Origin: an uncultured Actinomycetes bacterium
GTDB taxonomy: Bacteria > Actinomycetota > UBA4738 > JBBDTT01
Direction: 5' to 3'
NCBI GenBank assembly: GCA_963742735.1
Contig: CAVUMN010000003.1
Span: 320,001 to 384,000, forward strand
Length of the DNA stretch: 64,000 bases
The number at the start of each line of letters is the position of its first letter. Position 1 is the stretch's first letter. The notes under the pieces were generated by a model that made no database searches, was not told the origin of the DNA, and worked only from the letters and a program-made list of their open reading frames with translations. A program made the position numbers and the translations under genes. Of the stretch, positions 1-64,000 are shown one piece after another.

Positions 1-429
1 CGCCCGCCCGAGGCCGAGTGGGAGCGACTCGAGCAGGGGCAGGTCGATCGGCGAGAAGCCGGGGATGCCCGCGTCCGACTGGGTCGGCTGTCCGAAGAAG
101 AGCTGCGCGAGGAATCTGGCCAGCCCGAGCGCGACCAGGTTGATCACGACACCGGAGACGATGTGATCGACGCGGAACGTGACCGTGGCCAGGGCGTGCA
201 AGAGCGAAAACACCAACCCCGCCGCCGCGCCGGCCAGCAACCCGACGACCGGGCCCTGCTCGATCGTCCCCCACGCGCCCACGACCGTCCCCACGATGAT
301 CAGGCCCTCCAGCCCGATGTTCACGATCCCGGAACGTTCGCTGAACAGGCCCCCGAGCCCGGCGAGGAAGATGATCGTGAAGTAGTTGAGCGCGATCGCG
401 AACGCGGCCCCGAGGTCGAACAGGGGCAT
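1..429 (-). CDS. ABC transporter permease, nucleoside/simple-sugar type (3' end outside window)
   Basis: ATG at 429 overlapping the stop of the upstream permease; translation contains FSERSGIVNIGLEG, a motif of this permease family. Confidence 0.85.
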   Translation of the reverse strand, partial: MPLFDLGAAFAIALNYFTIIFLAGLGGLFSERSGIVNIGLEGLIIVGTVVGAWGTIEQGPVVGLLAGAAAGLVFSLLHALATVTFRVDHIVSGVVINLVALGLARFLAQLFFGQPTQSDAGIPGFSPIDLPLLESLPLGLGRA

Positions 430-1589
430 CAGGCGACCTCTCCGGTGGGCGCCTCGGCCGCGGCCCCCGCCGTCCCGAAGGCCCGCTGGCGGCGCCGGGC
501 GATCACTCGCCGTGAGGCCTCGTACGCCACGATGACGGAGAGGATCAGCAGCCCCTGGAGGATGATGATGATCTCGCGGGGGACCTCGGTCAGGATCTGG
601 ATGCCTTCCTCCCCCCGCGCGAGCATCCCGAACAGGATCGCCGCGAGCGGGATCCCCGCGGGGTGGTTCCGGCCCAGGAACGCGACGCCGATCCCCGCGA
701 ACCCGAGGTCGCTCTCGTAGTTCTGGCCGAGGTACCCGCGGACGCCGAGCAGGTGTTGCATCCCGACCAGGCCGGCCAGCGCGCCGGAGATCAGGAAGAC
801 CTTGAGCTGGGTTGCCCCGACGGACACGCCGCCCGCCTCCGCCGACCCGCTCGACGAGCCCACGGCCCGCACCTCGTACCCAAGGCGCGTCCGGTACAGG
901 AACACCCACACCAGGAAGCAGGCCACCAGTGCCAGCGGGAACAGCCACGTCAGGTGGACCGAAGGCGGGATCGCATCCTCCAGCCCCAGAGAGGGAGCGA
1001 GGTCGGGGACCAGGGCCTTGTCGGAGAACACGTCCGAGCGGAGGTCGATCAGCCCTGGGCGGCCGGTCCGGAGGTGATTGAGGAGCGCCCACGCGATCAG
1101 GCTCACGGCGATGCCGTTCATCATGATCGTGGTGACGACCTCGTGAGCCCCGGTCTTGACCTTGAGGATCCCTGGGATCGCCGCCCAGATCATCGCCCCG
1201 AGCATCGACGCCACCAGGATCACGGGAAGCAGCACGACGGCCGGAAGGAAGTCCAGCATCAGGGCGGCGGACGTCCCGGTCATCATCCCGACGATGTACT
1301 GACCCTCCACCCCGATGTTGAACATGCCGGCCTTGAACGCGACCGCGACGGCGAGCGCCGAGAAGATGAGCGGCGTCGCGTTGACCAGCACCCGCGCGAA
1401 GTCCTGCGGCCGCGACGTCCCGAACCGCCACACCGTCTCGTATACGCGAAGGGGGCTCTCGCCGTACGCGATGATGATCACCGCGCCGACCAGCCCCGCG
1501 AAGCCGATCGCTCCGAGCAGCGCGACGAGCTGCAGGGGAAGGGCGTCCAGCCAGGGCGGCCGGCCCCGTTCCACGACCTCTGCCGCCAT
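429..1589 (-). CDS. ABC transporter permease, nucleoside/simple-sugar type
   Basis: Multi-TM; FKAGMFNIGVEGQ, HEVVTTIMMN and GFAGIGVAFLGRNHP motifs. Confidence 0.9.
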   Translation of the reverse strand: MAAEVVERGRPPWLDALPLQLVALLGAIGFAGLVGAVIIIAYGESPLRVYETVWRFGTSRPQDFARVLVNATPLIFSALAVAVAFKAGMFNIGVEGQYIVGMMTGTSAALMLDFLPAVVLLPVILVASMLGAMIWAAIPGILKVKTGAHEVVTTIMMNGIAVSLIAWALLNHLRTGRPGLIDLRSDVFSDKALVPDLAPSLGLEDAIPPSVHLTWLFPLALVACFLVWVFLYRTRLGYEVRAVGSSSGSAEAGGVSVGATQLKVFLISGALAGLVGMQHLLGVRGYLGQNYESDLGFAGIGVAFLGRNHPAGIPLAAILFGMLARGEEGIQILTEVPREIIIILQGLLILSVIVAYEASRRVIARRRQRAFGTAGAAAEAPTGEVA

Positions 1590-3115
1590 CAGCCCGCCTC
1601 GGCCCTGCGGCGTCCGCCGGTCATGCCGATGCCGACCTGCTCGGGCGGGGCGTTGGGAGGATATTCACCGGTGAGCCGCCCCTCGTAGATGGTCAGGATT
1701 CGGTCGGACAGCGCGTAGATCTCGTCCAGCTCGGCCGAGATCAGCAGCACGGCGCGGCCGGCGGCCTTCTGGGCGAGGATCTGCCTCCAGACGAACTCGA
1801 TCGCGCCGACGTCCAGTCCCCGCGTCGGCTGGTGGGCGACGACGAGCTGGGGGTCGCCGTCGAGCTCCCGGGCCAGGATCAGCTTCTGCTGGTTGCCCCC
1901 GGAGAGCGTCGCGGCCTCGACGCCGATGCTTCGAGTCCGAACGTCGAAGGCCTTCACCAGCCTGGTGGCGAGCTCCTTGATCCTGCGGATCGCCAGCAGC
2001 CCCCATCTGCCGGAGTACTCGGGGCGCGACTGTCGCCCCAGTACCGCGTTCTCCCACAGAGACATCGACAGCACCAGGCCGCGGTCGTGACGGTCCTCGG
2101 GGATGTAGCCGACGCCCTGCTTGCGCATCTGGGCCACCGGGAGGTCGGTGACGTTCCTCCCGTTCAGCACGACCCGCCCGCCCCCGGACCTGCGCAGCCC
2201 GACGAGGACCTCGGCCAGCTCCCGCTGGCCGTTCCCCTCCACCCCCGCGATGCCGACGATCTCGCCGGCGCCGACCTCGAACGAGACGTCCCACAGGGCG
2301 TCACCGAGGGTGAGCTCCTGCACCTCCAGCGTGGGCCGGCCGACCTCGACGTCGGGCTTCTCGAGTCGGAACAACACCGGCCGGCCCACCATCATCTCGG
2401 CGAGCTGCTCCTTCGTCGTCTCGGCCGGGGTCGTCTCTCCGACCACCCGGCCCCGACGCAGGACGGTGATCCGGTCGGCGATCTCCAGGACCTCGTCCAG
2501 CTTGTGGCTGATGAACACGACCGTTTTCCCGCTGTCGCGCAGGTCGCGCAGGTTGCGGAACAGATCCCTCGCCTCCGCCGGGGTGAGCACGGCCGTGGGC
2601 TCGTCGAGGATCAGCACGTCCACCCCCCGGTACAGGGCCTTCAGGATCTCCACCCGCTGCTCCTGTCCGACGGAGAGGTCCTCGACCCGCGCGTCGGGAT
2701 CGACGCGGAAGCCGTAGCTCTCGGCGAGGCGGGTCACGCGCTGGGAGGCCTCGTCCACGTCGAGCAGCAGACCGCCCTCCGCGCCGAGGATGATGTTCTC
2801 GGTGACCGTGAACCGGTCCACCAGGACGAAGTGCTGGTGGACCATCCCGATCCCGAGCGCGATCGCGGCGCGCGGCGAGCCGATGCGGGCCTCGGTCCCT
2901 CGGATGAGGACGCGTCCGCCGTCGGGTGGGTACAGCCCGTAGAGGACCCGCATGAGCGTGGACTTGCCGGCGCCGTTCTCGCCGACCAGGGCGTGAATCT
3001 CCCCGACTCCCAGGGTCAGGTCCACGGCGTCGTTAGCCAGCACACCCGGGAAGCGCTTGGTGATCGCCTCGAGAACGACGAGCGGGGCGTCGTCGCGCCC
3101 CGCTCGCTCGTCCAT
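1589..3115 (-). CDS. ABC transporter ATP-binding protein (tandem ABC domains)
   Basis: GENGAGKST Walker A, LILDEPT, second domain LSGGNQQK. Confidence 0.95.
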   Translation of the reverse strand: MDERAGRDDAPLVVLEAITKRFPGVLANDAVDLTLGVGEIHALVGENGAGKSTLMRVLYGLYPPDGGRVLIRGTEARIGSPRAAIALGIGMVHQHFVLVDRFTVTENIILGAEGGLLLDVDEASQRVTRLAESYGFRVDPDARVEDLSVGQEQRVEILKALYRGVDVLILDEPTAVLTPAEARDLFRNLRDLRDSGKTVVFISHKLDEVLEIADRITVLRRGRVVGETTPAETTKEQLAEMMVGRPVLFRLEKPDVEVGRPTLEVQELTLGDALWDVSFEVGAGEIVGIAGVEGNGQRELAEVLVGLRRSGGGRVVLNGRNVTDLPVAQMRKQGVGYIPEDRHDRGLVLSMSLWENAVLGRQSRPEYSGRWGLLAIRRIKELATRLVKAFDVRTRSIGVEAATLSGGNQQKLILARELDGDPQLVVAHQPTRGLDVGAIEFVWRQILAQKAAGRAVLLISAELDEIYALSDRILTIYEGRLTGEYPPNAPPEQVGIGMTGGRRRAEAG

Positions 3116-3137
3116 GGCTCTCCGCCTCTCGCCGGGT

Positions 3138-4238
3138 CTAGACGTCCTCCGGCTTCTCCGGGACCGTGATCTCTCCGTCGATGATCTGCTGCTTGAACTC
3201 GTCGAGGCGGGCGACGATGTCGTCGGTCAGTTGGTCGGGGTTGCTCCTCGCGTAGTCGATGCCTCCCTCGGCCATCCCGAACGACCTCGAGCCGGGCTCG
3301 AACTCGCCCGCCGCCGTCTCCACGATGATGTCGTGGACCGCCGTGTCCACCCGCTTGATCATCGAGGTGAGGATGTGCGGCTGCTGCTCGGCGCTCGCGG
3401 TGAGGTACTGATCCTTGTCGACCCCGATCGCCAGCGCGTCCTCGCCCTGGTTGACGACCGACTGGAACAGGCCGGCCCCGGAGTCGCCGGCCGCGTGATA
3501 CACGACGTCGGCGCCGTCGTCGTACATCTTGTCGGCCAGTGCCTTGCCCTTCGTCGGGTCGTTGAACGCGGTCGTGCTGTCGCCGATGTACTCCGTGAGC
3601 ACGTCGATGTTGATGTTGATCTCCTGGACGCCGGCCTTGAACCCGGCCTCGAACTTCTCGATCAGGCCGGTGCCGCGCTGGCCGCCGAGGAACCCGACCA
3701 CGCGCGACTGTGTCTTCAGCGCCGCCGCCACGCCCACGAGGAAGGAACCTTCGTGCTCCTTGAACGCGAGGTCCACGACGTTGCCGGACTCGGCGACCTC
3801 CGGCAGGCCGCAGAACTGTCCGCAGGTGGCGAAGCCGTCGATCACCGCGAACTTCGTGTCCGGGTAGTCGCCGGCGATCTCCGCGACGCCGGGGGAGAAC
3901 GCGAACCCGATGGCGAGCACCAGGTCGAAGCCCTGATCCGCCAGGTTCACGACGTTGGCGTCGCGATTGGATCCGGTCGAGTTCGGCTCCAGGGTCTCCA
4001 GGGTCGCCTCAGAGATCAGCCCTTCCTCGATGGTCGCCTGCGCTCCGTCCATGGCCGCGTCGTTGAACGACTTGTCACCCAGGCCGCCGATGTCGAACGC
4101 GATCCCCACGGTGAGATCGCTGGACGCCGTCGGTTCGCCGGGGCCGCCATCCGGCTGCGTCGGATCGCCGCCTCCGCACGCCGCGGTGACCAGGGCGACC
4201 AGCGCGACGATGGCCAAGAACCTGAGCTGTCGAAGCAT
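3138..4238 (-). CDS. BMP family ABC substrate-binding lipoprotein
   Basis: Lipobox VTAAC; GGLGDKSFND and AIGVDKDQ motifs. Confidence 0.92.
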   Translation of the reverse strand: MLRQLRFLAIVALVALVTAACGGGDPTQPDGGPGEPTASSDLTVGIAFDIGGLGDKSFNDAAMDGAQATIEEGLISEATLETLEPNSTGSNRDANVVNLADQGFDLVLAIGFAFSPGVAEIAGDYPDTKFAVIDGFATCGQFCGLPEVAESGNVVDLAFKEHEGSFLVGVAAALKTQSRVVGFLGGQRGTGLIEKFEAGFKAGVQEININIDVLTEYIGDSTTAFNDPTKGKALADKMYDDGADVVYHAAGDSGAGLFQSVVNQGEDALAIGVDKDQYLTASAEQQPHILTSMIKRVDTAVHDIIVETAAGEFEPGSRSFGMAEGGIDYARSNPDQLTDDIVARLDEFKQQIIDGEITVPEKPEDV

Positions 4239-4330
4239 GGGTGCTTCCCCCTCTCCGCGGCCGACCGTTCGTGGACGGGCCGTCCACGGGATTCTCGATC
4301 CGCGGCCGATGGTCCGTCAAAGCCGGGGGG

Positions 4331-4359
4331 TTGCAAACCGCCCCGGGGTGCCCCACAAT
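4331..4359 (+). promoter_or_regulatory. SigA-like promoter of the aroF leader
   Basis: TTGCAA-17 bp-CACAAT, 9 nt upstream of the leader-peptide ATG. Confidence 0.55.
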
Positions 4360-4368
4360 CGCTCGACC

Positions 4369-4425
4369 ATGAGGCGGCAGCTGTTTACCTACCGGTGGTA
4401 TTTCGCGGGGCACAGCCCGGCGTAG
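4369..4425 (+). CDS. Attenuator leader peptide MRRQLFTYRWYFAGHSPA
   Basis: 18-aa ORF with 5 aromatic codons in 7 positions (FTYRWYF), directly upstream of a terminator and DAHP synthase. Confidence 0.75.
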   Translation: MRRQLFTYRWYFAGHSPA

Positions 4426-4447
4426 TCCTTCGGTAGCCGCCAAACAC

Positions 4448-4480
4448 AAGGACCCCGGGCAGCGGCCCCGGGGTTTTTCT
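4448..4480 (+). terminator. Intrinsic terminator of the aroF attenuator
   Basis: ACCCCGGG-7 nt loop-CCCGGGGT followed by TTTTCT. Confidence 0.8.
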
Positions 4481-4521
4481 CACTCCGGCGCCGTCACCCG
4501 CAGAATGGAGAGGTGGTGTCG

Positions 4522-5595
4522 ATGGTGGTCGTGATGAAGACCTCGGCGACCCAGGCCGAGATCGATCAGGTCGTCGAACGCGTACGCGACGCCGGCGGCG
4601 AGGCCTTCATCTCGCCGGGCGAGCATCGAACGATCATCGGGCTCGTCGGGGACACCACTCGCTTCATGGAGCTGCCCCTCTCCCAGCTCCCGGGAGTCGA
4701 GAACGTCATCCGAGTCGGGCGCCCGTACAAGCTGGTGGCCCGCGAGCTGCACCCCGAACCCAGCGTGGTCAAGGTCGGCTCGCATCCGATCGACCGGCGA
4801 ACGATCACGATCATCGCCGGCCCGTGCGCGGTCGAGAGCGAGCAGCAGGCGGTGGAGGCGGCCCACATGGCCAAACGGGCCGGCGCGCACCTGCTGCGCG
4901 GCGGGGCCTACAAGCCGCGGACCTCTCCCTACTCGTTCCAGGGGCTCGCGAAGCAGGGCCTGGAGATCCTCGCCGCCTGCCGCGAGGAGACCGGCCTGCC
5001 CGTGGTCACCGAGGTCCTGGAGCCCCGAGACGTGGACCTGGTGTCCAGCCTGGCGGACGCGCTGCAGATCGGCGCCCGGAACATGCAGAACTTCTCGCTG
5101 CTCAAGGAGGTGGGCAAGGCCCACGTCCCCGTGATCCTCAAGCGGGGGTTGTCCGCCACGATCGAGGAGTGGCTCATGGCCGCGGAGTACGTGGCGCGCG
5201 AGGGCAACATGGACATCGTCCTGTGCGAGCGGGGCATCCGGACCTTCGAGACGGCCACGCGGAACACCCTCGACCTGGCCGGCATGGCCGTGGCCCGCGA
5301 GGCGACGCACCTGCCGGTGATCGTCGACCCCTCGCATGCCACGGGGGTACGTGAGCTGGTGGGGCCGATGTCCCGGGCCGCCATCGCGGCCGGCGCCGAC
5401 GGCATCATGGTGGAGATCCACCCCCATCCCGAGGCGGCGCTGTCCGACGGGCCCCAGGCCCTCACGGGGGACGACCTCGACCGATTGGTGGACGAGCTCG
5501 CCGCCCTCGGCGCGAGCCTGGGCAGGCCGGTGCCCGGCTATCAGCGCGACGCGGGCTCGACGCCGTCGATGGGCTGGGGCAGCCCGAAGCGGTAG
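4522..5595 (+). CDS. aroF: 3-deoxy-7-phosphoheptulonate (DAHP) synthase, type I-beta
   Basis: IAGPCAVES, RGGAYKPRTSPYSFQG, QIGARNMQNF, DPSHATG; N-terminal regulatory domain. Confidence 0.95.
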   Translation: MVVVMKTSATQAEIDQVVERVRDAGGEAFISPGEHRTIIGLVGDTTRFMELPLSQLPGVENVIRVGRPYKLVARELHPEPSVVKVGSHPIDRRTITIIAGPCAVESEQQAVEAAHMAKRAGAHLLRGGAYKPRTSPYSFQGLAKQGLEILAACREETGLPVVTEVLEPRDVDLVSSLADALQIGARNMQNFSLLKEVGKAHVPVILKRGLSATIEEWLMAAEYVAREGNMDIVLCERGIRTFETATRNTLDLAGMAVAREATHLPVIVDPSHATGVRELVGPMSRAAIAAGADGIMVEIHPHPEAALSDGPQALTGDDLDRLVDELAALGASLGRPVPGYQRDAGSTPSMGWGSPKR

Positions 5596-5604
5596 ACCGC
5601 CGGA

Positions 5605-6387
5605 TCAGACGGCCGGGATCAGCTCCCCGATCACGCAGCCGGCCTGCTTCCACTTCGTGATGTTCTCCCCGGGCGAACCGAAGCGGCTGCGCCGGCGATC
5701 GACCAGGGTCGCGGCGAGCTGGTCGAACTCGGGGCTGTCGGGCTGGATCACGCGCACGGCGGCCATGAACCGTGTCAGGGCGGTGTCCTTGCCCTTCTCG
5801 CGCCGGATGATCACCACGACCTCGTTCGAGTCGGGGATCCCGGGGATGAACTGCTCCCCGGCGTTGCGATCGGGGTCGGACAGGACGTAGATCCGGCCGT
5901 TGCGGTACACGAACCACGACGGCGCCGCGACGTCGCGTCCCTCGTGGATCACGCCGATCCACGCCACGTCCGTCGCCTTGATCGCCTTCTCGATCTCGGG
6001 CGGGAGCTTGTCGCGGGGAGCCTGCAGGACGACCTCGAACTCGACCTGGGCGATCAGGGCGCCGTTGATGGTGAACGACGCCAGGTGGATGCCGCCCATC
6101 TCGAAGTGGGCGTCCGCGATCAGGTCGTCCAGCCGGGTGACGTCCATCTCGCCCACCATCTTCCGGACCTCCGGCCCGACCGTGTGCACCGTGTCGCCGC
6201 TGGGGTCGACGAAGTCGACCTTCTCGTGCACCAGCCCCTGCGGAGCCTTGTAGTGGCGAACCAGGTGGAACGGAAGGGCGAGACCGGGCAGGGCCACGCA
6301 GTACACGCCGTTGGGCCCCGAGTCGTCCTCCGGATCGCGGACGCGGGCGTCGATCAGGGCGGCGTGGATCAGCTCGGCCGGCTGCAT
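5605..6387 (-). CDS. Hypothetical protein with C-terminal PNPOx/split-barrel-like domain
   Basis: MQPAELIHA start, TAGCAT -10 7 nt upstream; C-terminal KATDVAWI...SWFVYRNGRIYVL resembles PNPOx-like proteins. Confidence 0.6.
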   Translation of the reverse strand: MQPAELIHAALIDARVRDPEDDSGPNGVYCVALPGLALPFHLVRHYKAPQGLVHEKVDFVDPSGDTVHTVGPEVRKMVGEMDVTRLDDLIADAHFEMGGIHLASFTINGALIAQVEFEVVLQAPRDKLPPEIEKAIKATDVAWIGVIHEGRDVAAPSWFVYRNGRIYVLSDPDRNAGEQFIPGIPDSNEVVVIIRREKGKDTALTRFMAAVRVIQPDSPEFDQLAATLVDRRRSRFGSPGENITKWKQAGCVIGELIPAV

Positions 6388-6419
6388 CGCGCGAATGCTA
6401 GCCGAACCGCGTGCGGGCC

Positions 6420-7592
6420 TCAGGCGATGCGCGCCAGCCAGAGCGTGGGCTCCTCGAGCTCGGGCATGGACGGAAGGTTCTCGGCGACGTCCCACATCCG
6501 GGAGAGGAGGGACTCGTCCGCGCGCTCGGCCACCGTGTCGGCGAAGGCCCGCCCCAGCCGGTACTGCTCGGGAGTCGTCTCGATCCCCAGCATCTGTTCG
6601 ACCAGCCGGGTCTCTCCGGCCTCGCCCTCGCCCCGGCGGCGCAGGGCCTCGGTGATCTGTCCGAAGGTGGTGAGCATGCGGCCTCCCACGCCCTCGAGCA
6701 CGTGGTCCGCGTACCCCTCGGCGACCGCGAGGAACGCCTGGACGCGGGCCAGGAGCAGCCGTCCCTCGTCGGTCAGGACGCGCGCCACCAGCTCGCCCGG
6801 GTTGCCGAACGCGTCGCCGAGCCGCTCGGGGTCGGACAGGTCCAGCCCGGCCAGCCGCTCCTCCAGCCCGGCCAGGTCCAGCTCGCTGCTCTCGGTGAAG
6901 TCGCGGACCAGGCCCTGGAAGTGGTCGCGGACCCACGGCCGCGCGAACTCGAAGCGGTGGGCGGCCTCGTGGATCGCGACCCAGGCGCGGAACTCCTTCG
7001 GATCCAGGCTCCACTCCCGCTCGGTGTCGGCGAGGTTCGGCACGACGAACGCCAGGGTCCCGGAGTCGCGCGGGATGGCGACGTCGAACTGGCCGAGGAC
7101 GCGCTGGCCGAGGTAGCCGAGGACCGTGCCCATCTGGGCGCCCAGCAACAGGGGAGCCATCCGGTCCATGAGCACCTCGAGCATGGGGGCCTCGGTCGCG
7201 GTGTCCTGCTCGCGGAGCTCGCCCAGCGAGCGGGCGAGCTTCGAGGCCACCGGCTCGACCAGGTCCCGCAGGCTGTTGATGTTCGACTCGACCCAGGTGG
7301 CGCGCCGGTCGCACCGGACGTTCGCGACGCCGGGGACTTCCATGCCCGTGAACCGCGCGATCTCGAGCTCGGCCGCGCGAACCACGTCCTCGAGCGCGCT
7401 TCGGTCCTCGGGGGTCGGAGGGGGGTCCTCCTTGTTCCAGGAGGCCGTGGCGATCCCGACCTGCCGGGCCAGCTCCCAGTTGACGGGGCCGGTCCCGGAC
7501 AGCAGCACCCTCTGGAGCTCACGGAACAGCGGAACGTCGCCCAGGATGTCCCCGATCGGGGTGTCGGGAGGGAGCTCGCGGGGATCGTCCAT
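6420..7592 (-). CDS. Zinc-dependent metalloprotease (DUF2342/Rv3195-like)
   Basis: GPVNWELARQ, VLGQFD, HEAAH, EGYADHV and QYRLGRAF motifs. Confidence 0.88.
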   Translation of the reverse strand: MDDPRELPPDTPIGDILGDVPLFRELQRVLLSGTGPVNWELARQVGIATASWNKEDPPPTPEDRSALEDVVRAAELEIARFTGMEVPGVANVRCDRRATWVESNINSLRDLVEPVASKLARSLGELREQDTATEAPMLEVLMDRMAPLLLGAQMGTVLGYLGQRVLGQFDVAIPRDSGTLAFVVPNLADTEREWSLDPKEFRAWVAIHEAAHRFEFARPWVRDHFQGLVRDFTESSELDLAGLEERLAGLDLSDPERLGDAFGNPGELVARVLTDEGRLLLARVQAFLAVAEGYADHVLEGVGGRMLTTFGQITEALRRRGEGEAGETRLVEQMLGIETTPEQYRLGRAFADTVAERADESLLSRMWDVAENLPSMPELEEPTLWLARIA

Positions 7593-7702
7593 CGAGGCCA
7601 TTGTAGGGTCGGCCCCCGATAAGCCATGGCCGAGATTCGAGAGCCCTCCGAGCAGGACGTCGATGCCCCGATCGCCCTCAAGGACGCGGCGACGGTGTAC
7701 GT

Positions 7703-9098
7703 GTGAGGGTCCTCGACGCCCTCCGGGAGGGGTTCGCGGGACGGATCCTGCAGGACGACGATTCCCGCGAGCGCTACGCACGCGATCAGAGCGTGTTCCG
7801 GGTTCCGCCGCACGCCGTGGCCGTCGCGACGAGCGAGGAGGACGTCGGCGCCGCCGTCCGTGCCTGTCGAGAGACGGCAACGCCGCTGACGGTCCGCTCC
7901 GGCGGGACCGGGCTGGCCGGAGGCTCGATCGGAACCGGCCTGGTCCTGGACGTCTCCGCGCTTCCCGCGCGCGTCCAGGTCGAGGACGACGGACGCCGGG
8001 TCCTGGCGAGCGCGTCGGTGACCGTCGACGACGTCAACGCCGCGCTCGAGCCGTACGGGCGGCGGCTGGGCCCCGACCTCACGTCCTCCGCGGACGCCCG
8101 CATCGGGGGGATCGTCGGCACGAACGCGTGCGGGGCGGGCTCGAACCGCTTCGGCCGGACGGCGGACGGCCTGCTCTCGCTCGACGTGGTCGCCGGGACC
8201 GGGGAGCGCCGGGTGCTCGTGGCGGACGCGGCCGAGCCGCCACCGGGAGGCTTCCGTCGCGCGCCCTCCGGCTACGCCGCGACGGACGGAGGCGCCCGGT
8301 CGTGGTGCGGTTCCGAGGGGACGCTCGGGGTGGTCCTGTCGGCGCGCCTGCGGACGTGGCCGAGGCGACCCTCGGCCGTCGGCGTGCTCGCGTTCGACGC
8401 CCCTCGCGAGGCCGCCGAGGCGGTTCCCGCGCTGCTGGCGGGCGAACCGGTGGCCGTGGAGCTGATGGATCGCCTGGCCCTGCGTTCGCGATGGGCGGGC
8501 GACCCCGCCGGGCTGTTGATCGTCGAGACCGAAGGCGAGCACGCGCGACGAGGCACTCGCGGCGCTGGGGGAGCTGGCCGATCCGGACCGGATCGTCGTC
8601 GGTGACGACGCCTCCGCCGAGCGGACGGTGTGGGGACTTCGGCGCTCCGTGCTGGCCGAGCTCCGGCCGGAGGACGGCCGGCTCCCGCTCGCCCTCATCG
8701 AGGACGCCCGCGTCGACCCTGAGCGGCTGGGGGAGCTGATCGAGGGCGTCGACGCGCTGGCCGCCCGGTGGGACGTCGAGATCGTCCACTACGGCCACGC
8801 GGCGGCCGGGACCCTGCACCTGCGGCCGCTGCTTGACCTTCGCCGGGACGAGCATCGGCGGGCGGCCGTGGCGATCGTCGCGGACCACGCCGACCTGGTG
8901 GCCTCGCTGGGGGGCTCGATCGCCAGTGAGCACGGGCTCGGCCTGGCTCGTTCCTGGCTGGTGCCGAGGGCCTACCCGGCCGAGACGGTGCGGGCCTGGC
9001 AGGCGCTGAAGGCCGAGTTCGACCCGGACGGGATCATGAACCCCGGCCGCGTCGTGCCCGACCGCGAGACGTTCCCCGCGGAGTTGCTGGCGCGCTGA
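7703..9098 (+). pseudogene. FAD-binding oxidoreductase (GlcD/D-lactate dehydrogenase-like), split by a frameshift near 8546
   Basis: FAD domain (RSGGTGLAGG, GSEGTLG) in one frame; GHAAAGTLH, SEHGLG and FDPDGIMNPG in the +1 frame; may be a sequencing error. Confidence 0.75.
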
Positions 9099-10172
9099 CT
9101 ACGCCGGAGCGGCCAGCTCGGGGCGGGTGTCCACGCCCAGGTGGTCCCGCTCCCAGTCATAGAAGTCGTCGGTGAAGTACCGCACCCGGACCTTCTTGTA
9201 CTCCTTCGACGAGTACAGGACGGCCCGGTCGGTGAGCCCCGTGTCCGCGGCGATGGCCTCGACGACCTCCTCGCACGACTCCTTCGAGCGGCCGTGGATC
9301 ATCGAGAAAAGGTTGTACGGCCAGTCCTCGTACACGGGCCGCTGGTAGCAGTGGGAGACGTTGCGGTACGAGGCCATCAGCGGGCCGTACTCGCCGACCT
9401 TCTCCTCGGGGACCTTCCACACGGCCATCGCGTTCGCGGTGTAGCCGGCGTGTCGATGGAACAGCACGGCCGCGAACCTGCGCATGTACCCGCGGTCGAC
9501 GAACCCCTGGGCGGCCTCGAGGACCTCGTCCTCGGTCATGTCCAGGCGCCGGCCCATGGCCGCAAAGGGCCGGGGGATCAGCTCGATGTCCTCCTGGAGC
9601 TCGCGGATGATGGCGATGTCCCGGGCGGACAGCCCCGGGTCGCCCGCCTGGCCGCGCTTCCATGCCTCGAGGTACTTCGGGTCCGGCCCCGACGTCGCCG
9701 TGCGCTCGGTGACCGACCGGTTGCCGACCATGTCCAGGTCAACGCCGATCTTGAACATCCGCAGGGTCTGAAGGACCCGCGTGGCGGTGGCCCCGGTCTC
9801 CTCGTGGAGGCGGTCCACGTGGGCCTGGAGCTCGCTCGTGTATGGGACCGCCACGGTGAACCACAGGTTGAACTCGTGGTTGCGACGGTAGTTGTGGGAC
9901 ACGCCGGGATGGGCGTTGATGAGCTCGGCGGCGGCCTCGAGGCGCTCTTTCGGCACCGCCATCGCCACCAGCGAGGACCGGTACCCGAGGGCGCGCGTGT
10001 CGAAGATCGCGGAGACCTGTCGGATGACGTGCTCGTCCTTCAGCCGGCCGATCCGCTCGAGGGCGTCGTCCTCCGTCGTCCCCAGCCGCTCGCCGAGCGT
10101 CGCGAAGGGCGTCCCGGTGACGGGGAAGTCGTTCTGGATGACGTTCAGCAGCTCGCGATCGAGATCATCCAC
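9099..10172 (-). CDS. Fused siroheme decarboxylase AhbA-AhbB (NirDL-like, Lrp/AsnC fold)
   Basis: Two repeats: HPGVSHNYRR..FNLWFT and VSHCYQRP..WPYNLFSMIHG; GTG start 8 nt after TAGGGT. Confidence 0.85.
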   Translation of the reverse strand: MDDLDRELLNVIQNDFPVTGTPFATLGERLGTTEDDALERIGRLKDEHVIRQVSAIFDTRALGYRSSLVAMAVPKERLEAAAELINAHPGVSHNYRRNHEFNLWFTVAVPYTSELQAHVDRLHEETGATATRVLQTLRMFKIGVDLDMVGNRSVTERTATSGPDPKYLEAWKRGQAGDPGLSARDIAIIRELQEDIELIPRPFAAMGRRLDMTEDEVLEAAQGFVDRGYMRRFAAVLFHRHAGYTANAMAVWKVPEEKVGEYGPLMASYRNVSHCYQRPVYEDWPYNLFSMIHGRSKESCEEVVEAIAADTGLTDRAVLYSSKEYKKVRVRYFTDDFYDWERDHLGVDTRPELAAPA

Positions 10173-10237
10173 GGGAGCGAACCCTACTAGCTCATACAAT
10201 GGCCGTGCTCGCCGACCGGCCTGCGTAAGGAGATGTC

Positions 10238-11278
10238 ATGCAGGGGCGCGATCTCGCCATCGACCTCGGCACCGCCAATACGCTGGTGTACCGGCATCAG
10301 CAGGGGATCGTGTTCAACCAGCCGACGGTCATCGCCCTCAACTCCAAGAGCGGCGAGGTCCTGGCCATGGGCGACGACGCCTGGGAGATGATCGGGCGCA
10401 CCCCCGCCTACATCGTCGCCGTCCGCCCCCTTCGGCGGGGCGCCATCACCGACTTCGACATCACCCAGAGGATGATCAAGCTCATCCTCAAGCGGGTGGG
10501 GGTCACCCGCTTCGCCCGGCCGAGGGTCCTGATCTGCGTGCCGTCCGCGATCACCGAGGTCGAGCGCCGGGCGGTCGAGGAGGCGGCGACCTCGGCCGGG
10601 GCCCGGTCGGTGAGCCTGATCGAGGAGCCGATGGCCGCGGCCATCGGGGCGGGGCTCCCCATCCACGAGCCCGTCGGCAACCTTGTGGTGGACATCGGCG
10701 GTGGCACCTCGGAGATGGCCGTCGTGTCCATGGGCGGCCTGGTCACCAAGCGCGCCATCCGCGTGGGCGGGTTCGACCTTGATTCCTCGGTCCAGGCGCA
10801 CATCCGGCGGGAGTACGGCCTGGCCATCGGCGAGAAGACCGCCGAGCAGCTGAAGATCGCCATCGGCTCCGCGTACCCGACCTCCGAGTCGCGGACGGCG
10901 GAGATCCGGGGGCGCGAGGTGTCCACGGGGATGCCGAAGGTCGTCGAGCTCTCCGAGGACGAGATCCGGGAGGCCCTTTCCGAGAACGTTCGGATGATCG
11001 TGGAGGCCACCCGGCAATGCCTGTCCGAGTGCCCGCCCGAGCTCGCTCACGACGTGCTGGAGCGGGGAATCTTCCTGACCGGGGGCGGCGGCCTGCTCCG
11101 CGGGATCGAGGCCCGGCTGGCCCAGGAGTGCGAGGTGCCGGTGAACCTGACCGAGCAGCCCCTGGAGACCGTGGTGCTCGGCGCCGGCCGGCTGCTCGAC
11201 TACCTCCCCGACCTGGAGGGCAGCTTCTTCATGAGCCCGAGCGCCGGCGTGCACGGGCGTCTCGGCAAGCGCCGGTGA
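10238..11278 (+). CDS. mreB: Rod shape-determining protein MreB/Mbl
   Basis: IDLGTANT, EEPMAAAIGAG, VDIGGGTSE and LTGGGGLL motifs. Confidence 0.93.
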   Translation: MQGRDLAIDLGTANTLVYRHQQGIVFNQPTVIALNSKSGEVLAMGDDAWEMIGRTPAYIVAVRPLRRGAITDFDITQRMIKLILKRVGVTRFARPRVLICVPSAITEVERRAVEEAATSAGARSVSLIEEPMAAAIGAGLPIHEPVGNLVVDIGGGTSEMAVVSMGGLVTKRAIRVGGFDLDSSVQAHIRREYGLAIGEKTAEQLKIAIGSAYPTSESRTAEIRGREVSTGMPKVVELSEDEIREALSENVRMIVEATRQCLSECPPELAHDVLERGIFLTGGGGLLRGIEARLAQECEVPVNLTEQPLETVVLGAGRLLDYLPDLEGSFFMSPSAGVHGRLGKRR

Positions 11279-12129
11279 CGTTCTCGATCGTCGCGTTCGA
11301 TGCCGCGAACGGCGACCTGGGCGTTGCGGTCGCGTCGAGGTTCCCCGCGGTTGGCGTGGTCGTCCCGTGGGCGCGAGCGGGCGTCGGCGCCGTGGCCACC
11401 CAGGCGTGGGCGCTGACGTCGTACGGGCCCGACGGCCTCGCCCTCATGGGCGCCTCGAACTGCTCGGCTCCCGTCGCCCTCGAGCGGCTGGTGGAGGCCG
11501 ACGCGCGCCACGACGACCGGCAGGTGGGCATGGTGGATGCGGCCGGTCGGGCCGCGACGTTCACCGGCACCAAGTGCATGGACTGGGCCGGCGGCCGCAC
11601 CGGGGAGGGGTACGCCGCCCAGGGCAACATCCTGGCCGGGCCGGGCGTGGTCGACGCGATGTGCGCGGCGTTCGAGTCCACCGAGGGGGATCTCGTCGAC
11701 CGCCTGCTGGCGGCCGTGCTGGCCGGGGACGTCGCCGGCGGTGATCGCCGGGGGAAGCAGTCGGCGGCGCTCCTGGTGGTTCGGGAGCGGGGAGGGTACG
11801 AGGGCGCCACGGATCGGTACGTGGATCTCCGTGTGGACGACCACCCCGAGGCTCCCTTGGAGCTGGCCCGGGTCTTCGAGGTGTACGACCGGGAGATGCT
11901 GATCCGCAACGACCCGCTGCTGGCCGCGACGCCGGACCTGGTGGCGGACCTCCAGCGGCGACTGGCCGCCCTCGGCCGATTCGCGGGCGAGGACACCGGC
12001 GAATACGACGAGCTCACCCGCGACGCCATCGCCTCGTTCGCCGGCGAGTACAACCTTGAGGGCCGCCTGCGCGAGGACGACCAGATCTCCGACACGCTGG
12101 TACGGGAGATCCGCGACCTGACGCCCTGA
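11275..12129 (+). CDS. DUF1028 (Ntn-hydrolase-like) protein with peptidoglycan-binding C-terminus
   Basis: TFSIVA..GDLGVAVAS, GAVATQ, AQGNIL and DLRVDDH; GTGA overlap with the mreB stop. Confidence 0.88.
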   Translation: MTFSIVAFDAANGDLGVAVASRFPAVGVVVPWARAGVGAVATQAWALTSYGPDGLALMGASNCSAPVALERLVEADARHDDRQVGMVDAAGRAATFTGTKCMDWAGGRTGEGYAAQGNILAGPGVVDAMCAAFESTEGDLVDRLLAAVLAGDVAGGDRRGKQSAALLVVRERGGYEGATDRYVDLRVDDHPEAPLELARVFEVYDREMLIRNDPLLAATPDLVADLQRRLAALGRFAGEDTGEYDELTRDAIASFAGEYNLEGRLREDDQISDTLVREIRDLTP

Positions 12130-12132
12130 CCG

Positions 12133-12480
12133 TTACGGCTCGGTGAGCCGGCTGGCCAGGGCCTGGTTCACGAAGTGGGCCACCATCCAGACCGCACCCG
12201 CCCCGAACCCGGCGAGGCCGGCGACGAGGACCACGAGACGCACGACCGACCATCCGCGACGCGGCGGCTCCACCGGCGTGGGTTGGAACGCGATCGACGA
12301 GGCTGCGAGGGGGATGCCGGCGTCCGTTACCGGGAGCGCCGTCACCTCGAAGGCATCCTCGAAGCGAACCCGGCGGCGTTCCCGGCGGCCTCGGGGGAGT
12401 CCCGAGGGGCCGAGCGTGAGCCGCCAGACGACGGCGCCGGCGATGCCCGTGGCCAGGAGCAGGACGACCAGTTCCTTCAC
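12133..12480 (-). CDS. Small membrane protein
   Basis: GTG start 7 nt after TACGCT; two hydrophobic segments. Confidence 0.55.
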   Translation of the reverse strand: MKELVVLLLATGIAGAVVWRLTLGPSGLPRGRRERRRVRFEDAFEVTALPVTDAGIPLAASSIAFQPTPVEPPRRGWSVVRLVVLVAGLAGFGAGAVWMVAHFVNQALASRLTEP

Positions 12481-12574
12481 GCAGCGCAGCGTACCTCCCG
12501 TTCGAGCGCGATCCGAGCAGCGGCCTCGGCGTCGTCCGGGCGTCGCCCGACGCGCGGTGCCGTAGCCTGCGGCC

Positions 12575-13567
12575 GTGAACGACGGCGTACGTCGGGTGCT
12601 CGCGCTCGTCCCGGTCCTCGCCGCGGCGGTCGTGTTGGCGGCGGTGCCGCTGCCGTTGTTCGCCGTGGCCCCGGGACCGGCCCGCGACGTCGTGCCCCTC
12701 ATTCAGATCGAGGGCCATCGGACCTACGAGCCGTCGGGCGATCTGCTGCTGACGACGGTCACCGTCAACCACTCCACCGCCTTCGAGGCCCTCAGGGGAT
12801 GGCTGGACGAGTTCTCCGACATCGTCCCTGAGCGGCTGATCCTTCCTCCGGGCCTGACGGAGGAGGAGGAGGACCAGATCTCGCGCTCCCAGATGGACGA
12901 GAGCAAGCTGACCGCGGCCGCCGTGGCGCTGGCCCGGGTCACCGACTATCCCCAGCGGCACGGCTCCGGAGCGCTGGTCCGCCGCGTCCAGGCCGGCTCG
13001 CCCGCCGACGGCCGACTCTTCCCGGGCGACCTGATCGAACGGGTCGACGGGACGGCCGTCGGCTCGGTCGAGGACGTCGGCCGCTTGGTTCGCGCTGCAG
13101 GGATCGGCCGCCGGGTGAGCGTCGTGGTTCGCGTGGAGGACCAGACCCGGACGGTCCGGCTCCGGCCGCGCGAGCTGGAGCCCGACGGCGCGCCGAAGAT
13201 CGGAGTGGAGCTGCTGGAGAGCTTCCCGTTCCACCTGCTGATCGAGAGCGGAGACATCGGAGGGCCGTCGGCGGGGTTGATGTGGACGATCGGCGTCATC
13301 GACCTGCTGACCCCGGGCGACCTCACCGGAGGTCGCCGCATCGCCGGCACCGGGACGATCGAGGTGGACGGCAACGTCGGTCCGATCGGGGGCATCGGGC
13401 AGAAGATCGTCGCCGCGGACCGGGCGGGTGCGGACGCCTTCCTCGTGCCCCGTGCCGACATGGCGGCGGCTCGGGAGGCCCAGACGGACCTGGAGCTCGT
13501 GCCGATCGACGACCTCGAGGATGCACTCGACTACCTGGTGTCCACGTGCGACTGTCAAGGGCTCTGA
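12575..13567 (+). CDS. PDZ-domain Lon-like (S16) protease, YlbL/Rv3194c family
   Basis: IGGPSAGLM, IAGTGTI and GPIGGIGQKI motifs; PDZ segment. Confidence 0.92.
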   Translation: MNDGVRRVLALVPVLAAAVVLAAVPLPLFAVAPGPARDVVPLIQIEGHRTYEPSGDLLLTTVTVNHSTAFEALRGWLDEFSDIVPERLILPPGLTEEEEDQISRSQMDESKLTAAAVALARVTDYPQRHGSGALVRRVQAGSPADGRLFPGDLIERVDGTAVGSVEDVGRLVRAAGIGRRVSVVVRVEDQTRTVRLRPRELEPDGAPKIGVELLESFPFHLLIESGDIGGPSAGLMWTIGVIDLLTPGDLTGGRRIAGTGTIEVDGNVGPIGGIGQKIVAADRAGADAFLVPRADMAAAREAQTDLELVPIDDLEDALDYLVSTCDCQGL

Positions 13568-13635
13568 GCGTGCCTGGGCGCTCCTGAGGGGGCGGAGGCC
13601 GGGCGTATACTCGGAGCGCCTCTGAGCCGGGTGAC

Positions 13636-16299
13636 ATGACCTCCACAACGCTGCTACCGCTGCATTTCGCGTCCCATCTGTTCACGCTCGTCGTGGCTAC
13701 GGCCGCCGCGTTCGTGCTGGCCGGGCGCCAGTTCGGAACACGCCCGACGCGGCTCGCGGGCGGGCTCGGGTTCCTGACGCTGGCCGTCTACGAGGCCCTG
13801 CACGGATCGGCCCTGCTGGGGGAGACGTCGGCCGTGGGCGCCTACGTCCGCACGGCCGGATACGCGCTGATCGTCGGGTCGTCGGTCCTGTCCCGCGGCA
13901 CCTCGCTCGCCGGGGTGGCGCTCGTGGCGCCCGTGCAGGCGATGGCCCCGGCGGCGGCGGCCCTCGCCGGGGGGTTCGGGCTCGCGTGGCACTCGGACCG
14001 GGACCGGGTCCACCTGGCGCTCGCTGCCGGCCTGGTGATGATCGGGGCGGGGGAGACCCTCCTGGCGCTCTCGGAGACCGGTACCGAGGGCGCCGTCGTC
14101 CTGTCGCACGCCGCCAGGTTCCTCGGATGGGGGTTGGTGGCCGCGGGCGTCATGTCCGCCAGTCGCAAGAGCATCCGGTTCCGGTTCGTCGCCTCGTTCG
14201 CCGCCGTCCTGCTGGTGGTGGTCCTGGCCGTCTCCTCCGCCATCACGCGCGTCATCGGGGACAACCTCCGCTCGGGGGCGGCGGCCCGCGTGGCCGATCA
14301 GACCCAAGCGCTCGATGAGCGGTTCGAGCCGCAAGCGCTTGAGGCCGTCCAGCGTGCGTTCACCGCGGCGGACGGGTTCGCCAGCGCTGTGCAGGTCTCG
14401 GACCTGCCGGACAAGGAGCTGTACCGCGGGCTGCTCGAGGCGATCAACTCTCTGCTGGCCGACGTCGACTTCATGCTCGCGGTGGGTCCGAACAACGAGG
14501 TGCTCGCCCGGCGCGGTGTGAGCGCGGCGACCGCGGTCGAGCTGGCCGGATCGGACGTGACCCGTGAGGCCCTCGGCGGCCGGTTGTCCGCCTCGCTGGA
14601 CGCGTTGAACGACATCGACCTGGCGGTGTTCGGCGCCGCTCCGCTGCGGTCGCCATCCCTGCCGGGCGCGATCCTGGTCGGCTATCGGGTCGACACGGGC
14701 CGGCTGGAGCTGTTCGCCCCCGGCACCCCCGCCTTCGTGGTCCGGGGACTGGTCATCTCGGCCTCCACCGTCGAGGGCGTCCTGCCGAAGACGCTGGTCC
14801 CCGAGCCCCTCGCGTCGCGAATCGAGACCGAGGCCGTCCAGCGGGGCGAGGCGTTCGGCACGACGGCGAACCTGGGGGGCACGGACTACTTCGTGTCGGT
14901 GCGACCGATGCTCCGTACGGACGGCCGTCCGGTCGGTGCCCTGGTCGGCGTCGAGCCCTCGGAGATCCTGGCCGCCACGGAGCGGGGCGTGAATCGGGTC
15001 CTGTTCGTGGTCTCGCTCATCGCGGTGGCCGTCGCCATCCTGCTGTCCCTGTTGTTCGGCCGAAGGTTCACCCGGCCGGTGCGCCAGCTCACCGCGGCGG
15101 CCCGCCGCGTCCAGGCCGGTGACCTCTCGACCAAGGCTCCCGTATCGGGCGAGGACGAGGTGGGGGACCTGGCGGTGGCGTTCAACCGGATGACCGAGTC
15201 GTTGTCGGAGACCACCGCCTCGCTGCGGGACTCGGTCGAGCAGGAGGCGCGCGTCCGCGACCAGCTCGAGACGGTGCTGAACTCGATGGGCGACGGCCTG
15301 ATCGCGGTGGACGGCTCGGGCAAGGTCGTGACCATCAACCCGGCGGCAGAGCGCATCGCGGGCATCACCGGAAGCCGGGCGGTGGGACGCGGCCTGTCGG
15401 AGGTCCTCGTCGGCCGCACGCGAGAGGGCCGCGCGTTGTCCACGAAGGAGAACCCTTCCGGCTTCGCGTTGCTTCGCCGGAAGGGGGCCGAGGTTCCCGT
15501 GGCGATCTCATCCGCGCCCATCCGGGGCGGTGGCGACGAGCTCCTGGGCCGGGTCTACGTGATCCGCGACCGCAGCCAGGAGGCGGAGGTCGAGCGGGTC
15601 AAGCGAGAGTTCCTGGCCACGGTCTCGCACGAGCTCCGGACGCCCCTGACCCCGATCGTCGGCTACTCGGAGCTCCTCACCCGCCGGGACTTCGACGCCA
15701 CCCGGGTGACCGAGTTCGCCCGGGGGATCCTGGGCTCGGCACGGCGGATGGAGCGCATCGTCGGGATGCTCCTCGACTACTCCGCGATCGAGGCCGGCCG
15801 TATGCCGGTGGAGCCCGAGGCGGTCCAGCTGAAGCCGCTGGTCGCAAAGGTCATCGACGAGTGGCGTCCGCGGGCCCCGTCGCACGAGTTCGTTACCAGG
15901 TTCGCCACGTCGCCGCATGCGTTGATTGACGTACCGTTGTTCCGCAGAACTATGGACGAACTTCTGGACAACGCGGTGAAATACTCGCCCGACGGTGGGA
16001 CGATCACCGTCTCGGTGCGGCCCAACGGGCGTATCAACGGGAAGGCGGCGGTACAGGTGGAGGTTGCCGACCAGGGGATCGGGATCCCGGCGAAGCAGCT
16101 CCCGCGCGTCTTCCAGGACTTCCGGCAGATCGACGGCTCCGATACCCGGGCGTTCGGCGGCCTCGGCCTCGGCCTCGCCTTCGTGAAGCGCATCGTTCAG
16201 GCCCACCGCGGAACGATTACGGCGGAGAGCCGCCCGGGCAAGGGCACGACGTTCAAGATCGGGCTCCCGGCGGCCGAAGCGAGATCTCGAAGACCATGA
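13636..16299 (+). CDS. Membrane sensor histidine kinase (multi-TM, HAMP, PAS, HisKA, HATPase)
   Basis: DEVGDLAVAFNRM, SHELRTPL, LLDNAVKYS, DQGIGI and GLGLGL motifs. Confidence 0.92.
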   Translation: MTSTTLLPLHFASHLFTLVVATAAAFVLAGRQFGTRPTRLAGGLGFLTLAVYEALHGSALLGETSAVGAYVRTAGYALIVGSSVLSRGTSLAGVALVAPVQAMAPAAAALAGGFGLAWHSDRDRVHLALAAGLVMIGAGETLLALSETGTEGAVVLSHAARFLGWGLVAAGVMSASRKSIRFRFVASFAAVLLVVVLAVSSAITRVIGDNLRSGAAARVADQTQALDERFEPQALEAVQRAFTAADGFASAVQVSDLPDKELYRGLLEAINSLLADVDFMLAVGPNNEVLARRGVSAATAVELAGSDVTREALGGRLSASLDALNDIDLAVFGAAPLRSPSLPGAILVGYRVDTGRLELFAPGTPAFVVRGLVISASTVEGVLPKTLVPEPLASRIETEAVQRGEAFGTTANLGGTDYFVSVRPMLRTDGRPVGALVGVEPSEILAATERGVNRVLFVVSLIAVAVAILLSLLFGRRFTRPVRQLTAAARRVQAGDLSTKAPVSGEDEVGDLAVAFNRMTESLSETTASLRDSVEQEARVRDQLETVLNSMGDGLIAVDGSGKVVTINPAAERIAGITGSRAVGRGLSEVLVGRTREGRALSTKENPSGFALLRRKGAEVPVAISSAPIRGGGDELLGRVYVIRDRSQEAEVERVKREFLATVSHELRTPLTPIVGYSELLTRRDFDATRVTEFARGILGSARRMERIVGMLLDYSAIEAGRMPVEPEAVQLKPLVAKVIDEWRPRAPSHEFVTRFATSPHALIDVPLFRRTMDELLDNAVKYSPDGGTITVSVRPNGRINGKAAVQVEVADQGIGIPAKQLPRVFQDFRQIDGSDTRAFGGLGLGLAFVKRIVQAHRGTITAESRPGKGTTFKIGLPAAEARSRRP

Positions 16300-17489
16300 A
16301 CACGACCTCGAAGCGCCTCGTCGCCCTCCTCGCCTGCGTGGCGGTGATCGGGGCGGGCTGTGCCGGCTCCTCCGGCCCCGATCCGGTGGGCACCCTGACG
16401 CCGTTGTCGGGCACCGTCGAGATCCTGCGGGGTGAGGCCTGGGAGGTGGTCACCGATCCCCTCGAGCTCGCCCCGGGCGACCAGGTCCAGGCCAGCGAGA
16501 ACGGGGCGGCCCGGTTGCAGGTGTCCGATGCCGGCTCGATCGAGATCGGGCCGTCCAGCCGGGTCCGGCTGAAATCGAACGGGTCCGAGCTCATGCAGGG
16601 CGCGGCCCTCGCGCAGGGATCGGGGTTCGAGCTGAGCCTGGGCCGAACCACGATCTCGCCCATGGACACGGCCGCCTTCAGGGTCGACCGGGGCCTGTCC
16701 ACGACGGTCGGCGTCTATCGCGGCGTCGCGGAGATCTCCGCGCTCGGCAACCCGGTGCAGGTCGACGCCCTGTGGCAGGCGGTGATCGTCGCCAACGCGG
16801 TGCCCACGGACCCCTCGCCGCTGGTGGTCTCGCCCACCGACGCGTGGGATCAATTGATGCTCGAGGACGCGATCGACGTCGGCCTCCGGCTCCGCCGGAT
16901 CGAGCTCGGCGTCCGGGGGCAGCTCGATCGCCGGGCCGGGGCGGCCGAGCTCGTGGCCGAGGCCATGCCCGCTCCGCTGGCCCCGCAGCGGGTCCGGTCC
17001 CTGATCCGCGAGCACTCGGCCGGTGTCGGTACCGTCTTCGTGGCCCTCGCGCTGGCCACCGAGTCCGCGTCGCCGGGCGGCCTCCTTCGTACCACGAACA
17101 CGATCCTGCACCGGCTCGAGCTGGGGGCCTCCTGGATCGTGGTGGTCGCGGCGCTCGATGTGGCCCGGCCCAACCTCCTGACGGCGATCGCCCGGATCCT
17201 CGCCGCGATCCCGGGCCTGATCGATCCGGACGCAATCGTGAACGACCCCACCAGCGATCCGGGCGGCGAACCGAGTCCGAACGACCCAAGCCCGCCGGGC
17301 GGCTGCACCGGCGACGACTGTCCGCCGAGCCCGGATCCGAGCCCCACCCCCTGTCCGGAGGGCGACGACGCCTGCGCGGCGCAGGAGGCCGTGAACCAGG
17401 TCATCGAGGACATCACCGGGGGCCTGGGCGGCCGCAACGAGCCGGAGCCGACGCCGACGCCGACCCTCCCGCCGCTCATCAAGCTCTGA
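16296..17489 (+). CDS. Lipoprotein with FecR-like N-terminal domain
   Basis: Lipobox GAGC; GTVEI...LAPGDQVQA...GSIEIGPSSRV FecR-like pattern; Pro-rich tail. Confidence 0.6.
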   Translation: MNTTSKRLVALLACVAVIGAGCAGSSGPDPVGTLTPLSGTVEILRGEAWEVVTDPLELAPGDQVQASENGAARLQVSDAGSIEIGPSSRVRLKSNGSELMQGAALAQGSGFELSLGRTTISPMDTAAFRVDRGLSTTVGVYRGVAEISALGNPVQVDALWQAVIVANAVPTDPSPLVVSPTDAWDQLMLEDAIDVGLRLRRIELGVRGQLDRRAGAAELVAEAMPAPLAPQRVRSLIREHSAGVGTVFVALALATESASPGGLLRTTNTILHRLELGASWIVVVAALDVARPNLLTAIARILAAIPGLIDPDAIVNDPTSDPGGEPSPNDPSPPGGCTGDDCPPSPDPSPTPCPEGDDACAAQEAVNQVIEDITGGLGGRNEPEPTPTPTLPPLIKL

Positions 17490-17545
17490 GTCACCCCGGC
17501 ACCTAGTCCCCGCCCGATCGGTGGGGCTTTGCTACGCTGCGGAGA

Positions 17546-20395
17546 ATGTCCCAGGTTGCTCGCATGCCACGGCCCAGGCGGCGATGGCCCGTCATCGCGA
17601 TCTCCGGTGGTGTCGGAGCCCTGATCGTCCTCGGCGGCCTGTCGGGCTTCTACACCAACCTCCTGTGGTTCAGGGAGGACGCGAAGCTCTCGTCCGTCTT
17701 CTGGGGGGTGTTCTGGTCCAAGGCCGTGCTGATCGCCGTCTTCGGCGCGGTGTTCTTCGCGCTGCTCTACGCGAACCTGCTGATCGTCAAGCGCTTCGCC
17801 CCCCGCTACCGCCTCTTCTCGCCCGAACAGGAGGTCGTCGACCGGTTCAAGGGGCAGATCGATCCGTACATGAATTGGTTGCTCCCGGGCGTGTCGCTGC
17901 TGTTCGCCGCGTTCGCCGCGCTCGGGGTCACCGGCCTGTGGGAGCGGTTCCTGCTGTGGCGCCACGGCGGGGAGGTCGCGTTCGGGCAGATCGACCCCCT
18001 GTTCGGTCGCGATCTCGGGTTCTACGTCTTCAAGCTGCCGTTCCAGCACTTCGTGCAGAGCTGGCTGTTCTCGTCGCTGGTCGTGATCACCATCGTCACC
18101 GCGGTCGCCTACTACCTGTGGGGCGGCATCCGGTTCCAGGCGATCGGCGAGAAGGTCACGCCGACGGTCAAGGCCCACCTATCGGTACTCCTGGGAATCA
18201 TCGTGCTCGTCAAGGCTTGGGGATACCGGCTGGGGCAGTTCGACCTGCTCACCTCCGAGCGAGGGGTGGTGACGGGCGCGTCCTATACCGACGTCAAGGC
18301 TCAGCTGCCGGCCCTTCGCATCCTGGTCCCGATCGCGATCGTGTGCGCCGTGCTGTTCCTGGTGAACATCAGGTTCCGTGGCTGGGCCCTGCCCGCCATC
18401 GGGATCGGGCTTCTGGGGCTGACCTCGATCATCGCCGGCGGCGCGTACCCGGCCTTCGTCCAGAACTTCCAGGTCAAGCCGCAGGAGCTGCAGCGGGAGT
18501 CCGAGTACATTGATCGAAACCTGGAGTTCACCAACCGCGCCTACGGGCTGGACGGGATCAAGACCAGCCCGTTCCAGGTCGACGAGGACCTCACGGCCCA
18601 GGAGGTGCAGGACAACCCCGCCACGATCAGCAACATCCGGCTGTGGGATCCGCTCACGCTCCAGCGCGGGTTCCGCCAGCTCCAGCAGATCAAGCCCTAC
18701 TACACGTTCGACGACGTCGACGTGGACCGGTACACGCTCGAGAACGGGCAGCGCCGGGTGGTCATGGTCTCCGGCCGGGAGATCCAGCAGTCGGGGGTGC
18801 CCGCCGCGAACCAGTCGTGGCAGAACCTGCACCTGTTCTACACGCACGGGTACGGATACGTGGCCAGCCGGGTCGACCGGGTGACGTCCGAGGGGCAGCC
18901 CGACTTCGTGGTGAAGGACATCCCTCCGGCCTCGGTCCCCAGCGAGGACTTCGAGGTGACCGAGCCCCCCGGACCGAGGATCTACTTCGGCGAGCACGAC
19001 GACGAGGAGTTCGTCGTGGCCCGCACCGGGCAGGAGGAGTTCGACCGGCCGGAGGGCACCGGACAGGGCGAGGATGCCACCGTCGTCTACGAGGGCGACG
19101 GGGGCGTCGAGGTCGGTGGGTTCTTCCGGAAGCTCGCCCTGGCGTGGAGGTTCCGCGACGTGAACCTGCTGATCTCGGGCCTGATCAAGCCGGACTCCAA
19201 GATCATGTACCACCGCACCATCCGGGACCGGGTCGAGAAGGTCGCGCCCTTCCTGAAGTTCGACCACGACCCCTACATGGCGGTGGTCGACGGCCGGCTC
19301 ACCTGGATCTGGGACGCTTACACCCACTCCAACGAGTACCCGTACTCACAGCGCCTGGAGCTGCAGAACGTGTCCGACCTCGAGGGTGAGGTCAACTACC
19401 TTCGCAACTCCGTGAAGGTGACGATCGACGCCTACGACGGGACGTTGCGGTTCTACGTGATCGACCCGACGGATCCGGTCATCCAGGCGTGGCAGGCCGC
19501 CTTCCCGGACCTGTTCACCCCGGACGAAGAGGTCAGCCCGAACCTGCGGGAGCACTTCCGCTACCCCGAGGACCTGTTCAAGATCCAGGCCGCGCAGTAC
19601 GCGCAGTACCACGTGCAGAGCGCGACCGACTTCTACTCCGGCCGCGACTTCTGGGCCCTGCCTCAGGATCCCGACCCGACGAAGACGAACGCCGAGACCC
19701 TCGACCCCTACTACGTGCTCATGCGGCTCCCGGGGGAGGAGCAAGAGGAGTTCGTGCTGTTCATCCCGTTCACCCCCAACGACCGCCCGAACATGATCGC
19801 CTGGTTCGCCGCCAAGTCCGACCCCGAGGGCTACGGGGAGCTCACCGCGTTCGACTTCCAGGCGGGCCAGAGCATCGACGGCCCGAAGCAGGTGTTCCAG
19901 CGGATCAACGCCGACACGGAGGTGTCGCGGGAGCGGACGCTGCTCGGGCAGAGCGGCTCCAACGTCCTCTTCGGGAACCTCCTGACGATCCCCATCGAGA
20001 ACTCGTTCCTGTACGTCCAGCCGATGTACATCGAGGCCAGTTCGAGCTCGGACCAGCAGGGCGCCATCCCGGAGCTCAAGCGGGTCATCCTCGTCCACGG
20101 AGAGACGGTGACCATCGCCGAGACGCTGCAGGAGGCCCTCGAGGCGTCGTTCGGCGAGGGCGGCGAGGAGCCTCCGCCGGAGGAGCCGGGTGTCGACCAG
20201 ACGATCCAAGAGCTCCTCCAGGAGGCTCTGCAGCACTTCCGCAACGCCGAGCAGGCCCTGCGTGACGGCGACCTGGCCGAGTACCAGACCGAGCTGGCCG
20301 CGGCCCGCGCCGCGGTCGAGGAGGCCGCGCAGCGCTCCGCGGAGGCCTCGGGCGAGGAGCCGGCGCCCACCCCGACCGCTTCCCCGAGCGGCTGA
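17546..20395 (+). CDS. UPF0182 family membrane protein
   Basis: DPLFGRDLGFYVF, NIRLWDP, YTHGYG and HFRYPEDLF motifs; next to tRNA-Met as in other actinobacteria. Confidence 0.93.
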   Translation: MSQVARMPRPRRRWPVIAISGGVGALIVLGGLSGFYTNLLWFREDAKLSSVFWGVFWSKAVLIAVFGAVFFALLYANLLIVKRFAPRYRLFSPEQEVVDRFKGQIDPYMNWLLPGVSLLFAAFAALGVTGLWERFLLWRHGGEVAFGQIDPLFGRDLGFYVFKLPFQHFVQSWLFSSLVVITIVTAVAYYLWGGIRFQAIGEKVTPTVKAHLSVLLGIIVLVKAWGYRLGQFDLLTSERGVVTGASYTDVKAQLPALRILVPIAIVCAVLFLVNIRFRGWALPAIGIGLLGLTSIIAGGAYPAFVQNFQVKPQELQRESEYIDRNLEFTNRAYGLDGIKTSPFQVDEDLTAQEVQDNPATISNIRLWDPLTLQRGFRQLQQIKPYYTFDDVDVDRYTLENGQRRVVMVSGREIQQSGVPAANQSWQNLHLFYTHGYGYVASRVDRVTSEGQPDFVVKDIPPASVPSEDFEVTEPPGPRIYFGEHDDEEFVVARTGQEEFDRPEGTGQGEDATVVYEGDGGVEVGGFFRKLALAWRFRDVNLLISGLIKPDSKIMYHRTIRDRVEKVAPFLKFDHDPYMAVVDGRLTWIWDAYTHSNEYPYSQRLELQNVSDLEGEVNYLRNSVKVTIDAYDGTLRFYVIDPTDPVIQAWQAAFPDLFTPDEEVSPNLREHFRYPEDLFKIQAAQYAQYHVQSATDFYSGRDFWALPQDPDPTKTNAETLDPYYVLMRLPGEEQEEFVLFIPFTPNDRPNMIAWFAAKSDPEGYGELTAFDFQAGQSIDGPKQVFQRINADTEVSRERTLLGQSGSNVLFGNLLTIPIENSFLYVQPMYIEASSSSDQQGAIPELKRVILVHGETVTIAETLQEALEASFGEGGEEPPPEEPGVDQTIQELLQEALQHFRNAEQALRDGDLAEYQTELAAARAAVEEAAQRSAEASGEEPAPTPTASPSG

Positions 20396-20406
20396 TAGAC
20401 TCGCTC

Positions 20407-20480
20407 TGCGGGGTGGAGCAGTCAGGTAGCTCGCTGGGCTCATAACCCAGAGGTCACAGGTTCAAATCCTGTCCCCGCGA
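20407..20480 (+). tRNA. tRNA-fMet (CAT), initiator type
   Basis: Cloverleaf; CTGGG-CTCATAA-CCCAG anticodon arm with 3 consecutive G-C pairs; GTTCAAATC T-loop; weak U1-G72 pair; CCA not encoded. Confidence 0.95.
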
Positions 20481-20484
20481 CAAA
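20439..20484 (+). repeat. attL core (46 bp)
   Basis: CTCATAACCCAGAGGTCACAGGTTCAAATCCTGTCCCCGCGACAAA, identical to 29792-29837. Confidence 0.95.
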
Positions 20485-20554
20485 GGAAACCGCAGGTCAG
20501 AGCGCCTGCGAGCGGATAGCCGGCCCTCGGAGACCACGGTCCCGGGGGCCGATC

Positions 20555-20572
20555 TGCAAACAGATTGCAAAC
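20555..20572 (+). promoter_or_regulatory. Putative integrase arm-type sites (TGCAAAC x2, 11-bp period)
   Basis: Same pair and spacing recur at 29655-29672 near attR. Confidence 0.6.
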
Positions 20573-20585
20573 GAGGCGGGGAGCG

Positions 20586-21203
20586 GTGGAGATCTGGGAG
20601 CTTTTGGGCGCGCTCCTGGTGGGGTTCATCCTCGGGGCATACGAACGCGGCCGAACGCTCGAAATCGCCGTGGCGGTCCAGAAGCTCGAGCGGCAACAAC
20701 AGGCTCTACTCCGGGCCCGCGAGAGGCTTAGGGAGCTACTCGCCACCTTTGGCCGCGACGCCCAATCGGATCCGCGATTCGGACTGAAGGGACAGCCGGA
20801 TCGAGAATGGCTAGCAGCCAAGGATGCCCAACTCGCCCGGCTAAGGGAGTGGTGGAGGGGCTGGGTCGATGAGACGGAGCTGGCCGTTTATGACGACCAA
20901 CTGCTGGCCCGAGTGCATGGAGTCATGGGAGAAGGCAGGGCGCGTCGTCGCTACCCGCTTCTCTGGGAAGCCCAGGATTCCCTCGCGCTCTATTCGCTCA
21001 AGCCTGATGTGGTCTCTGCCTCGCTGGCCAATCGACACCTTGAGTTGGCGATGATCGCGCTTGGATACATCGAGGATTTCGTCAAACAGGCGATCCGAAG
21101 GATGGAGCCTCCAAGCCGCAGAGGGGGGCTGGCCTCCGCGCTGATGCTCTGGACACGGCGAGCGTGGCGACGCCTTGATACGTGGCTTAGCTCCTCCCGC
21201 TGA
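20586..21203 (+). CDS. Hypothetical cargo protein with N-terminal TM helix
   Basis: ~205-aa ORF; WELLGALLVGFILGAY hydrophobic stretch followed by a helical region. Confidence 0.6.
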   Translation: MEIWELLGALLVGFILGAYERGRTLEIAVAVQKLERQQQALLRARERLRELLATFGRDAQSDPRFGLKGQPDREWLAAKDAQLARLREWWRGWVDETELAVYDDQLLARVHGVMGEGRARRRYPLLWEAQDSLALYSLKPDVVSASLANRHLELAMIALGYIEDFVKQAIRRMEPPSRRGGLASALMLWTRRAWRRLDTWLSSSR

Positions 21204-21218
21204 CGCCAGTCGTCCGAC

Positions 21219-22448
21219 CTACGCCTCGAGGATCATCGTGGCAACTCGGTTGGCTGCCTCCTCCTGAAGTCCCGCGATCGCGTGCGAGTACGTGTCCAGC
21301 GTGATGGAGACCGTCGCATGGCCGAGGCGCTCGCTTACGACCTTGGGATGAACGCCGGCGGCGAGGGCTGCCGTCGCGTAGGAGTGGCGCAGGTCGTGGA
21401 GTCTGATCCGGGGGAGCCCCGCGCCGCGAGCGTGACGGAGGAACTGATCGGCGAACGCCTCCGGGTGGATCAGGGAACCGTCCTCGCGGGTGAACACAAG
21501 GCCCGAGTCCTGCCACGCCGGGCCCCATGCCATCCGCTCCTCAAGCTGGCGCTTGCGGTGCTCCCGCAGGCCGGCGACGGTGGCGGGGTCGAGGGCGAGC
21601 TGGCGGCGGCCCTTGCTGGTCTTGGGCTCTGAGGTCGCGGGCTTGCCGTCCACAACCACGAGCGTCTGTGTGATGGCCGTGCGGCCCGCGTCAAGGTCCA
21701 CGTCCTGCCAGCGCAGCCCAAGGGCCTCGCCCCGGCGCATGCCGGTTGTGGCCAGCAGCAGCCACGCCCCGTAAAGCCGATCCTCCCGAACGTGGCCGAG
21801 GAACTGGCGCAGCTCGGGCGGAGCCCAGACGTTCATCTGGCGGCGTCCAACGCGGGGAGGGTCCGCAACCTCTGCGACGTTGCGAGTCACGCGCCCCCAG
21901 CGGAGCGCGTCCGAGAGCGCCTTGTGGATCACAACGTGAATGTTCCGGGCGGTCTTGGGGGAGAGGCCCTGGCCGTCGCGGCGTCCGTTGGCGAGCAGCC
22001 GGCCGTAGAACCCGTTGAGCGCGGCGGGGGAGAGCTTCTGCAAGGGCAGCGCACCCAGGGCCGGCACAACGTGCTTGTTGATATTCACGCGGTAGCTGGC
22101 CAGCGTGGTGGCCCGGACGGTGGACTCGATCGCGGGCAGCCACTCCTCGAGGAGAAACTGCCCGAACGTGACCCGGCTCGGGGGGATGTACGTCCCGCGG
22201 TTCAGGCGGCCGAGGATCTCGGGGAGCTCCTGCTGCGCCTCCCGCCGAGTCGGGAATCCGCCGTGCCATTGCTGGCGGCGCTCGTCCCGATCGGGGAGCA
22301 AGGCGGCTCCGCAGCGGGCGCAGTCATCGCGCCGGCCGTCCGCCGTCCAGTACCGGGTGCGGCAGGCAGGGCAGGACCGGGCGGGCTGGCGGCCCACGTC
22401 CACCACCACGGCCCAGGTGCTTCCGCGCTTCCGAACGTGACCCCTCAT
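21219..22448 (-). CDS. int: Tyrosine recombinase/integrase
   Basis: TGMRRGEALGLRW, RLHDLRHSYAT and VSERLGHA..TLDTYSH; N-terminal arm-binding domain. Confidence 0.95.
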   Translation of the reverse strand: MRGHVRKRGSTWAVVVDVGRQPARSCPACRTRYWTADGRRDDCARCGAALLPDRDERRQQWHGGFPTRREAQQELPEILGRLNRGTYIPPSRVTFGQFLLEEWLPAIESTVRATTLASYRVNINKHVVPALGALPLQKLSPAALNGFYGRLLANGRRDGQGLSPKTARNIHVVIHKALSDALRWGRVTRNVAEVADPPRVGRRQMNVWAPPELRQFLGHVREDRLYGAWLLLATTGMRRGEALGLRWQDVDLDAGRTAITQTLVVVDGKPATSEPKTSKGRRQLALDPATVAGLREHRKRQLEERMAWGPAWQDSGLVFTREDGSLIHPEAFADQFLRHARGAGLPRIRLHDLRHSYATAALAAGVHPKVVSERLGHATVSITLDTYSHAIAGLQEEAANRVATMILEA

Positions 22449-23086
22449 GACTTTGCCTTTCGCTTGCGGCCGGGCTTTGACCCGGCGGCCCTTCCGCGGC
22501 TCGTGGGGGGGAGCAGGCCCATTGCTCGGGCCCGTGCCACCCACTTGGCTGCGGCTGATTTGCTGACGTGGCCCCACTCCGCGACCCGGGCCGTTGGGTT
22601 CTTGAGGCCCGCCTTGAACGCTTCGGAGTAGACCCGGGCCACCTCGCGGAAGTGATCCGAGCCCAACGCGGGCGGCCGTCCAGGCTTGTTGCGGCGTGGG
22701 GTAGCGGCGAGGGCCCGCAAGGGCTTATCGGCGGCGAGCTGCTCTTGCCCGCTGCCGTGCTCGGAAACGTCGAGCAGATGCTCCGCGTACAACTCGAGCC
22801 GCTTGTCGATCAGCTCGGCGAGGGGCAGCTCGCGCTTGGTCGTCGCGGTCAGCCGGCGGAGGTCGCGGTCAGGGTGCCCCTTTGGCCTGCCATCCCGATC
22901 TGTATCGAAGGATCGAAGATCCAGCCCGACGCACTCCATCCGGCCATCGAGCTCGGCGAACCAGAGCGTTACGACCCACGGCCCCTTCCCGGGGTGCGGC
23001 CACAGGAACGAATCGCGCAGCCTGGGCACCTTGCTCATGCGTCGGGCCCGCTGGCTGTGGTACTCGAAGGTGCCCTCCTCGTTCAC
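22445..23086 (-). CDS. DUF6214-like DNA-binding protein (C-terminal HTH)
   Basis: GRPP..FREVARVYSEA..NPTARVAE..SKSAAAKWVARARAMGLL pattern; ATGA-coupled to the integrase. Confidence 0.65.
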   Translation of the reverse strand: MNEEGTFEYHSQRARRMSKVPRLRDSFLWPHPGKGPWVVTLWFAELDGRMECVGLDLRSFDTDRDGRPKGHPDRDLRRLTATTKRELPLAELIDKRLELYAEHLLDVSEHGSGQEQLAADKPLRALAATPRRNKPGRPPALGSDHFREVARVYSEAFKAGLKNPTARVAEWGHVSKSAAAKWVARARAMGLLPPTSRGRAAGSKPGRKRKAKS

Positions 23087-23210
23087 CCCCGCAGTCTATC
23101 CCGAGCGGGAACGCTTAGGCAACACGTTCCCTGAATATCCCCCTTGTTTGTGCTCGGAATTAGGGGTAAGGCGTTGTCAGAGCGTTCCCTAACCCCTACC
23201 GTGCCGAGGC

Positions 23211-23438
23211 ATGGACGACGAACTGATGCAGGTGTCGAGGGCTCGGGCTCTGGTGAGCAGCGGGGCCGCTCGCTCGGTGCGGTTGGGCGCACGTCTCTCA
23301 CTCTGGGAGCTGGCAGGGCAGATCGGATGCGCGCCCTCCACGGTCCTCCGGTGGGAACGGGGCGATCGCATTCCGCGGGGCGGCCTGGCTGTGCGCTACG
23401 TCGAAGCCCTGGACACGCTGATGAAGGCCGCCCAGTGA
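23211..23438 (+). CDS. XRE-family HTH regulator (Cro-like)
   Basis: LSLWELAGQIGCAPSTVLRWERG. Confidence 0.8.
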   Translation: MDDELMQVSRARALVSSGAARSVRLGARLSLWELAGQIGCAPSTVLRWERGDRIPRGGLAVRYVEALDTLMKAAQ

Positions 23439-23656
23439 AGGCTCTCGAGGACTACCCCCTGGTGATGCGGCCCGAGGAGGTCGCCGAGGCCCTTCGCTGC
23501 GGGCGGTCCTCGGTCTATGAAGCCATCCGCCGGGGGGACATTCGAGCAGTGCGCCTTGGCCGTCGCGTGCTGGTTCCCAGGGCCGCGCTGGAGGAGCTTC
23601 TGGGTATCCAGGGAGCGGCGCAGCCGGCTTCGGTTTCCGAGGAGAGTGGGGCATGA
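23435..23656 (+). CDS. Excisionase-family DNA-binding protein (HTH_17)
   Basis: MRPEEVAEALRCGRSSVYEAIRRGDIRAVRLGRRVLVP; GTGA overlap. Confidence 0.85.
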   Translation: MKALEDYPLVMRPEEVAEALRCGRSSVYEAIRRGDIRAVRLGRRVLVPRAALEELLGIQGAAQPASVSEESGA

Positions 23657-24036
23657 CGGAGCCGGGCGACGTGCTCGCCGAGGTCATCAGCTTCCGCCGG
23701 GCCGCTCGGGCCATCGTCCGCGACGCATCGCTGGACAGGCACCAGAAGTACGCAGCCCTGATGCGACTGGCGATCCTCGCCCGTACCGAGGCTGCATTCC
23801 CGCGAGCGGCGCAGGGAGTCGTCGCTGATGAGGCGATCCCGCTACTGCATCCCGGGATGCATCCGGCACCGATCGACCCGGCAGAGCGGGAAGCGCGGCG
23901 ACTTCGCGCCCAAGGCTACGGGAGCTGCCCGACGTGCCTCCGGTCGCTTCCCACGAACGCCGAGCTTGACCGGTGGAGGCGGCTGGCGGAGGACGCTGCG
24001 ATGCGAGCGGCTCGCCGGGAGGCTCTGGTTCCGTGA
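23653..24036 (+). CDS. Hypothetical protein (CPTC motif)
   Basis: Coupled by ATGA/GTGA overlaps on both sides. Confidence 0.6.
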   Translation: MTEPGDVLAEVISFRRAARAIVRDASLDRHQKYAALMRLAILARTEAAFPRAAQGVVADEAIPLLHPGMHPAPIDPAEREARRLRAQGYGSCPTCLRSLPTNAELDRWRRLAEDAAMRAARREALVP

Positions 24037-25328
24037 GCTCCACCGAAACCGAGCTGCTCGACCGGGTGAAATCGAACCTGCCCCCGGCCGTGCTCCCTGC
24101 CCCCGAGGGCTGGCCACGGCTGGACCCGGCCGCCCGGTACGGGCTGGCGGGCGAGTTCGTCGCAACCGTTGAGCCACACACGGAGGCGGACGCGGTTGGG
24201 CTGCTGGTGGACTTCCTCACCGCGTTCGGCTCCGCCGTTGGCCCTGGCCCTCACGTCGAGGCAGACGGCGCTCGCCATGCCGGCGCACTGTTCGCCCTCC
24301 TGGTGGGCAACACAAGCCGGGCTCGGAAGGGAACTGCCCGGAAGCAGGTCGCTCGGTTCTTCGAGGGGGCGGATGCGGCCTGGGCGACGGGATGCGTCAA
24401 GGGCGGCCTGGCGTCGGGCGAGGGACTGGTGGCCGCGCTCCAGGATCCGCCAGAGGGCGAGGGCCGGCGAGACCCCCGCCTGCTTCTGGTTGAGGAGGAG
24501 TTCGCCCGCCTCTTGGCCGCTGCCGGGCGTGAGGGCTCAACGCTGAGCCACGTTGCACGCCAAGCCTGGGATGGCGGCCCGATCGCGGTGCTCACCCGCA
24601 AGGACCCGCTGAGCGCTTCGCCGAGTCACGTCTCGCTGATTGGCCACGTCACCGAGGAGGAGCTGCGCCGGCGACTGAGCTCGACCGAGGCCGCGAACGG
24701 GTTCGGCAACCGTTTCCTGATCGTCTTGGTACGGCGCTCAAAGCTGCTGCCGAGCGGGGGCCGGCCTGCCGAGGGGGACTTTGTTCGCCTGGTTCGCTTT
24801 ATTCGCAACCGGTTGGAGGACGCCAGGAGACACACGCTGATCCAGCGCTCTCCCGATGCGGAGGGGTTGTGGGCGGACCTGTATCGAAGGATGGCCGCCG
24901 AGGATGAGCCCGGGATGGTGGGCGCACTTCTCGCCCGTGACTCCGCCCAGCTCCTCCGCCTTTCTCTGGTGTACGCGCTTACCGATGCCTCTCCGACGAT
25001 CGAGGTCCCGCACCTAGAAGCGGCTTGGGCCCTGTGGCAGTACTCGGCGGAATCGGTGCGGCACATCTTCGGGACCGTGCTGGGGGACGAGACCGCCGAT
25101 CGGCTGTACGCGGCGATCCTGGAGATGGGGGCAAAGGGCCTCGATGGAAAGGGGCAGCACGCCGCGTACGGCCGGCATGTTGACGGGGCGGAACTCGACC
25201 GGGCCCGGGCCGAGCTTGAGGAGCGCGGCCTGATCGTGACGCTCAACGTGGACACGGGTGGCCGGCCCCGCCTGGTCTCCTACGCGAAAGAAGCGAATAA
25301 AGCGAAAGAAGGTCCCCGTGGCCCGTGA
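24033..25328 (+). CDS. DUF3987/YfjI-like P-loop protein (putative replication helicase)
   Basis: YGLAGEFV..PHTEAD, LVGNTSRARKG, SGEGL, EEEFA, AWDG and NGFGNRF motifs. Confidence 0.75.
   Translation: MSSTETELLDRVKSNLPPAVLPAPEGWPRLDPAARYGLAGEFVATVEPHTEADAVGLLVDFLTAFGSAVGPGPHVEADGARHAGALFALLVGNTSRARKGTARKQVARFFEGADAAWATGCVKGGLASGEGLVAALQDPPEGEGRRDPRLLLVEEEFARLLAAAGREGSTLSHVARQAWDGGPIAVLTRKDPLSASPSHVSLIGHVTEEELRRRLSSTEAANGFGNRFLIVLVRRSKLLPSGGRPAEGDFVRLVRFIRNRLEDARRHTLIQRSPDAEGLWADLYRRMAAEDEPGMVGALLARDSAQLLRLSLVYALTDASPTIEVPHLEAAWALWQYSAESVRHIFGTVLGDETADRLYAAILEMGAKGLDGKGQHAAYGRHVDGAELDRARAELEERGLIVTLNVDTGGRPRLVSYAKEANKAKEGPRGP
25284..25310 (+). repeat. Three tandem 9-mers GCGAA(A/T)(G/A)AA, iteron-like
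   Basis: GCGAAAGAA GCGAATAAA GCGAAAGAA at the 3' end of the DUF3987-like gene. Confidence 0.5.
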
Positions 25329-25482
25329 GGCTGACATTGCCGAGTTCGAGGCAGCGCTAGAGCGCGGCGTGGTGGAGTTCGCAGAGCTTGCCGCCCAGGG
25401 CGACTGGGGGCGTGCTGAGACACAGCTCGGCGTGGTGTTTGGAATCGCCTGGCTCGTGAGCGCGTACGCCGATCGTGCGTGA
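25318..25482 (+). CDS. Small hypothetical protein
   Basis: GTG start overlapping the DUF3987-like gene end; 54 aa, helical. Confidence 0.4.
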   Translation: MAREADIAEFEAALERGVVEFAELAAQGDWGRAETQLGVVFGIAWLVSAYADRA

Positions 25483-25752
25483 GAGCTCCCAGGCCAAGGG
25501 CCGGCGCTACCTACCCGAGGGCCCGGCGGTATGTCCGAACGGCGGGGCCCGGCGGTATTCGAGAATCCGGGCGCTTCAAGCGCTACGACCTGCCCGTTTT
25601 CGGGCCTGCCCAGGAATGAGCGACCAGGGATTCTGGATCGGAGTGGCAAGCGAGGCGGCGGAGGATGCCGAGCAGCGTTGAGGAAGTCAAGGCGGGCGCT
25701 TCTTGCCAGGTGCACCGGAACCATTGACATGTCTCGCGGCAGAGGCGTACAA

Positions 25753-26202
25753 ATGAGCTTGGTGAAAAGCGCTCTGGCAGGCGGAAAGAGATCGATCCTC
25801 GTTGCCGCTTTCTTGCTCGCGGTCGTCGGCTTTGCGGCAGTGCTAACTGCTAGCGGGGGGGCGGAGGACTCGTCGGGCCTCGACTGCCCCGATGGATTTC
25901 GTAACACAGCGGTCTTCGAGCAAGGGGCTGAGTACGCCCCGTCGCCGGAAGATTCCGTGATGCGGACTGAAATACTTACGCAGCTGTTTGACCTACCACC
26001 GCAGGAGCGCCGCATGGGTACTGGCGGATCCGCTCGAGGCGGTATCGTCCGCTCAGACAACCGAGGCAGGCCGGACCGGGCTTCCTTTCAAGTCTTCCTG
26101 GACTCAAAGCCGCGTGCTTTGGTGACTTCAGTTCTCGTGGAGCCTGGCAAATGGCGTGTTACCACCGTTGAGTACTGCCCAAGCGCGGGTTCCTCCGACT
26201 GA
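25753..26202 (+). CDS. Secreted/membrane-anchored hypothetical protein
   Basis: KRSILVAAFLLAVVGFAAVL signal/anchor; two Cys near the ends of the soluble domain. Confidence 0.6.
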   Translation: MSLVKSALAGGKRSILVAAFLLAVVGFAAVLTASGGAEDSSGLDCPDGFRNTAVFEQGAEYAPSPEDSVMRTEILTQLFDLPPQERRMGTGGSARGGIVRSDNRGRPDRASFQVFLDSKPRALVTSVLVEPGKWRVTTVEYCPSAGSSD

Positions 26203-26203
26203 C

Positions 26204-26986
26204 ATGAACCCCAACATCGCCCCGCTTGATGCGAATGGCAAACGAGTGTGGCGGGGCCTTGAAGGACTTACCGTATTTGCGTGGGCGATCCTTCTGGCCT
26301 TTGGCCCCGTCACGATGGCCTATGCCCATTCAGTAGATCAATTCTGGGGTCCCGAGTGGGCAAACCAGGATAGGGGAACAAGCAAGCAGCATTTTTCGGT
26401 GACCGAAGAGGTCCCCGGAACGACGTCTTCCGCGACTTGGCCCCTGCGCGTCTACCAAGGGTCAGTAAGGTGGAACAACGTAGACATCGTCGATCCGGAC
26501 ATGTCATTCGGCGTAAAAGCCGCCATCGTCGCCAACTACAGCCCTTACAATCATTGCGGCTCGGACTACTTCTTTGAGAACGGCATGCACTACCGTGATG
26601 TCGCCGGGGACTCTTTGGCCGTGACGATCGTTTGCACCCAGAACACGATTTGGGGAGACCAGATTCGCAACTACCAAATGGTCTTCGACCCCAATGCCAC
26701 TACGTGGTACACCGGATCGGACCCCGATGCGGTGCCGTCCGGCTCAATGGATTTGATATACGTCGCTTCTCACGAGTTCGGCCACGCCGCTGGTGGCTGG
26801 AGCGATGACACTCCTGGCGGTCACTATGACTCGGCCAACAACAGCTTACTTTGCGGCATAGGTGTACCGGTGATAGATAGGCACACGATGTGCGCTTCAG
26901 CGACAGCCGGGCGGACGCTTGACTCGAGGGCGCTCGAGTATCACGACGTCGACGTTTTCATCGAGGTCTACGATTTCGGCGGTTAG
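26204..26986 (+). CDS. Secreted zinc metalloprotease (matrixin/metzincin-like)
   Basis: Signal peptide (AYA-HS); MDLIYVASHEFGHAAG...H; HTMC Met-turn candidate. Confidence 0.7.
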   Translation: MNPNIAPLDANGKRVWRGLEGLTVFAWAILLAFGPVTMAYAHSVDQFWGPEWANQDRGTSKQHFSVTEEVPGTTSSATWPLRVYQGSVRWNNVDIVDPDMSFGVKAAIVANYSPYNHCGSDYFFENGMHYRDVAGDSLAVTIVCTQNTIWGDQIRNYQMVFDPNATTWYTGSDPDAVPSGSMDLIYVASHEFGHAAGGWSDDTPGGHYDSANNSLLCGIGVPVIDRHTMCASATAGRTLDSRALEYHDVDVFIEVYDFGG

Positions 26987-27134
26987 GCTGAGGTTCAGCG
27001 CTTCGGGGGATCCCGGCGAGTGCGGGTCGGACGCCACGCTGACGGCCAGGTAACGAATGACAGATCGTCGGGGATCCGGGCAGCAGCGCGTTACTCGCCC
27101 GCCTGAAGACCAGCCGAATGTAGCCGCCGAGCCT

Positions 27135-27548
27135 TCAGCCATCGGCGAGGATCTCCCTGACTCGAGCCTCGCCGAGATGCTTCTCGAGCGTTTCTAGACG
27201 CCGCTGCCGATCCTTCTGCTCCCGCTCCCACTCCTCCCACCACTCGTCGAATTGGTCGCGTAGCACCTCCGAGCCCGGTTCGGTGCGCGGTGGGCTGGCC
27301 TCCTTCGCCACCGGCCCCAAGACACGCTCTAGAACCGTGGTAGCGGCGCGCAGACGGAGGCGCGGGTCCTCCGCATCGAGCAGGTCCACGAGCGTGGTGG
27401 CGGCCTTGTCCGCGTGGAGCTCGAGCCGCTCGAGGGTTTCCCCGATCCGATCTAGCCGGCGGCGTTCACGCTCGGCCGCACCAAGGACACCGTTCGCTTT
27501 GGGATCGGGACCGTCCGGGGAGCCGAAGGGCTTGCCTCGCACGGCCAC
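27135..27548 (-). CDS. Terminase-small-subunit-like protein (copy 2)
   Basis: KPFGSPDGPDP...KAATTLVDLLDAEDPRLRLRAATTVLERVLG pattern; coiled-coil tail. Confidence 0.45.
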   Translation of the reverse strand: MAVRGKPFGSPDGPDPKANGVLGAAERERRRLDRIGETLERLELHADKAATTLVDLLDAEDPRLRLRAATTVLERVLGPVAKEASPPRTEPGSEVLRDQFDEWWEEWEREQKDRQRRLETLEKHLGEARVREILADG

Positions 27549-27567
27549 CTGTCCGTTGCCGCTGTCG

Positions 27568-27963
27568 CTAATGGGGCCCCTCCGCTTGTTCGTGGGCTTC
27601 CATCTCGGCCAGCAGTTCGTCTACACGGCGGGAGAACTCGCCACGGGAGGTGTGCTCGATGTGCTGGTCGGCCTGGCCTATGGCCTGCTCAACTAGCCAC
27701 CGGGCGTTCTGGGTGCGGATGGACCACGCCTCTTCGCCTTTGCGGGTGGCCCCCTTGATGGCCTCGAGGATGGTCTGGACAGCGCGAGGGGCGTTGAGGA
27801 TCAGGGCTTGGCGGGTCTGGTCACGTCGCTGCTCGAGCCGGCGCTCCCTCACCTCGGTGGCTTTCCTGGCAGCCGCTACAGGATCGGGTCCGTCAGGCTG
27901 ACCGAACCGGGTTCTAGAGCCCGCGTCACGCGGTCTGACCTGCTCATTCGCGGAGGCTCCCAC
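27568..27963 (-). CDS. Terminase-small-subunit-like protein (copy 1)
   Basis: TRFGQPDGPDPVAAARKA...RAVQTI...NARWLVEQAIGQADQHIEHT; GTG 6 nt after TACGAT. Confidence 0.5.
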   Translation of the reverse strand: MGASANEQVRPRDAGSRTRFGQPDGPDPVAAARKATEVRERRLEQRRDQTRQALILNAPRAVQTILEAIKGATRKGEEAWSIRTQNARWLVEQAIGQADQHIEHTSRGEFSRRVDELLAEMEAHEQAEGPH

Positions 27964-28132
27964 GGCTCGATCGTATGGCCGGGGGGCGTTTGCATCGCGT
28001 TTGCGAGCCCCGAACAAAGGCCCGTTTACCTGCGGTTATGGGGAACCCTCTGGGTTGCTCACCCACTAGTTTGAGGTCCCCATTGACCATGGCGGAACCA
28101 GCGGCCGAGGATGGGGGATCGCGGGGGGCAGT

Positions 28133-28504
28133 ATGAGGCAGTACACGCAAGAAGAGCACGAGGCAGTCAGCCGAGCGATGAAGGACTTCTTTCGCGAGGT
28201 GGCCTCGCGCTTCGAGCACGTGGCCTTCCGAGACGATCTTCCCGGGCCCAGTGGCGAGCCGGGGGGGATCATCGAGCTCCGCTGTGAGCTTCCGGGTACC
28301 AGTCGGATTGCGGCGCTCGTCGGCGCGGATCAGATCGACCTATACCTCGGTCAGAGGACTTGGTGGGAGTTCCTACCCAGGTGGAAGGATCGGGGTCCCG
28401 AGCGGATGATTGCCCGGGTTCGCAACGCCATCGAAGACGTCGTGGCCGGGCGATTCAAGGAACGCATTGGATCTCGGATCGTGCGATATGCCCCGTACAG
28501 ATAG
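28133..28504 (+). CDS. Hypothetical cargo protein
   Basis: 123-aa ORF with ATG start and globular-looking composition. Confidence 0.55.
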   Translation: MRQYTQEEHEAVSRAMKDFFREVASRFEHVAFRDDLPGPSGEPGGIIELRCELPGTSRIAALVGADQIDLYLGQRTWWEFLPRWKDRGPERMIARVRNAIEDVVAGRFKERIGSRIVRYAPYR

Positions 28505-28539
28505 CTGATCGCGGAGGGACTATTGCGACTCGGCCACGC

Positions 28540-29088
28540 ATGAGAAAGCGAATCGGATCGGTGAGCCTCGCTCTTCTGGTCGCGTGCTCTGGCCCGGACA
28601 GTCCTCCCCAAGCCGAGCCCAGCGCCGCGCCGGCCAGTCCCTCCCCATCACCAGCGGTAGCGCTCTTGGACTTGGGGCAGGAGGGCAGCACAGCTGGCGG
28701 GACGCGAGTGACCGTCTACTCGGTCGCCCCCTCGAGTCGGAATGGCTACTCGCCACCGAGCGGGAGCACATGGCGCATCGCGGACACCAGGCTTTGCGCC
28801 TCGCTAGAGCAGCCTGGCCAGATCGGAGTGGGGCTGGTGGCGAGCTCGCAGTTCGTCGCCGAGAGTGCGGACGGGAGTTCCTACGCGGTGGACAGCGCCG
28901 GCGTTCTGTCGAACGAGCTGATGGCGCAACCCACACGGCTGCTCGATCCGGGCGAGTGCATCCGGGGACTGTTGGTGTTCGCTCTCCCGGCGCGGACGCC
29001 AGTTGCATCCGTTGTGTTCCTGGCAGCCAGCAGCCCCGATCCAGGCTCCGGCCTAACCGCGGCGATGAGGTGGCTCGTGCCGCGCTGA
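28540..29088 (+). CDS. DUF4352-like lipoprotein
   Basis: Lipobox LVAC; Pro/Ser linker; LDPGECIRGLLVFALP motif. Confidence 0.65.
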   Translation: MRKRIGSVSLALLVACSGPDSPPQAEPSAAPASPSPSPAVALLDLGQEGSTAGGTRVTVYSVAPSSRNGYSPPSGSTWRIADTRLCASLEQPGQIGVGLVASSQFVAESADGSSYAVDSAGVLSNELMAQPTRLLDPGECIRGLLVFALPARTPVASVVFLAASSPDPGSGLTAAMRWLVPR

Positions 29089-29128
29089 ACCGAGGGCCCG
29101 CCGTCGCTTTTCGCCCGCTTTTTCGCCA

Positions 29129-29640
29129 GTCAAAATGGCCCCCGCTCGGCCAGGGTCACCCATTTTGACCTGCGGTTTCTGTTGAGCCGGGCTCCAACGG
29201 ACCTGGCCCCGCTAGACCGATGCTTCTAGCATGCTGACCTGCGCTTTCCCCCCAGTTTCGGCCCAGTTCCGCGCCACCGAACTGGATATTGGGGTGGGGC
29301 CCCCTGCACGCCCCGCGTCACGCGGCCTGACCTGCGGTTTTTGGGAGAACGCTTCTACCGTTCTGACCTGCGGTTTTCATGGGGCTTGGCTTCATCCGAG
29401 CGACCTGCAACAACCCGCCCCCAAGCCGTGGATGATCCACGCTGACCTGCGGTTTTGGGTCGCCGGGGCGTCATGCGATGAACCCTTCCGACCTGCGGTT
29501 ATCCCGTGGCCCCCCCCTACCCGCCGGTTCTACCGGTCTGACCTGCGGCTTTCGTGTGTCGTGGGCCCCCAACCCCCGTGCTTGTGAGGCACTAGGCTTT
29601 CGAGCGATGATCGTTCGTGACCTGCGGTTTTTGGGTCGCC
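29129..29640 (+). repeat. Array of 9 'variable hairpin + (T)GACCTGCGGTTT' units
   Basis: Motif starts at 29166, 29235, 29328, 29364, 29401 (partial), 29443, 29489, 29539 and 29618, all on +, each preceded by an inverted repeat. Confidence 0.85.
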
Positions 29641-29654
29641 GATCCCGCCGTCGA

Positions 29655-29672
29655 TGCAAACGCTCTGCAAAC
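29655..29672 (+). promoter_or_regulatory. Putative integrase arm-type sites (TGCAAAC x2)
   Basis: Matches the pair at 20555-20572. Confidence 0.6.
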
Positions 29673-29791
29673 GAACGCCGCACGTTCAAGCCTCGGCGAG
29701 ACGGACGGGGGTGGACAGGACGAGATGTGTTCCCGCACGGCCCAGCACGGGGCCGGACGCGACCTAGCTTGAGCGGACAGCGATCAGCAAA

Positions 29792-29837
29792 CTCATAACC
29801 CAGAGGTCACAGGTTCAAATCCTGTCCCCGCGACAAA
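29792..29837 (+). repeat. attR core (46 bp, tRNA 3' fragment)
   Basis: Identical to 20439-20484. Confidence 0.95.
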
Positions 29838-29876
29838 CGCGAAGCCGCAGGTCACGCACCTGCGGCTTCTCGCGTT
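29836..29876 (+). terminator. Hairpin, probably the original tRNA terminator displaced by integration
   Basis: AACGCG-AAGCCGCAGGT-cacgc-ACCTGCGGCTT-ct-CGCGTT. Confidence 0.6.
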
Positions 29877-29933
29877 GAAGGGGCGAATCCCCGGAGTCCG
29901 CGGCGGGTATGAACCAGGGAGGAGGTGGTCGTC

Positions 29934-30176
29934 GTGGCCGATCTCAGCCCCAAGCAGCGAGCACGGATCCCGAGCAAGAAGTTCGGGCTTCCCGAGAAGG
30001 CGCGCACGCCCGACGCCAAGAAGGAATCCGGCAACTACCCGATACCCGACCGTAAGCACGCGGTGAGCGCCAAGGGCCGTGCCAAGGCTCAGCTCAAGCG
30101 CGGAAACCTCACCAAGGACCAGTACGAGCGCGTGGTTCGCAAGGCGGACCGGGTCCTGAAGAAGGACGGCGCTTAG
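29934..30176 (+). CDS. Small basic protein, DUF6582-like
   Basis: LSPKQRARIPSKKFGLP...YPIPDRKHAVSAKGRA; GGAGG RBS. Confidence 0.7.
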   Translation: MADLSPKQRARIPSKKFGLPEKARTPDAKKESGNYPIPDRKHAVSAKGRAKAQLKRGNLTKDQYERVVRKADRVLKKDGA

Positions 30177-30203
30177 CCCGAACGGGCTGGTCCCAGACCC
30201 ACC

Positions 30204-30230
30204 AGGAAGGGGCGCTCGGCGCCCCTTCCT
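30204..30230. terminator. GC-rich hairpin after the DUF6582-like gene
   Basis: AGGAAGGGGCGC-tcg-GCGCCCCTTCCT, perfect 12-bp stem. Confidence 0.55.
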
Positions 30231-30501
30231 CCCGTTTGATCCCTTCTGTGCCTCCCGACCCCCCTGCTTACGGGCCATTTTTCTCCCGGGAGGGCGTATC
30301 CCTCGTGCTCCCGCGGCGCTTTGACGGAATAAGAAAGTCGGTTGCCGAAGGGGACTTCCCTACGGCCCGAGTCGAGAGGTCTGTTCGTATGACGGAAGCG
30401 TGGTCCCGAGTACTCGCAGCGGGGGTCGGTTTCTGCTACCGTCCGGCCTCGAGCGGGCGAGGACCCGGACGGCTCCGCGTCCCCGATGGGAGGTGTTCGG
30501 T

Positions 30502-31614
30502 TTGAAGACGAAGTTTCGTGTTCTGGTCGGGGCGGCGGCGTTCGTCGTACTGACCATTTTTGCGCTCTCCCCCGCGATGGCGGCCCCTGCGGGCAGCTAT
30601 TCGGGAGTGGCGGACGGGACGGCACTGTCGCTCTCCGTTTCCACAGGCGGCGACCCGATTCTGTCGGTCGACGCCGGTATCACGCACGCTGAGGTCGACT
30701 CCTCGCCGCACGCGGCAGGGTCGGGCGCCGGCCTCGTTCAGCTTCCGGGAACGATTGCTGAGACCGACGCTCCGCCGGACGACACCAAGTCGGCCGAGCT
30801 CCTGAGCGTGCCGATCGGGGACCCGAACACCGCCGGCCTTGAGGTCGGAGTCGCGCGCGGAAGCTCCACGTCCGAGACCACGGGCGACCCGAGCTCGAGG
30901 AACGTCGGTGAGCTTCTCGCCGTCAACCTCAACGCGGCCAACCTGCTGGGGACGAACGACTTCGCGGTCCGCAGCACGGCGGACGTGGTCGTCGACGGCC
31001 AGCTGGTCACCGCGACCGGTCACTCGGACGAGGTGGTCATCACCCTGGCGCTCGGTGACGAGCTCGTGTCTCCGGTGTGTGACCTGCTCGACGCTCTGCC
31101 GCTCGGCCTCGGTGAGGCCTGTGACAGCGCGGTCGACCAGGTTCAGCTCCTGACCACGGTCATCACCGTCAGGATCCTTCCGGCGACGGTTGAGTGCGTC
31201 TACGACGGCAACACCGGACTGGCGAGCGTTCCGACGGCTGAGGCGGCCCTTCTGACCGTCCAGCTGTTCGACGCGGAGCCCATCGCGGTGAGCGCCGGCC
31301 AGACGATCGACCTGCTCGACGGTACCCCGCTGCACATCCACGCCATCGTGAGCGACGTGTCCACGGTCGTGGAAGGCAACAGTGCGAGCGCCCGCGCAAG
31401 CGGCCTCGTGGTGGAGCTCTTCGAGGATGTGCTTCCACAGGTGCGTCTCGCGGCGTCCGACGTGACGTGCGGTGTCTCCGGCGAACTGCCGGTCGAGCCG
31501 CCGCCGGTCCCGCGGACCCCCGTGACGGGTGGAGCTCTCCCGCCGATCATGCTCGGCGCGGCGGCTCTCGTCCTGGTGGGTCTCGGGGCGCGGAGGTTCG
31601 CGAAGGTCGCCTAG
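30502..31614 (+). CDS. Cell-wall-anchored surface protein (sortase substrate)
   Basis: TTG start after GGGAGG; signal peptide AMA-AP; C-terminal TPVTG, TM helix and RRFAK tail. Confidence 0.75.
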   Translation: MKTKFRVLVGAAAFVVLTIFALSPAMAAPAGSYSGVADGTALSLSVSTGGDPILSVDAGITHAEVDSSPHAAGSGAGLVQLPGTIAETDAPPDDTKSAELLSVPIGDPNTAGLEVGVARGSSTSETTGDPSSRNVGELLAVNLNAANLLGTNDFAVRSTADVVVDGQLVTATGHSDEVVITLALGDELVSPVCDLLDALPLGLGEACDSAVDQVQLLTTVITVRILPATVECVYDGNTGLASVPTAEAALLTVQLFDAEPIAVSAGQTIDLLDGTPLHIHAIVSDVSTVVEGNSASARASGLVVELFEDVLPQVRLAASDVTCGVSGELPVEPPPVPRTPVTGGALPPIMLGAAALVLVGLGARRFAKVA

Positions 31615-31654
31615 GCGACCGGACCGATACCTTCCTACCCAGGGAGAATTTCAA

Positions 31655-32394
31655 ATGACGCGGGACGACAGTTGGATCAACGGCGAGGACGTCCCGCCGA
31701 AGGCAGAGGGCTCGGGGCGCCGCGGCGACAGCCGCCGCGGCGCCTCCGGTCCGCCGGCGGACACCCGATGGCGCAAGCGCAAGGGGGTCCGTAGGGCCCT
31801 CAACACGCTCTCGGTGGTCCTGGTCCTCGGTGGTGTCGGCCTCCTCGCCTTCCCGTTCGCCACGAACATGTGGGCGGACCACCGGCAGGGGGAGCTGGCG
31901 CAGGAGTTCGGACGCGAAGAGCTCCGCAGCGCGTACGTGCAGCACACCATCAAGCCGGGGCAGGCGCTGACCCGCCTGCGGATCCCCAAGCTCGGGGTGG
32001 ACACCATCGTCGTCGAGGGGACCACGCCCTCGGCGCTGCGGGCAGGATCGGGGCACTACGAGAACACCGCCCTGCCGTGTGAGAAGGGCAACGCGGGTAT
32101 CGCCGGGCACCGGACGACCTACTCGAAGCCCTTTGCGAACATCGACAAGCTTCGACCGGGGGACCAGATCATCCTGGAGACCCCGATCGGGAAGTGCTGG
32201 TACGAGGTGGAGAAGATGCCGTGGACGACCGACCCGTTCGACTGGACCATCGTGAAGAACGTCGGTGGCGCTCGTCTGACCATGTCGGCGTGTCACCCGC
32301 CGGGGAGCGCCGCCCAGCGGCTGGTCGTCCGGTCCAAGCTCGTCCGGACCCAGTTCCGCACCGAGGACGGCACGTTCGTGGACGCGGTGCAGTG

Positions 32395-32395
<1 letters not shown>
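31655..32395 (+). CDS. Sortase (class E-like)
   Basis: LRIPKLG, GHY, AGHRTTY..PF and LTMSACHP...R motifs. Confidence 0.92.
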
Positions 32396-33450
<1,055 letters not shown>

Positions 33451-33497
33451 GCGGGCTCGAGCCCGGAGGTTCCTCAGGGGCGGCTAGAATGCGGCCC

Positions 33498-33926
33498 ATG
33501 CTCTCCAAGGCCGAGGTGCAGAAGCTCCTGTCCGAGGTCGGACTCTTCGCCGGCACCTCCAAGAAGGAGCTCGCCGAGATCGCCTCGGTGGCCAAGGTCG
33601 TCGACCACGCCGCCGGCGACGTCATCGCCCGGGAGGGCGAGCGTGGCCTGGGATTCTTCCTGCTCGCGGACGGCAAGGCGGAGGTCACGATCGGCGGCCA
33701 GCGCAAGGCCGTCCTGGAGCGGGGGGACTTCTTCGGAGAGGTCTCCCTGCTGGACGAGGGACCGCGGTCCGCGACGGTCACGGCCATGACTCCGGTGATC
33801 CTTCTGGGGGTCACCGCGTGGGCGTTCAAGGACCTCGTGGAGCGCCACGCCACCATCGGGCTGAAGATGCTGGAGACCGTGGCCGCTCGCGTGCGCAACG
33901 CCACGCGCGACGCCGCCACCCTCTAG
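33498..33926 (+). CDS. Cyclic nucleotide-binding domain protein
   Basis: GDFFGEVSLLDEGPRSATV; ATG 7 nt after TAGAAT. Confidence 0.9.
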   Translation: MLSKAEVQKLLSEVGLFAGTSKKELAEIASVAKVVDHAAGDVIAREGERGLGFFLLADGKAEVTIGGQRKAVLERGDFFGEVSLLDEGPRSATVTAMTPVILLGVTAWAFKDLVERHATIGLKMLETVAARVRNATRDAATL

Positions 33927-33932
33927 CCGCGC

Positions 33933-34940
33933 GTGCCCGAGCTCGGGATCGTCGTCGGCGGGCCGCTGCCGGGGCTGGCCGAGATGGCCCGGCGCGCCGA
34001 GGACGCCGGGTACGAGAGCCTGTGGGTGGCCGAGACGTCTCGCTCGGCCTTCAGCCAGGCCGGCGTGGCCGTCCAGGCCACGTCGAGGGCGACGGTCGGG
34101 ACGGCGATCGCACTGGCCTTCCCGAGGAGCCCGGCGATCACCGCGATGGAGTCCCGCGACCTCGACGAGCTGAGCGGCGGGCGGTTCGTGCTCGGGCTCG
34201 GCTCGCAGGTCAAGCGGGTGAACGAGCAGCGCTTCGGCGTCGCCTTCGAGCACCCGGCGCCGAAGATGCGCGAGTACGTGGAGGCGGTGCGCGCCGTCCT
34301 CGGATCGTTCGGCGGGACGCCGCCCGAGCACCGCGGCCGGTTCTACGAGATCACGATGGCTCCGTTCCCGGGAGCCACGCCGCCCGCGCGGCCGCTGCCG
34401 ATCTATCTCGCGGCCGTGAACGAGCGCATGGCCGAGGTCGCCGGCGAGGTCGCGGACGGCGTCCAGGGGCACCCGATGACCTCGCCCCGGTGGGTCCAGG
34501 AGGTCATCCGCCCGGCGATCGCCCGGGGTGCCGCCCGTGCCGGGCGGGATCCGGCCGAGGTGAGCGTGACCACCAACGTGATCCTGCAGGTCACCGACGA
34601 TCCCGAGGTGGCCCGGCGGGAGGCGGCGGGCCAGCTCGCGTTCTACGCGACCACCCGGACGTACGCCCCCGTTCTGGAGATGCACGGGTTCGGGGACCTG
34701 ACCGACCCGATCCGGGAGGCGTTCGGGCGGGGAGACCTCGGGGCGATGGTCGACCTCGCCCTTCCGATGGTGGAGACGCTCGCTGTGGCGGGCGACGTCC
34801 GGATGTGCCGGGAGCGGCTCGAGGCCTTCGACGGGATCGCCGATCGCATCGTCCTCGGCGGGGCTTGGGTCGGCACCGACCCGTCCCGCGTGATCGAGAA
34901 CTACCGGGTCATCCTGGAGGCGTTCGGGCCGGCCGCCTGA
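33933..34940 (+). CDS. LLM class (probably F420-dependent) oxidoreductase
   Basis: AEDAGYESLWVAE, LDELSGGRFVLGLGSQ, AGEVADG. Confidence 0.9.
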   Translation: MPELGIVVGGPLPGLAEMARRAEDAGYESLWVAETSRSAFSQAGVAVQATSRATVGTAIALAFPRSPAITAMESRDLDELSGGRFVLGLGSQVKRVNEQRFGVAFEHPAPKMREYVEAVRAVLGSFGGTPPEHRGRFYEITMAPFPGATPPARPLPIYLAAVNERMAEVAGEVADGVQGHPMTSPRWVQEVIRPAIARGAARAGRDPAEVSVTTNVILQVTDDPEVARREAAGQLAFYATTRTYAPVLEMHGFGDLTDPIREAFGRGDLGAMVDLALPMVETLAVAGDVRMCRERLEAFDGIADRIVLGGAWVGTDPSRVIENYRVILEAFGPAA

Positions 34941-35848
34941 TGGGCGAGGCCGACGCTCGCCGTCTGGCCGAGGAGCGTGCCGGGAGGCGCGCGGCCGGGG
35001 ATTACGCCGCGGCCGACGCCCTTCGCGAACGGATCGAGGCACTCGGGTTCCACGTCGCCGATACGGCCGAGGGCTTCACCCTGGTGCCGATCGAGACGGA
35101 GCCGGCCGAGCGGGTTCGGCTCCGCCCCGAGGACGTGGGGTCGGCTCTTGACGCGCCCCCGGACGTGGACGTGAGCATCCACTGGCTCGCGGAGGGCTGG
35201 CCCGAGGACGTCCTGCGAGGGATCGCCTCCTTCGATGCCCAACGGGGAGGGCGGCGGGTCCAGCACGTCGTGGTCGAGGCGGTGCCCGCCGACGAGGGCT
35301 GGCCGGAGGGGTGCGAAGTCCTCCCGATGCGGGAGGGGCTCGGGTGGGCGCGGTGTCGCAACGCCGGCCTCGCCCGCTCCCGAGGCGCCCTGGTGTTCGT
35401 CGTCGACGGCTCTACCCAGGCCACGGGGGACGTCTTCGATCCTCTCGAGGCCGCGCTCGCCGACCCGTCGGTGGGGATCGCCGGGCCCGTGGGGGCGGTC
35501 ACCGACGAGCAGCTCCACGAGTTCGTGCCCGCGACGGAACCGGAGTGCGATGCGATCGAGGGCTACCTGATGGCGTTTCGCCGGGAGGTGCTGACGCGCG
35601 GGGTTCGGTTCGACGACCGGTTCCGGTTCTATCGATCGGCCGACCTGGACTTCTCGTTCTCCGTCAAGGACCTCGGGCTGCGTGCCCTGATGGTCGAGGT
35701 GCCGATCGAACGGCACGAGCACCGGACATGGTGGACGACGGAGCCCGCCCGGCGGGCGCAGCTGTCCAAGCGCAACTACTACCGGTTCCTGGACCGTTGG
35801 CGGGGCCGTTCGGACCTGACCGTCAGCGGTCGGGGTTCGTCCGGGTGA
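34940..35848 (+). CDS. GT2-like glycosyltransferase with N-terminal CysRS-C-terminal-like helical domain
   Basis: ERAGRRAAGDYAAADALRERIEALGFHVAD, then GWARCRNAGL, VVDGS and FYRSADLDFSF. Confidence 0.7.
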   Translation: MGEADARRLAEERAGRRAAGDYAAADALRERIEALGFHVADTAEGFTLVPIETEPAERVRLRPEDVGSALDAPPDVDVSIHWLAEGWPEDVLRGIASFDAQRGGRRVQHVVVEAVPADEGWPEGCEVLPMREGLGWARCRNAGLARSRGALVFVVDGSTQATGDVFDPLEAALADPSVGIAGPVGAVTDEQLHEFVPATEPECDAIEGYLMAFRREVLTRGVRFDDRFRFYRSADLDFSFSVKDLGLRALMVEVPIERHEHRTWWTTEPARRAQLSKRNYYRFLDRWRGRSDLTVSGRGSSG

Positions 35849-37886
35849 CGCCCTCCTCGACGTCGACCGAGCCGGGCGGAGGCGGAAGGGAGACCTCCAG
35901 GGCCTCCCGCTTGGCCGCATCCGCGGCGGCCTCGGCGGCGGCGGCGCCCTGGGCGCGCTCCTCGAGGAGCTTGTCGACCTCGTCCTCGGAGGGGATCTCC
36001 GTCTCGCCGTCGATGAAGGCCTTGAGCTCCTCCCCCTCCATCACTTCCTTGGCCATGAGCAGCTTGGACAGGCGGGCGAGCATCTCGCTGCGCTCCTGCA
36101 GGATGGTCCGCGCGCGGCCGTGGGCCTCTTCGACCAGCCGGCTCACCTCGGCGTCGACTTTGCGCTGCATCTCCTCGGACATCTCGGGCCGGTCGTAGCC
36201 GAACAGGGGACGGCCGTCGGCGTTCCGGAACCCGTCCGAGGCGAACGACAGCGCGCCGATCACCTCGCTCATGCCGTACTCCACGATCATGGCCCGCGCG
36301 ATCTGGGTCGCGCGCATCAGGTCGTCCTGGGCGCCGGTGGAGATCTGCTTGAACGAGATCTCCTCCGCCGTCCGCCCGCCGAGTAGGATGGCCAGCCGGT
36401 CCTTCAGCTCGGGCTCGGTCAGGATGTAGCGGTCCTCGATCGGACGCTGCATGGTCATCCCGAGCGCGGCGGCCCCGCGGGGGATGATCGACACGCGGTG
36501 CAGGGGGTCGGCGGTGGGGACCGCGAGGGCCACCAGGGCGTGTCCCATCTCGTGGTGGGCGACGATCTCTCGCTGCTTCGGCGAGATGACGCGGCTCTTG
36601 CGCTCGAGCCCCCCGACCACGCGGTCGATGGCCTCCTCGAGCTCGGCCATCGTCACCGAGTTCTTCTCGCGGCGGGCGGCGAGCAGGGCCGCCTCGTTCA
36701 CCACGTTCGCCAGGTCCGCGCCGGTGAACCCGGGCGTCCGCGACGCGATGACGGAGAGGTCGACCTTGGGGTCGATCGCCACGCCGCGCGCATGGACCTC
36801 GAGGATCGCGGTGCGGCCACGGAGGTCGGGTCGGTCCACGATGACCTGCCGGTCGAACCGTCCGGGGCGCAGCAGCGCCGGGTCGAGCACGTCCCCTCGG
36901 TTCGTGGCGGCCATGATGATGACGCCCTTGCTGGTGTCGAAGCCGTCCATCTCGACGAGCAGCTGGTTGAGGGTCTGCTCGCGCTCGTCGTGCCCGCCCA
37001 GGGATCCCCCGAGGGCGCCGGCCCGGGTCTTGCCGATCGTGTCGAGCTCGTCGAGGAATACCAGGCACGGGGCCTTCTCCTTGGCCTGCTGGAACAGCTC
37101 GCGGACGCGAGCCGCCCCCAGGCCAACGAACATCTCCACGAACTCAGAGCCGGACATGTAGAAGAACGGCACCTTGGCCTCGCCGGCCACGGCCCGGGCC
37201 AGCAGGGTCTTGCCGCAGCCGGGCGGGCCGAGCAGCAGGACCCCCTTGGGGATCCGGCCGCCGAGGCGCTGGTACTTCTTGGGGTTCTTCAGGAAGTCCA
37301 CGATCTCGTGGAGCTCCTGGACCGCCTCGTCGACGCCCGCCACGTCCGAGAACGTCGTCTTCAGATCCTTGCGGTCGTAGATCTTGACCTTGTTGCGGCC
37401 CAGGTTGAGCGCGCCGGCGCCGGCACCGCCCATGGTTCGCCGGATGAAGAAGATGTAGAAGCCGATGATCAGGATGAAGGGCAGGATGTAGCCGAGCACC
37501 GTGCCCAGCAGGCCCGGCTGCACGCCCTTGACGCTGATGCCCTTCTCGGCCAGGTCGGTGGTGAGCCGCGTGGGGTCGTAGTTCGGGGGGATCGTGGCGG
37601 CGATCCGGCGCTCGCCCCCGTTCTCGAGCTCCTCGACGGCCACGATGTCGGAGGTCCCGATCTCGACGTCGCTGACCTTGCCGGCCTCCGCCAGCCTCAG
37701 GAACTCGCTGAACCCCACCTGCCGGGTCGTGGCCCGAAGCGGGTTGAGCAGCAGGACCAGCAGCAGGAGGGCGATGACCACGTAGCCGACGGAGAAGCGC
37801 ATGCGGCTCTTGCCCGGCCCGCCCTGCGAGCCCTGGCTCCCGCCCCCGAGGTCGAAGGGGAATCGGTTCTTCCGGTCATCAGGCAT
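35823..37886 (-). CDS. ftsH: ATP-dependent zinc metalloprotease FtsH
   Basis: [32 protein letters not shown] and HEMGH motifs. Confidence 0.97.
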
Positions 37887-37940
37887 GGCCTACATCTTCC
37901 CACCCGGTCGCCCATTAGGACATGGCGGTATCGTGGCCGG

Positions 37941-38522
37941 GTGAGTGACGCCCAGCCGGTCGAGGACGCTGATCTCCGGCAATCGTTCGAGGCGGAGGCC
38001 CTGCCCCTGCTGCCCGGCCTCTATCGCGCGGCCCTGCGCCTGACCCGGAACCCCACCGACGCCGAGGATCTCGTGCAGGAGGCCTACCTTCGCGCGTACC
38101 GGGGATTCCACCAGTTCACACCCGGGACCAACCTGAAAGCGTGGCTCTATCGGATCCTCACCAACCAGTTCATCAACACCTACCGCAAGAAGCAGCGCGA
38201 GCCGCAGACCGTCCCCGACGAGGAGGTCGAGGACTGGTACCTGTACAACCGGCTGGCCCGCGAGGCTCCCGATTCCTCGGCGGAGGCGGTGGTGCTGGAG
38301 TCCATGCCGGACGAGGACGTCCGGGCCGCCCTGGAGGCGCTTCCCGAGACGTATCGGGCGGCCGTTCTGCTCGCGGACGTCGAGGGGTTCTCCTACAAGG
38401 AGATCGCGGAGATCCTCGAGATTCCGATGGGCACCGTGATGTCGCGACTGCATCGCGGAAGGAAAGCGCTGGAGAAGGCGTTGTGGGAGAAGGTACGGGA
38501 GAGGGGCCTTGTCAGGGATTGA
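37941..38522 (+). CDS. sigH: ECF sigma factor, SigH/SigR-like
   Basis: [22 protein letters not shown] and [11 protein letters not shown]; followed by a ZAS anti-sigma gene. Confidence 0.88.
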
Positions 38523-38745
38523 CTGCGAAGCCGTGCTGCGCCAGGTGGAGCTCTACCTCGATGGTGAGCTCGAGACCGTGGCCTACAGCGAGCTCGAAGT
38601 GCACCTCACCGGGTGCTCTTCCTGCATGCACCGCGTGGAGTTCCGCAGCGCGCTGCGCCGGATCGTGAAGGCCAAGTGCGCCTCCGACCCGGTACCCGGA
38701 GACCTCATGCAGCGGATCCGCTCGTCTCTGTGGGACCAGGACTGA
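38509..38745 (+). CDS. rshA: Zinc-binding anti-sigma factor RshA/RsrA-like
   Basis: C..V...YLDGE...HLTGCSSC (HxxxCxxC). Confidence 0.85.
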
Positions 38746-38814
38746 ACCCGGCCTTCCGGCGCGCCGAATACCCGAGCAAGGAGACGGCCGCTCCCCCCGA
38801 CGCGGCCCATCGCC

Positions 38815-39003
38815 ATGAAGGGAACCCGACCCGGCCATCACCCGCAGCCCTCCAAGCGGGCCGAGCGCGCCTCCCGGGCGTGCGAGGAGCCCGGATGCGA
38901 CACGCGCCTGTCGGCATACAACCTCGGAACCCACTGCTGGCAGCACACCGAGCTGACCTTCCCGAACTACCGCGGCAAGCGCCTGGCCGACGGTCGGGCT
39001 TGA
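38815..39003 (+). CDS. Small Cys/His protein (putative zinc finger)
   Basis: CEEPGC...CWQH; 62 aa. Confidence 0.6.
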   Translation: MKGTRPGHHPQPSKRAERASRACEEPGCDTRLSAYNLGTHCWQHTELTFPNYRGKRLADGRA

Positions 39004-39147
39004 CCGGTTCCGGTTCTCTGCCCGTCATTCGCTGATAGGCTCGTTCGCAGGGTTCGGCCCGGGTAACCCCTGAGGGAGCCGTTTCCGGTTCGCCGTGGGG
39101 TTGTGAAACAATGCAACCACCTATCCGGGTCCCCCAAGGAGCCGAAA

Positions 39148-39345
39148 ATGGCCCAGAAACGAGCCCCCGCCCCGAAGTACCTCAAGACCGCCGAGGTCGC
39201 GGAGATCCTGCACGTCTCCCCGAAGACCGTCACGCGGTGGGCCAAGGACGGGAAGCTGCCACACTCGCGGACGCTCGGCGGCCATCGCCGGTTTCCGAGC
39301 GAGCGCATCCAAGAGCTGGCCGACGAGCTGATCGAGTCCGTCTAG
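39148..39345 (+). CDS. bldC: BldC-family MerR-like DNA-binding protein
   Basis: TAEVAEILHVSPKTVTRWAKDGKL..RTLGGHRRF; AAGGAG RBS. Confidence 0.88.
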   Translation: MAQKRAPAPKYLKTAEVAEILHVSPKTVTRWAKDGKLPHSRTLGGHRRFPSERIQELADELIESV

Positions 39346-39397
39346 CCCGCATCGGCGCCTCTGACCTCCCCGCGGTGGCCGGGGTATCTTCCTGCCC

Positions 39398-40714
39398 GTG
39401 TTCGGCAAGGTCCTGGTCGCCAACCGCGGTGAGATCGCCTGCCGCGTGCTCCGCACCCTCCACCGGCTCGGGGTAGCCGGCGTCGGCGTGTACTCCGACG
39501 CCGACGCCCAGGCCAAGCACGTTCGCGAGGCCGCCGAGTCGGTGCGGATCGGCGAGCCTCCGGCCACGGTGTCCTATCTGAACCCCGCCGCGATCGTGGA
39601 TGCGGCCCTGGCGAGCGGCGCGGAGGCCATCCATCCCGGCTACGGATTCCTCTCCGAGAACGCGATGTTCGCTCGGGCGGTGGCCGACGCCGGGCTGGTG
39701 TTCATCGGCCCGCCCCCCGAGGTGCTCGAGCTCTCCGGCGACAAGGTGGCCGCCCGCAAGGCGTTCGACGCGGCGGGGTTCCCGGTGCTTCCCGGAGGTG
39801 GGCCGTACGAGACCCCGGAGGAGGCGCTGGCCGCGTCCGCGGAGGTCGGCTTCCCGATCATGGTGAAGGCGACGTCGGGCGGCGGCGGGATCGGCATGGG
39901 CATCGCCGAGGACGAGACGGAGCTCGTCAAGCAGGTCGAGACGGCCTCCACCCGGGGGGAGCGGTTCTTCTCCGACGCCTCCGTCTACCTGGAGCGGTAC
40001 GTGCCGGGAGGCCGGCACATCGAGGTGCAGATCTTGGCCGACGACGCCCGGACGCTGCACCTGTACGAGCGCGAGTGCTCGGTCCAGCGGCGGCACCAGA
40101 AGGTGGTGGAGGAGTCGCCGTCGCCGGCGCTCGACGAGCCGCTGCGCGAGGAGATCTGCCGGGCCGCGGTGGCCGCGATGGAGTCGATCGGGTATCGCGG
40201 CGCCGGAACCGTCGAGTGCATCCTGACGCGCGACCGCGAGTTCTTCTTCCTGGAGGTCAACGCGCGACTGCAGGTCGAGCACCCCGTCACCGAGATGCTC
40301 ACGGGGCTCGACCTGGTCGAGGAGCAGCTGCGGATCGCCGCCGGCGAGGGCATGTCGATCGAGGACACTCCGTCGAAGAGCGGGCACGCGATCGAGTTCC
40401 GCCTCTACGCGGAGGATCCCCGAACCTTCCTGCCCGCCCCGGGCCGCGTCGAACGGCTCGTCCTGCCCGAGGACCCCGGGCGATGGCGGTACGACTTCGG
40501 GTACGACGAGGGGGACGAGGTGCCGATGTTCTACGACCCGCTGATCGGCAAGATCATCGTGCACGGCGACGAGCGGACCGATTCGTTGGACGGTACGCCG
40601 CTGGACCTCGTGGAGATCGAGGGCCTGAAGACCAACCTTCCCGCGCTGCGGACCGTCCTCGCCGGAGAGCGGTTCCGGTCGGGGGAGTACGACACCGGGT
40701 TGCTGGGACGATGA
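39398..40714 (+). CDS. Biotin carboxylase subunit (no fused BCCP)
   Basis: KVLVANRGEIA, HPGYGFLSEN, RECSVQRRHQK and EVNARLQVEH motifs. Confidence 0.93.
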   Translation: MFGKVLVANRGEIACRVLRTLHRLGVAGVGVYSDADAQAKHVREAAESVRIGEPPATVSYLNPAAIVDAALASGAEAIHPGYGFLSENAMFARAVADAGLVFIGPPPEVLELSGDKVAARKAFDAAGFPVLPGGGPYETPEEALAASAEVGFPIMVKATSGGGGIGMGIAEDETELVKQVETASTRGERFFSDASVYLERYVPGGRHIEVQILADDARTLHLYERECSVQRRHQKVVEESPSPALDEPLREEICRAAVAAMESIGYRGAGTVECILTRDREFFFLEVNARLQVEHPVTEMLTGLDLVEEQLRIAAGEGMSIEDTPSKSGHAIEFRLYAEDPRTFLPAPGRVERLVLPEDPGRWRYDFGYDEGDEVPMFYDPLIGKIIVHGDERTDSLDGTPLDLVEIEGLKTNLPALRTVLAGERFRSGEYDTGLLGR

Positions 40715-41493
40715 GCGACGACGTCGTCCTCTACGAGGTGCGTGGGGCGTCGGCGTGGGTCACGATCAACCGGCCGGAGTCCCGCAACGCCCTGAACCCG
40801 GACGTCATGTCCGGACTGGCCGACGCGGTGGAGCGTGCCGGGGCCGACGAGTCGCTGCGGGCGGTGGTGCTCACCGGGGCGGGTGACCGAGCCTTCTCAG
40901 CAGGCGGCGATCTCGGGGGGTTCGCGCCGGATACCTCGAAGGTGGCCCAGCACGGCGCCCGCGGGGCGATGGCTCGGTTGCTCGAGGCGCTGCAGGACTG
41001 TCCCCTCCCGGTGATCGCCCGGGTGCGGGGCCGGTGCCTGGCCGGGGGGTTCGGCCTGGCGCTGGGCTGTGACCTGATCGTCGCCGCGGACGACGCCGAG
41101 TTCGGCACGCCGGAGATCGACATCGGGCTGTGGCCGTACATGATCACCGCGGTCATCCAGCGGAACATGCCTCGGAAGGTGGCCCTCGACCTCATGCTGA
41201 CCGGGCGCCGGATGGACGCCGCCGAGGCGGCGAGGTGGGGGATCGTGAACCGGGTCGTTCCGTCCGATGGTCTGGACGGCGCGGTGGACGAGCTGGTCGC
41301 CGTGCTGGCCGGCAAGAGCCCGCTCATCCTCCGGCTCGGGAAGGGCTCGTTCTACCGCGCCCAGGACATGACCTTCTCCGACGCCCTCGCGTTCCTCCAC
41401 TCGATGCTCACGGTCAACCTCGAGGCCGAAGACGTCGTCGAGGGAATCACCGCGTTCATGCAGAAGCGTCCCCCCGACTGGAAGGGTCGCTAG
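40711..41493 (+). CDS. Enoyl-CoA hydratase/isomerase
   Basis: TINRPESRNAL, FSAGGDL, GGFGLALGCD. Confidence 0.92.
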   Translation: MSDDVVLYEVRGASAWVTINRPESRNALNPDVMSGLADAVERAGADESLRAVVLTGAGDRAFSAGGDLGGFAPDTSKVAQHGARGAMARLLEALQDCPLPVIARVRGRCLAGGFGLALGCDLIVAADDAEFGTPEIDIGLWPYMITAVIQRNMPRKVALDLMLTGRRMDAAEAARWGIVNRVVPSDGLDGAVDELVAVLAGKSPLILRLGKGSFYRAQDMTFSDALAFLHSMLTVNLEAEDVVEGITAFMQKRPPDWKGR

Positions 41494-41585
41494 GACCACC
41501 CGAGCGGGCTCTTGACCGGCCGGCCTCGGCCTGATATTCCACATCGCATTTCGCCGGCCGGCCCGATCGAGCAGGGAGGCGCCTC

Positions 41586-42350
41586 ATGGCCACGGTCATC
41601 GACAACGTCAAGCGCGCGAAGAAGGGGCTTCCCGAGAAGGGGCAGCTCGTGATCGACAACGGCGTCGTCGAATGGCGAGGCGAGAAGGACGGGATCAAGA
41701 CGCTGAGCGACGTCAAGGGCGTCGGGGTCTCGCTGAGCGCGCCCGGGGCCGTCGTCATCACCTATGGGGATCCCCAGCAGCAGGAGCAGTTCATCGACTT
41801 CAGGCGCGGGGCGCTGAAGACCCAGGGCCAGGCGAAGGTGCTCGAGCAGGACATCCGCGATGCTCTCGGACTGACGGCGGCATCGGCGGTGCCGTCCGAC
41901 CCCGTGGCGGCCGGCAACTTCCAGCGGATGGCGGCCCAGGCCGAGAAGTCGGCGGGAGCCAAGGGGATGATCTTCGGGGCGATCGCGCTCGCCGTCGGGA
42001 TCGGGATCACCGTCGTCACCTACGGGAACGCGTCCAGCAGCCCCTCCGGCGGCAGGTACATCGTCGCGTGGGGGCCGATGCTGTTCGGGTTCATCGCGTT
42101 CGTGCAAGGGTTGTTCCGCTTCGTGAAGGGCAACGGCCAGCTCGCCAGGGCCGGCATGGCGCCGGCCGCGCAGACCGCGCCGCCCCCCACGGGGCCGCCG
42201 GTCGCCCCGCCCCCACCGGCCGCGCCGGCTCCCGCCGACGCCGCGCCCGCGTATCCGCCTCAGGCCGCTCCGCCCCCGCCCCCGCCGATGTCGACGCCGG
42301 TGATCCTGCCGCCGCCCTCCGCGCCGCCCCCTCCGCCACCCGCGCCCTGA
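41586..42350 (+). CDS. Membrane protein with Pro-rich tail
   Basis: Two TM helices (GGRYIVAWGPMLFG); GGGAGG RBS. Confidence 0.7.
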   Translation: MATVIDNVKRAKKGLPEKGQLVIDNGVVEWRGEKDGIKTLSDVKGVGVSLSAPGAVVITYGDPQQQEQFIDFRRGALKTQGQAKVLEQDIRDALGLTAASAVPSDPVAAGNFQRMAAQAEKSAGAKGMIFGAIALAVGIGITVVTYGNASSSPSGGRYIVAWGPMLFGFIAFVQGLFRFVKGNGQLARAGMAPAAQTAPPPTGPPVAPPPPAAPAPADAAPAYPPQAAPPPPPPMSTPVILPPPSAPPPPPPAP

Positions 42351-42447
42351 GGCGTGCCGGCGGGGGGCCGGGCTACAGTAGGCGCGAGCGGGCCCCGGAA
42401 AGCATCGGGGGTTGAGCCTCCGGCGACGGGCCCCGAGGAGGTGAACG

Positions 42448-44100
42448 ATGGCGGACCCCACGCCGTCTCCCGTTGCATCCGAGGGTGGCGAAGCGCCCGT
42501 GAGCACACCGGCGAAGCCCGCCCCAACCCTGACCTATTCCGGCCCGACGATGGCCGAGGCCACGGCGGATCTCCACCGGCGCCGCGACGACGCGCGCCAG
42601 ATGGGCGGCCCCGAGCGCATCGAGCGGCAGCATGCCGGCGGCAAGCTGACCGTTCGTGAGCGCCTCGAGCGGCTGTACGACGAGGGCTCGTTCCTCGAGT
42701 TCGGGATGCTGGCGCACCACCAGTCGGCGTCGCCGGCGATGCAGGGCAAGAACACGCCCGCCGACGGGGTCGTGTGCGGCATCGGCACGATCGACGGCCG
42801 CCGCGTCGCCCTGATCGCGTACGACTTCACGGTGATGGCCGGCTCGATCGGCATGGTCGGGGAGCTCAAGGCGACCCGGATGCGCGAGCTCGCGCTCAAG
42901 GAACGGATCCCCATCGTGTGGCTGATCGACTCGGCCGGCGCCCGCATCCAGGAGGCCGCCGGCTCGATGTTCGCCCGCACCGGCGACCTGTTCAAGGAGC
43001 AGGTCCACATGAGCGGGGTGATTCCACAGGTCTCCGCGATGATGGGCCCCGGCGCCGCAGGGACGGCGTACATCCCCGGGCTCGCCGACTTCGTGCCGAT
43101 GGTCAAGGGCACCTCGAACATGGCCCTCGGAGGACCGCACCTGGTGAAGGCGGCGGTGGGCGAGGACGTCACCGCCGAGGACATGGGCGGCTCCGCGGTG
43201 CACAACAAGGTCTCCGGCGTGGCGGACCTCGAGGTCGCCGACGACGACGCCTGCCTGGAGGCCGTGCGCACCTACCTGTCGTTCTTCCCGTCCTCGAATC
43301 TGGAGAAGCCGCCGATCCGGGAGACGTCCGACCCCATCGATCGCCGATGCGACCTGCTGCTCGATCTGGTCCCGGCCAACCCGCGGCAGGCGTACGACAT
43401 GCGCAAGCTCATCGCGGAGGTCGTGGACGACCACGAGTTCTTCCCGATGAAGCCGGACTGGGCCCGCAACCTGATCACGGGCTTCGCCCGAATCGGTGGA
43501 CGGCCGGTGGGGATCGTGGGCAACCAGCCGATGTTCCTGGGCGGCGCCCTGGATGTGAACTCCGCGGACAAGGCGGCCCGGTTCGTGTGGCTCTGCGACG
43601 CCTTCCATGTCCCGCTCGTCTTCCTGATGGACTGCCCCGGGTTCCTGGTCGGCTCGGCGGTCGAGAAGCAGGGGATCATCCGCCACGGCGCCAAGATGCT
43701 GTTCGCGGTGGCCGAGGCCACCGTCCCGAAGGTCACGGTGGTGATCCGCAAGGGCTACGGCGCCGGCTACTACGTGATGAACGGGCGGGCGTACGAGCCC
43801 GACATGATCGTCGCGTGGCCGACCGCGGAGATCTCGGTGATGGGCCCCGAGGGCGCGGTGAACATCATCTTCCGCAAGCAGATCGAGGCCGCGCCGCCGG
43901 AGCAGCAGGACGAGATGCGGGACTCGCTGATCAACACGATCCGGGAGCAGATCAACCCCTACGTGGCGGCGGGCTGGTCGTTCGTGGACGACCTCATCGA
44001 TCCCGCCGACACCCGGACCGTGCTCGCTCGAGCGCTCGCGTTCGCCGAGACCAAGGTGGTCGAGCGGCCCTGGCGGAAGCACGGGGTGCTGCCGGTCTGA
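42448..44100 (+). CDS. Acyl-CoA carboxylase carboxyltransferase (beta) subunit; start may be at 42499
   Basis: GKLTVRERL, DSAGARIQE, KAARFV and RKGYGAG motifs. Confidence 0.93.
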   Translation: MADPTPSPVASEGGEAPVSTPAKPAPTLTYSGPTMAEATADLHRRRDDARQMGGPERIERQHAGGKLTVRERLERLYDEGSFLEFGMLAHHQSASPAMQGKNTPADGVVCGIGTIDGRRVALIAYDFTVMAGSIGMVGELKATRMRELALKERIPIVWLIDSAGARIQEAAGSMFARTGDLFKEQVHMSGVIPQVSAMMGPGAAGTAYIPGLADFVPMVKGTSNMALGGPHLVKAAVGEDVTAEDMGGSAVHNKVSGVADLEVADDDACLEAVRTYLSFFPSSNLEKPPIRETSDPIDRRCDLLLDLVPANPRQAYDMRKLIAEVVDDHEFFPMKPDWARNLITGFARIGGRPVGIVGNQPMFLGGALDVNSADKAARFVWLCDAFHVPLVFLMDCPGFLVGSAVEKQGIIRHGAKMLFAVAEATVPKVTVVIRKGYGAGYYVMNGRAYEPDMIVAWPTAEISVMGPEGAVNIIFRKQIEAAPPEQQDEMRDSLINTIREQINPYVAAGWSFVDDLIDPADTRTVLARALAFAETKVVERPWRKHGVLPV

Positions 44101-44921
44101 GCGCCGTCCCGGCCGAGGCCTCGCCGGACGAGCTCGTCGCCGGCATCGAAGCGCACCATCGCGAGCTCTCGGCGAAGTGGGCGAGGGCGCAGGGAGGCGT
44201 CGTCGACGACCGGCCTCAGCTGGTGCGGACGGTGGTCGGGCTCCCCGTGTCCTACACCAACCAGATCAACGCCGCGCGCCTCACGCCGGATGACGCCGAC
44301 GCCGAGATCGCCGCCACCGAGGCGTTGCTGGAGGGCCACGGCGTGCCCGGGATGTGGGTGGTCGGCCCCCTCAGCACGCCGGCGGATCTTGGCGAACGCC
44401 TGGTGCGGCGAGGATGGGTGCACGACGAGGACCTCCCGTGGATGGCCGCGCCGATCTCCCGGCTGCTCGAGCCCGGCCCCGAGGCCCCGCCGGGGCTGCG
44501 GGTGGAGGTCGTGGACGACGACCACGCGCAGGCCCGGTGGCTCTCGGTGATGAGCGATGGGTTCGGGATGGACGCGAACGGGCGGGAGGCGATGTCGCGG
44601 CTGGCGGCGGCGGTCGGGTACGGCGAGGACCGCCCCTGGCGGCGGTTCGTGGGCTCGATCGACGGACGTCCGGTCGGCAGCGCCGGGCTGATGACCACCG
44701 AGCGGGTGGCCGGCGTGTACAACGTGGCGACGGTCCCCGACGCCCGTCGGCTGGGCGTGGGCGCCGCGATGACCGCCGTCGCCCTCAGGGAGGGCCGGTC
44801 CCGGGGCTTCGAGGTCGCCGTCCTGGGCGCCTCCACCAAGGGCTATGGGGTCTACCGGCGGATGGGCTTCGCCGAGGTCTGCCGGGTCGGCCTGTACGAC
44901 TGGACGCCGCCGCCGGGCTAG
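44097..44921 (+). CDS. GNAT family N-acetyltransferase (start uncertain, possibly CTG)
   Basis: VYNVATVPDARRLGVG...GYGVYRRMGF. Confidence 0.8.
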   Translation: MSAVPAEASPDELVAGIEAHHRELSAKWARAQGGVVDDRPQLVRTVVGLPVSYTNQINAARLTPDDADAEIAATEALLEGHGVPGMWVVGPLSTPADLGERLVRRGWVHDEDLPWMAAPISRLLEPGPEAPPGLRVEVVDDDHAQARWLSVMSDGFGMDANGREAMSRLAAAVGYGEDRPWRRFVGSIDGRPVGSAGLMTTERVAGVYNVATVPDARRLGVGAAMTAVALREGRSRGFEVAVLGASTKGYGVYRRMGFAEVCRVGLYDWTPPPG

Positions 44922-45658
44922 GCGTCGGGGGGCGACAGCAGATACGCGGAGGCCTCCCGATCGAACGCCGTCGCCACCAGGCCGGCGGCCATCGCCGCCT
45001 GCAGCTCGTCCGCGACCGAGTCCCGGAGGGCTCGGGCCCCCTCCGGATCGGAGATGCGCAGCGCCTCGTGGTCGGCCGGGATGGTCACCCGCGCGGTCAC
45101 CTCGGCCACCTCGCGCGGGCCCGGCGCTCCGTGGAGGTCCCACCGAACCTCCAGTCGGTCCGATCGCTGGCCACGGTTCACGTCGTCGTCCATGTCGCCG
45201 TAGTAGTGCTTGTGGAAGCGGTCCGCCACCGTCCCCAGGATCTGGAGGTTGAAGTACGCGTTGCGGGCGATGAGCGGATCGAACGTCCAGCGCATCGTGC
45301 CGATGCCCTGTTTCAGGGCCCACGCGCGCTGGGCCAGCTTCAGGGCTCGGCCCACGCCCCTGGACCGCTCGCCCCCGGTGACGGCGAGCTGATGGGAGTG
45401 CACGTGGAGCCCGTCCTCGCCCGCCCCGATGAACCCCAGGACGAACCCAACGACCTCCTCGCCGGCGAAGGCGCCCAAGGGGGGGATCCCGGCTCCCTGG
45501 AAGGCGCGGATCACCTCCCGGGGCACCAGCTGGCCGTCGCCCCACGCCTCTCGTTGGAGCCGGACGACCGCGCCCGCCTCGTCGAGGGTGGTGAGGGTCC
45601 GGATATCCACGCCGGCCTCCCCGGCGGCGAGCCGGGCGGCTTCGTGGGGATCGTCCAT
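44918..45658 (-). CDS. GNAT family acetyltransferase (COG3375-like)
   Basis: HSHQLAV, GVGRALKLAQR and WTFDPLIARNAYFN motifs. Confidence 0.85.
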   Translation of the reverse strand: MDDPHEAARLAAGEAGVDIRTLTTLDEAGAVVRLQREAWGDGQLVPREVIRAFQGAGIPPLGAFAGEEVVGFVLGFIGAGEDGLHVHSHQLAVTGGERSRGVGRALKLAQRAWALKQGIGTMRWTFDPLIARNAYFNLQILGTVADRFHKHYYGDMDDDVNRGQRSDRLEVRWDLHGAPGPREVAEVTARVTIPADHEALRISDPEGARALRDSVADELQAAMAAGLVATAFDREASAYLLSPPDA

Positions 45659-45698
45659 GGCCGGCGAGTGTAGCCCCGCCGGCGGTACCCTCCTGGCG

Positions 45699-46298
45699 AT
45701 GGCGACCGACGAGCCCCACCTCGTGATGCACGAGCTGCACCGCCGGGCGGGGGAGACCTTCAACGCAGTTCTCCGGCAGGCGAACGGGACGGACTGGCAT
45801 GCCCCGACGCCGTGCGGGGAATGGGACGTTCGCGAGCTCGTTCACCATGTGGTCTCCGGCAACCTCTGGGTGCCCCCACTCGTGGCCGGCGAGAGCCTCG
45901 CCGAGGCGGGAGCACGCCTCGACGGCGACCTGCTCGGGGACGATCCGATCGGGGTCGGGCTGGCCTCGACCGTGGCGGCCACCGCGGCGTTCGATGAGCC
46001 CGGCGCCCTGGAGCGAACGGTGGAGCTCTCGCGCGGGCCGTCTCCGGCCCTGGACTACTGCGCCGAGCGGATGAACGACCTGGCGATCCACGCCTGGGAC
46101 CTGGCCGCGGCCCTCGGGGTCACCGTCGAGCTCGACCGCGAGTGCATGGCCGCGGCGACGGCGTACCACCGGCCGCAGGAGGCAGTGGGGCGGCCCGCAG
46201 GGATGTTCGGTCCGCCGGTCGATGTCGCGCCGGACGCCGATCCACAGACCCGCTTCCTGGCGTTCTGGGGCCGACGCGCCGACTGGGCCCCCGAATAG
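45699..46298 (+). CDS. TIGR03086/MDMPI-family metal-binding protein
   Basis: PTPCGEWDVRELVHH, IHAWDLA and FLAFWGR motifs. Confidence 0.88.
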   Translation: MATDEPHLVMHELHRRAGETFNAVLRQANGTDWHAPTPCGEWDVRELVHHVVSGNLWVPPLVAGESLAEAGARLDGDLLGDDPIGVGLASTVAATAAFDEPGALERTVELSRGPSPALDYCAERMNDLAIHAWDLAAALGVTVELDRECMAAATAYHRPQEAVGRPAGMFGPPVDVAPDADPQTRFLAFWGRRADWAPE

Positions 46299-46330
46299 CG
46301 CCGGGTCCCCGCGGGGCCTAGAGTCTGGCC

Positions 46331-46891
46331 ATGACCGCGCCCGGGGTCGGCGACCCAGCCCCCGACTCGGTCCTCTGGGATCCCGACGGCGAGGACGTCG
46401 CGCTCTCCAGCTTCTGGAGGGAGCGGCCCGCGCTGCTGGTGTTCCTCCGGCACTGGGGCTGAACGTTCTGCCGCCGGCACGTCGCGCAGTTGCGTGACGA
46501 GGAGGACCGACTGACGCCGCTGGCCAACGTCGTGTTGGTGGGCCAGGGGCGGCCCGAGCATGCCCGGGACTTCTGCGCGGCTCGCCGCGTCGCCGACCGC
46601 TTCCACTGCACGGTCGCTCCGCACAACGAGACGTATCGCCAGTACGGCCTCGACCGGGGGTCGTGGATGGCGGTGGCCGGGCCGAAGGTGTGGCTCCCCG
46701 GCGCGCAGTCCTTCTTCGGCCCCGAGACGCACCAGGGCCGAACGAAGGGCGACCCGATCCAGCTCGCCGGCACCTTCGTGATCGACGCGGCCGGCGTGAT
46801 CCGCTTCGCGCACCGAAACCGGACGTCGGCGGATAATCCTGCGAACGAGGACGTGCTGGCCGCTCTCGAGGCGGTCGTCTCGGGTTCCTGA
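46331..46891 (+). CDS. Peroxiredoxin-like (AhpC/TSA family) selenoprotein with UxxC motif
   Basis: LVFLRHWG-TGA(46460)-TFC in frame with QLAGTFVID; SECIS-like hairpin at 46480-46499. Confidence 0.8.
46480..46499 (+). promoter_or_regulatory. Putative bacterial SECIS element
   Basis: CGTCGCGC-AGTT-GCGTGACG; 8-bp stem, G in loop position 2, loop 25 nt after the UGA. Confidence 0.6.
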
Positions 46892-46906
46892 GGAAACGGA
46901 GGTCAG

Positions 46907-47794
46907 GTGGCGGTCCAGGACAAGGTGATCATCACGTGCGCCGTCTCCGGTGCGGTGGCGAACAAGCAGCAGTGCCCGGGCATTCCGTACACGCCCGAGG
47001 AGTACGCGAAGGAGGTCCGCCGGGCTCGTGACGCGGGCGCCACGATGGTCCACATCCACGCCCGGGAGCCCAACGGGACGCCGACCGTCAAGGCCGAGCA
47101 CTACAAGGCCATCACCCAGGCGGTTCTCGCCGAGACGCCCGACATCATCATCAACTACTCCACCGGCTTCGTGGGGCTTCCGATGGCGGAGCGCGTCGCC
47201 CACATCGTCGAGCTCAAGCCCGAGGTCGGCGCGCTGAACATGGGCTCCATGAACTACGCGAAGTACTCGCCGAAGCGCAAGGGGTTCGTCTTCAACTTCG
47301 TGTTCGAGAACCACTTCGACGACATCATCTTTCTGCTCGAGCGCATGAAGGAGGCCGGTGTGAAGCCGGAGTGCGAGACCTTCGACGTCGGCCACGTGGA
47401 GTCGGTCGCCCCGCTTGTGGATCTGGGCGTGCTCACCCCGCCGATCCAGTTCTCTCTGATCCACGGCGTGCTGGGGGGCATCCAGGCCACCGCTCGCAAC
47501 CTGGCCCACATGTCGAGCGTCGTCCCGGACGGGTCGACGTGGGGGGTCATCGCCATCAGCCGGAACCAGTGGATGATGGTCGCGGCGTCGGCCACCCTGG
47601 GCGGCAACGTGCGGGTCGGCTTCGAGGACAACTTCTACCTCCCGTCGGGGGAGATGGCGTCCTCGAACGGCGAGCTCGTGGAGTCGGCGGCCGCGATCTG
47701 CCGGCTGCAGGGACGCGAGGTCGCGGAGCCCCAGGAGGCCCGATCGCTGCTGTCGCTGCCCCTCGAGCCCGACCGAACCGCGGTGATGGCCTGA
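46907..47794 (+). CDS. Beta-keto acid cleavage enzyme (BKACE/DUF849, Kce-like)
   Basis: KVIITCAVSG, PYTPEE, VHIHAR, LNMGSMN and RVGFEDN motifs. Confidence 0.92.
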   Translation: MAVQDKVIITCAVSGAVANKQQCPGIPYTPEEYAKEVRRARDAGATMVHIHAREPNGTPTVKAEHYKAITQAVLAETPDIIINYSTGFVGLPMAERVAHIVELKPEVGALNMGSMNYAKYSPKRKGFVFNFVFENHFDDIIFLLERMKEAGVKPECETFDVGHVESVAPLVDLGVLTPPIQFSLIHGVLGGIQATARNLAHMSSVVPDGSTWGVIAISRNQWMMVAASATLGGNVRVGFEDNFYLPSGEMASSNGELVESAAAICRLQGREVAEPQEARSLLSLPLEPDRTAVMA

Positions 47795-48009
47795 TGGCCA
47801 CCGAGGTCCAGGCCGAGATGGTCGCCAACGTCTGGAAGATCGTCGTGGCGCCCGGAGACACGGTGGCCGCCGGCGACCCGCTGGTGATCCTGGAGTCGAT
47901 GAAGATGGAGATCCCCGTGGAGTCCCCGGTGGACGGCACCGTGAGCGAGCTCCGCGTCCAGGAGGGGGGCGTCGTCCAGGAGGGCGACGTCATCGCGGTC
48001 GTCGAGTAA
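47794..48009 (+). CDS. Stand-alone biotin carboxyl carrier protein (TB7.3/Rv3221c-like)
   Basis: 71 aa; ILESMKMEIPV biotinylation motif. Confidence 0.92.
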   Translation: MATEVQAEMVANVWKIVVAPGDTVAAGDPLVILESMKMEIPVESPVDGTVSELRVQEGGVVQEGDVIAVVE

Positions 48010-48018
48010 CGTCGCCGC

Positions 48019-48810
48019 GTGACGCTGGTTCGCATCGAGCCCGGCCGGGTCTGGCGGCTCACGCTCGACCGCCCGGAGCAGCGCAACGCGGTCTCCGCGG
48101 CGATGATGGAGGAGTTCCTCTCGGCGCTGGGCGACGCCGCCGTCGATCCCGCCGCGCGGGCGATCGTCCTGGCGGGCGCCGGCGACCACTTCTGCGCCGG
48201 AGCCGACGTCGCGGAGCTCCTGGAGGCCACCGGGGGTCCGGGGGCGATCGAGTACGGCCGCGCATTCGAGGAGGTCCTCCGGGCGATCGGCGACCACCCC
48301 GTGCCGGTCATCGCCCGGGTCCAGGGGGCGGCCCTGGGGGCGGGCTGCCAGCTCGCGGTGGCCTGCGACCTCGCCGTGGCGGCCGAGGACGCCAGGATCG
48401 GAATCCCGTCGTCGCGTCTCGGCCTGCTCATCAACGTCGAGAACATCGAACGCCTCACGCTCTCCGCCGGATCGAAGCGGGCCGCCGAGCTCCTCTTCAC
48501 CGGCCGGGCCCTGGAGGGAACGGAGGCCGCAGCGTGGGGGATCATCAACCGTGCGGTGCCCGCCGCGGACCTCGACCAGGAGGTGGATCGGCTGGCGAAG
48601 CTCATCGCGGACGGGGCGCCGATCTCCGTCCGGGGTTCGAAGCGGGGGATCCAGGCCGTGCTGGGAGCCCTGTCCATGGACGAGACGACCGAGCGGGACC
48701 GCATCGCGGAGTTCGACATGATGGCCGCGCAGGCCCTGGCCAGCGAGGACCTCCGTGAGGGGATCGCGGCCTTCCGCGAACGACGCCCTCCGGAGTTCCG
48801 AGGCACGTGA
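48019..48810 (+). CDS. Enoyl-CoA hydratase/isomerase
   Basis: LDRPEQRNAV, FCAGADV, GAGCQLAVACD. Confidence 0.9.
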   Translation: MTLVRIEPGRVWRLTLDRPEQRNAVSAAMMEEFLSALGDAAVDPAARAIVLAGAGDHFCAGADVAELLEATGGPGAIEYGRAFEEVLRAIGDHPVPVIARVQGAALGAGCQLAVACDLAVAAEDARIGIPSSRLGLLINVENIERLTLSAGSKRAAELLFTGRALEGTEAAAWGIINRAVPAADLDQEVDRLAKLIADGAPISVRGSKRGIQAVLGALSMDETTERDRIAEFDMMAAQALASEDLREGIAAFRERRPPEFRGT

Positions 48811-49466
48811 CGCCGGCGAGGCTCGGCCGGGACAGCCCGCTCGAGGAGCGAGCTCCCGTGGTGATCGACCGCCTGAAGGCGGCGTACCCCGACGCGACCG
48901 TCGCCCTGAAGTTCTCGAACCCGCTCGAGATGCTGGTGGCGACCATCCTGTCGGCCCAGTGCACCGACGAGAAGGTGAACGAGGTCACGGCCACGCTGTT
49001 CAAGAAGTACCGGTCGTGCGAGGACTACCTGAAGGTCCCCGAGGACGAGCTCCGTACGGACATCTTCTCGACGGGCTTCTACAACCAGAAGGCGAAGGCG
49101 ATCCGCGGCGCGTGCCGGGTGCTGCTCGAGGAGTTCGACGGGCGGATTCCCGACACCATGGAGGAGATCGTCCGGCTCCCCGGGGTGGCCCGAAAGACCG
49201 GGAACATCGTCCTGGGCAACGCCTACGGCGTGGTCGAGGGGATCGCCGTCGACACCCACGTCAAACGCGTGGCCACGCGGCTGGGGTTCACCGGCCAGAA
49301 GGATCCCGACAAGGTCGAGCGCGAGCTGATGGCGCGCATCCCGAAGGAGGACTGGTTCTCGTTCACCTACGTGCTCATCGATCACGGACGCCGGATCTGC
49401 CAGGCGAAGCGCCCGTTGTGTGAGGAATGCCCGGTGAACGACCTGTGTCCGTCGAGCCTCGTGTAG
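48807..49466 (+). CDS. nth: Endonuclease III
   Basis: LSAQCTD, LPGVARKTGN, VDTHV and C-terminal Cx6Cx2Cx5C. Confidence 0.95.
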   Translation: MTPARLGRDSPLEERAPVVIDRLKAAYPDATVALKFSNPLEMLVATILSAQCTDEKVNEVTATLFKKYRSCEDYLKVPEDELRTDIFSTGFYNQKAKAIRGACRVLLEEFDGRIPDTMEEIVRLPGVARKTGNIVLGNAYGVVEGIAVDTHVKRVATRLGFTGQKDPDKVERELMARIPKEDWFSFTYVLIDHGRRICQAKRPLCEECPVNDLCPSSLV

Positions 49467-49535
49467 CCTTCGGCAGGACCGCGCGCCCCGGCGGAGAAGT
49501 TGTTCGAAACGCCCTCAATTGGCATGGAGGTCAAT

Positions 49536-51797
49536 GTGGCCCGTCGTGTGATCCTGTCGCTGTCCCTGATCGCCCTGCTCGCCTCGGGCCTGACGGGGCC
49601 TCCGGCCGGCGCCGTGAGGAAGCCCAAGAAGCCCCCGGCGATCGGGTTCTCGAGCGCGGTCGTGGTCGACCCCGTGCACACCTTCGGCGAGCCGGACGTC
49701 CGTATGGGTCTCGACGGCGTCACCCACGTGAGCGGCCCGTGGGGGACCGGCACGCAGCGAAGCATCTGGAACATGTCGATGGACGGGGGCCGGACCTTCC
49801 ACACGATGCACGACGAGGCGCTCACCGTCGCGGACCAGTCGGTGACCCAGCACCTGGGCCCGGGAGGCGGCGACACCGAGATCGCGATCGCCCGGGACGG
49901 CACGGTCTTCTACTCCGACCTGGCGGCGCTGGTGACCCTCAAGAATGCGGTGTGGCACCCGGGGGCGCGCACGCTGGAGACCGGCTTCATCACCGACGGG
50001 ACCAGCAACGCCAACGGCATCGACCGGCAGTGGATGGCGTTGTGGGACCCGGCGAACGTGACCGCGACGCGGCGGGCGAGCGGCTACCAGGGCCCGTTCC
50101 CCGTGAACTACCAGACGTTCAACGCGGCCACCGGCGGGATCAGCTGCGATCCTCCCGGCGGCAGCTGCTCGATCGCCACGTACACCCTGGACGGGGTGAC
50201 CTACACCGAGCCCACCGTGACCTGGCCGATGGAGAACGACGGCAACCCGGTCATCGATCAACTGACCGGCACCGTGATCCAGGCCGTGAGTACCGCCGAG
50301 GACTCGAGCGAGAACTACGACGACATCGGGGTGGCCCTGATTCGCCGCGCCCCCGGCGCGAGCCCGACGGACCCCGCCCTCACCCAGGCCGAGGTCATCA
50401 AGATCTCGGATCTGCCCCTGGACGACACCTCGGCGGACGAGGGCGACCACATGGGGACCCGCGTGCTGTTCCCGGTCACCGCGATCGACTCCGCGCGCAA
50501 CGCCTACGTGATCTGGGCCAACCGGGCCGACGGCGCGGCCGGTGAGTCCCCGTCCAAGGCCGCGTGGCAGATCAGCTACGCGTGGGCCTCGGCCTCCTCG
50601 GGCTGGAAGCGCTGGTCCAAGCCCATCCGGGTGAGCCGGCCGCCGTCGAACACGAACATCATGCCGTGGGCCGTCGGAGGCTCCGGCGGGCGGCTGGCCG
50701 TCGTGTGGTACGGGACCCAGGACGCCTCGGCCAATCCCCAGGAAGAGGACATCCATCAGGCGTGGGACGTGTACCTGGCCATGGTCGAGAAGGCGGCCTC
50801 CGCCAGGCCGGTGATTCGCCAGACGAAGGTCACCCGCCACCCGATGCACTACGGGACCATCTGCCTGCAGGGCACCGGTTGCATCGCGATCGCCGGCAAC
50901 CGCAACCTGGCGGACTTCTTCATGGTCGAGAAGGACCCCCGCGACGGCGCGGTCCTGATCGTCTACAACGACACGTCCAACGAGGCGACCCAGAACGTGC
51001 CGCCCGGCGGACCCCAGGTCCCGCCGCCGTTGGACGGCGCCGTGGACCACCGGGGGGCGCCCGTCGTCACCCTCATGCGGCAGAACCGCGGCATCGGCCT
51101 GTTCGGCCGTCCCGTGAACGGCCCCCTGGCCACCGGCAGCTCCATGGCCGACGTCGCCGGCGACGCCGGCTGGGATCCCATCTACGGCGGGGTGACGGTG
51201 CCCGAGCTCGACCTGCGCGGCGTCAAGGTCAAGCGGGCCGGCGACCAGCTGGAGATCCGCGTGGCGGTCGAGAACCTCGACGACATCTCCCAGGCCCACT
51301 TCGCGACGGGCGGCCGCGCGGTCAGCTGGGTGGCCCGGTGGACCGGCGCGCCGGCCGACTCGGCGACGGGCGTGCGCAACCCGATCTACTACGCGGCCGC
51401 GGAGTCCCTCCTGGTCGGCGCGGGCGTCGACGGCGGGGGCGGCGGCGTCTTCGAGGAGACCCCGTTGTTCTTCGCGGGGACCGCGCAGTCCGTGGAGCTC
51501 TGTTCGGTGTCGGGCTGCTTCCCCCACATCATCGAGTACCCGCGGCCGCCGCTGAACGGCGTCGAGATCACCGGCGAGCTGCTGCAGGGCTCCGGCGGCG
51601 CGGTGGACACGCTCGTGTTCCACGTGCCGCTCTCGGCGATCGGCAACCCCGCCCCGGGCTCGTTCCTGGAGAGCTTCTCCGTGTTCTCGTTCACCCGGAA
51701 CCGCTCGGCCGCGGTGCCGTTGTCGAACCTCGAGGCCGAGCTCGGCATCACGCCGATCGAGATCGACGGGATGTGCTGTATCGACGTTCGGGTCTAG
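49536..51797 (+). CDS. Large secreted protein, sialidase/BNR beta-propeller-like
   Basis: Signal peptide; SMDGGRTF Asp-box, GGGDTEI and DRQW motifs. Confidence 0.65.
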   Translation: MARRVILSLSLIALLASGLTGPPAGAVRKPKKPPAIGFSSAVVVDPVHTFGEPDVRMGLDGVTHVSGPWGTGTQRSIWNMSMDGGRTFHTMHDEALTVADQSVTQHLGPGGGDTEIAIARDGTVFYSDLAALVTLKNAVWHPGARTLETGFITDGTSNANGIDRQWMALWDPANVTATRRASGYQGPFPVNYQTFNAATGGISCDPPGGSCSIATYTLDGVTYTEPTVTWPMENDGNPVIDQLTGTVIQAVSTAEDSSENYDDIGVALIRRAPGASPTDPALTQAEVIKISDLPLDDTSADEGDHMGTRVLFPVTAIDSARNAYVIWANRADGAAGESPSKAAWQISYAWASASSGWKRWSKPIRVSRPPSNTNIMPWAVGGSGGRLAVVWYGTQDASANPQEEDIHQAWDVYLAMVEKAASARPVIRQTKVTRHPMHYGTICLQGTGCIAIAGNRNLADFFMVEKDPRDGAVLIVYNDTSNEATQNVPPGGPQVPPPLDGAVDHRGAPVVTLMRQNRGIGLFGRPVNGPLATGSSMADVAGDAGWDPIYGGVTVPELDLRGVKVKRAGDQLEIRVAVENLDDISQAHFATGGRAVSWVARWTGAPADSATGVRNPIYYAAAESLLVGAGVDGGGGGVFEETPLFFAGTAQSVELCSVSGCFPHIIEYPRPPLNGVEITGELLQGSGGAVDTLVFHVPLSAIGNPAPGSFLESFSVFSFTRNRSAAVPLSNLEAELGITPIEIDGMCCIDVRV

Positions 51798-52454
51798 CTA
51801 CTCCTCGAGTCGGTTCCTCCCGGTCAGCTTCCACGCGGCCGGGAGGATGCCGGCGGCGAGCAACAGCTTGAAGAGGTCCCCGATGACGAACGGATACAGG
51901 CCGAGCTGGAGCGCGTCACACCCGCCCAACCCCACGCCCGTGTCGCACACCGCCGCGTTTCCGATGACGGGGACGTCGATGGCCGCCGACAGCCAGAGCA
52001 AGCCGGGGATGTAGAGCACCACCGCGCCGATGAGCATCATGGCGATCGAGCCCTGCAGCGTCCGGTCCCAGCCGCGCTTGGCCAGCCACCCGACGATCAC
52101 CGCGGAGAGGAGGAACCCCCACAGGTATCCGGCCGACGCGAAGGTGGCGTCCGGCGAGAACAGCTGATCGAAGGAGGCGCTCCGCCCCTCGGCGAAGAAC
52201 GGCAGGCTGAGCAGGCTGCCCTCCACCAGGTAGAGCGCCAGTGACAACCCGGCCAGCAGCGGTCCGAGCGCCGCTCCCACGACGAGCACCCCGAGCGTCT
52301 GAGCGCTGATCGGAACGGGCGTGAACGGAAGCTTGAGGCTGATCTGGGCCAGCCCGGCAACCAGAAGCGAGCCGGCGACCACCAGTGCCACGTCAACGGC
52401 GATCCGGCTGGCTGCCTGCCTCGGGCGGGCGATCGAATGCGCGAGTGCGGTCAC
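51798..52454 (-). CDS. bioY: Biotin transporter BioY
   Basis: LPFTPVPISAQTLGV, GYLWGF and PFVIGDLFK motifs. Confidence 0.92.
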   Translation of the reverse strand: MTALAHSIARPRQAASRIAVDVALVVAGSLLVAGLAQISLKLPFTPVPISAQTLGVLVVGAALGPLLAGLSLALYLVEGSLLSLPFFAEGRSASFDQLFSPDATFASAGYLWGFLLSAVIVGWLAKRGWDRTLQGSIAMMLIGAVVLYIPGLLWLSAAIDVPVIGNAAVCDTGVGLGGCDALQLGLYPFVIGDLFKLLLAAGILPAAWKLTGRNRLEE

Positions 52455-52543
52455 GAGCGGTCCTCCCCTTGATCCGGTGGGCCACTTGTAGACGAGCGAG
52501 GCTTCCGGTGCAAGCAGGGAACCCCGCGTAGCATCGGCGTGCG

Positions 52544-53983
52544 ATGTCGTTCTTCCACGAGCTGATCGGGATGCGGACGGGGCTGTCGCCGGCCGCCATG
52601 GACCACCTCACCCGTCTGGTGAGCGAGTGGCAGCTGCTCGCCGACCTGGCCTTCTCGGACCTTCTGCTGATGGGCCGGGAGCGGGAGACGGGTGACTTCG
52701 TGGTCCTCGGTCAGATGCGCCCGTACACCGGCCAGACGCTCTACCAGGACGACCAGGTGGGCTCCGTGTTCGGTCCCACGGAGATCCCGGCGGTCGCCAA
52801 GGCGTTCGAGGAGGAACGCATCGTTCGGGAGGGCGATCCGGTGTGGCGCAGCGGGGTCCCGGTGCGGATCGAGGCGGTCCCCGTGAGGTTCCAGGGGGTG
52901 GTGATCGCCGTCGTGAGCCAGGAGGCGAACCTGGCCACCGCCCGCACGCCCAGCCAGCTGGAGCTGACGTACCTGCGGGCGGCCGGAGACCTGGCGCGGA
53001 TGATCACCGAGGGAACGTTCCCGTACCCGGCCTCGGAGCCGGACCCGGAGTCCTCGCCGCGGGTCGGCGACGGGCTGCTCCGGCTGGATGCCGCCGGCGT
53101 GGTCGGTTACGCGAGCCCCAACGCCGTGTCGGCGTACCGGCGCCTCGGCGTGACCGAGAACATCCTGGATCGACCCCTGGCCGAGACCGACCCCGGACCC
53201 GAGGACGTCCTGCTCGCGCTCTCGAGCCGGCGCCCGCGAGAGAGCGAGATCGAACGGCGGGGGGCGGTCATCCTGCGGCGGGTGATCCCCATCGTGGTGG
53301 GGGCGAAGGTCACGGGCGCCCTGGTGCTCATCCGCGACGTCACGGACCTGCGTCGCCGTGACCGCATGCTCCTGCTGAAGGACGCCACCATCCGCGAGAT
53401 CCACCACCGGGTGAAGAACAACCTGCAGACCGTCGCGAGCCTGCTTCGGATCCAGGGCCGCCGGCTGACCTCCGAGGAGGCGAAGTCCGCCCTCGCCGAG
53501 AGCGAACGAAGGATCCGATCGATCGCGGTCGTGCACGAGACCCTCTCCCAGGACGAGGGCGACGCGGTGGACTTCGACCGCGTGGCCGAGCGGGTGGTCC
53601 GGATGGTCGAGGAGGGGCTCGCGGCCCCGGGAGTGACGATCACGCTCGAGGGGTCGTGGGGGGAGATCCCCGCGGAGATCGCCACCCCGATCTCGGTGGC
53701 CATCGCCGAACTGCTCCAGAACAGCGTGGACCACGCGTTCGACGGGCAGAGCGGGACCGTGGCCGTTCGGCTCGAGCGCCGGAACGGCGTGGCGACGGTG
53801 GAGGTCACCGACGACGGCGACGGTTTGCCCGACGGGTTCGCGCTCGAGGACCACACGGGCCTCGGACTGTCGATCGTCCGCACGCTGGTCGAGGGCGACC
53901 TGGGCGGCAAGATCGCGATGGACTCCGACGGGGGGACGCGGGTGCGGCTGACGGTCCCGCTCGCCGAGCGGCCCGGCCCCTAG
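52544..53983 (+). CDS. pdtaS: Cytoplasmic sensor histidine kinase PdtaS-like
   Basis: WQLLADLAFSDLLL, PRVGDG and KDATIREIHHRVKNNLQTV motifs. Confidence 0.9.
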   Translation: MSFFHELIGMRTGLSPAAMDHLTRLVSEWQLLADLAFSDLLLMGRERETGDFVVLGQMRPYTGQTLYQDDQVGSVFGPTEIPAVAKAFEEERIVREGDPVWRSGVPVRIEAVPVRFQGVVIAVVSQEANLATARTPSQLELTYLRAAGDLARMITEGTFPYPASEPDPESSPRVGDGLLRLDAAGVVGYASPNAVSAYRRLGVTENILDRPLAETDPGPEDVLLALSSRRPRESEIERRGAVILRRVIPIVVGAKVTGALVLIRDVTDLRRRDRMLLLKDATIREIHHRVKNNLQTVASLLRIQGRRLTSEEAKSALAESERRIRSIAVVHETLSQDEGDAVDFDRVAERVVRMVEEGLAAPGVTITLEGSWGEIPAEIATPISVAIAELLQNSVDHAFDGQSGTVAVRLERRNGVATVEVTDDGDGLPDGFALEDHTGLGLSIVRTLVEGDLGGKIAMDSDGGTRVRLTVPLAERPGP

Positions 53984-54123
53984 GGGCGCAGGGCGACTGC
54001 GAGCGCGGCCACCAGCAGGATCAGGGCCGACACGCCGACCGCGAGCCACCTCCGGCTGGAGGGATACGCCTCGTCGGACGTGCCCACCGGAGGATGGAAC
54101 GGGTGGGGCGTCGGCCGCTTCAT
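53980..54123 (-). CDS. Small single-TM protein
   Basis: 47 aa; starts 4 nt after the whiB stop; hydrophobic C-terminus. Confidence 0.45.
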   Translation of the reverse strand: MKRPTPHPFHPPVGTSDEAYPSSRRWLAVGVSALILLVAALAVALRP

Positions 54124-54127
54124 GCGA

Positions 54128-54394
54128 TCAGCCCGCGACGGCGAGCCGCCGGGCCGCCGCCTCGCGCTTGCGGGCCCGCCGGAGCGCCTTGCGTTCGTCC
54201 TCGGAGGTCGCGCCCCACACCCCGGCGTCCTGACCCGTCGCGATCGCCCACTCCAGGCAGTCGGCGCGCACCTCGCATCGCATGCAGATGGAGCGGGCCT
54301 GTTCGATCTGCACGGCCGCGGGTCCGGTGCTGCCGATGGGGAAGAAGAGCTCGGGGTCCTCGTCCTTGCAGCGCGCCCGGTGTACCCAGTCCAA
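54128..54394 (-). CDS. whiB1: WhiB family regulator (WhiB1/WblE-like)
   Basis: MDW.HRA.C.DEDPELFFPIG, 4 Cys, GVWG turn. Confidence 0.92.
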   Translation of the reverse strand: MDWVHRARCKDEDPELFFPIGSTGPAAVQIEQARSICMRCEVRADCLEWAIATGQDAGVWGATSEDERKALRRARKREAAARRLAVAG

Positions 54395-54567
54395 CGGCCC
54401 ATCCCCCTCCGTGCGAAGACGCGCGGGAGCGCGTGCAGCATCGACGCTGGCAGAGCGGACGGGGCCTCGTGGCGGGCGCCCCTCCCCTCGAAGGGGCCGA
54501 AGTATATTGACGGCCCTTTTCCCCGTCTACGGTCTGGGGCCGAATTACGAACGAGAAATTTCCCATC

Positions 54568-55308
54568 GTGGTCGCGCACCGCGGCGCGTCGGCAGACCAC
54601 CCGGAGAACACGCTGCGCGCCTTCGAGGCGGCGGTCGAGGCGCGGGCGGAGGCCCTCGAGCTCGATGTCCGCCTCACCGCCGACGGGGTCCCCGTCGTCC
54701 TGCACGACTCCGAGGTCGGGGTGGTCACGGACGGGGCCGGAGCGCTCCACACGCTGTCCCTGGCCCAGGTGAAGCGCCTGCGCGTCGGGGGAGAGGAGGT
54801 CCCGACGCTCGACGAGGTCCTCGAGCTGGCGTCCGGGCGGATCGGCGTGGACCTGGAGATCAAGAACCTCCCGGGGGAGGAGTCGTTCGACTCGCCGCGA
54901 GAGGCGATCGTGGAGGCCGTCGCCGAGGCGCTCGAGCGCACGGGGTTCTCCGGACGGCTCCTGATCTCGTCGTTCAACTGGCTCTCGATCGAGCGCGCGC
55001 GGGAGCTGATGCCCGGCGCGGAGACCGGGTTCATCACGATCTCGGCGATCGACCCGCGCGCCGCGCTCGTCTACGCGCGCGCCCGGGGGCACGACTTCGT
55101 GCTCCCCAACGTCGAGTCCCTCCTCGCGGCGGGAGAGACCTTCGTGGCCGAGGCCCACGCGGAGGGGGTCCTCGTGGGGACGTGGACGGTCGACGAGGAG
55201 GACCGGCTGGCCACGTTGTTCGGATGGGGGGTCGACGCGGTCGCGTCGAACGTGCCGGCGGTGGCCGTCCGCGTGCGAGACGCCGGCGCCGCGGCCGCTC
55301 GCGGCTAG
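54568..55308 (+). CDS. Glycerophosphodiester phosphodiesterase
   Basis: AHRGAS..PENT, ELDV, LHD, EIK and WTVD motifs. Confidence 0.92.
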   Translation: MVAHRGASADHPENTLRAFEAAVEARAEALELDVRLTADGVPVVLHDSEVGVVTDGAGALHTLSLAQVKRLRVGGEEVPTLDEVLELASGRIGVDLEIKNLPGEESFDSPREAIVEAVAEALERTGFSGRLLISSFNWLSIERARELMPGAETGFITISAIDPRAALVYARARGHDFVLPNVESLLAAGETFVAEAHAEGVLVGTWTVDEEDRLATLFGWGVDAVASNVPAVAVRVRDAGAAAARG

Positions 55309-56216
55309 GCGATCACCGAGAGCGCGTCCGGCACGACCTCGAGCTCCAGCCGGGTTCTCTCACCGATGTACTCCCCGTCCATCTGCACGGGCAGGGGCCG
55401 GTCGGACTCGATCACGATCCGGGGCTGGTCGCGCAGGTACACGGCGTGGCGGCCGCGGATGTGGCGGCCGGAGGACAGCGCCTGCAGGAGCGAGCGCAGC
55501 ACCGTTCGGACCTTCATCGAGTCCAGCGCGAACAGGTCCAGGCCACCGTCGAGGTCCACGTCGGGGCACACCCGGAACTCCCGCTCGCGCAGGTAGGTGA
55601 AGGGGTTCGCCTTCTGGCTGATCGCGATGTACAGGCCCGCTCGCTCCTGCTCGAGGTCGGCGCCCCACAGGACGCGGAGGTGGGGGCGGCGGCGATCGTA
55701 GCGGCGCAGGGCGAGGATCCCCGACCACAGGTAGAACATCTCGCCTCCCGCCTTCTTGAGGCGCTGGCGGCGCTCGACGGTGCGCACGATCGCCCCGTCG
55801 AAGCCGATCCCGCACGTGAAGACGAAGTACCGGCCGTCGGCCCGTCCGAGGGGGATCCGCCGGGGCTCGCCGTGGCCGGCCTCCAGGATGATCGAGGACG
55901 CCTCGAGCAGGTCCTCGGGGATCCCCAGCCCGCGGGCGAAGACGTTCGTCCCGCCGCCCGGGAGGATCCCCAGCGGCACCCGGGAGCCCGCCAGCCCGTT
56001 GGCGACCTCGTTCAGGGTCCCGTCGCCCCCCATGGCCACCACCACGTCGAACCCCTCGTGCACCGCTCCTCGGGCGACGTGCGTGGCGTGGCCCGACCGC
56101 TTCGTCTCGGCGACCTGGACCTTGTACTCCGAGGCCAGGGCCTTCGAGATGACCTCGAGCCGCTTTCGGCTGAACGACCGGGCGCCGGCGTTGGCGATCA
56201 GCAGGAGACGCGACAT
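55305..56216 (-). CDS. Diacylglycerol/lipid kinase family protein
   Basis: GGDGTLNEVANG, LPGGGTNVFAR and QMDGE motifs. Confidence 0.9.
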   Translation of the reverse strand: MSRLLLIANAGARSFSRKRLEVISKALASEYKVQVAETKRSGHATHVARGAVHEGFDVVVAMGGDGTLNEVANGLAGSRVPLGILPGGGTNVFARGLGIPEDLLEASSIILEAGHGEPRRIPLGRADGRYFVFTCGIGFDGAIVRTVERRQRLKKAGGEMFYLWSGILALRRYDRRRPHLRVLWGADLEQERAGLYIAISQKANPFTYLREREFRVCPDVDLDGGLDLFALDSMKVRTVLRSLLQALSSGRHIRGRHAVYLRDQPRIVIESDRPLPVQMDGEYIGERTRLELEVVPDALSVIA

Positions 56217-56224
56217 CGCGAGGG

Positions 56225-56977
56225 CTACAGGGGGCTGAGGCCCTCGCGAAGCTGGGCGAGGGTCTTGGCCAACAGCCTGGAGACGTGCATCTGCGAGATC
56301 CCGAGCTGGTCGGCGATCTGACTCTGGGTGAGCCCCTTGAAGAAGCGCAGGTAGAGCATGTGCCGCTCGCGGGGCGGGAGCTCCTCCAGGAGCGGGGTCA
56401 GGCTCGCCCGGTACTCGAGCGTCTCGAGGGTGTCGTCCTCCTCGCCGAGCTGCTCGTGGAACGAGGGGCCGTCCTCCCCGGTCGCGGCGTCGAGGGAGAT
56501 CAGGCTGTAGGCGTGGGCGGAGTCCATCGCCTCGAGGATCTCGTCCTCCGTCGTGTCCGCGGCCTTGGCGATCTCCGCGACGGTCGGCGAACGTCCGAGC
56601 TCCTGGGAGAGCGCCCCCATGACCTTGGACAGCTGCAGGTTCAGCTCCTGGAGCCGGCGGGGGACGCGGACGGCCCATCCCTTGTCGCGGAAGTGGCGCT
56701 TGAGCTCGCCGACGATGGTTGGGGTCGCGTAGGTCGAGAACTCCACGTCGCGGCCGGGGTCGAATCGGTCGACGGCCTTCAGCAGGCCGATGGTCCCCAC
56801 CTGGATCAGGTCGTCGAGCAGCTCGCCTCGTCCGGAGAACCTCCGCGCCAGGTACTCGACCAGGCCGAGGTGGAGCTCGATGAGCTCGTCCCGGATGCTG
56901 GGATCGGTCGATTCCTGGAGCTTGAGGAACAGCTCCTTGACGTGGGCCTTGTCGGGGACTCCTCGCCGCTCGTTCAT
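56225..56977 (-). CDS. sigF: SigB/SigF/SigG-family sigma factor
   Basis: DDLIQVGTIGLLKAVDRFD, FSTYATPTIVGELKRHFRD and SQMHVSRLL motifs. Confidence 0.88.
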   Translation of the reverse strand: MNERRGVPDKAHVKELFLKLQESTDPSIRDELIELHLGLVEYLARRFSGRGELLDDLIQVGTIGLLKAVDRFDPGRDVEFSTYATPTIVGELKRHFRDKGWAVRVPRRLQELNLQLSKVMGALSQELGRSPTVAEIAKAADTTEDEILEAMDSAHAYSLISLDAATGEDGPSFHEQLGEEDDTLETLEYRASLTPLLEELPPRERHMLYLRFFKGLTQSQIADQLGISQMHVSRLLAKTLAQLREGLSPL

Positions 56978-57348
56978 GCGCCGGCCCGCTGCACCTCCAC
57001 CTGAACGCGATAGCCCGCCGGGTCCTGGACGATGTCGAAGCGGTCCACGAGCGCCTCGAGGATCATCCGGGACATCGGATTGAGGAACTCGCGGTCCTGG
57101 CGGAGGGTGCCCTCGGCGTGGGCCTCGAAGGAGAGCTGGCCGTCCTCGACGGTGAACCGCAGCACGAGCGCCTGGGGGGCCTCGGTGGTCGCGAGCAGGC
57201 GCGAGCACACCTCGTCGATGGCGATGTGCAGGTCCATGATCTGGTCGTACGTGAAGTCGAGGCGCGCGCCCAGGCCGCCGGCCAGGGCGCGGGCGAGCCC
57301 GACGAACGGGGTGGCGGGCGGGATGCGGATCTCGACGTGGTCGCTCAC
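56974..57348 (-). CDS. rsbW: Anti-sigma factor RsbW/UsfX-like
   Basis: VEIRIP...ARLDFTYDQIMDLHIAIDEVC; ATGA overlap with the sigma factor gene. Confidence 0.8.
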   Translation of the reverse strand: MSDHVEIRIPPATPFVGLARALAGGLGARLDFTYDQIMDLHIAIDEVCSRLLATTEAPQALVLRFTVEDGQLSFEAHAEGTLRQDREFLNPMSRMILEALVDRFDIVQDPAGYRVQVEVQRAGA

Positions 57349-57415
57349 GGACGCCCATCCTACCCATGGGCTTGCCCGCCCATTCCCGTGGCCTCGCTGT
57401 GCGAGCATCGCCGGC

Positions 57416-57820
57416 ATGGCCCGACGCCGCCGCGATCTCCCCGCCGAGCTGCGAGCGCCCTACCGGGCGTTCGCCGAGGTCGCGGCGCGCCTGGAGCGTG
57501 CGAAGGAGGACCTGCTCCGGGCGATCCCGGGCGCGCGAGCCCCCGGCGTGCCCCTCGCGGAGGCCCTCCTGGCCTACCGAGATGGGCTCGTCGCCGCCGA
57601 CGCGGGCATGGCCGGGTGGCGGGCTCCGGAGGTCGAGGCCGAGTGGAGCGCCTGCATACGGGGCGTCGGCGCGGCGCTCGCCGCGGAGGAGGCCGTCCGG
57701 CTGGGAGGCGGCGCGTTCGCCCACGACGTGCTGCTGTTCACCCTTCAGGATCTGATCGCACCCCTGGAGCCGTTCGAGGACGCCGTCCGTCGGTTCCGGG
57801 AGCTCCGGACCGGCTGGTAG
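57416..57820 (+). CDS. Hypothetical protein
   Basis: 134-aa ORF with host-like codon usage filling the intergenic gap. Confidence 0.6.
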   Translation: MARRRRDLPAELRAPYRAFAEVAARLERAKEDLLRAIPGARAPGVPLAEALLAYRDGLVAADAGMAGWRAPEVEAEWSACIRGVGAALAAEEAVRLGGGAFAHDVLLFTLQDLIAPLEPFEDAVRRFRELRTGW

Positions 57821-57862
57821 CCTCAGCCCGTCTGGATGCCCGTCTGGATGAAGGAGGCGCGG

Positions 57863-59212
57863 GTGGGGACCATCAATCTCGTCACGGAGCTGCCGGGCCC
57901 GAAGTCTCGAGAGGTCATGGCCCGCAAGGAACGGGTGGTGGTCGACGCGCTCGACCTGCACGCTCCCGCCGTGATCGCCTCCGGCCGGGGGGCCTCGTTC
58001 ACCGACCTCGACGGCAACACATTCCTCGACCTCTCGGGCGGCCTCGGATGCCAGCTGACCGGCTACTCGCACCCGAAGGTGGTCGAGGCCGTCACCCGCC
58101 AGGCCGGGCTGTTCTCGCACACCGACTTCAGCGTCATCGCTTACGAGACGTACGTGGAGCTCGCCGAGCGGCTGGTCGCCCTGACCGGCGGCGGTGACCG
58201 CCGGGTCGCCCTGTTCAACTCCGGGGCCGAGGCCATCGAGAACGCCGTGAAGTTCGCGCGGGCGGCGACCGGTCGCCCCGGCGTGGTCGCGTTCGAGGGC
58301 GGGTTCCACGGGCGAACGCTGCTCACGATGACGATGACCAGCCGGTACAGGCCCTACAAGTCGGGGTTCGGTCCCTTCGCGCCGGAGGTCTACCGGCTGC
58401 CGTATCCGTACCCGTACCGGGACGAGGCCGGCGAGGGGGCCGGCGGACGCGCTCTCGACCGGATCCGCCACCTGTTCCGGACCCAGATCGACCCGTCGTC
58501 CATCGCCTGTGCCGTCATCGAGCCCCAGCAGGGCGAGGGCGGCTTCGTGGTGCCTCCGCCGGACTTCCTGCCGGGCCTCTCCGAGATCTGCAGCGAGCAC
58601 GGCATCGTCGTCGTCTCCGACGAGATCCAGACAGGGTGCGGCCGGACGGGACGGTTCCTCGCGGGCGAGCACTTCGGGTTCGAGCCCGACGTCGTGGTGC
58701 TGGCCAAGGCCCTCGCCGGGGGGTACCCCCTGTCGGCCGTGGTCGGCTCGGCCTCGGTCATGAACGCCCCCGGGCCCTCGGCCATCGGCGGAACCTACGT
58801 CGGCAACCCCGTGGCCTGCGCGGCCGCGAACGCGGTCCTGCAGGTCATCGAGGAGGAGGGGCTCGTCGAGCGGGCGGAGGGGATCGGCAAGGTCCTGCGA
58901 AGCCGCTGGGAGCAGATCTCCCAGGACGTCCCCGAGATCGGGGAGATCCGGGGGCTCGGGGCGATGGTCGGGGTGGAGTTCGTCACGGACCGCGAGTCAC
59001 GCGAGCCGGACGGCGACATCGTCTCTCGGCTGATGTCGGAGACGATCAAGCGCGGCGTCCTGACCGTCCCGTGCGGGCCGTACCACAACGTGCTTCGGCA
59101 CCTGGTTCCGCTGGTGATCACCGACGCCGAGCTCGACGAGGCGCTCGACGTCCTGGCGGAGTCTGCGGTCGCGGCCCGGAGCGCGGGGGTGGGCGGGGCC
59201 GATCCCGGCTAG
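57863..59212 (+). CDS. gabT: 4-aminobutyrate aminotransferase-like (class III PLP enzyme)
   Basis: NSGAEAIENAVK, FHGRT, EPQQGEGG and DEIQTGCGRTG; AAGGAGG RBS. Confidence 0.88.
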   Translation: MGTINLVTELPGPKSREVMARKERVVVDALDLHAPAVIASGRGASFTDLDGNTFLDLSGGLGCQLTGYSHPKVVEAVTRQAGLFSHTDFSVIAYETYVELAERLVALTGGGDRRVALFNSGAEAIENAVKFARAATGRPGVVAFEGGFHGRTLLTMTMTSRYRPYKSGFGPFAPEVYRLPYPYPYRDEAGEGAGGRALDRIRHLFRTQIDPSSIACAVIEPQQGEGGFVVPPPDFLPGLSEICSEHGIVVVSDEIQTGCGRTGRFLAGEHFGFEPDVVVLAKALAGGYPLSAVVGSASVMNAPGPSAIGGTYVGNPVACAAANAVLQVIEEEGLVERAEGIGKVLRSRWEQISQDVPEIGEIRGLGAMVGVEFVTDRESREPDGDIVSRLMSETIKRGVLTVPCGPYHNVLRHLVPLVITDAELDEALDVLAESAVAARSAGVGGADPG

Positions 59213-60720
59213 GGGAACGGAAGCAGCTCGTTCGGCGGATCCAGCACGGTGGTGACCAGCGTGGCTGCCCGCGCGATGCCGCCCTTCGTGTTCGTGGCCG
59301 TCACCTTCACGGGGTAGTCGCCCGCGGCAGCAGGGAACGTGCCCTCCATCCCGTCCCACTCCACGTCGAGGGACGGCCCCTTCCGGGTGAAGCTCTTGAT
59401 CGGAAGCCCGGTGGTTGGCGACGTGATCGTGACCACCCAGTTCAGCGACTCGCTGCCGGTCGCCGTGTAGTGGACGGTGTCCACGCCGGGGGTGATGCCC
59501 CCCGAGGGCGTCTGCTTGACCCGCCACATCTTCGGCAGCCCCACGTCGTTCGCGCCCTGGCGGATGCCGACGAGCTGCCCGACCAGCTTGTCGCCGGGAC
59601 AGCTCGTGTATCCGGTGGCCCGGTGCGAGGTGATCAGGTTGAGGGTGACCCCGGTTCCCTCGGGGTACTTCGTGTTCGGCCCGCCGCCGGAGACCATCCA
59701 CGCCCAGCCCTTGGGAGGCAGGTGGGCGACGTCCAGCCTCCACCCCAGCGTCTTCTTGATCGAGAACGTCAGGGCGTTCGGGGCCGTCGCCGACGTGTAG
59801 ATCCCGATGGCCGCGATCGACACGGCCCCGGTGTTGAACCCCTGCTGTGCCGCCCCGATGACGTTCAGGCTGGGCCCCCCGTACCGGCCGATGAACACCT
59901 GCCCGTACTTGTCGACCAGGAAGTTGTAGGCGATGTCGCACCAGCCGTTGGTCTGGGTGTGGAAGTGGTAGATCGACCGCATGATGTCGTCGGACTCGCT
60001 CTTCAAGTAGTCGTTCTCGGTCGCGGTGTGGTGGACGAAGGCCACCTTCAGCGCGTCGGCGAAGTCCGGGCCGCAGTTGCGCAGGGACTCGTCGGCGCCC
60101 CAGCCCGCGCGGGTGATCCAGTACGGCGCGTTCGCGGTGGCCCCCGCGACCCCCGGTCCCTCCAGGGCCGCGCCGGGGACCGATCGCCAGGCCGTGGGGA
60201 CCCCGGCGGTCCCTGACGTGTTCACGAACTCGGCCCGAAGGTCCTGGATCCGGGTCCCGCGGACGAGCCCGATCCGGAAGCTGAGGCAGCGAGCGGAGCC
60301 GACCCAGAAGGGATCGGTGGCCCGCCGTGCCCCCTCCGCCTCGGCCGTGCCGGGATCCGGACCGTGGTCCGCGTGGAGCTCGAACTCGCGGCGAAGCGTG
60401 TCGGCGGTCTCCCCGGCCCGGAGGAACACGTGGGGTGAGCGGCCGGCCGCCTGCTGCCAGCTGAGGGCGACCGAGGTGAAGCGGATGCCCGCGCAGACCG
60501 TTCGTGCCGAGGTGAGGGCGTCGGCCGTGGCCCGAAGGGCCCCGGCGCCCGCCGGCCGCGCTGCGCCGGCGGCCAGCGACGAGGCGTCGACGGGGATCGA
60601 CCGGGAGATCGTCTCCGGCACGGCCTGGGCGTGGGGCGCGGGGAACCAGTCGCCGACGGCGAAGGCCGCGACGAGCAGAAGTAGAGCAAGGCCGGTGTGA
60701 CCGGTACGCGTCGTTCTCAC
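59209..60720 (-). CDS. Secreted N-acetylmuramoyl-L-alanine amidase (Amidase_2/PGRP) with FlgD-like Ig domain
   Basis: ITRAGWGADE, FVHHTA, GWCDIAYNFLVD, HR..TSCPG; C-terminal WDG..GDY. Confidence 0.88.
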   Translation of the reverse strand: MRTTRTGHTGLALLLLVAAFAVGDWFPAPHAQAVPETISRSIPVDASSLAAGAARPAGAGALRATADALTSARTVCAGIRFTSVALSWQQAAGRSPHVFLRAGETADTLRREFELHADHGPDPGTAEAEGARRATDPFWVGSARCLSFRIGLVRGTRIQDLRAEFVNTSGTAGVPTAWRSVPGAALEGPGVAGATANAPYWITRAGWGADESLRNCGPDFADALKVAFVHHTATENDYLKSESDDIMRSIYHFHTQTNGWCDIAYNFLVDKYGQVFIGRYGGPSLNVIGAAQQGFNTGAVSIAAIGIYTSATAPNALTFSIKKTLGWRLDVAHLPPKGWAWMVSGGGPNTKYPEGTGVTLNLITSHRATGYTSCPGDKLVGQLVGIRQGANDVGLPKMWRVKQTPSGGITPGVDTVHYTATGSESLNWVVTITSPTTGLPIKSFTRKGPSLDVEWDGMEGTFPAAAGDYPVKVTATNTKGGIARAATLVTTVLDPPNELLPFP

Positions 60721-60836
60721 GGGGCTCCCGATTGTATCGGCGCGTCCCCGTTCGTCCAGGTCATCGGCACAATTCGCCGGGAAAGTTCCCTCCACCCCGG
60801 CTGTTCCCAGCGTGTCGCCGGGTTTACCCTGTCGGG

Positions 60837-61628
60837 ATGAGCGACCAGCCGCCTCGGCGCGACTCGGCCGAGCGGGCCCCCCACGCGGACCCGGGCATGC
60901 GCGAGGCGGCTCGCGACCTGTCATCGCTGTTCGGCGACGAGTCCGACCACGGCCGTGGCGCGACCGCGCTGGGGGCGCAGAAGGTGACCCGTCCCCGCTC
61001 GGCCCTCGCGCCCCCGGAGGGCGTGTCCGACCGGCTCAGCACCCTCGAGAGCCAGCTTCAGGAGGCGGTCCTTCGGATCGAGTCCGTTGACCAGCACCTG
61101 GCGACGACCTACCAGGCCCTGCAGGAGCTCGCCCAGAGGTCGACCGAGCCGGATCTGTTCGGCGGCGTGGAGAGCACCGAGGCGCTGCTCGACCGCATCG
61201 AGAAGGTGGTGACCGACCGATTCGAACGGCTCTCGGATCGCCTGGTCATGTTCGAGGCCCAGCTGAAGGACGGGGCGGTCGCCGAACGGCTTTCGGCGCT
61301 TGAGGATCGTGTCTCGTCCACGCTCTCGCTCGCCGAGCTCAGCCGCGAGGCCGTGGTCCGCCTGGAGAAGCTCGTGGCGTCGATGCTGGGACCGGAGGCG
61401 GCGGAGGAAGCCCTTCGCGGGCCCTCGCAGGCGCCCTCGGCTCCGCCGGCCGCCGTGGCCCCGCCGGAGCCGGACCGGGACGACGCGTGGGCTGAGTCCG
61501 ATCCCGTGGCCGAGCTCGATGCGCTCCTCGGGGCGCCCTACGACACGGTCGATGAGGGCCCGCCGGCCGATCCCGACGACTTGCTCTGGCCGAGCGAGCC
61601 CGAGGCACGCGAGGAACGACCCCGCTAG
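60837..61628 (+). CDS. Hypothetical coiled-coil protein
   Basis: ATG 6 nt after TACCCT; heptad-like central region and acidic tail. Confidence 0.65.
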   Translation: MSDQPPRRDSAERAPHADPGMREAARDLSSLFGDESDHGRGATALGAQKVTRPRSALAPPEGVSDRLSTLESQLQEAVLRIESVDQHLATTYQALQELAQRSTEPDLFGGVESTEALLDRIEKVVTDRFERLSDRLVMFEAQLKDGAVAERLSALEDRVSSTLSLAELSREAVVRLEKLVASMLGPEAAEEALRGPSQAPSAPPAAVAPPEPDRDDAWAESDPVAELDALLGAPYDTVDEGPPADPDDLLWPSEPEAREERPR

Positions 61629-61666
61629 CATCTGCTCCTGTTCCGTCCAAACGCGAAAGGACCAAG

Positions 61667-62632
61667 ATGCCGCAGCGCGTCATCCGTCCCCGGCGGTCGT
61701 GCCTGTCCGTCCCGGGGTCCTCACCGAAGATGCTCGGAAAGGCTCCCGGGCTTCCCGCCGATGAAGTGTTCATGGACCTCGAGGACTCCGTCGCGCCCCT
61801 CGCCAAGGAGGAGGCCCGCGGCAACGTGGTCCAGGCGCTGAAGGAGGGCGACTGGACCGGCAAGACCGTCGTGGTCCGGGTCAACGGCGTCTACACGAAG
61901 TGGTGCGCGGACGACGTGCGCCACATCGTCGAGAACGCGGGCGACCTGATCGACTGCCTGATGATCCCCAAGGTCGAGTACGCGAGCGACGTGAGCTTCG
62001 TCGACAACCTCCTGCGGATGACCGAGGACAACCTCGGGCTCGGCAAGCGGATCGGCCTGGAGATCCAGATCGAGACGGCCACCGGCCTGCGCAACATCCA
62101 CGACATCGCGCACGCTTCCGAACGCGCCGAGACCCTCATCTTCGGCCCGGCGGACATGAGTGCCTCGCTCGGCCTCCCCACGGTCACGGCCGGCCTTCCG
62201 ATGCCCGGCTACCCCGGCGACCACTGGCACCACGTCCTGTCGACGATCCTGATCGCGGCGCGCGACGCCGGCTTGCAGGCCATCGACGGGCCGTTCCTGC
62301 TCATCAAGGACCTCGACCAGTTCCGGGAGATGTCGATGCGCTCGCGGGCCCTCGGCTACGACGGGAAGTGGGCCCTGCACCCCGGCCAGATCGACGTTCT
62401 GAACGAGGTGTTCACGCCGACCCAGGACGAGTACGACAAGGCCGAGGCCGTCCTCGACGCGTACAAGCACGCCACCGAGATCGAGCTCAAGGGCGCGGTC
62501 ATGTTCGGCAACGAGATGATCGACGAGGCCAGCCGCAAGATGGCCGAGCAGTTCGCCCAGCGCGGTCGCGCGGCGGGCATGCAGCGAGTCAAGACCCTCG
62601 ATGACTTCACGGCGGCCAAGGACGAGGGCTAG
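61667..62632 (+). CDS. citE: CitE/malyl-CoA lyase family (HpcH/HpaI) enzyme
   Basis: RRSCLSVPGS, DLEDSVAP, QIETA, FGPAD and GKWALHPGQI motifs. Confidence 0.88.
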   Translation: MPQRVIRPRRSCLSVPGSSPKMLGKAPGLPADEVFMDLEDSVAPLAKEEARGNVVQALKEGDWTGKTVVVRVNGVYTKWCADDVRHIVENAGDLIDCLMIPKVEYASDVSFVDNLLRMTEDNLGLGKRIGLEIQIETATGLRNIHDIAHASERAETLIFGPADMSASLGLPTVTAGLPMPGYPGDHWHHVLSTILIAARDAGLQAIDGPFLLIKDLDQFREMSMRSRALGYDGKWALHPGQIDVLNEVFTPTQDEYDKAEAVLDAYKHATEIELKGAVMFGNEMIDEASRKMAEQFAQRGRAAGMQRVKTLDDFTAAKDEG

Positions 62633-62967
62633 TGCAGACCGTCGCCATCGTCCTGAACGTCGATCCGGCGCAAGTGGGCGCGTTCGAGACCGCCTTCCGC
62701 GAGCACGAGCTTCCGATCTGGGAGGACTTCCACGCCCGTGGCTCGATGCGGTTCGCCACGCTGTCGCGCATGGACATCTCCTCGGTCCCCACCGAGGGGG
62801 CCGTGCAGTACCTGATCACCGTGGTGTTCGCCGACGACGAGGGCCATCACGAGCACGACAACGACCCGCGGTTCGCGGCGTGGAACGAGATGGCCGATCG
62901 GTACCAGGTGGCGGAGCCCCTCGCCCTGGGCGGCGACACCGTGGTCTCGATCGGGGCGGAGGCGTGA
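62632..62967 (+). CDS. Small hypothetical protein (dimeric alpha-beta barrel-like)
   Basis: Overlaps both neighbours; His-rich HHEHD motif. Confidence 0.6.
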   Translation: MQTVAIVLNVDPAQVGAFETAFREHELPIWEDFHARGSMRFATLSRMDISSVPTEGAVQYLITVVFADDEGHHEHDNDPRFAAWNEMADRYQVAEPLALGGDTVVSIGAEA

Positions 62968-64000
62968 GTCTCGAAGCCGCCCGCACCGCCGTCGAGGCCG
63001 CGGCCTCGGTGGTCGAGCAGGCCACCCAACGTCTCAAGGAGCTGACCGCGGAGGACGGCAAGGCCTCGGTCGCCAAGCTCGACGAGCACCAGGTCTTCGC
63101 CTACGACCTCGCCCACGCGGCCAGCGCCCTTCACTGCTGCCGCACCATGCTCGACTATGCCGAGCGGGGCGAGCTCGAGGGGCAGCTGGGGCGCTTCTAC
63201 GTCGCCGACGTCTTCGCCGACCTCGTGGGTCGCATCGTGGGCCGGGAGCGGTGGTGGGGCGTCGATCTCGCCGCGCTGGCTCCCGCCAATGACTTCGTCC
63301 AGGAGCACCGGTCCGGCGCGTTCATCGAAGCCCTCGGCGAGCAGGTGCTCCAGGCGGGTGGGGGACCGACCCACCTGCCGGAGGAGTTCGAGCTGGCGCG
63401 GGAGACGTTCCGGCGCTTCGCCGAGGACAAGATCCGCCCCGCGGCCGAACACGTCCATCGGTCCAACGACGACGTCCCCGAGGACATCATCAAGGGCCTG
63501 GCCGAGCTCGGGGGCTTCGGGCTGTCGGTGCCGGAGGAGTACGGCGGCCTGGCCTCGGGCGGAGAGAGCGACTACCTGGGCATGGTCGTGGCCACCGAGG
63601 CGCTGTCCTGGGGCAGCCTGGCCATCGGGGGGTCGCTGATCACGCGACCGGAGATCCTCACCCGCGCCATCGTGAAGGGCGGCACCGACGAGCAGAAGCA
63701 GCGATGGCTGCCCGGCATCGCCACGGGCGAGCTGATGGTCTCGGTCATGGTCACCGAGCCCGACTTCGGGTCCGACGCCGCGGCCGTGTCGGTCGCGGCG
63801 ACGCCCGTCGAGGGGGGCTGGAAGGTCCGCGGGGTGAAGACGTGGGCAACCTTCGCCGGTCGGGCGAACACGCTGATGCTCCTGGCCCGCACCGACCCGG
63901 ACAAGGCGAAGGCCCACCGGGGCCTCTCCCTGTTCGTCGTGGCCAAGCCCGAAGCCGCCGGCCACGAGTTCCGCTTCGAGCAGGACGACGGCGGGACGAT
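62964..64000 (+). CDS. Acyl-CoA dehydrogenase (3' end outside window)
   Basis: GTG start; FRRFAEDKI, GLSVPEEYGG, TEPDFGSD and GVKTW motifs. Confidence 0.88.
   Translation, partial: MSLEAARTAVEAAASVVEQATQRLKELTAEDGKASVAKLDEHQVFAYDLAHAASALHCCRTMLDYAERGELEGQLGRFYVADVFADLVGRIVGRERWWGVDLAALAPANDFVQEHRSGAFIEALGEQVLQAGGGPTHLPEEFELARETFRRFAEDKIRPAAEHVHRSNDDVPEDIIKGLAELGGFGLSVPEEYGGLASGGESDYLGMVVATEALSWGSLAIGGSLITRPEILTRAIVKGGTDEQKQRWLPGIATGELMVSVMVTEPDFGSDAAAVSVAATPVEGGWKVRGVKTWATFAGRANTLMLLARTDPDKAKAHRGLSLFVVAKPEAAGHEFRFEQDDGGT

Follow-up and report, generated by a model that had tools for sequence, protein, structure and literature searches.

The integration host factor IHF has binding sites in both the attP (H') and the cosB (I1) of phage lambda, and IHF sites also occur in the BIME/RIP elements at operon ends in E. 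coli. Actinobacteria, to our knowledge, lack IHF, and we know of no cluster of IHF sites that approaches nine tandem copies. In the actinophages MooMoo, TM4, L5, Giles and Aminay the cos region is bordered by an HNH gene on the right and by terS-terL on the left. Certain phage satellites (P4, and cos-type PICIs such as SaPIbov5) carry the cos site of their helper. How does the array described here, nine units near one end of a small integrated element in an uncultured member of the Actinomycetes, compare with these systems? Like the lambda IHF sites, its motif is short and asymmetric and is found beside an att core and arm repeats, beside the terminase-proximal repeats of cos, among iterons and in host 3' intergenic regions; unlike them, it is unrelated to the IHF consensus and has no named binder. 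The motif is common to the array and the cos regions of all five actinophages, which have 1–4 copies about 20–350 nt from the end, sometimes with GCAAAC and a G/C-run palindrome. Unlike those regions, the element has no terminase, HNH or virion genes and no recognizable cleavage site, and it has nine copies, most of them preceded by a dyad. Like the cos-bearing satellites, it is a small integrative element with an integrase, a repressor-like HTH protein, a helicase of its own, no capsid genes and a packaging-type sequence near its end; unlike them, it has no recognizable capsid-remodelling or terminase-small-subunit gene and no known helper, and its host is uncultured. Our preferred reading, which we hold tentatively, is that the array is a site platform for a conserved actinobacterial factor and serves a satellite-like element, most likely in packaging by a helper phage.

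The window, by which we mean the whole 64,000-nt stretch of DNA that was analyzed, contains a 9.35-kb element integrated in the 3' part of a tRNA-Met (CAT) gene (20407..20481, + strand; found by ARAGORN, Rfam tRNA score 65.3 bits), which we read as initiator-type from the GGG/CCC pairs of its anticodon stem. A 46-bp att core is present as an exact direct repeat at attL (20439..20484, +) and attR (29792..29837, +). Each arm has a direct repeat TGCAAAC-N4-TGCAAAC that is a candidate arm-type site for the integrase (20555..20572, +, in the attL arm; 29655..29672, +, in the attR arm), and an extra GCAAAC at 29787 abuts the attR core. Six of the seven TGCAAAC sequences in the window fall within the element, against an expectation of about 2.7 per 64 kb for both strands. 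Arm repeats also flank the cores of L5, Giles and PhluffyCoco. The core, the TGCAAAC pairs on both arms and an integrase with an Arm-DNA-bind_4 domain together make an attP-type anatomy.

The tyrosine integrase, with its arm-DNA-binding domain (21219..22577, – strand; PF00589, 3.5e-21; PF14659; PF14657), is followed by an Xre-type HTH regulator (23211..23438, +; Pfam HTH_3 and HTH_31, PHROG repressor families) and a DUF3987-family helicase (23973..25328, +; phrog_5311 helicase, 1.8e-8). The helicase protein itself has no Pfam match above the cut-off. PF13148 is present in many of the 120 homologs among the matches listed, with fusions to Prim-Pol, PriCT-1 or Toprim domains in some; the protein is probably the replication initiator or helicase of the element. 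Next come a low-GC cargo ORF, apparent as a GC dip, whose translation has a zinc-protease-like HEFGH motif (26156..26986, +; a weak Peptidase_M10 match, E = 0.034, is below the cut-off), two paralogous helical ORFs of 137 and 149 aa that align over a common FGxPDGPDP (27135..28017, –), and a putative lipoprotein gene with an LVAC lipobox in its translation (28540..29088, +; weak DUF4352 match, E = 0.089). A TerS-like identity for the paralogs was considered but not borne out: they have no family match, only seven relatives among 1.84 billion representatives, and a helical AlphaFold model of low confidence (pLDDT 63.7). The remaining ORFs of the element have no family match, and none of its ORFs was recognized as a capsid, terminase or FtsK/TraB-type gene. 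An integrase, a regulator, a replication module of its own, a size within about 8–15 kb and the lack of virion genes are the gene set of a satellite, from which we infer that the element may be one.

Searches for a helper were negative. The genome, which is 89% complete, gave no TerL or portal homolog in tblastn searches with proteins of motif-bearing phages, there was no homolog of the HNH packaging protein in element or genome, and no helper prophage was found. A BLAST of 29100–29840 against the phage collection returned the tRNA-Met att core as its sole match; the Arthrobacter phages that have this same core follow it with an ordinary hairpin that lacks the motif. The DUF3987 helicase is present in 5 of 294 genomes of the order. 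The two informative loci with a related helicase (G215, and G258, unpublished) have no motif array, and the repeats in G215 are coding ones of the beta-propeller type.

The array (29129..29640, +; 64% GC) lies at the element's right end and begins 40 nt past the end of the putative lipoprotein gene. It has nine co-oriented units, in each of which (CT)GACCTGCGGTTT comes after a variable dyad or hairpin. A pattern scan of the window found GACCTGCGGTTT exactly on the + strand at 29167, 29329, 29365, 29444 and 29619 and with one mismatch at 29236, 29490 and 29540; a partial copy, GACCTGCAACAA, is at 29402. The motif thus spans 29167–29630, with eight copies at one mismatch or fewer plus the partial one. 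At up to two mismatches the window has 16 matches against 4.6 expected, a number reached in none of 100 shuffles. A tenth, partial unit at about 27918–27942 repeats the hairpin of unit 3, CCGCGTCACGCGG, followed by TCTGACCTGC; with the inverted GCAAAC pair after it (27918..28005, +; repeat families D1 and I11) it is probably part of a divergent regulatory region. Within the array the sequence also contains a G/C-run palindrome, GGGGTGGGGCCCCC (29291..29304, +), which to the eye resembles those between the motif and the physical end in TM4, MooMoo, L100, L145, L594 and L5.

Single copies mark both att junctions. An exact inverted copy (20487..20498, –; AAACCGCAGGTCAGAG as read on the + strand) stands right after the reconstituted tRNA 3' end and runs into a small CGCAGG/CCTGCG dyad, an arrangement that also follows tRNA genes in other genomes and in the L5 attP. 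After attR, the native host hairpin of the tRNA target, AAGCCGCAGGTCA-CGC-ACCTGCGGCTT (29842..29868), consists of two inverted motif-like halves, with motif matches at 29842–29853 (–) and 29857–29868 (+). An earlier note on this DNA, made by inspection, had described a noncoding array of nine co-oriented copies without cas genes, in which a constant motif follows variable dyads, and had placed the motif at both att junctions. All of this holds, although its motif coordinates were one base too low: no ORF within the array shows a coding-like GC3 pattern or matches a family, and there was no match to any cas family.

The array differs from a CRISPR in having a constant part of 12–17 nt rather than 24–48 nt and spacings of 36–93 nt, besides the absence of cas matches. 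It differs from an integron attC array in that its units, at 36–93 nt, have no ORFs and the integrase is of the lambda type with an arm-binding domain. REP/BIME elements are like it in being extragenic, often between convergent genes, and in having in some copies a conserved short tail to a hairpin. Unlike them, the motif has only about 1–12 copies in a genome, keeps the tail constant and not the palindrome, and is strongly associated with att and cos; a Y1 transposase adjoins it at one locus only (L379).

What is the place of the hairpins? Five of nine units (11.7% at random) have a Watson-Crick stem of 5 bp or more that ends between –3 and +5 nt of the motif, and seven of nine (19.2% at random) have one of 6 bp or more when G-T pairs are allowed, with 20,000 random window positions as the baseline and search parameters picked after inspection of the data. 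The folding energy of the upstream segments is unremarkable: the 31-nt segments have a mean MFE of –7.1 kcal/mol against –8.1 for random segments of the window (P = 0.034 against mononucleotide shuffles), and the array taken whole is no more stably folded than its shuffles (z = –1.2 on the + strand, 0.0 on the – strand). The proposal that the + strand is the one that folds found no backing in energy since the – strand versions of the segments fold about equally well (mean –7.7 kcal/mol).

Two sub-families of units had been noticed before, and both are confirmed: identity is 83% over 40 nt between units 4 and 8 and 79% between units 6 and 9. They reflect a tandem duplication of about 175 bp, in which block 29338–29470 corresponds to 29513–29645, with a 79-nt spacing in each. 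Within the duplicated pairs the variation in the dyads is compensatory. The stems of units 4 and 8 (AGAACG/CGTTCT and GCCGGT/ACCGGT) and those of units 6 and 9 (GTGGA/TCCAC and CGAGCGA/TCGTTCG) differ in both arms and retain pairing, so that in two duplicated unit pairs the stems are kept by compensatory change. Sequence between motif and dyads has diverged to about 40% identity, whereas motif and dyads are conserved. This retention of differing dyads after duplication argues for a role of a folded single strand or a cruciform in the array.

This does not extend to the motif in general, as hairpins before it are enriched nowhere but in the array and some tRNA trailers. The idea that a hairpin regularly partners the motif was rejected: one adjoins 8 of 78 phage copies (9.6% at random), 10 of 116 genome copies (14.5%) and 12 of 117 viral copies (12.3%), and there is still no enrichment if the 3' arm is allowed to end inside the motif.

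The extended, 17-nt form of the motif, CTCTGACCTGCGGTTWT, occurs with at most one mismatch in 123 of 401 genomes sampled across the phylum; its reversed control gave one match among the matches listed. Of the genome records with exact matches, 78 of the 80 among the matches listed are Actinomycetota (taxon judged by eye). The motif is therefore not the private, undescribed repeat of the element that it had been taken for; it is dispersed through Actinomycetota genomes and phages, and the array is a multi-copy use of it. The suggestion in the earlier note that a host factor reads the motif fits this phylum-wide spread. A full-text search, mostly of papers from outside the subscription journals, returned no published description of the motif. 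Its one incidental match was an Int-attP primer for phiJoe, which contains CCGCAGGTCAGAGC (PMC5311408, primer table).

Phages place the motif at their ends. It is found on at least 119 viral contigs of 35–72% GC whose flanks are otherwise unrelated. In phages it lies about 17–110 nt from the right cos end, often between HNH and terminase genes, in 1–4 copies. In MooMoo, for instance, the HNH gene gp97 ends at 55079 and motifs follow at 55080–55090 and 55129–55139, with the physical end at 55178. The copies in TM4, Mufasa and Aminay are 17 to about 110 nt short of the right end. Four motif-like copies fall within the final 350 nt of L5, the last at 49 nt from its end, and an inverted pair sits about 57 nt before the end of Giles. 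A large terminase gene lies within 2.6 kb of the motif in 33 of 80 viral loci with flanks. Scans for three-copy patterns returned mostly periodic coding repeats (periods of 15–54 nt) and about a dozen true noncoding arrays; on phage contigs, non-periodic sets of three or four co-oriented copies lie between an HNH gene and the putative start of terS. GCAAAC accompanies the motif in phage cos regions (TM4, L5 as GTTTGC, L019 and L054) as it does in the element. Both orientations occur at equivalent positions, as in L071 and L100, which is easier to reconcile with a DNA site than with an RNA signal.

Other contexts in phages are attP and origin-like regions. In the L5 attP a motif-like site abuts the tRNA-Gly-type core, in the Giles attP the motif lies between arm repeats and core, and an integrase gene is about 100 nt from the motif in 5 of 80 viral loci. 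Genome copies, too, are found where an integrase gene adjoins a host gene (glnA, a CAP-domain gene). The motif is also found flanked by phage- or element-specific direct repeats, an iteron-like context, and in two viral loci near DnaA-box-like sequences.

Three identities for the motif were rejected. It is not a general feature of phages with HNH-dependent cos cleavage, as HK97, which we take to be the type phage for this mechanism, has no match better than two mismatches, the control level. Mimicry of 16S rRNA helix 45 (ACCTGCGGTT) was dropped, as actinobacterial 16S differs in this stretch and the motif is exact in actinophages. Finally, the start-associated sequences (SAS/ESAS) of cluster K phages differ from it in sequence and are limited to the right arm (PMC3203893).

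From the anatomy, distribution and contexts of the motif, which are matters of observation, we infer that a protein binds it, what kind of protein this may be, and that packaging is the process served. The array would be a nine-fold cluster of a recognition site with core CTGACCTGCGG and extended form CTCTGACCTGCGGTTWT. Actinobacterial phages and integrative elements put this site, in 1–4 copies, at places where large protein-DNA complexes form: beside cos ends, beside the arms of attP and in iteron-rich stretches upstream of replication genes. Actinobacterial chromosomes bear the same site after tRNA genes and between convergent genes. It may be recognized as double-stranded DNA by a conserved Actinomycetota factor, perhaps an accessory or architectural protein whose role, by analogy, would be like that of the IHF sites in lambda attP and cosB. 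On excision the resulting circle would have the array in its P arm, with the TGCAAAC arm repeats and the att core alongside. Its most likely use would be as a cos-like packaging region open to the terminase of a helper phage, the element being a phage satellite; it could alternatively assist assembly of an excision/integration complex or of a replication complex. The earlier note had listed a protein-loading platform for recombination or packaging among its proposals, and this is the one that the comparative data favor, with the motif at cos ends and in attP.

Several facts weigh against the platform. The known actinobacterial integration host factor, mIHF, reportedly binds without sequence preference (PMC3724605), and no binding protein can be named for the motif. 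For packaging in particular, searches of the 89%-complete genome found neither a helper prophage nor a terminase or portal, and there is no cos cleavage site to point to. Seen from the core, the array lies beyond the arm repeats, unlike the single attP copy of Giles or L5; two elements with related helicases lack an array, as HK97 lacks the motif; and a plain duplex-binding model leaves the compensatory maintenance of dyads in duplicated units without explanation. Host copies in tRNA trailers and between convergent genes, moreover, fit a function at transcription ends at least equally. A bolder form of the platform reading takes CTCTGACCTGCGGTTWT as a phylum-wide Actinomycetota signal for a conserved factor, on which phages, integrative elements and tRNA loci would all rely, and the nine structure-selected units as a sponge or super-site that would capture this factor, for packaging or to starve an infecting phage; this we regard as rather doubtful.

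Under a different reading, the nine units would stop or process transcripts that leave the last gene or enter from the host side, and so insulate the att/tRNA region. We consider this unlikely, though it is the likeliest of the rival readings. A unit would then be a copy of the tRNA-trailer module of the order (motif and variable hairpin, on the other strand). In chromosomes the motif lies 0–5 nt past tRNA 3' ends in 10 of 80 loci and between convergent genes in 31 of 62 classifiable loci. Downstream of tRNA-Gly(GCC) a strict copy is present in 6 of 30 genomes of the order (six of the 30 are unpublished), mostly with a variable hairpin directly after it, and about ten more have looser or inverted variants. 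In the host genome, seven of eight further copies (14-mer, at most one mismatch) are intergenic, some follow tRNA-Asn and tRNA-Gly genes, and there are only three tyrosine recombinase genes, so that the possibility of a generic dispersed repeat unlinked to mobile elements, which the earlier note had set as refuting, is borne out in part. Further points in favor of transcription ends are that the motif-like site in the L5 attP is the 5' arm of a terminator after the tRNA, that TM4 has copies in intergenic gaps of its structural operon, that the array starts so close behind a gene, and that its stems are kept by compensatory change.

One unit of nine also fitted an intrinsic-terminator scan, via an alternative stem. 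On the other hand, the T-run of the others is 8–11 nt from the stem, unlike intrinsic terminators. The motif occurs in both orientations relative to the upstream gene, and because hairpins are not generally enriched beside it the 17-mer cannot act only via a hairpin. Twenty motif-bearing loci gave no relevant Rfam match. Nine tandem terminators would have no obvious purpose, and the multi-copy arrays upstream of terS at cos would be left without explanation.

An origin is a less probable function still. In this case the units would be single-strand initiation signals (a hairpin and a priming or loading sequence) or loading sites for the DUF3987 helicase after excision. The fusions of helicase relatives to Prim-Pol, PriCT or Toprim suit this, as do the DnaA-box-like sequences in two viral loci and three Streptomyces loci in which the motif, amid iterons, is about 300 nt from a Prim-Pol gene. 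Selection for hairpins would suit a role as single-stranded DNA, and the motif contains two CTG triplets, CTG being the primase start site for E. coli DnaG. But the helicase gene lies 3.8 kb away, the array has neither element-specific iterons nor, at 64% GC, an AT-rich unwinding stretch, and cos ends and tRNA trailers are not origin contexts.

We think it very unlikely that the array is transcribed and acts as processed small RNAs or as an RNA or DNA decoy, a sponge titrating a factor that phages need, in a defense or interference device. Its copy number is high compared with phages (nine against 1–4), its stems are kept by compensatory change and, in our own comparison, the reverse complement of the motif resembles nucleotides 34–52 of initiator tRNA (CATAACC...AGGTC). 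The processed small-RNA array that had been proposed nevertheless fared poorly: there is no promoter-like site, no Rfam family and no exceptional fold, and no processing enzyme is encoded nearby. The Rfam 15 scan of 19500–30500 at E up to 1 matched the tRNA only, and a sigma-70-type promoter in the array was rejected, as none appeared in the scan and a manual check gave no consistent –10/–35 spacing.

Conjugative transfer fares no better, and we give it very little weight. The co-oriented 8–9-nt repeats would then be recognized by a TraB/FtsK-type translocase that a conjugative actinomycete element provides in trans, so mobilizing the small element, which has no transfer gene of its own. The anatomy does recall the clt loci of Streptomyces plasmids and AICEs, which Vogelmann and colleagues reportedly described in 2011 as noncoding, imperfect, co-oriented 8-bp repeats of the GACC type at irregular spacing, with inverted repeats. 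Unlike clt loci, however, the array belongs to an element without TraB (no FtsK/TraB gene was found among its ORFs), and the motif is phylum-wide and also in phages. TraB sites are plasmid-specific 8-mers, not a phylum-wide 17-mer, and such a site could not explain copies at cos ends and tRNA trailers.

That the units are non-functional, decayed duplicates of att sites or tRNA trailers left by tandem duplication and repeated integration is scarcely credible, for while the duplication of about 175 bp is evident and relatives have the motif within att repeats at tRNA-Gly, where partial tRNA copies reach through it, motif and dyads are conserved although identity in the intervening sequence has dropped to about 40%, the nine copies all point the same way, and no tRNA fragments accompany the units.

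If the site-platform reading is true, cos ends, attP sites and tRNA trailers would have one 17-nt signal in common throughout the phylum, from Streptomyces and the mycobacteria to gut Coriobacteriia, and this would offer a direct way to the sequence-specific accessory factor still missing for site-specific recombination and DNA packaging in actinobacteria. In actinophage genomes the motif could serve to annotate cos and att regions, and the element would count as a candidate for a phage satellite in a lineage with very few known. Even if the array is only a stack of terminators, the conservation of the motif stays an unexplained and testable observation.

The array (29129-29640) was found as the earlier note had described it, with the motif copies, the inverted copy at attL and the hairpin beside attR all present. 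Eight plus-strand matches to GACCTGCGGTTT, none with more than one mismatch, and one partial copy lie at 29167-29630; they begin 40 nt past a lipoprotein gene and stop 150 nt short of attR. Besides these nine copies the array holds GCAAAC repeats and a GGGGTGGGGCCCCC run. The inverted exact copy (20487-20498) lies directly past the tRNA at attL, and the native host hairpin beyond attR (29842-29868) has two motif-like halves.

The source contig (C3) belongs to a 3.08-Mb genome (70% GC, five contigs, 89% complete) whose family has only two genomes in the collection. The final 43 nt of its tRNA-Met gene (20407-20481; initiator-type anticodon stem), plus 3 nt of trailer, are repeated exactly at 29792-29837, and the 9.35-kb insert between the two copies of this 46-bp direct repeat is lower in GC (66% overall, with a dip to 56%). 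Its genes include one for a tyrosine integrase (21219-22577, minus strand), which has an arm-binding domain, and one for an Xre-type HTH protein (23211-23438). A third product, of 451 aa (23973-25328), has matches in PHROG families of helicases and primases; among its 120 listed homologues, DUF3987 is present in many, and fusions to Prim-Pol, PriCT-1 or Toprim domains occur in some. The other ORFs, all without family, are a HEFGH metalloprotease-like protein, two paralogous helical proteins, a 123-aa ORF and the lipoprotein. Capsid, portal, terminase and FtsK/TraB genes were looked for in the element and none was found; TerL and portal proteins of motif-bearing phages gave no tblastn match in the entire genome.

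The metalloprotease-like cargo ORF (26156-26986, plus strand, 56-60% GC) has a signal- or transmembrane-like N-terminus and a HEFGHAAG zinc-metalloprotease-type motif, and matches Peptidase_M10 weakly, below the cut-off. The two paralogues, which lie side by side (137 and 149 aa; 27135-28017, minus strand), have in common an N-terminal FGxPDGPDP, then long helices; they have only seven relatives among 1.84 billion representative proteins, one of them named 'urease gamma subunit' by one source in what looks like a mis-annotation. A 10.4-kb element at a tRNA-Gln gene (locus L018, G215:C7), bounded by an exact 37-bp repeat (8044-8080, 18466-18502), carries a DUF3987-type helicase (40% identical) and a secreted protein of repeated beta-propeller-like units; a motif array was looked for there and is absent. 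Arthrobacter phage PhluffyCoco (L639; 19.6-19.9 kb) and about 40 of its relatives, also Arthrobacter phages, match the element's initiator-type tRNA-Met att core over 39 nt (92-97%), with ~33-nt direct repeats on both arms and an ordinary hairpin after the core; the phage records annotate no attP feature at these cores.

Each att-proximal arm has a TGCAAAC-N4-TGCAAAC direct repeat (20555-20572 and 29655-29672), and of the seven TGCAAAC copies in the window all but one are inside the element. By analogy with the core-flanking arm repeats of Giles, L5 and PhluffyCoco, these are likely integrase arm-type sites, in which case the GACCTGCGG array would be something else. An inverted GCAAAC pair occupies a divergent intergenic region inside the element (27988-28005), and GCAAAC repeats as a class are probably arm-type sites or an operator. 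Further GCAAAC-type copies are at 26630 (minus strand) and 29787, and several viral contigs, as well as TM4 and L5, have GCAAAC/GTTTGC alongside the main motif in their cos regions.

The motif proved not to be private to the element: copies occur in its own genome, in viral contigs and in genomes throughout the phylum. The own genome has 11 exact 12-mers, of which the element holds six; outside the element the 14-mer CTGACCTGCGGTTT has eight matches at up to one mismatch, seven of them intergenic, against none for the reversed control. This genome has only three tyrosine recombinase genes (the two high-scoring ones presumably Xer-type), so the copies outside the element do not mark the ends of further integrase-bearing elements. 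Scanning viral contigs for two nearby copies gave at least 42 loci, whose alignment yielded the longer consensus ggCTCTGACCTGCGGTTWTGc. At least 119 viral contigs contain the 17-mer; their GC content is 35-72% and the flanks are unrelated. Related contigs do not count as independent observations. At up to one mismatch the 17-mer is present in at least 123 of 401 genomes sampled across the phylum, five of the 401 being unpublished; the reversed control gave one among the matches listed. All collection-scan counts are lower bounds. Judging from record titles, we take 78 of the 80 listed exact-match genome records to be Actinomycetota, presumably including Streptomyces, Collinsella, Acidimicrobiia, Arthrobacter, Gordonia and Nocardioides; one of the two presumed exceptions is Loktanella. 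Because of this distribution, the low-GC motif-bearing viral contigs are probably phages of low-GC actinobacteria. No description of the motif was found in open-access papers and preprints.

Among 80 genome loci with flanks, 62 could be classified by neighbour gene orientation (six overlap a long coding-like ORF and 12 have no called gene on one side); the motif lies between convergent genes in 31, tandem genes in 23 and divergent genes in eight. Neighbours include the housekeeping genes glnA, guaA, dciA and rnpA, as well as integrases (two loci), Prim-Pol genes (three loci), HNH and toxin-antitoxin genes. In 10 of the 80 loci a tRNA 3' end is within a few nt of the motif, mostly as tRNA-NNNN-AAACCGCAGGTCAG. 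The tRNA-Gly(GCC) trailer carries the strict motif in six of 30 genomes of the window's order, a count that rests partly on six unpublished genomes among the 30 (G010, G283, G003, G258, G022, G028); in most of the six a differing hairpin follows directly, and about 10 more have looser or inverted variants. This module of motif plus variable hairpin is the array unit as read from the opposite strand. Partial tRNA-Gly copies a few kb away run through the motif, which is therefore part of att repeats there. In genome G000, two paralogous intergenic regions (C4:1111834 and C4:1171171) have the motif and, ~20 nt on, GATATAGC plus a second GCNATATYT repeat; what they share may be a regulatory region or else a small gene.

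In phages the motif recurs at cos ends and attP. Of 80 viral loci with flanks, 33 have a large terminase gene within 2.6 kb; these terminases form at least three sequence clusters, with representatives matching Terminase_6C, TerL_ATPase/nuclease or Terminase_6N. An integrase gene lies ~100 nt away in five of the 80, and phage-specific direct repeats surround the motif in many. In MooMoo, whose left end opens with terS-terL-portal, the last gene encodes an HNH endonuclease, and two copies take up the space from there to the right physical end. In TM4, Mufasa and Aminay, copies are found at 17 to ~110 nt from the right end, and TM4 has two further ones between genes of its structural operon. The Giles copies form an inverted pair ~57 nt from the end. 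The last 350 nt of L5 contain four motif-like copies with GTTTGC scattered among them; beyond the final copy, which is 49 nt from the end, comes a G/C-run palindrome. In other phage contigs, three or four copies in one orientation and at irregular distances lie in the interval from an HNH gene to a putative terS start; in seven related contigs the copies are 54, 54 and 65 nt apart, and L600 and L638 show the arrangement too. Orientation differs between homologous cos flanks (L071 versus L100), and HK97, an HNH-cos phage, was searched and has none. At the L5 attP a motif-like site adjoins the tRNA-Gly-type core and makes the 5' arm of the hairpin after it; at the Giles attP the motif lies between arm repeats and a tRNA-Pro-type core.

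Two contig groups deserve separate mention. In L082, L083, L086, L091, L093, L105, L109, L116 and others, the motif is set in a ~150-nt conserved non-coding unit (~50% GC) that also has a GTGAT-N6-ATCAC-like dyad and two small hairpins, and a TerL gene of the Terminase_6C type follows 165-540 nt downstream. The unit probably serves as cos or pac region in a single group of freshwater phages. In L078, L094, L111, L112, L168 and L176 (~45% GC) the motif is ~9 nt upstream of a promoter-like TTGACA-N17-TATGCT that precedes a small-ORF-TerL operon.

In its make-up the array comes closest to phage regions near cos that hold several motif copies, as in L5, and the gene set (integrase, regulator, own helicase, no virion or transfer genes) fits a phage satellite. 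We therefore put a cos-like packaging platform first: the array is a putative protein-binding platform overall, with packaging its leading, tentatively favoured use. The main rival, stacked tRNA-trailer or terminator-like modules that would insulate the att region, accounts better for the host contexts and the selected hairpins but worse for the cos arrays, and seems unlikely. An origin or priming region is less likely again; we regard an RNA or decoy array as quite improbable, a clt-like locus as a shade more so, and a non-functional duplication as the least probable reading of all.

The dyads that the earlier note placed before each copy are statistically real, though modest; their folding energy is ordinary for such GC-rich DNA. 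With search parameters picked after seeing the data, a Watson-Crick stem 5 bp or longer, ending no more than a few nt from the motif, occurs in five of nine units versus 11.7% of random positions, and a stem of at least 6 bp with G-T pairs allowed in seven of nine versus 19%. The whole array folds no better than shuffles on either strand, and hairpins adjoining the motif are not enriched over all genome and viral copies. The best evidence that the dyads matter is a ~175-bp tandem duplication within the array (units 4-6 versus units 8-9), in which the motif and a few flanking bases are kept and the interior sequence has drifted apart; the stems of each duplicated unit pair are altered on both arms and still pair.

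The motif site is 17 bp long and independent of orientation and of hairpin. It is found beside att cores that have arm repeats and cos ends that have terminase-proximal repeats, among iterons preceding replication genes, and in host 3' intergenic DNA. IHF sites in E. coli and lambda show the same pattern, and by this likeness we take the motif to be the putative site of a conserved actinobacterial DNA-binding factor. For mIHF, no sequence preference is reported (PMC3724605). In the element, the array of such sites would act as a cos-like packaging platform.
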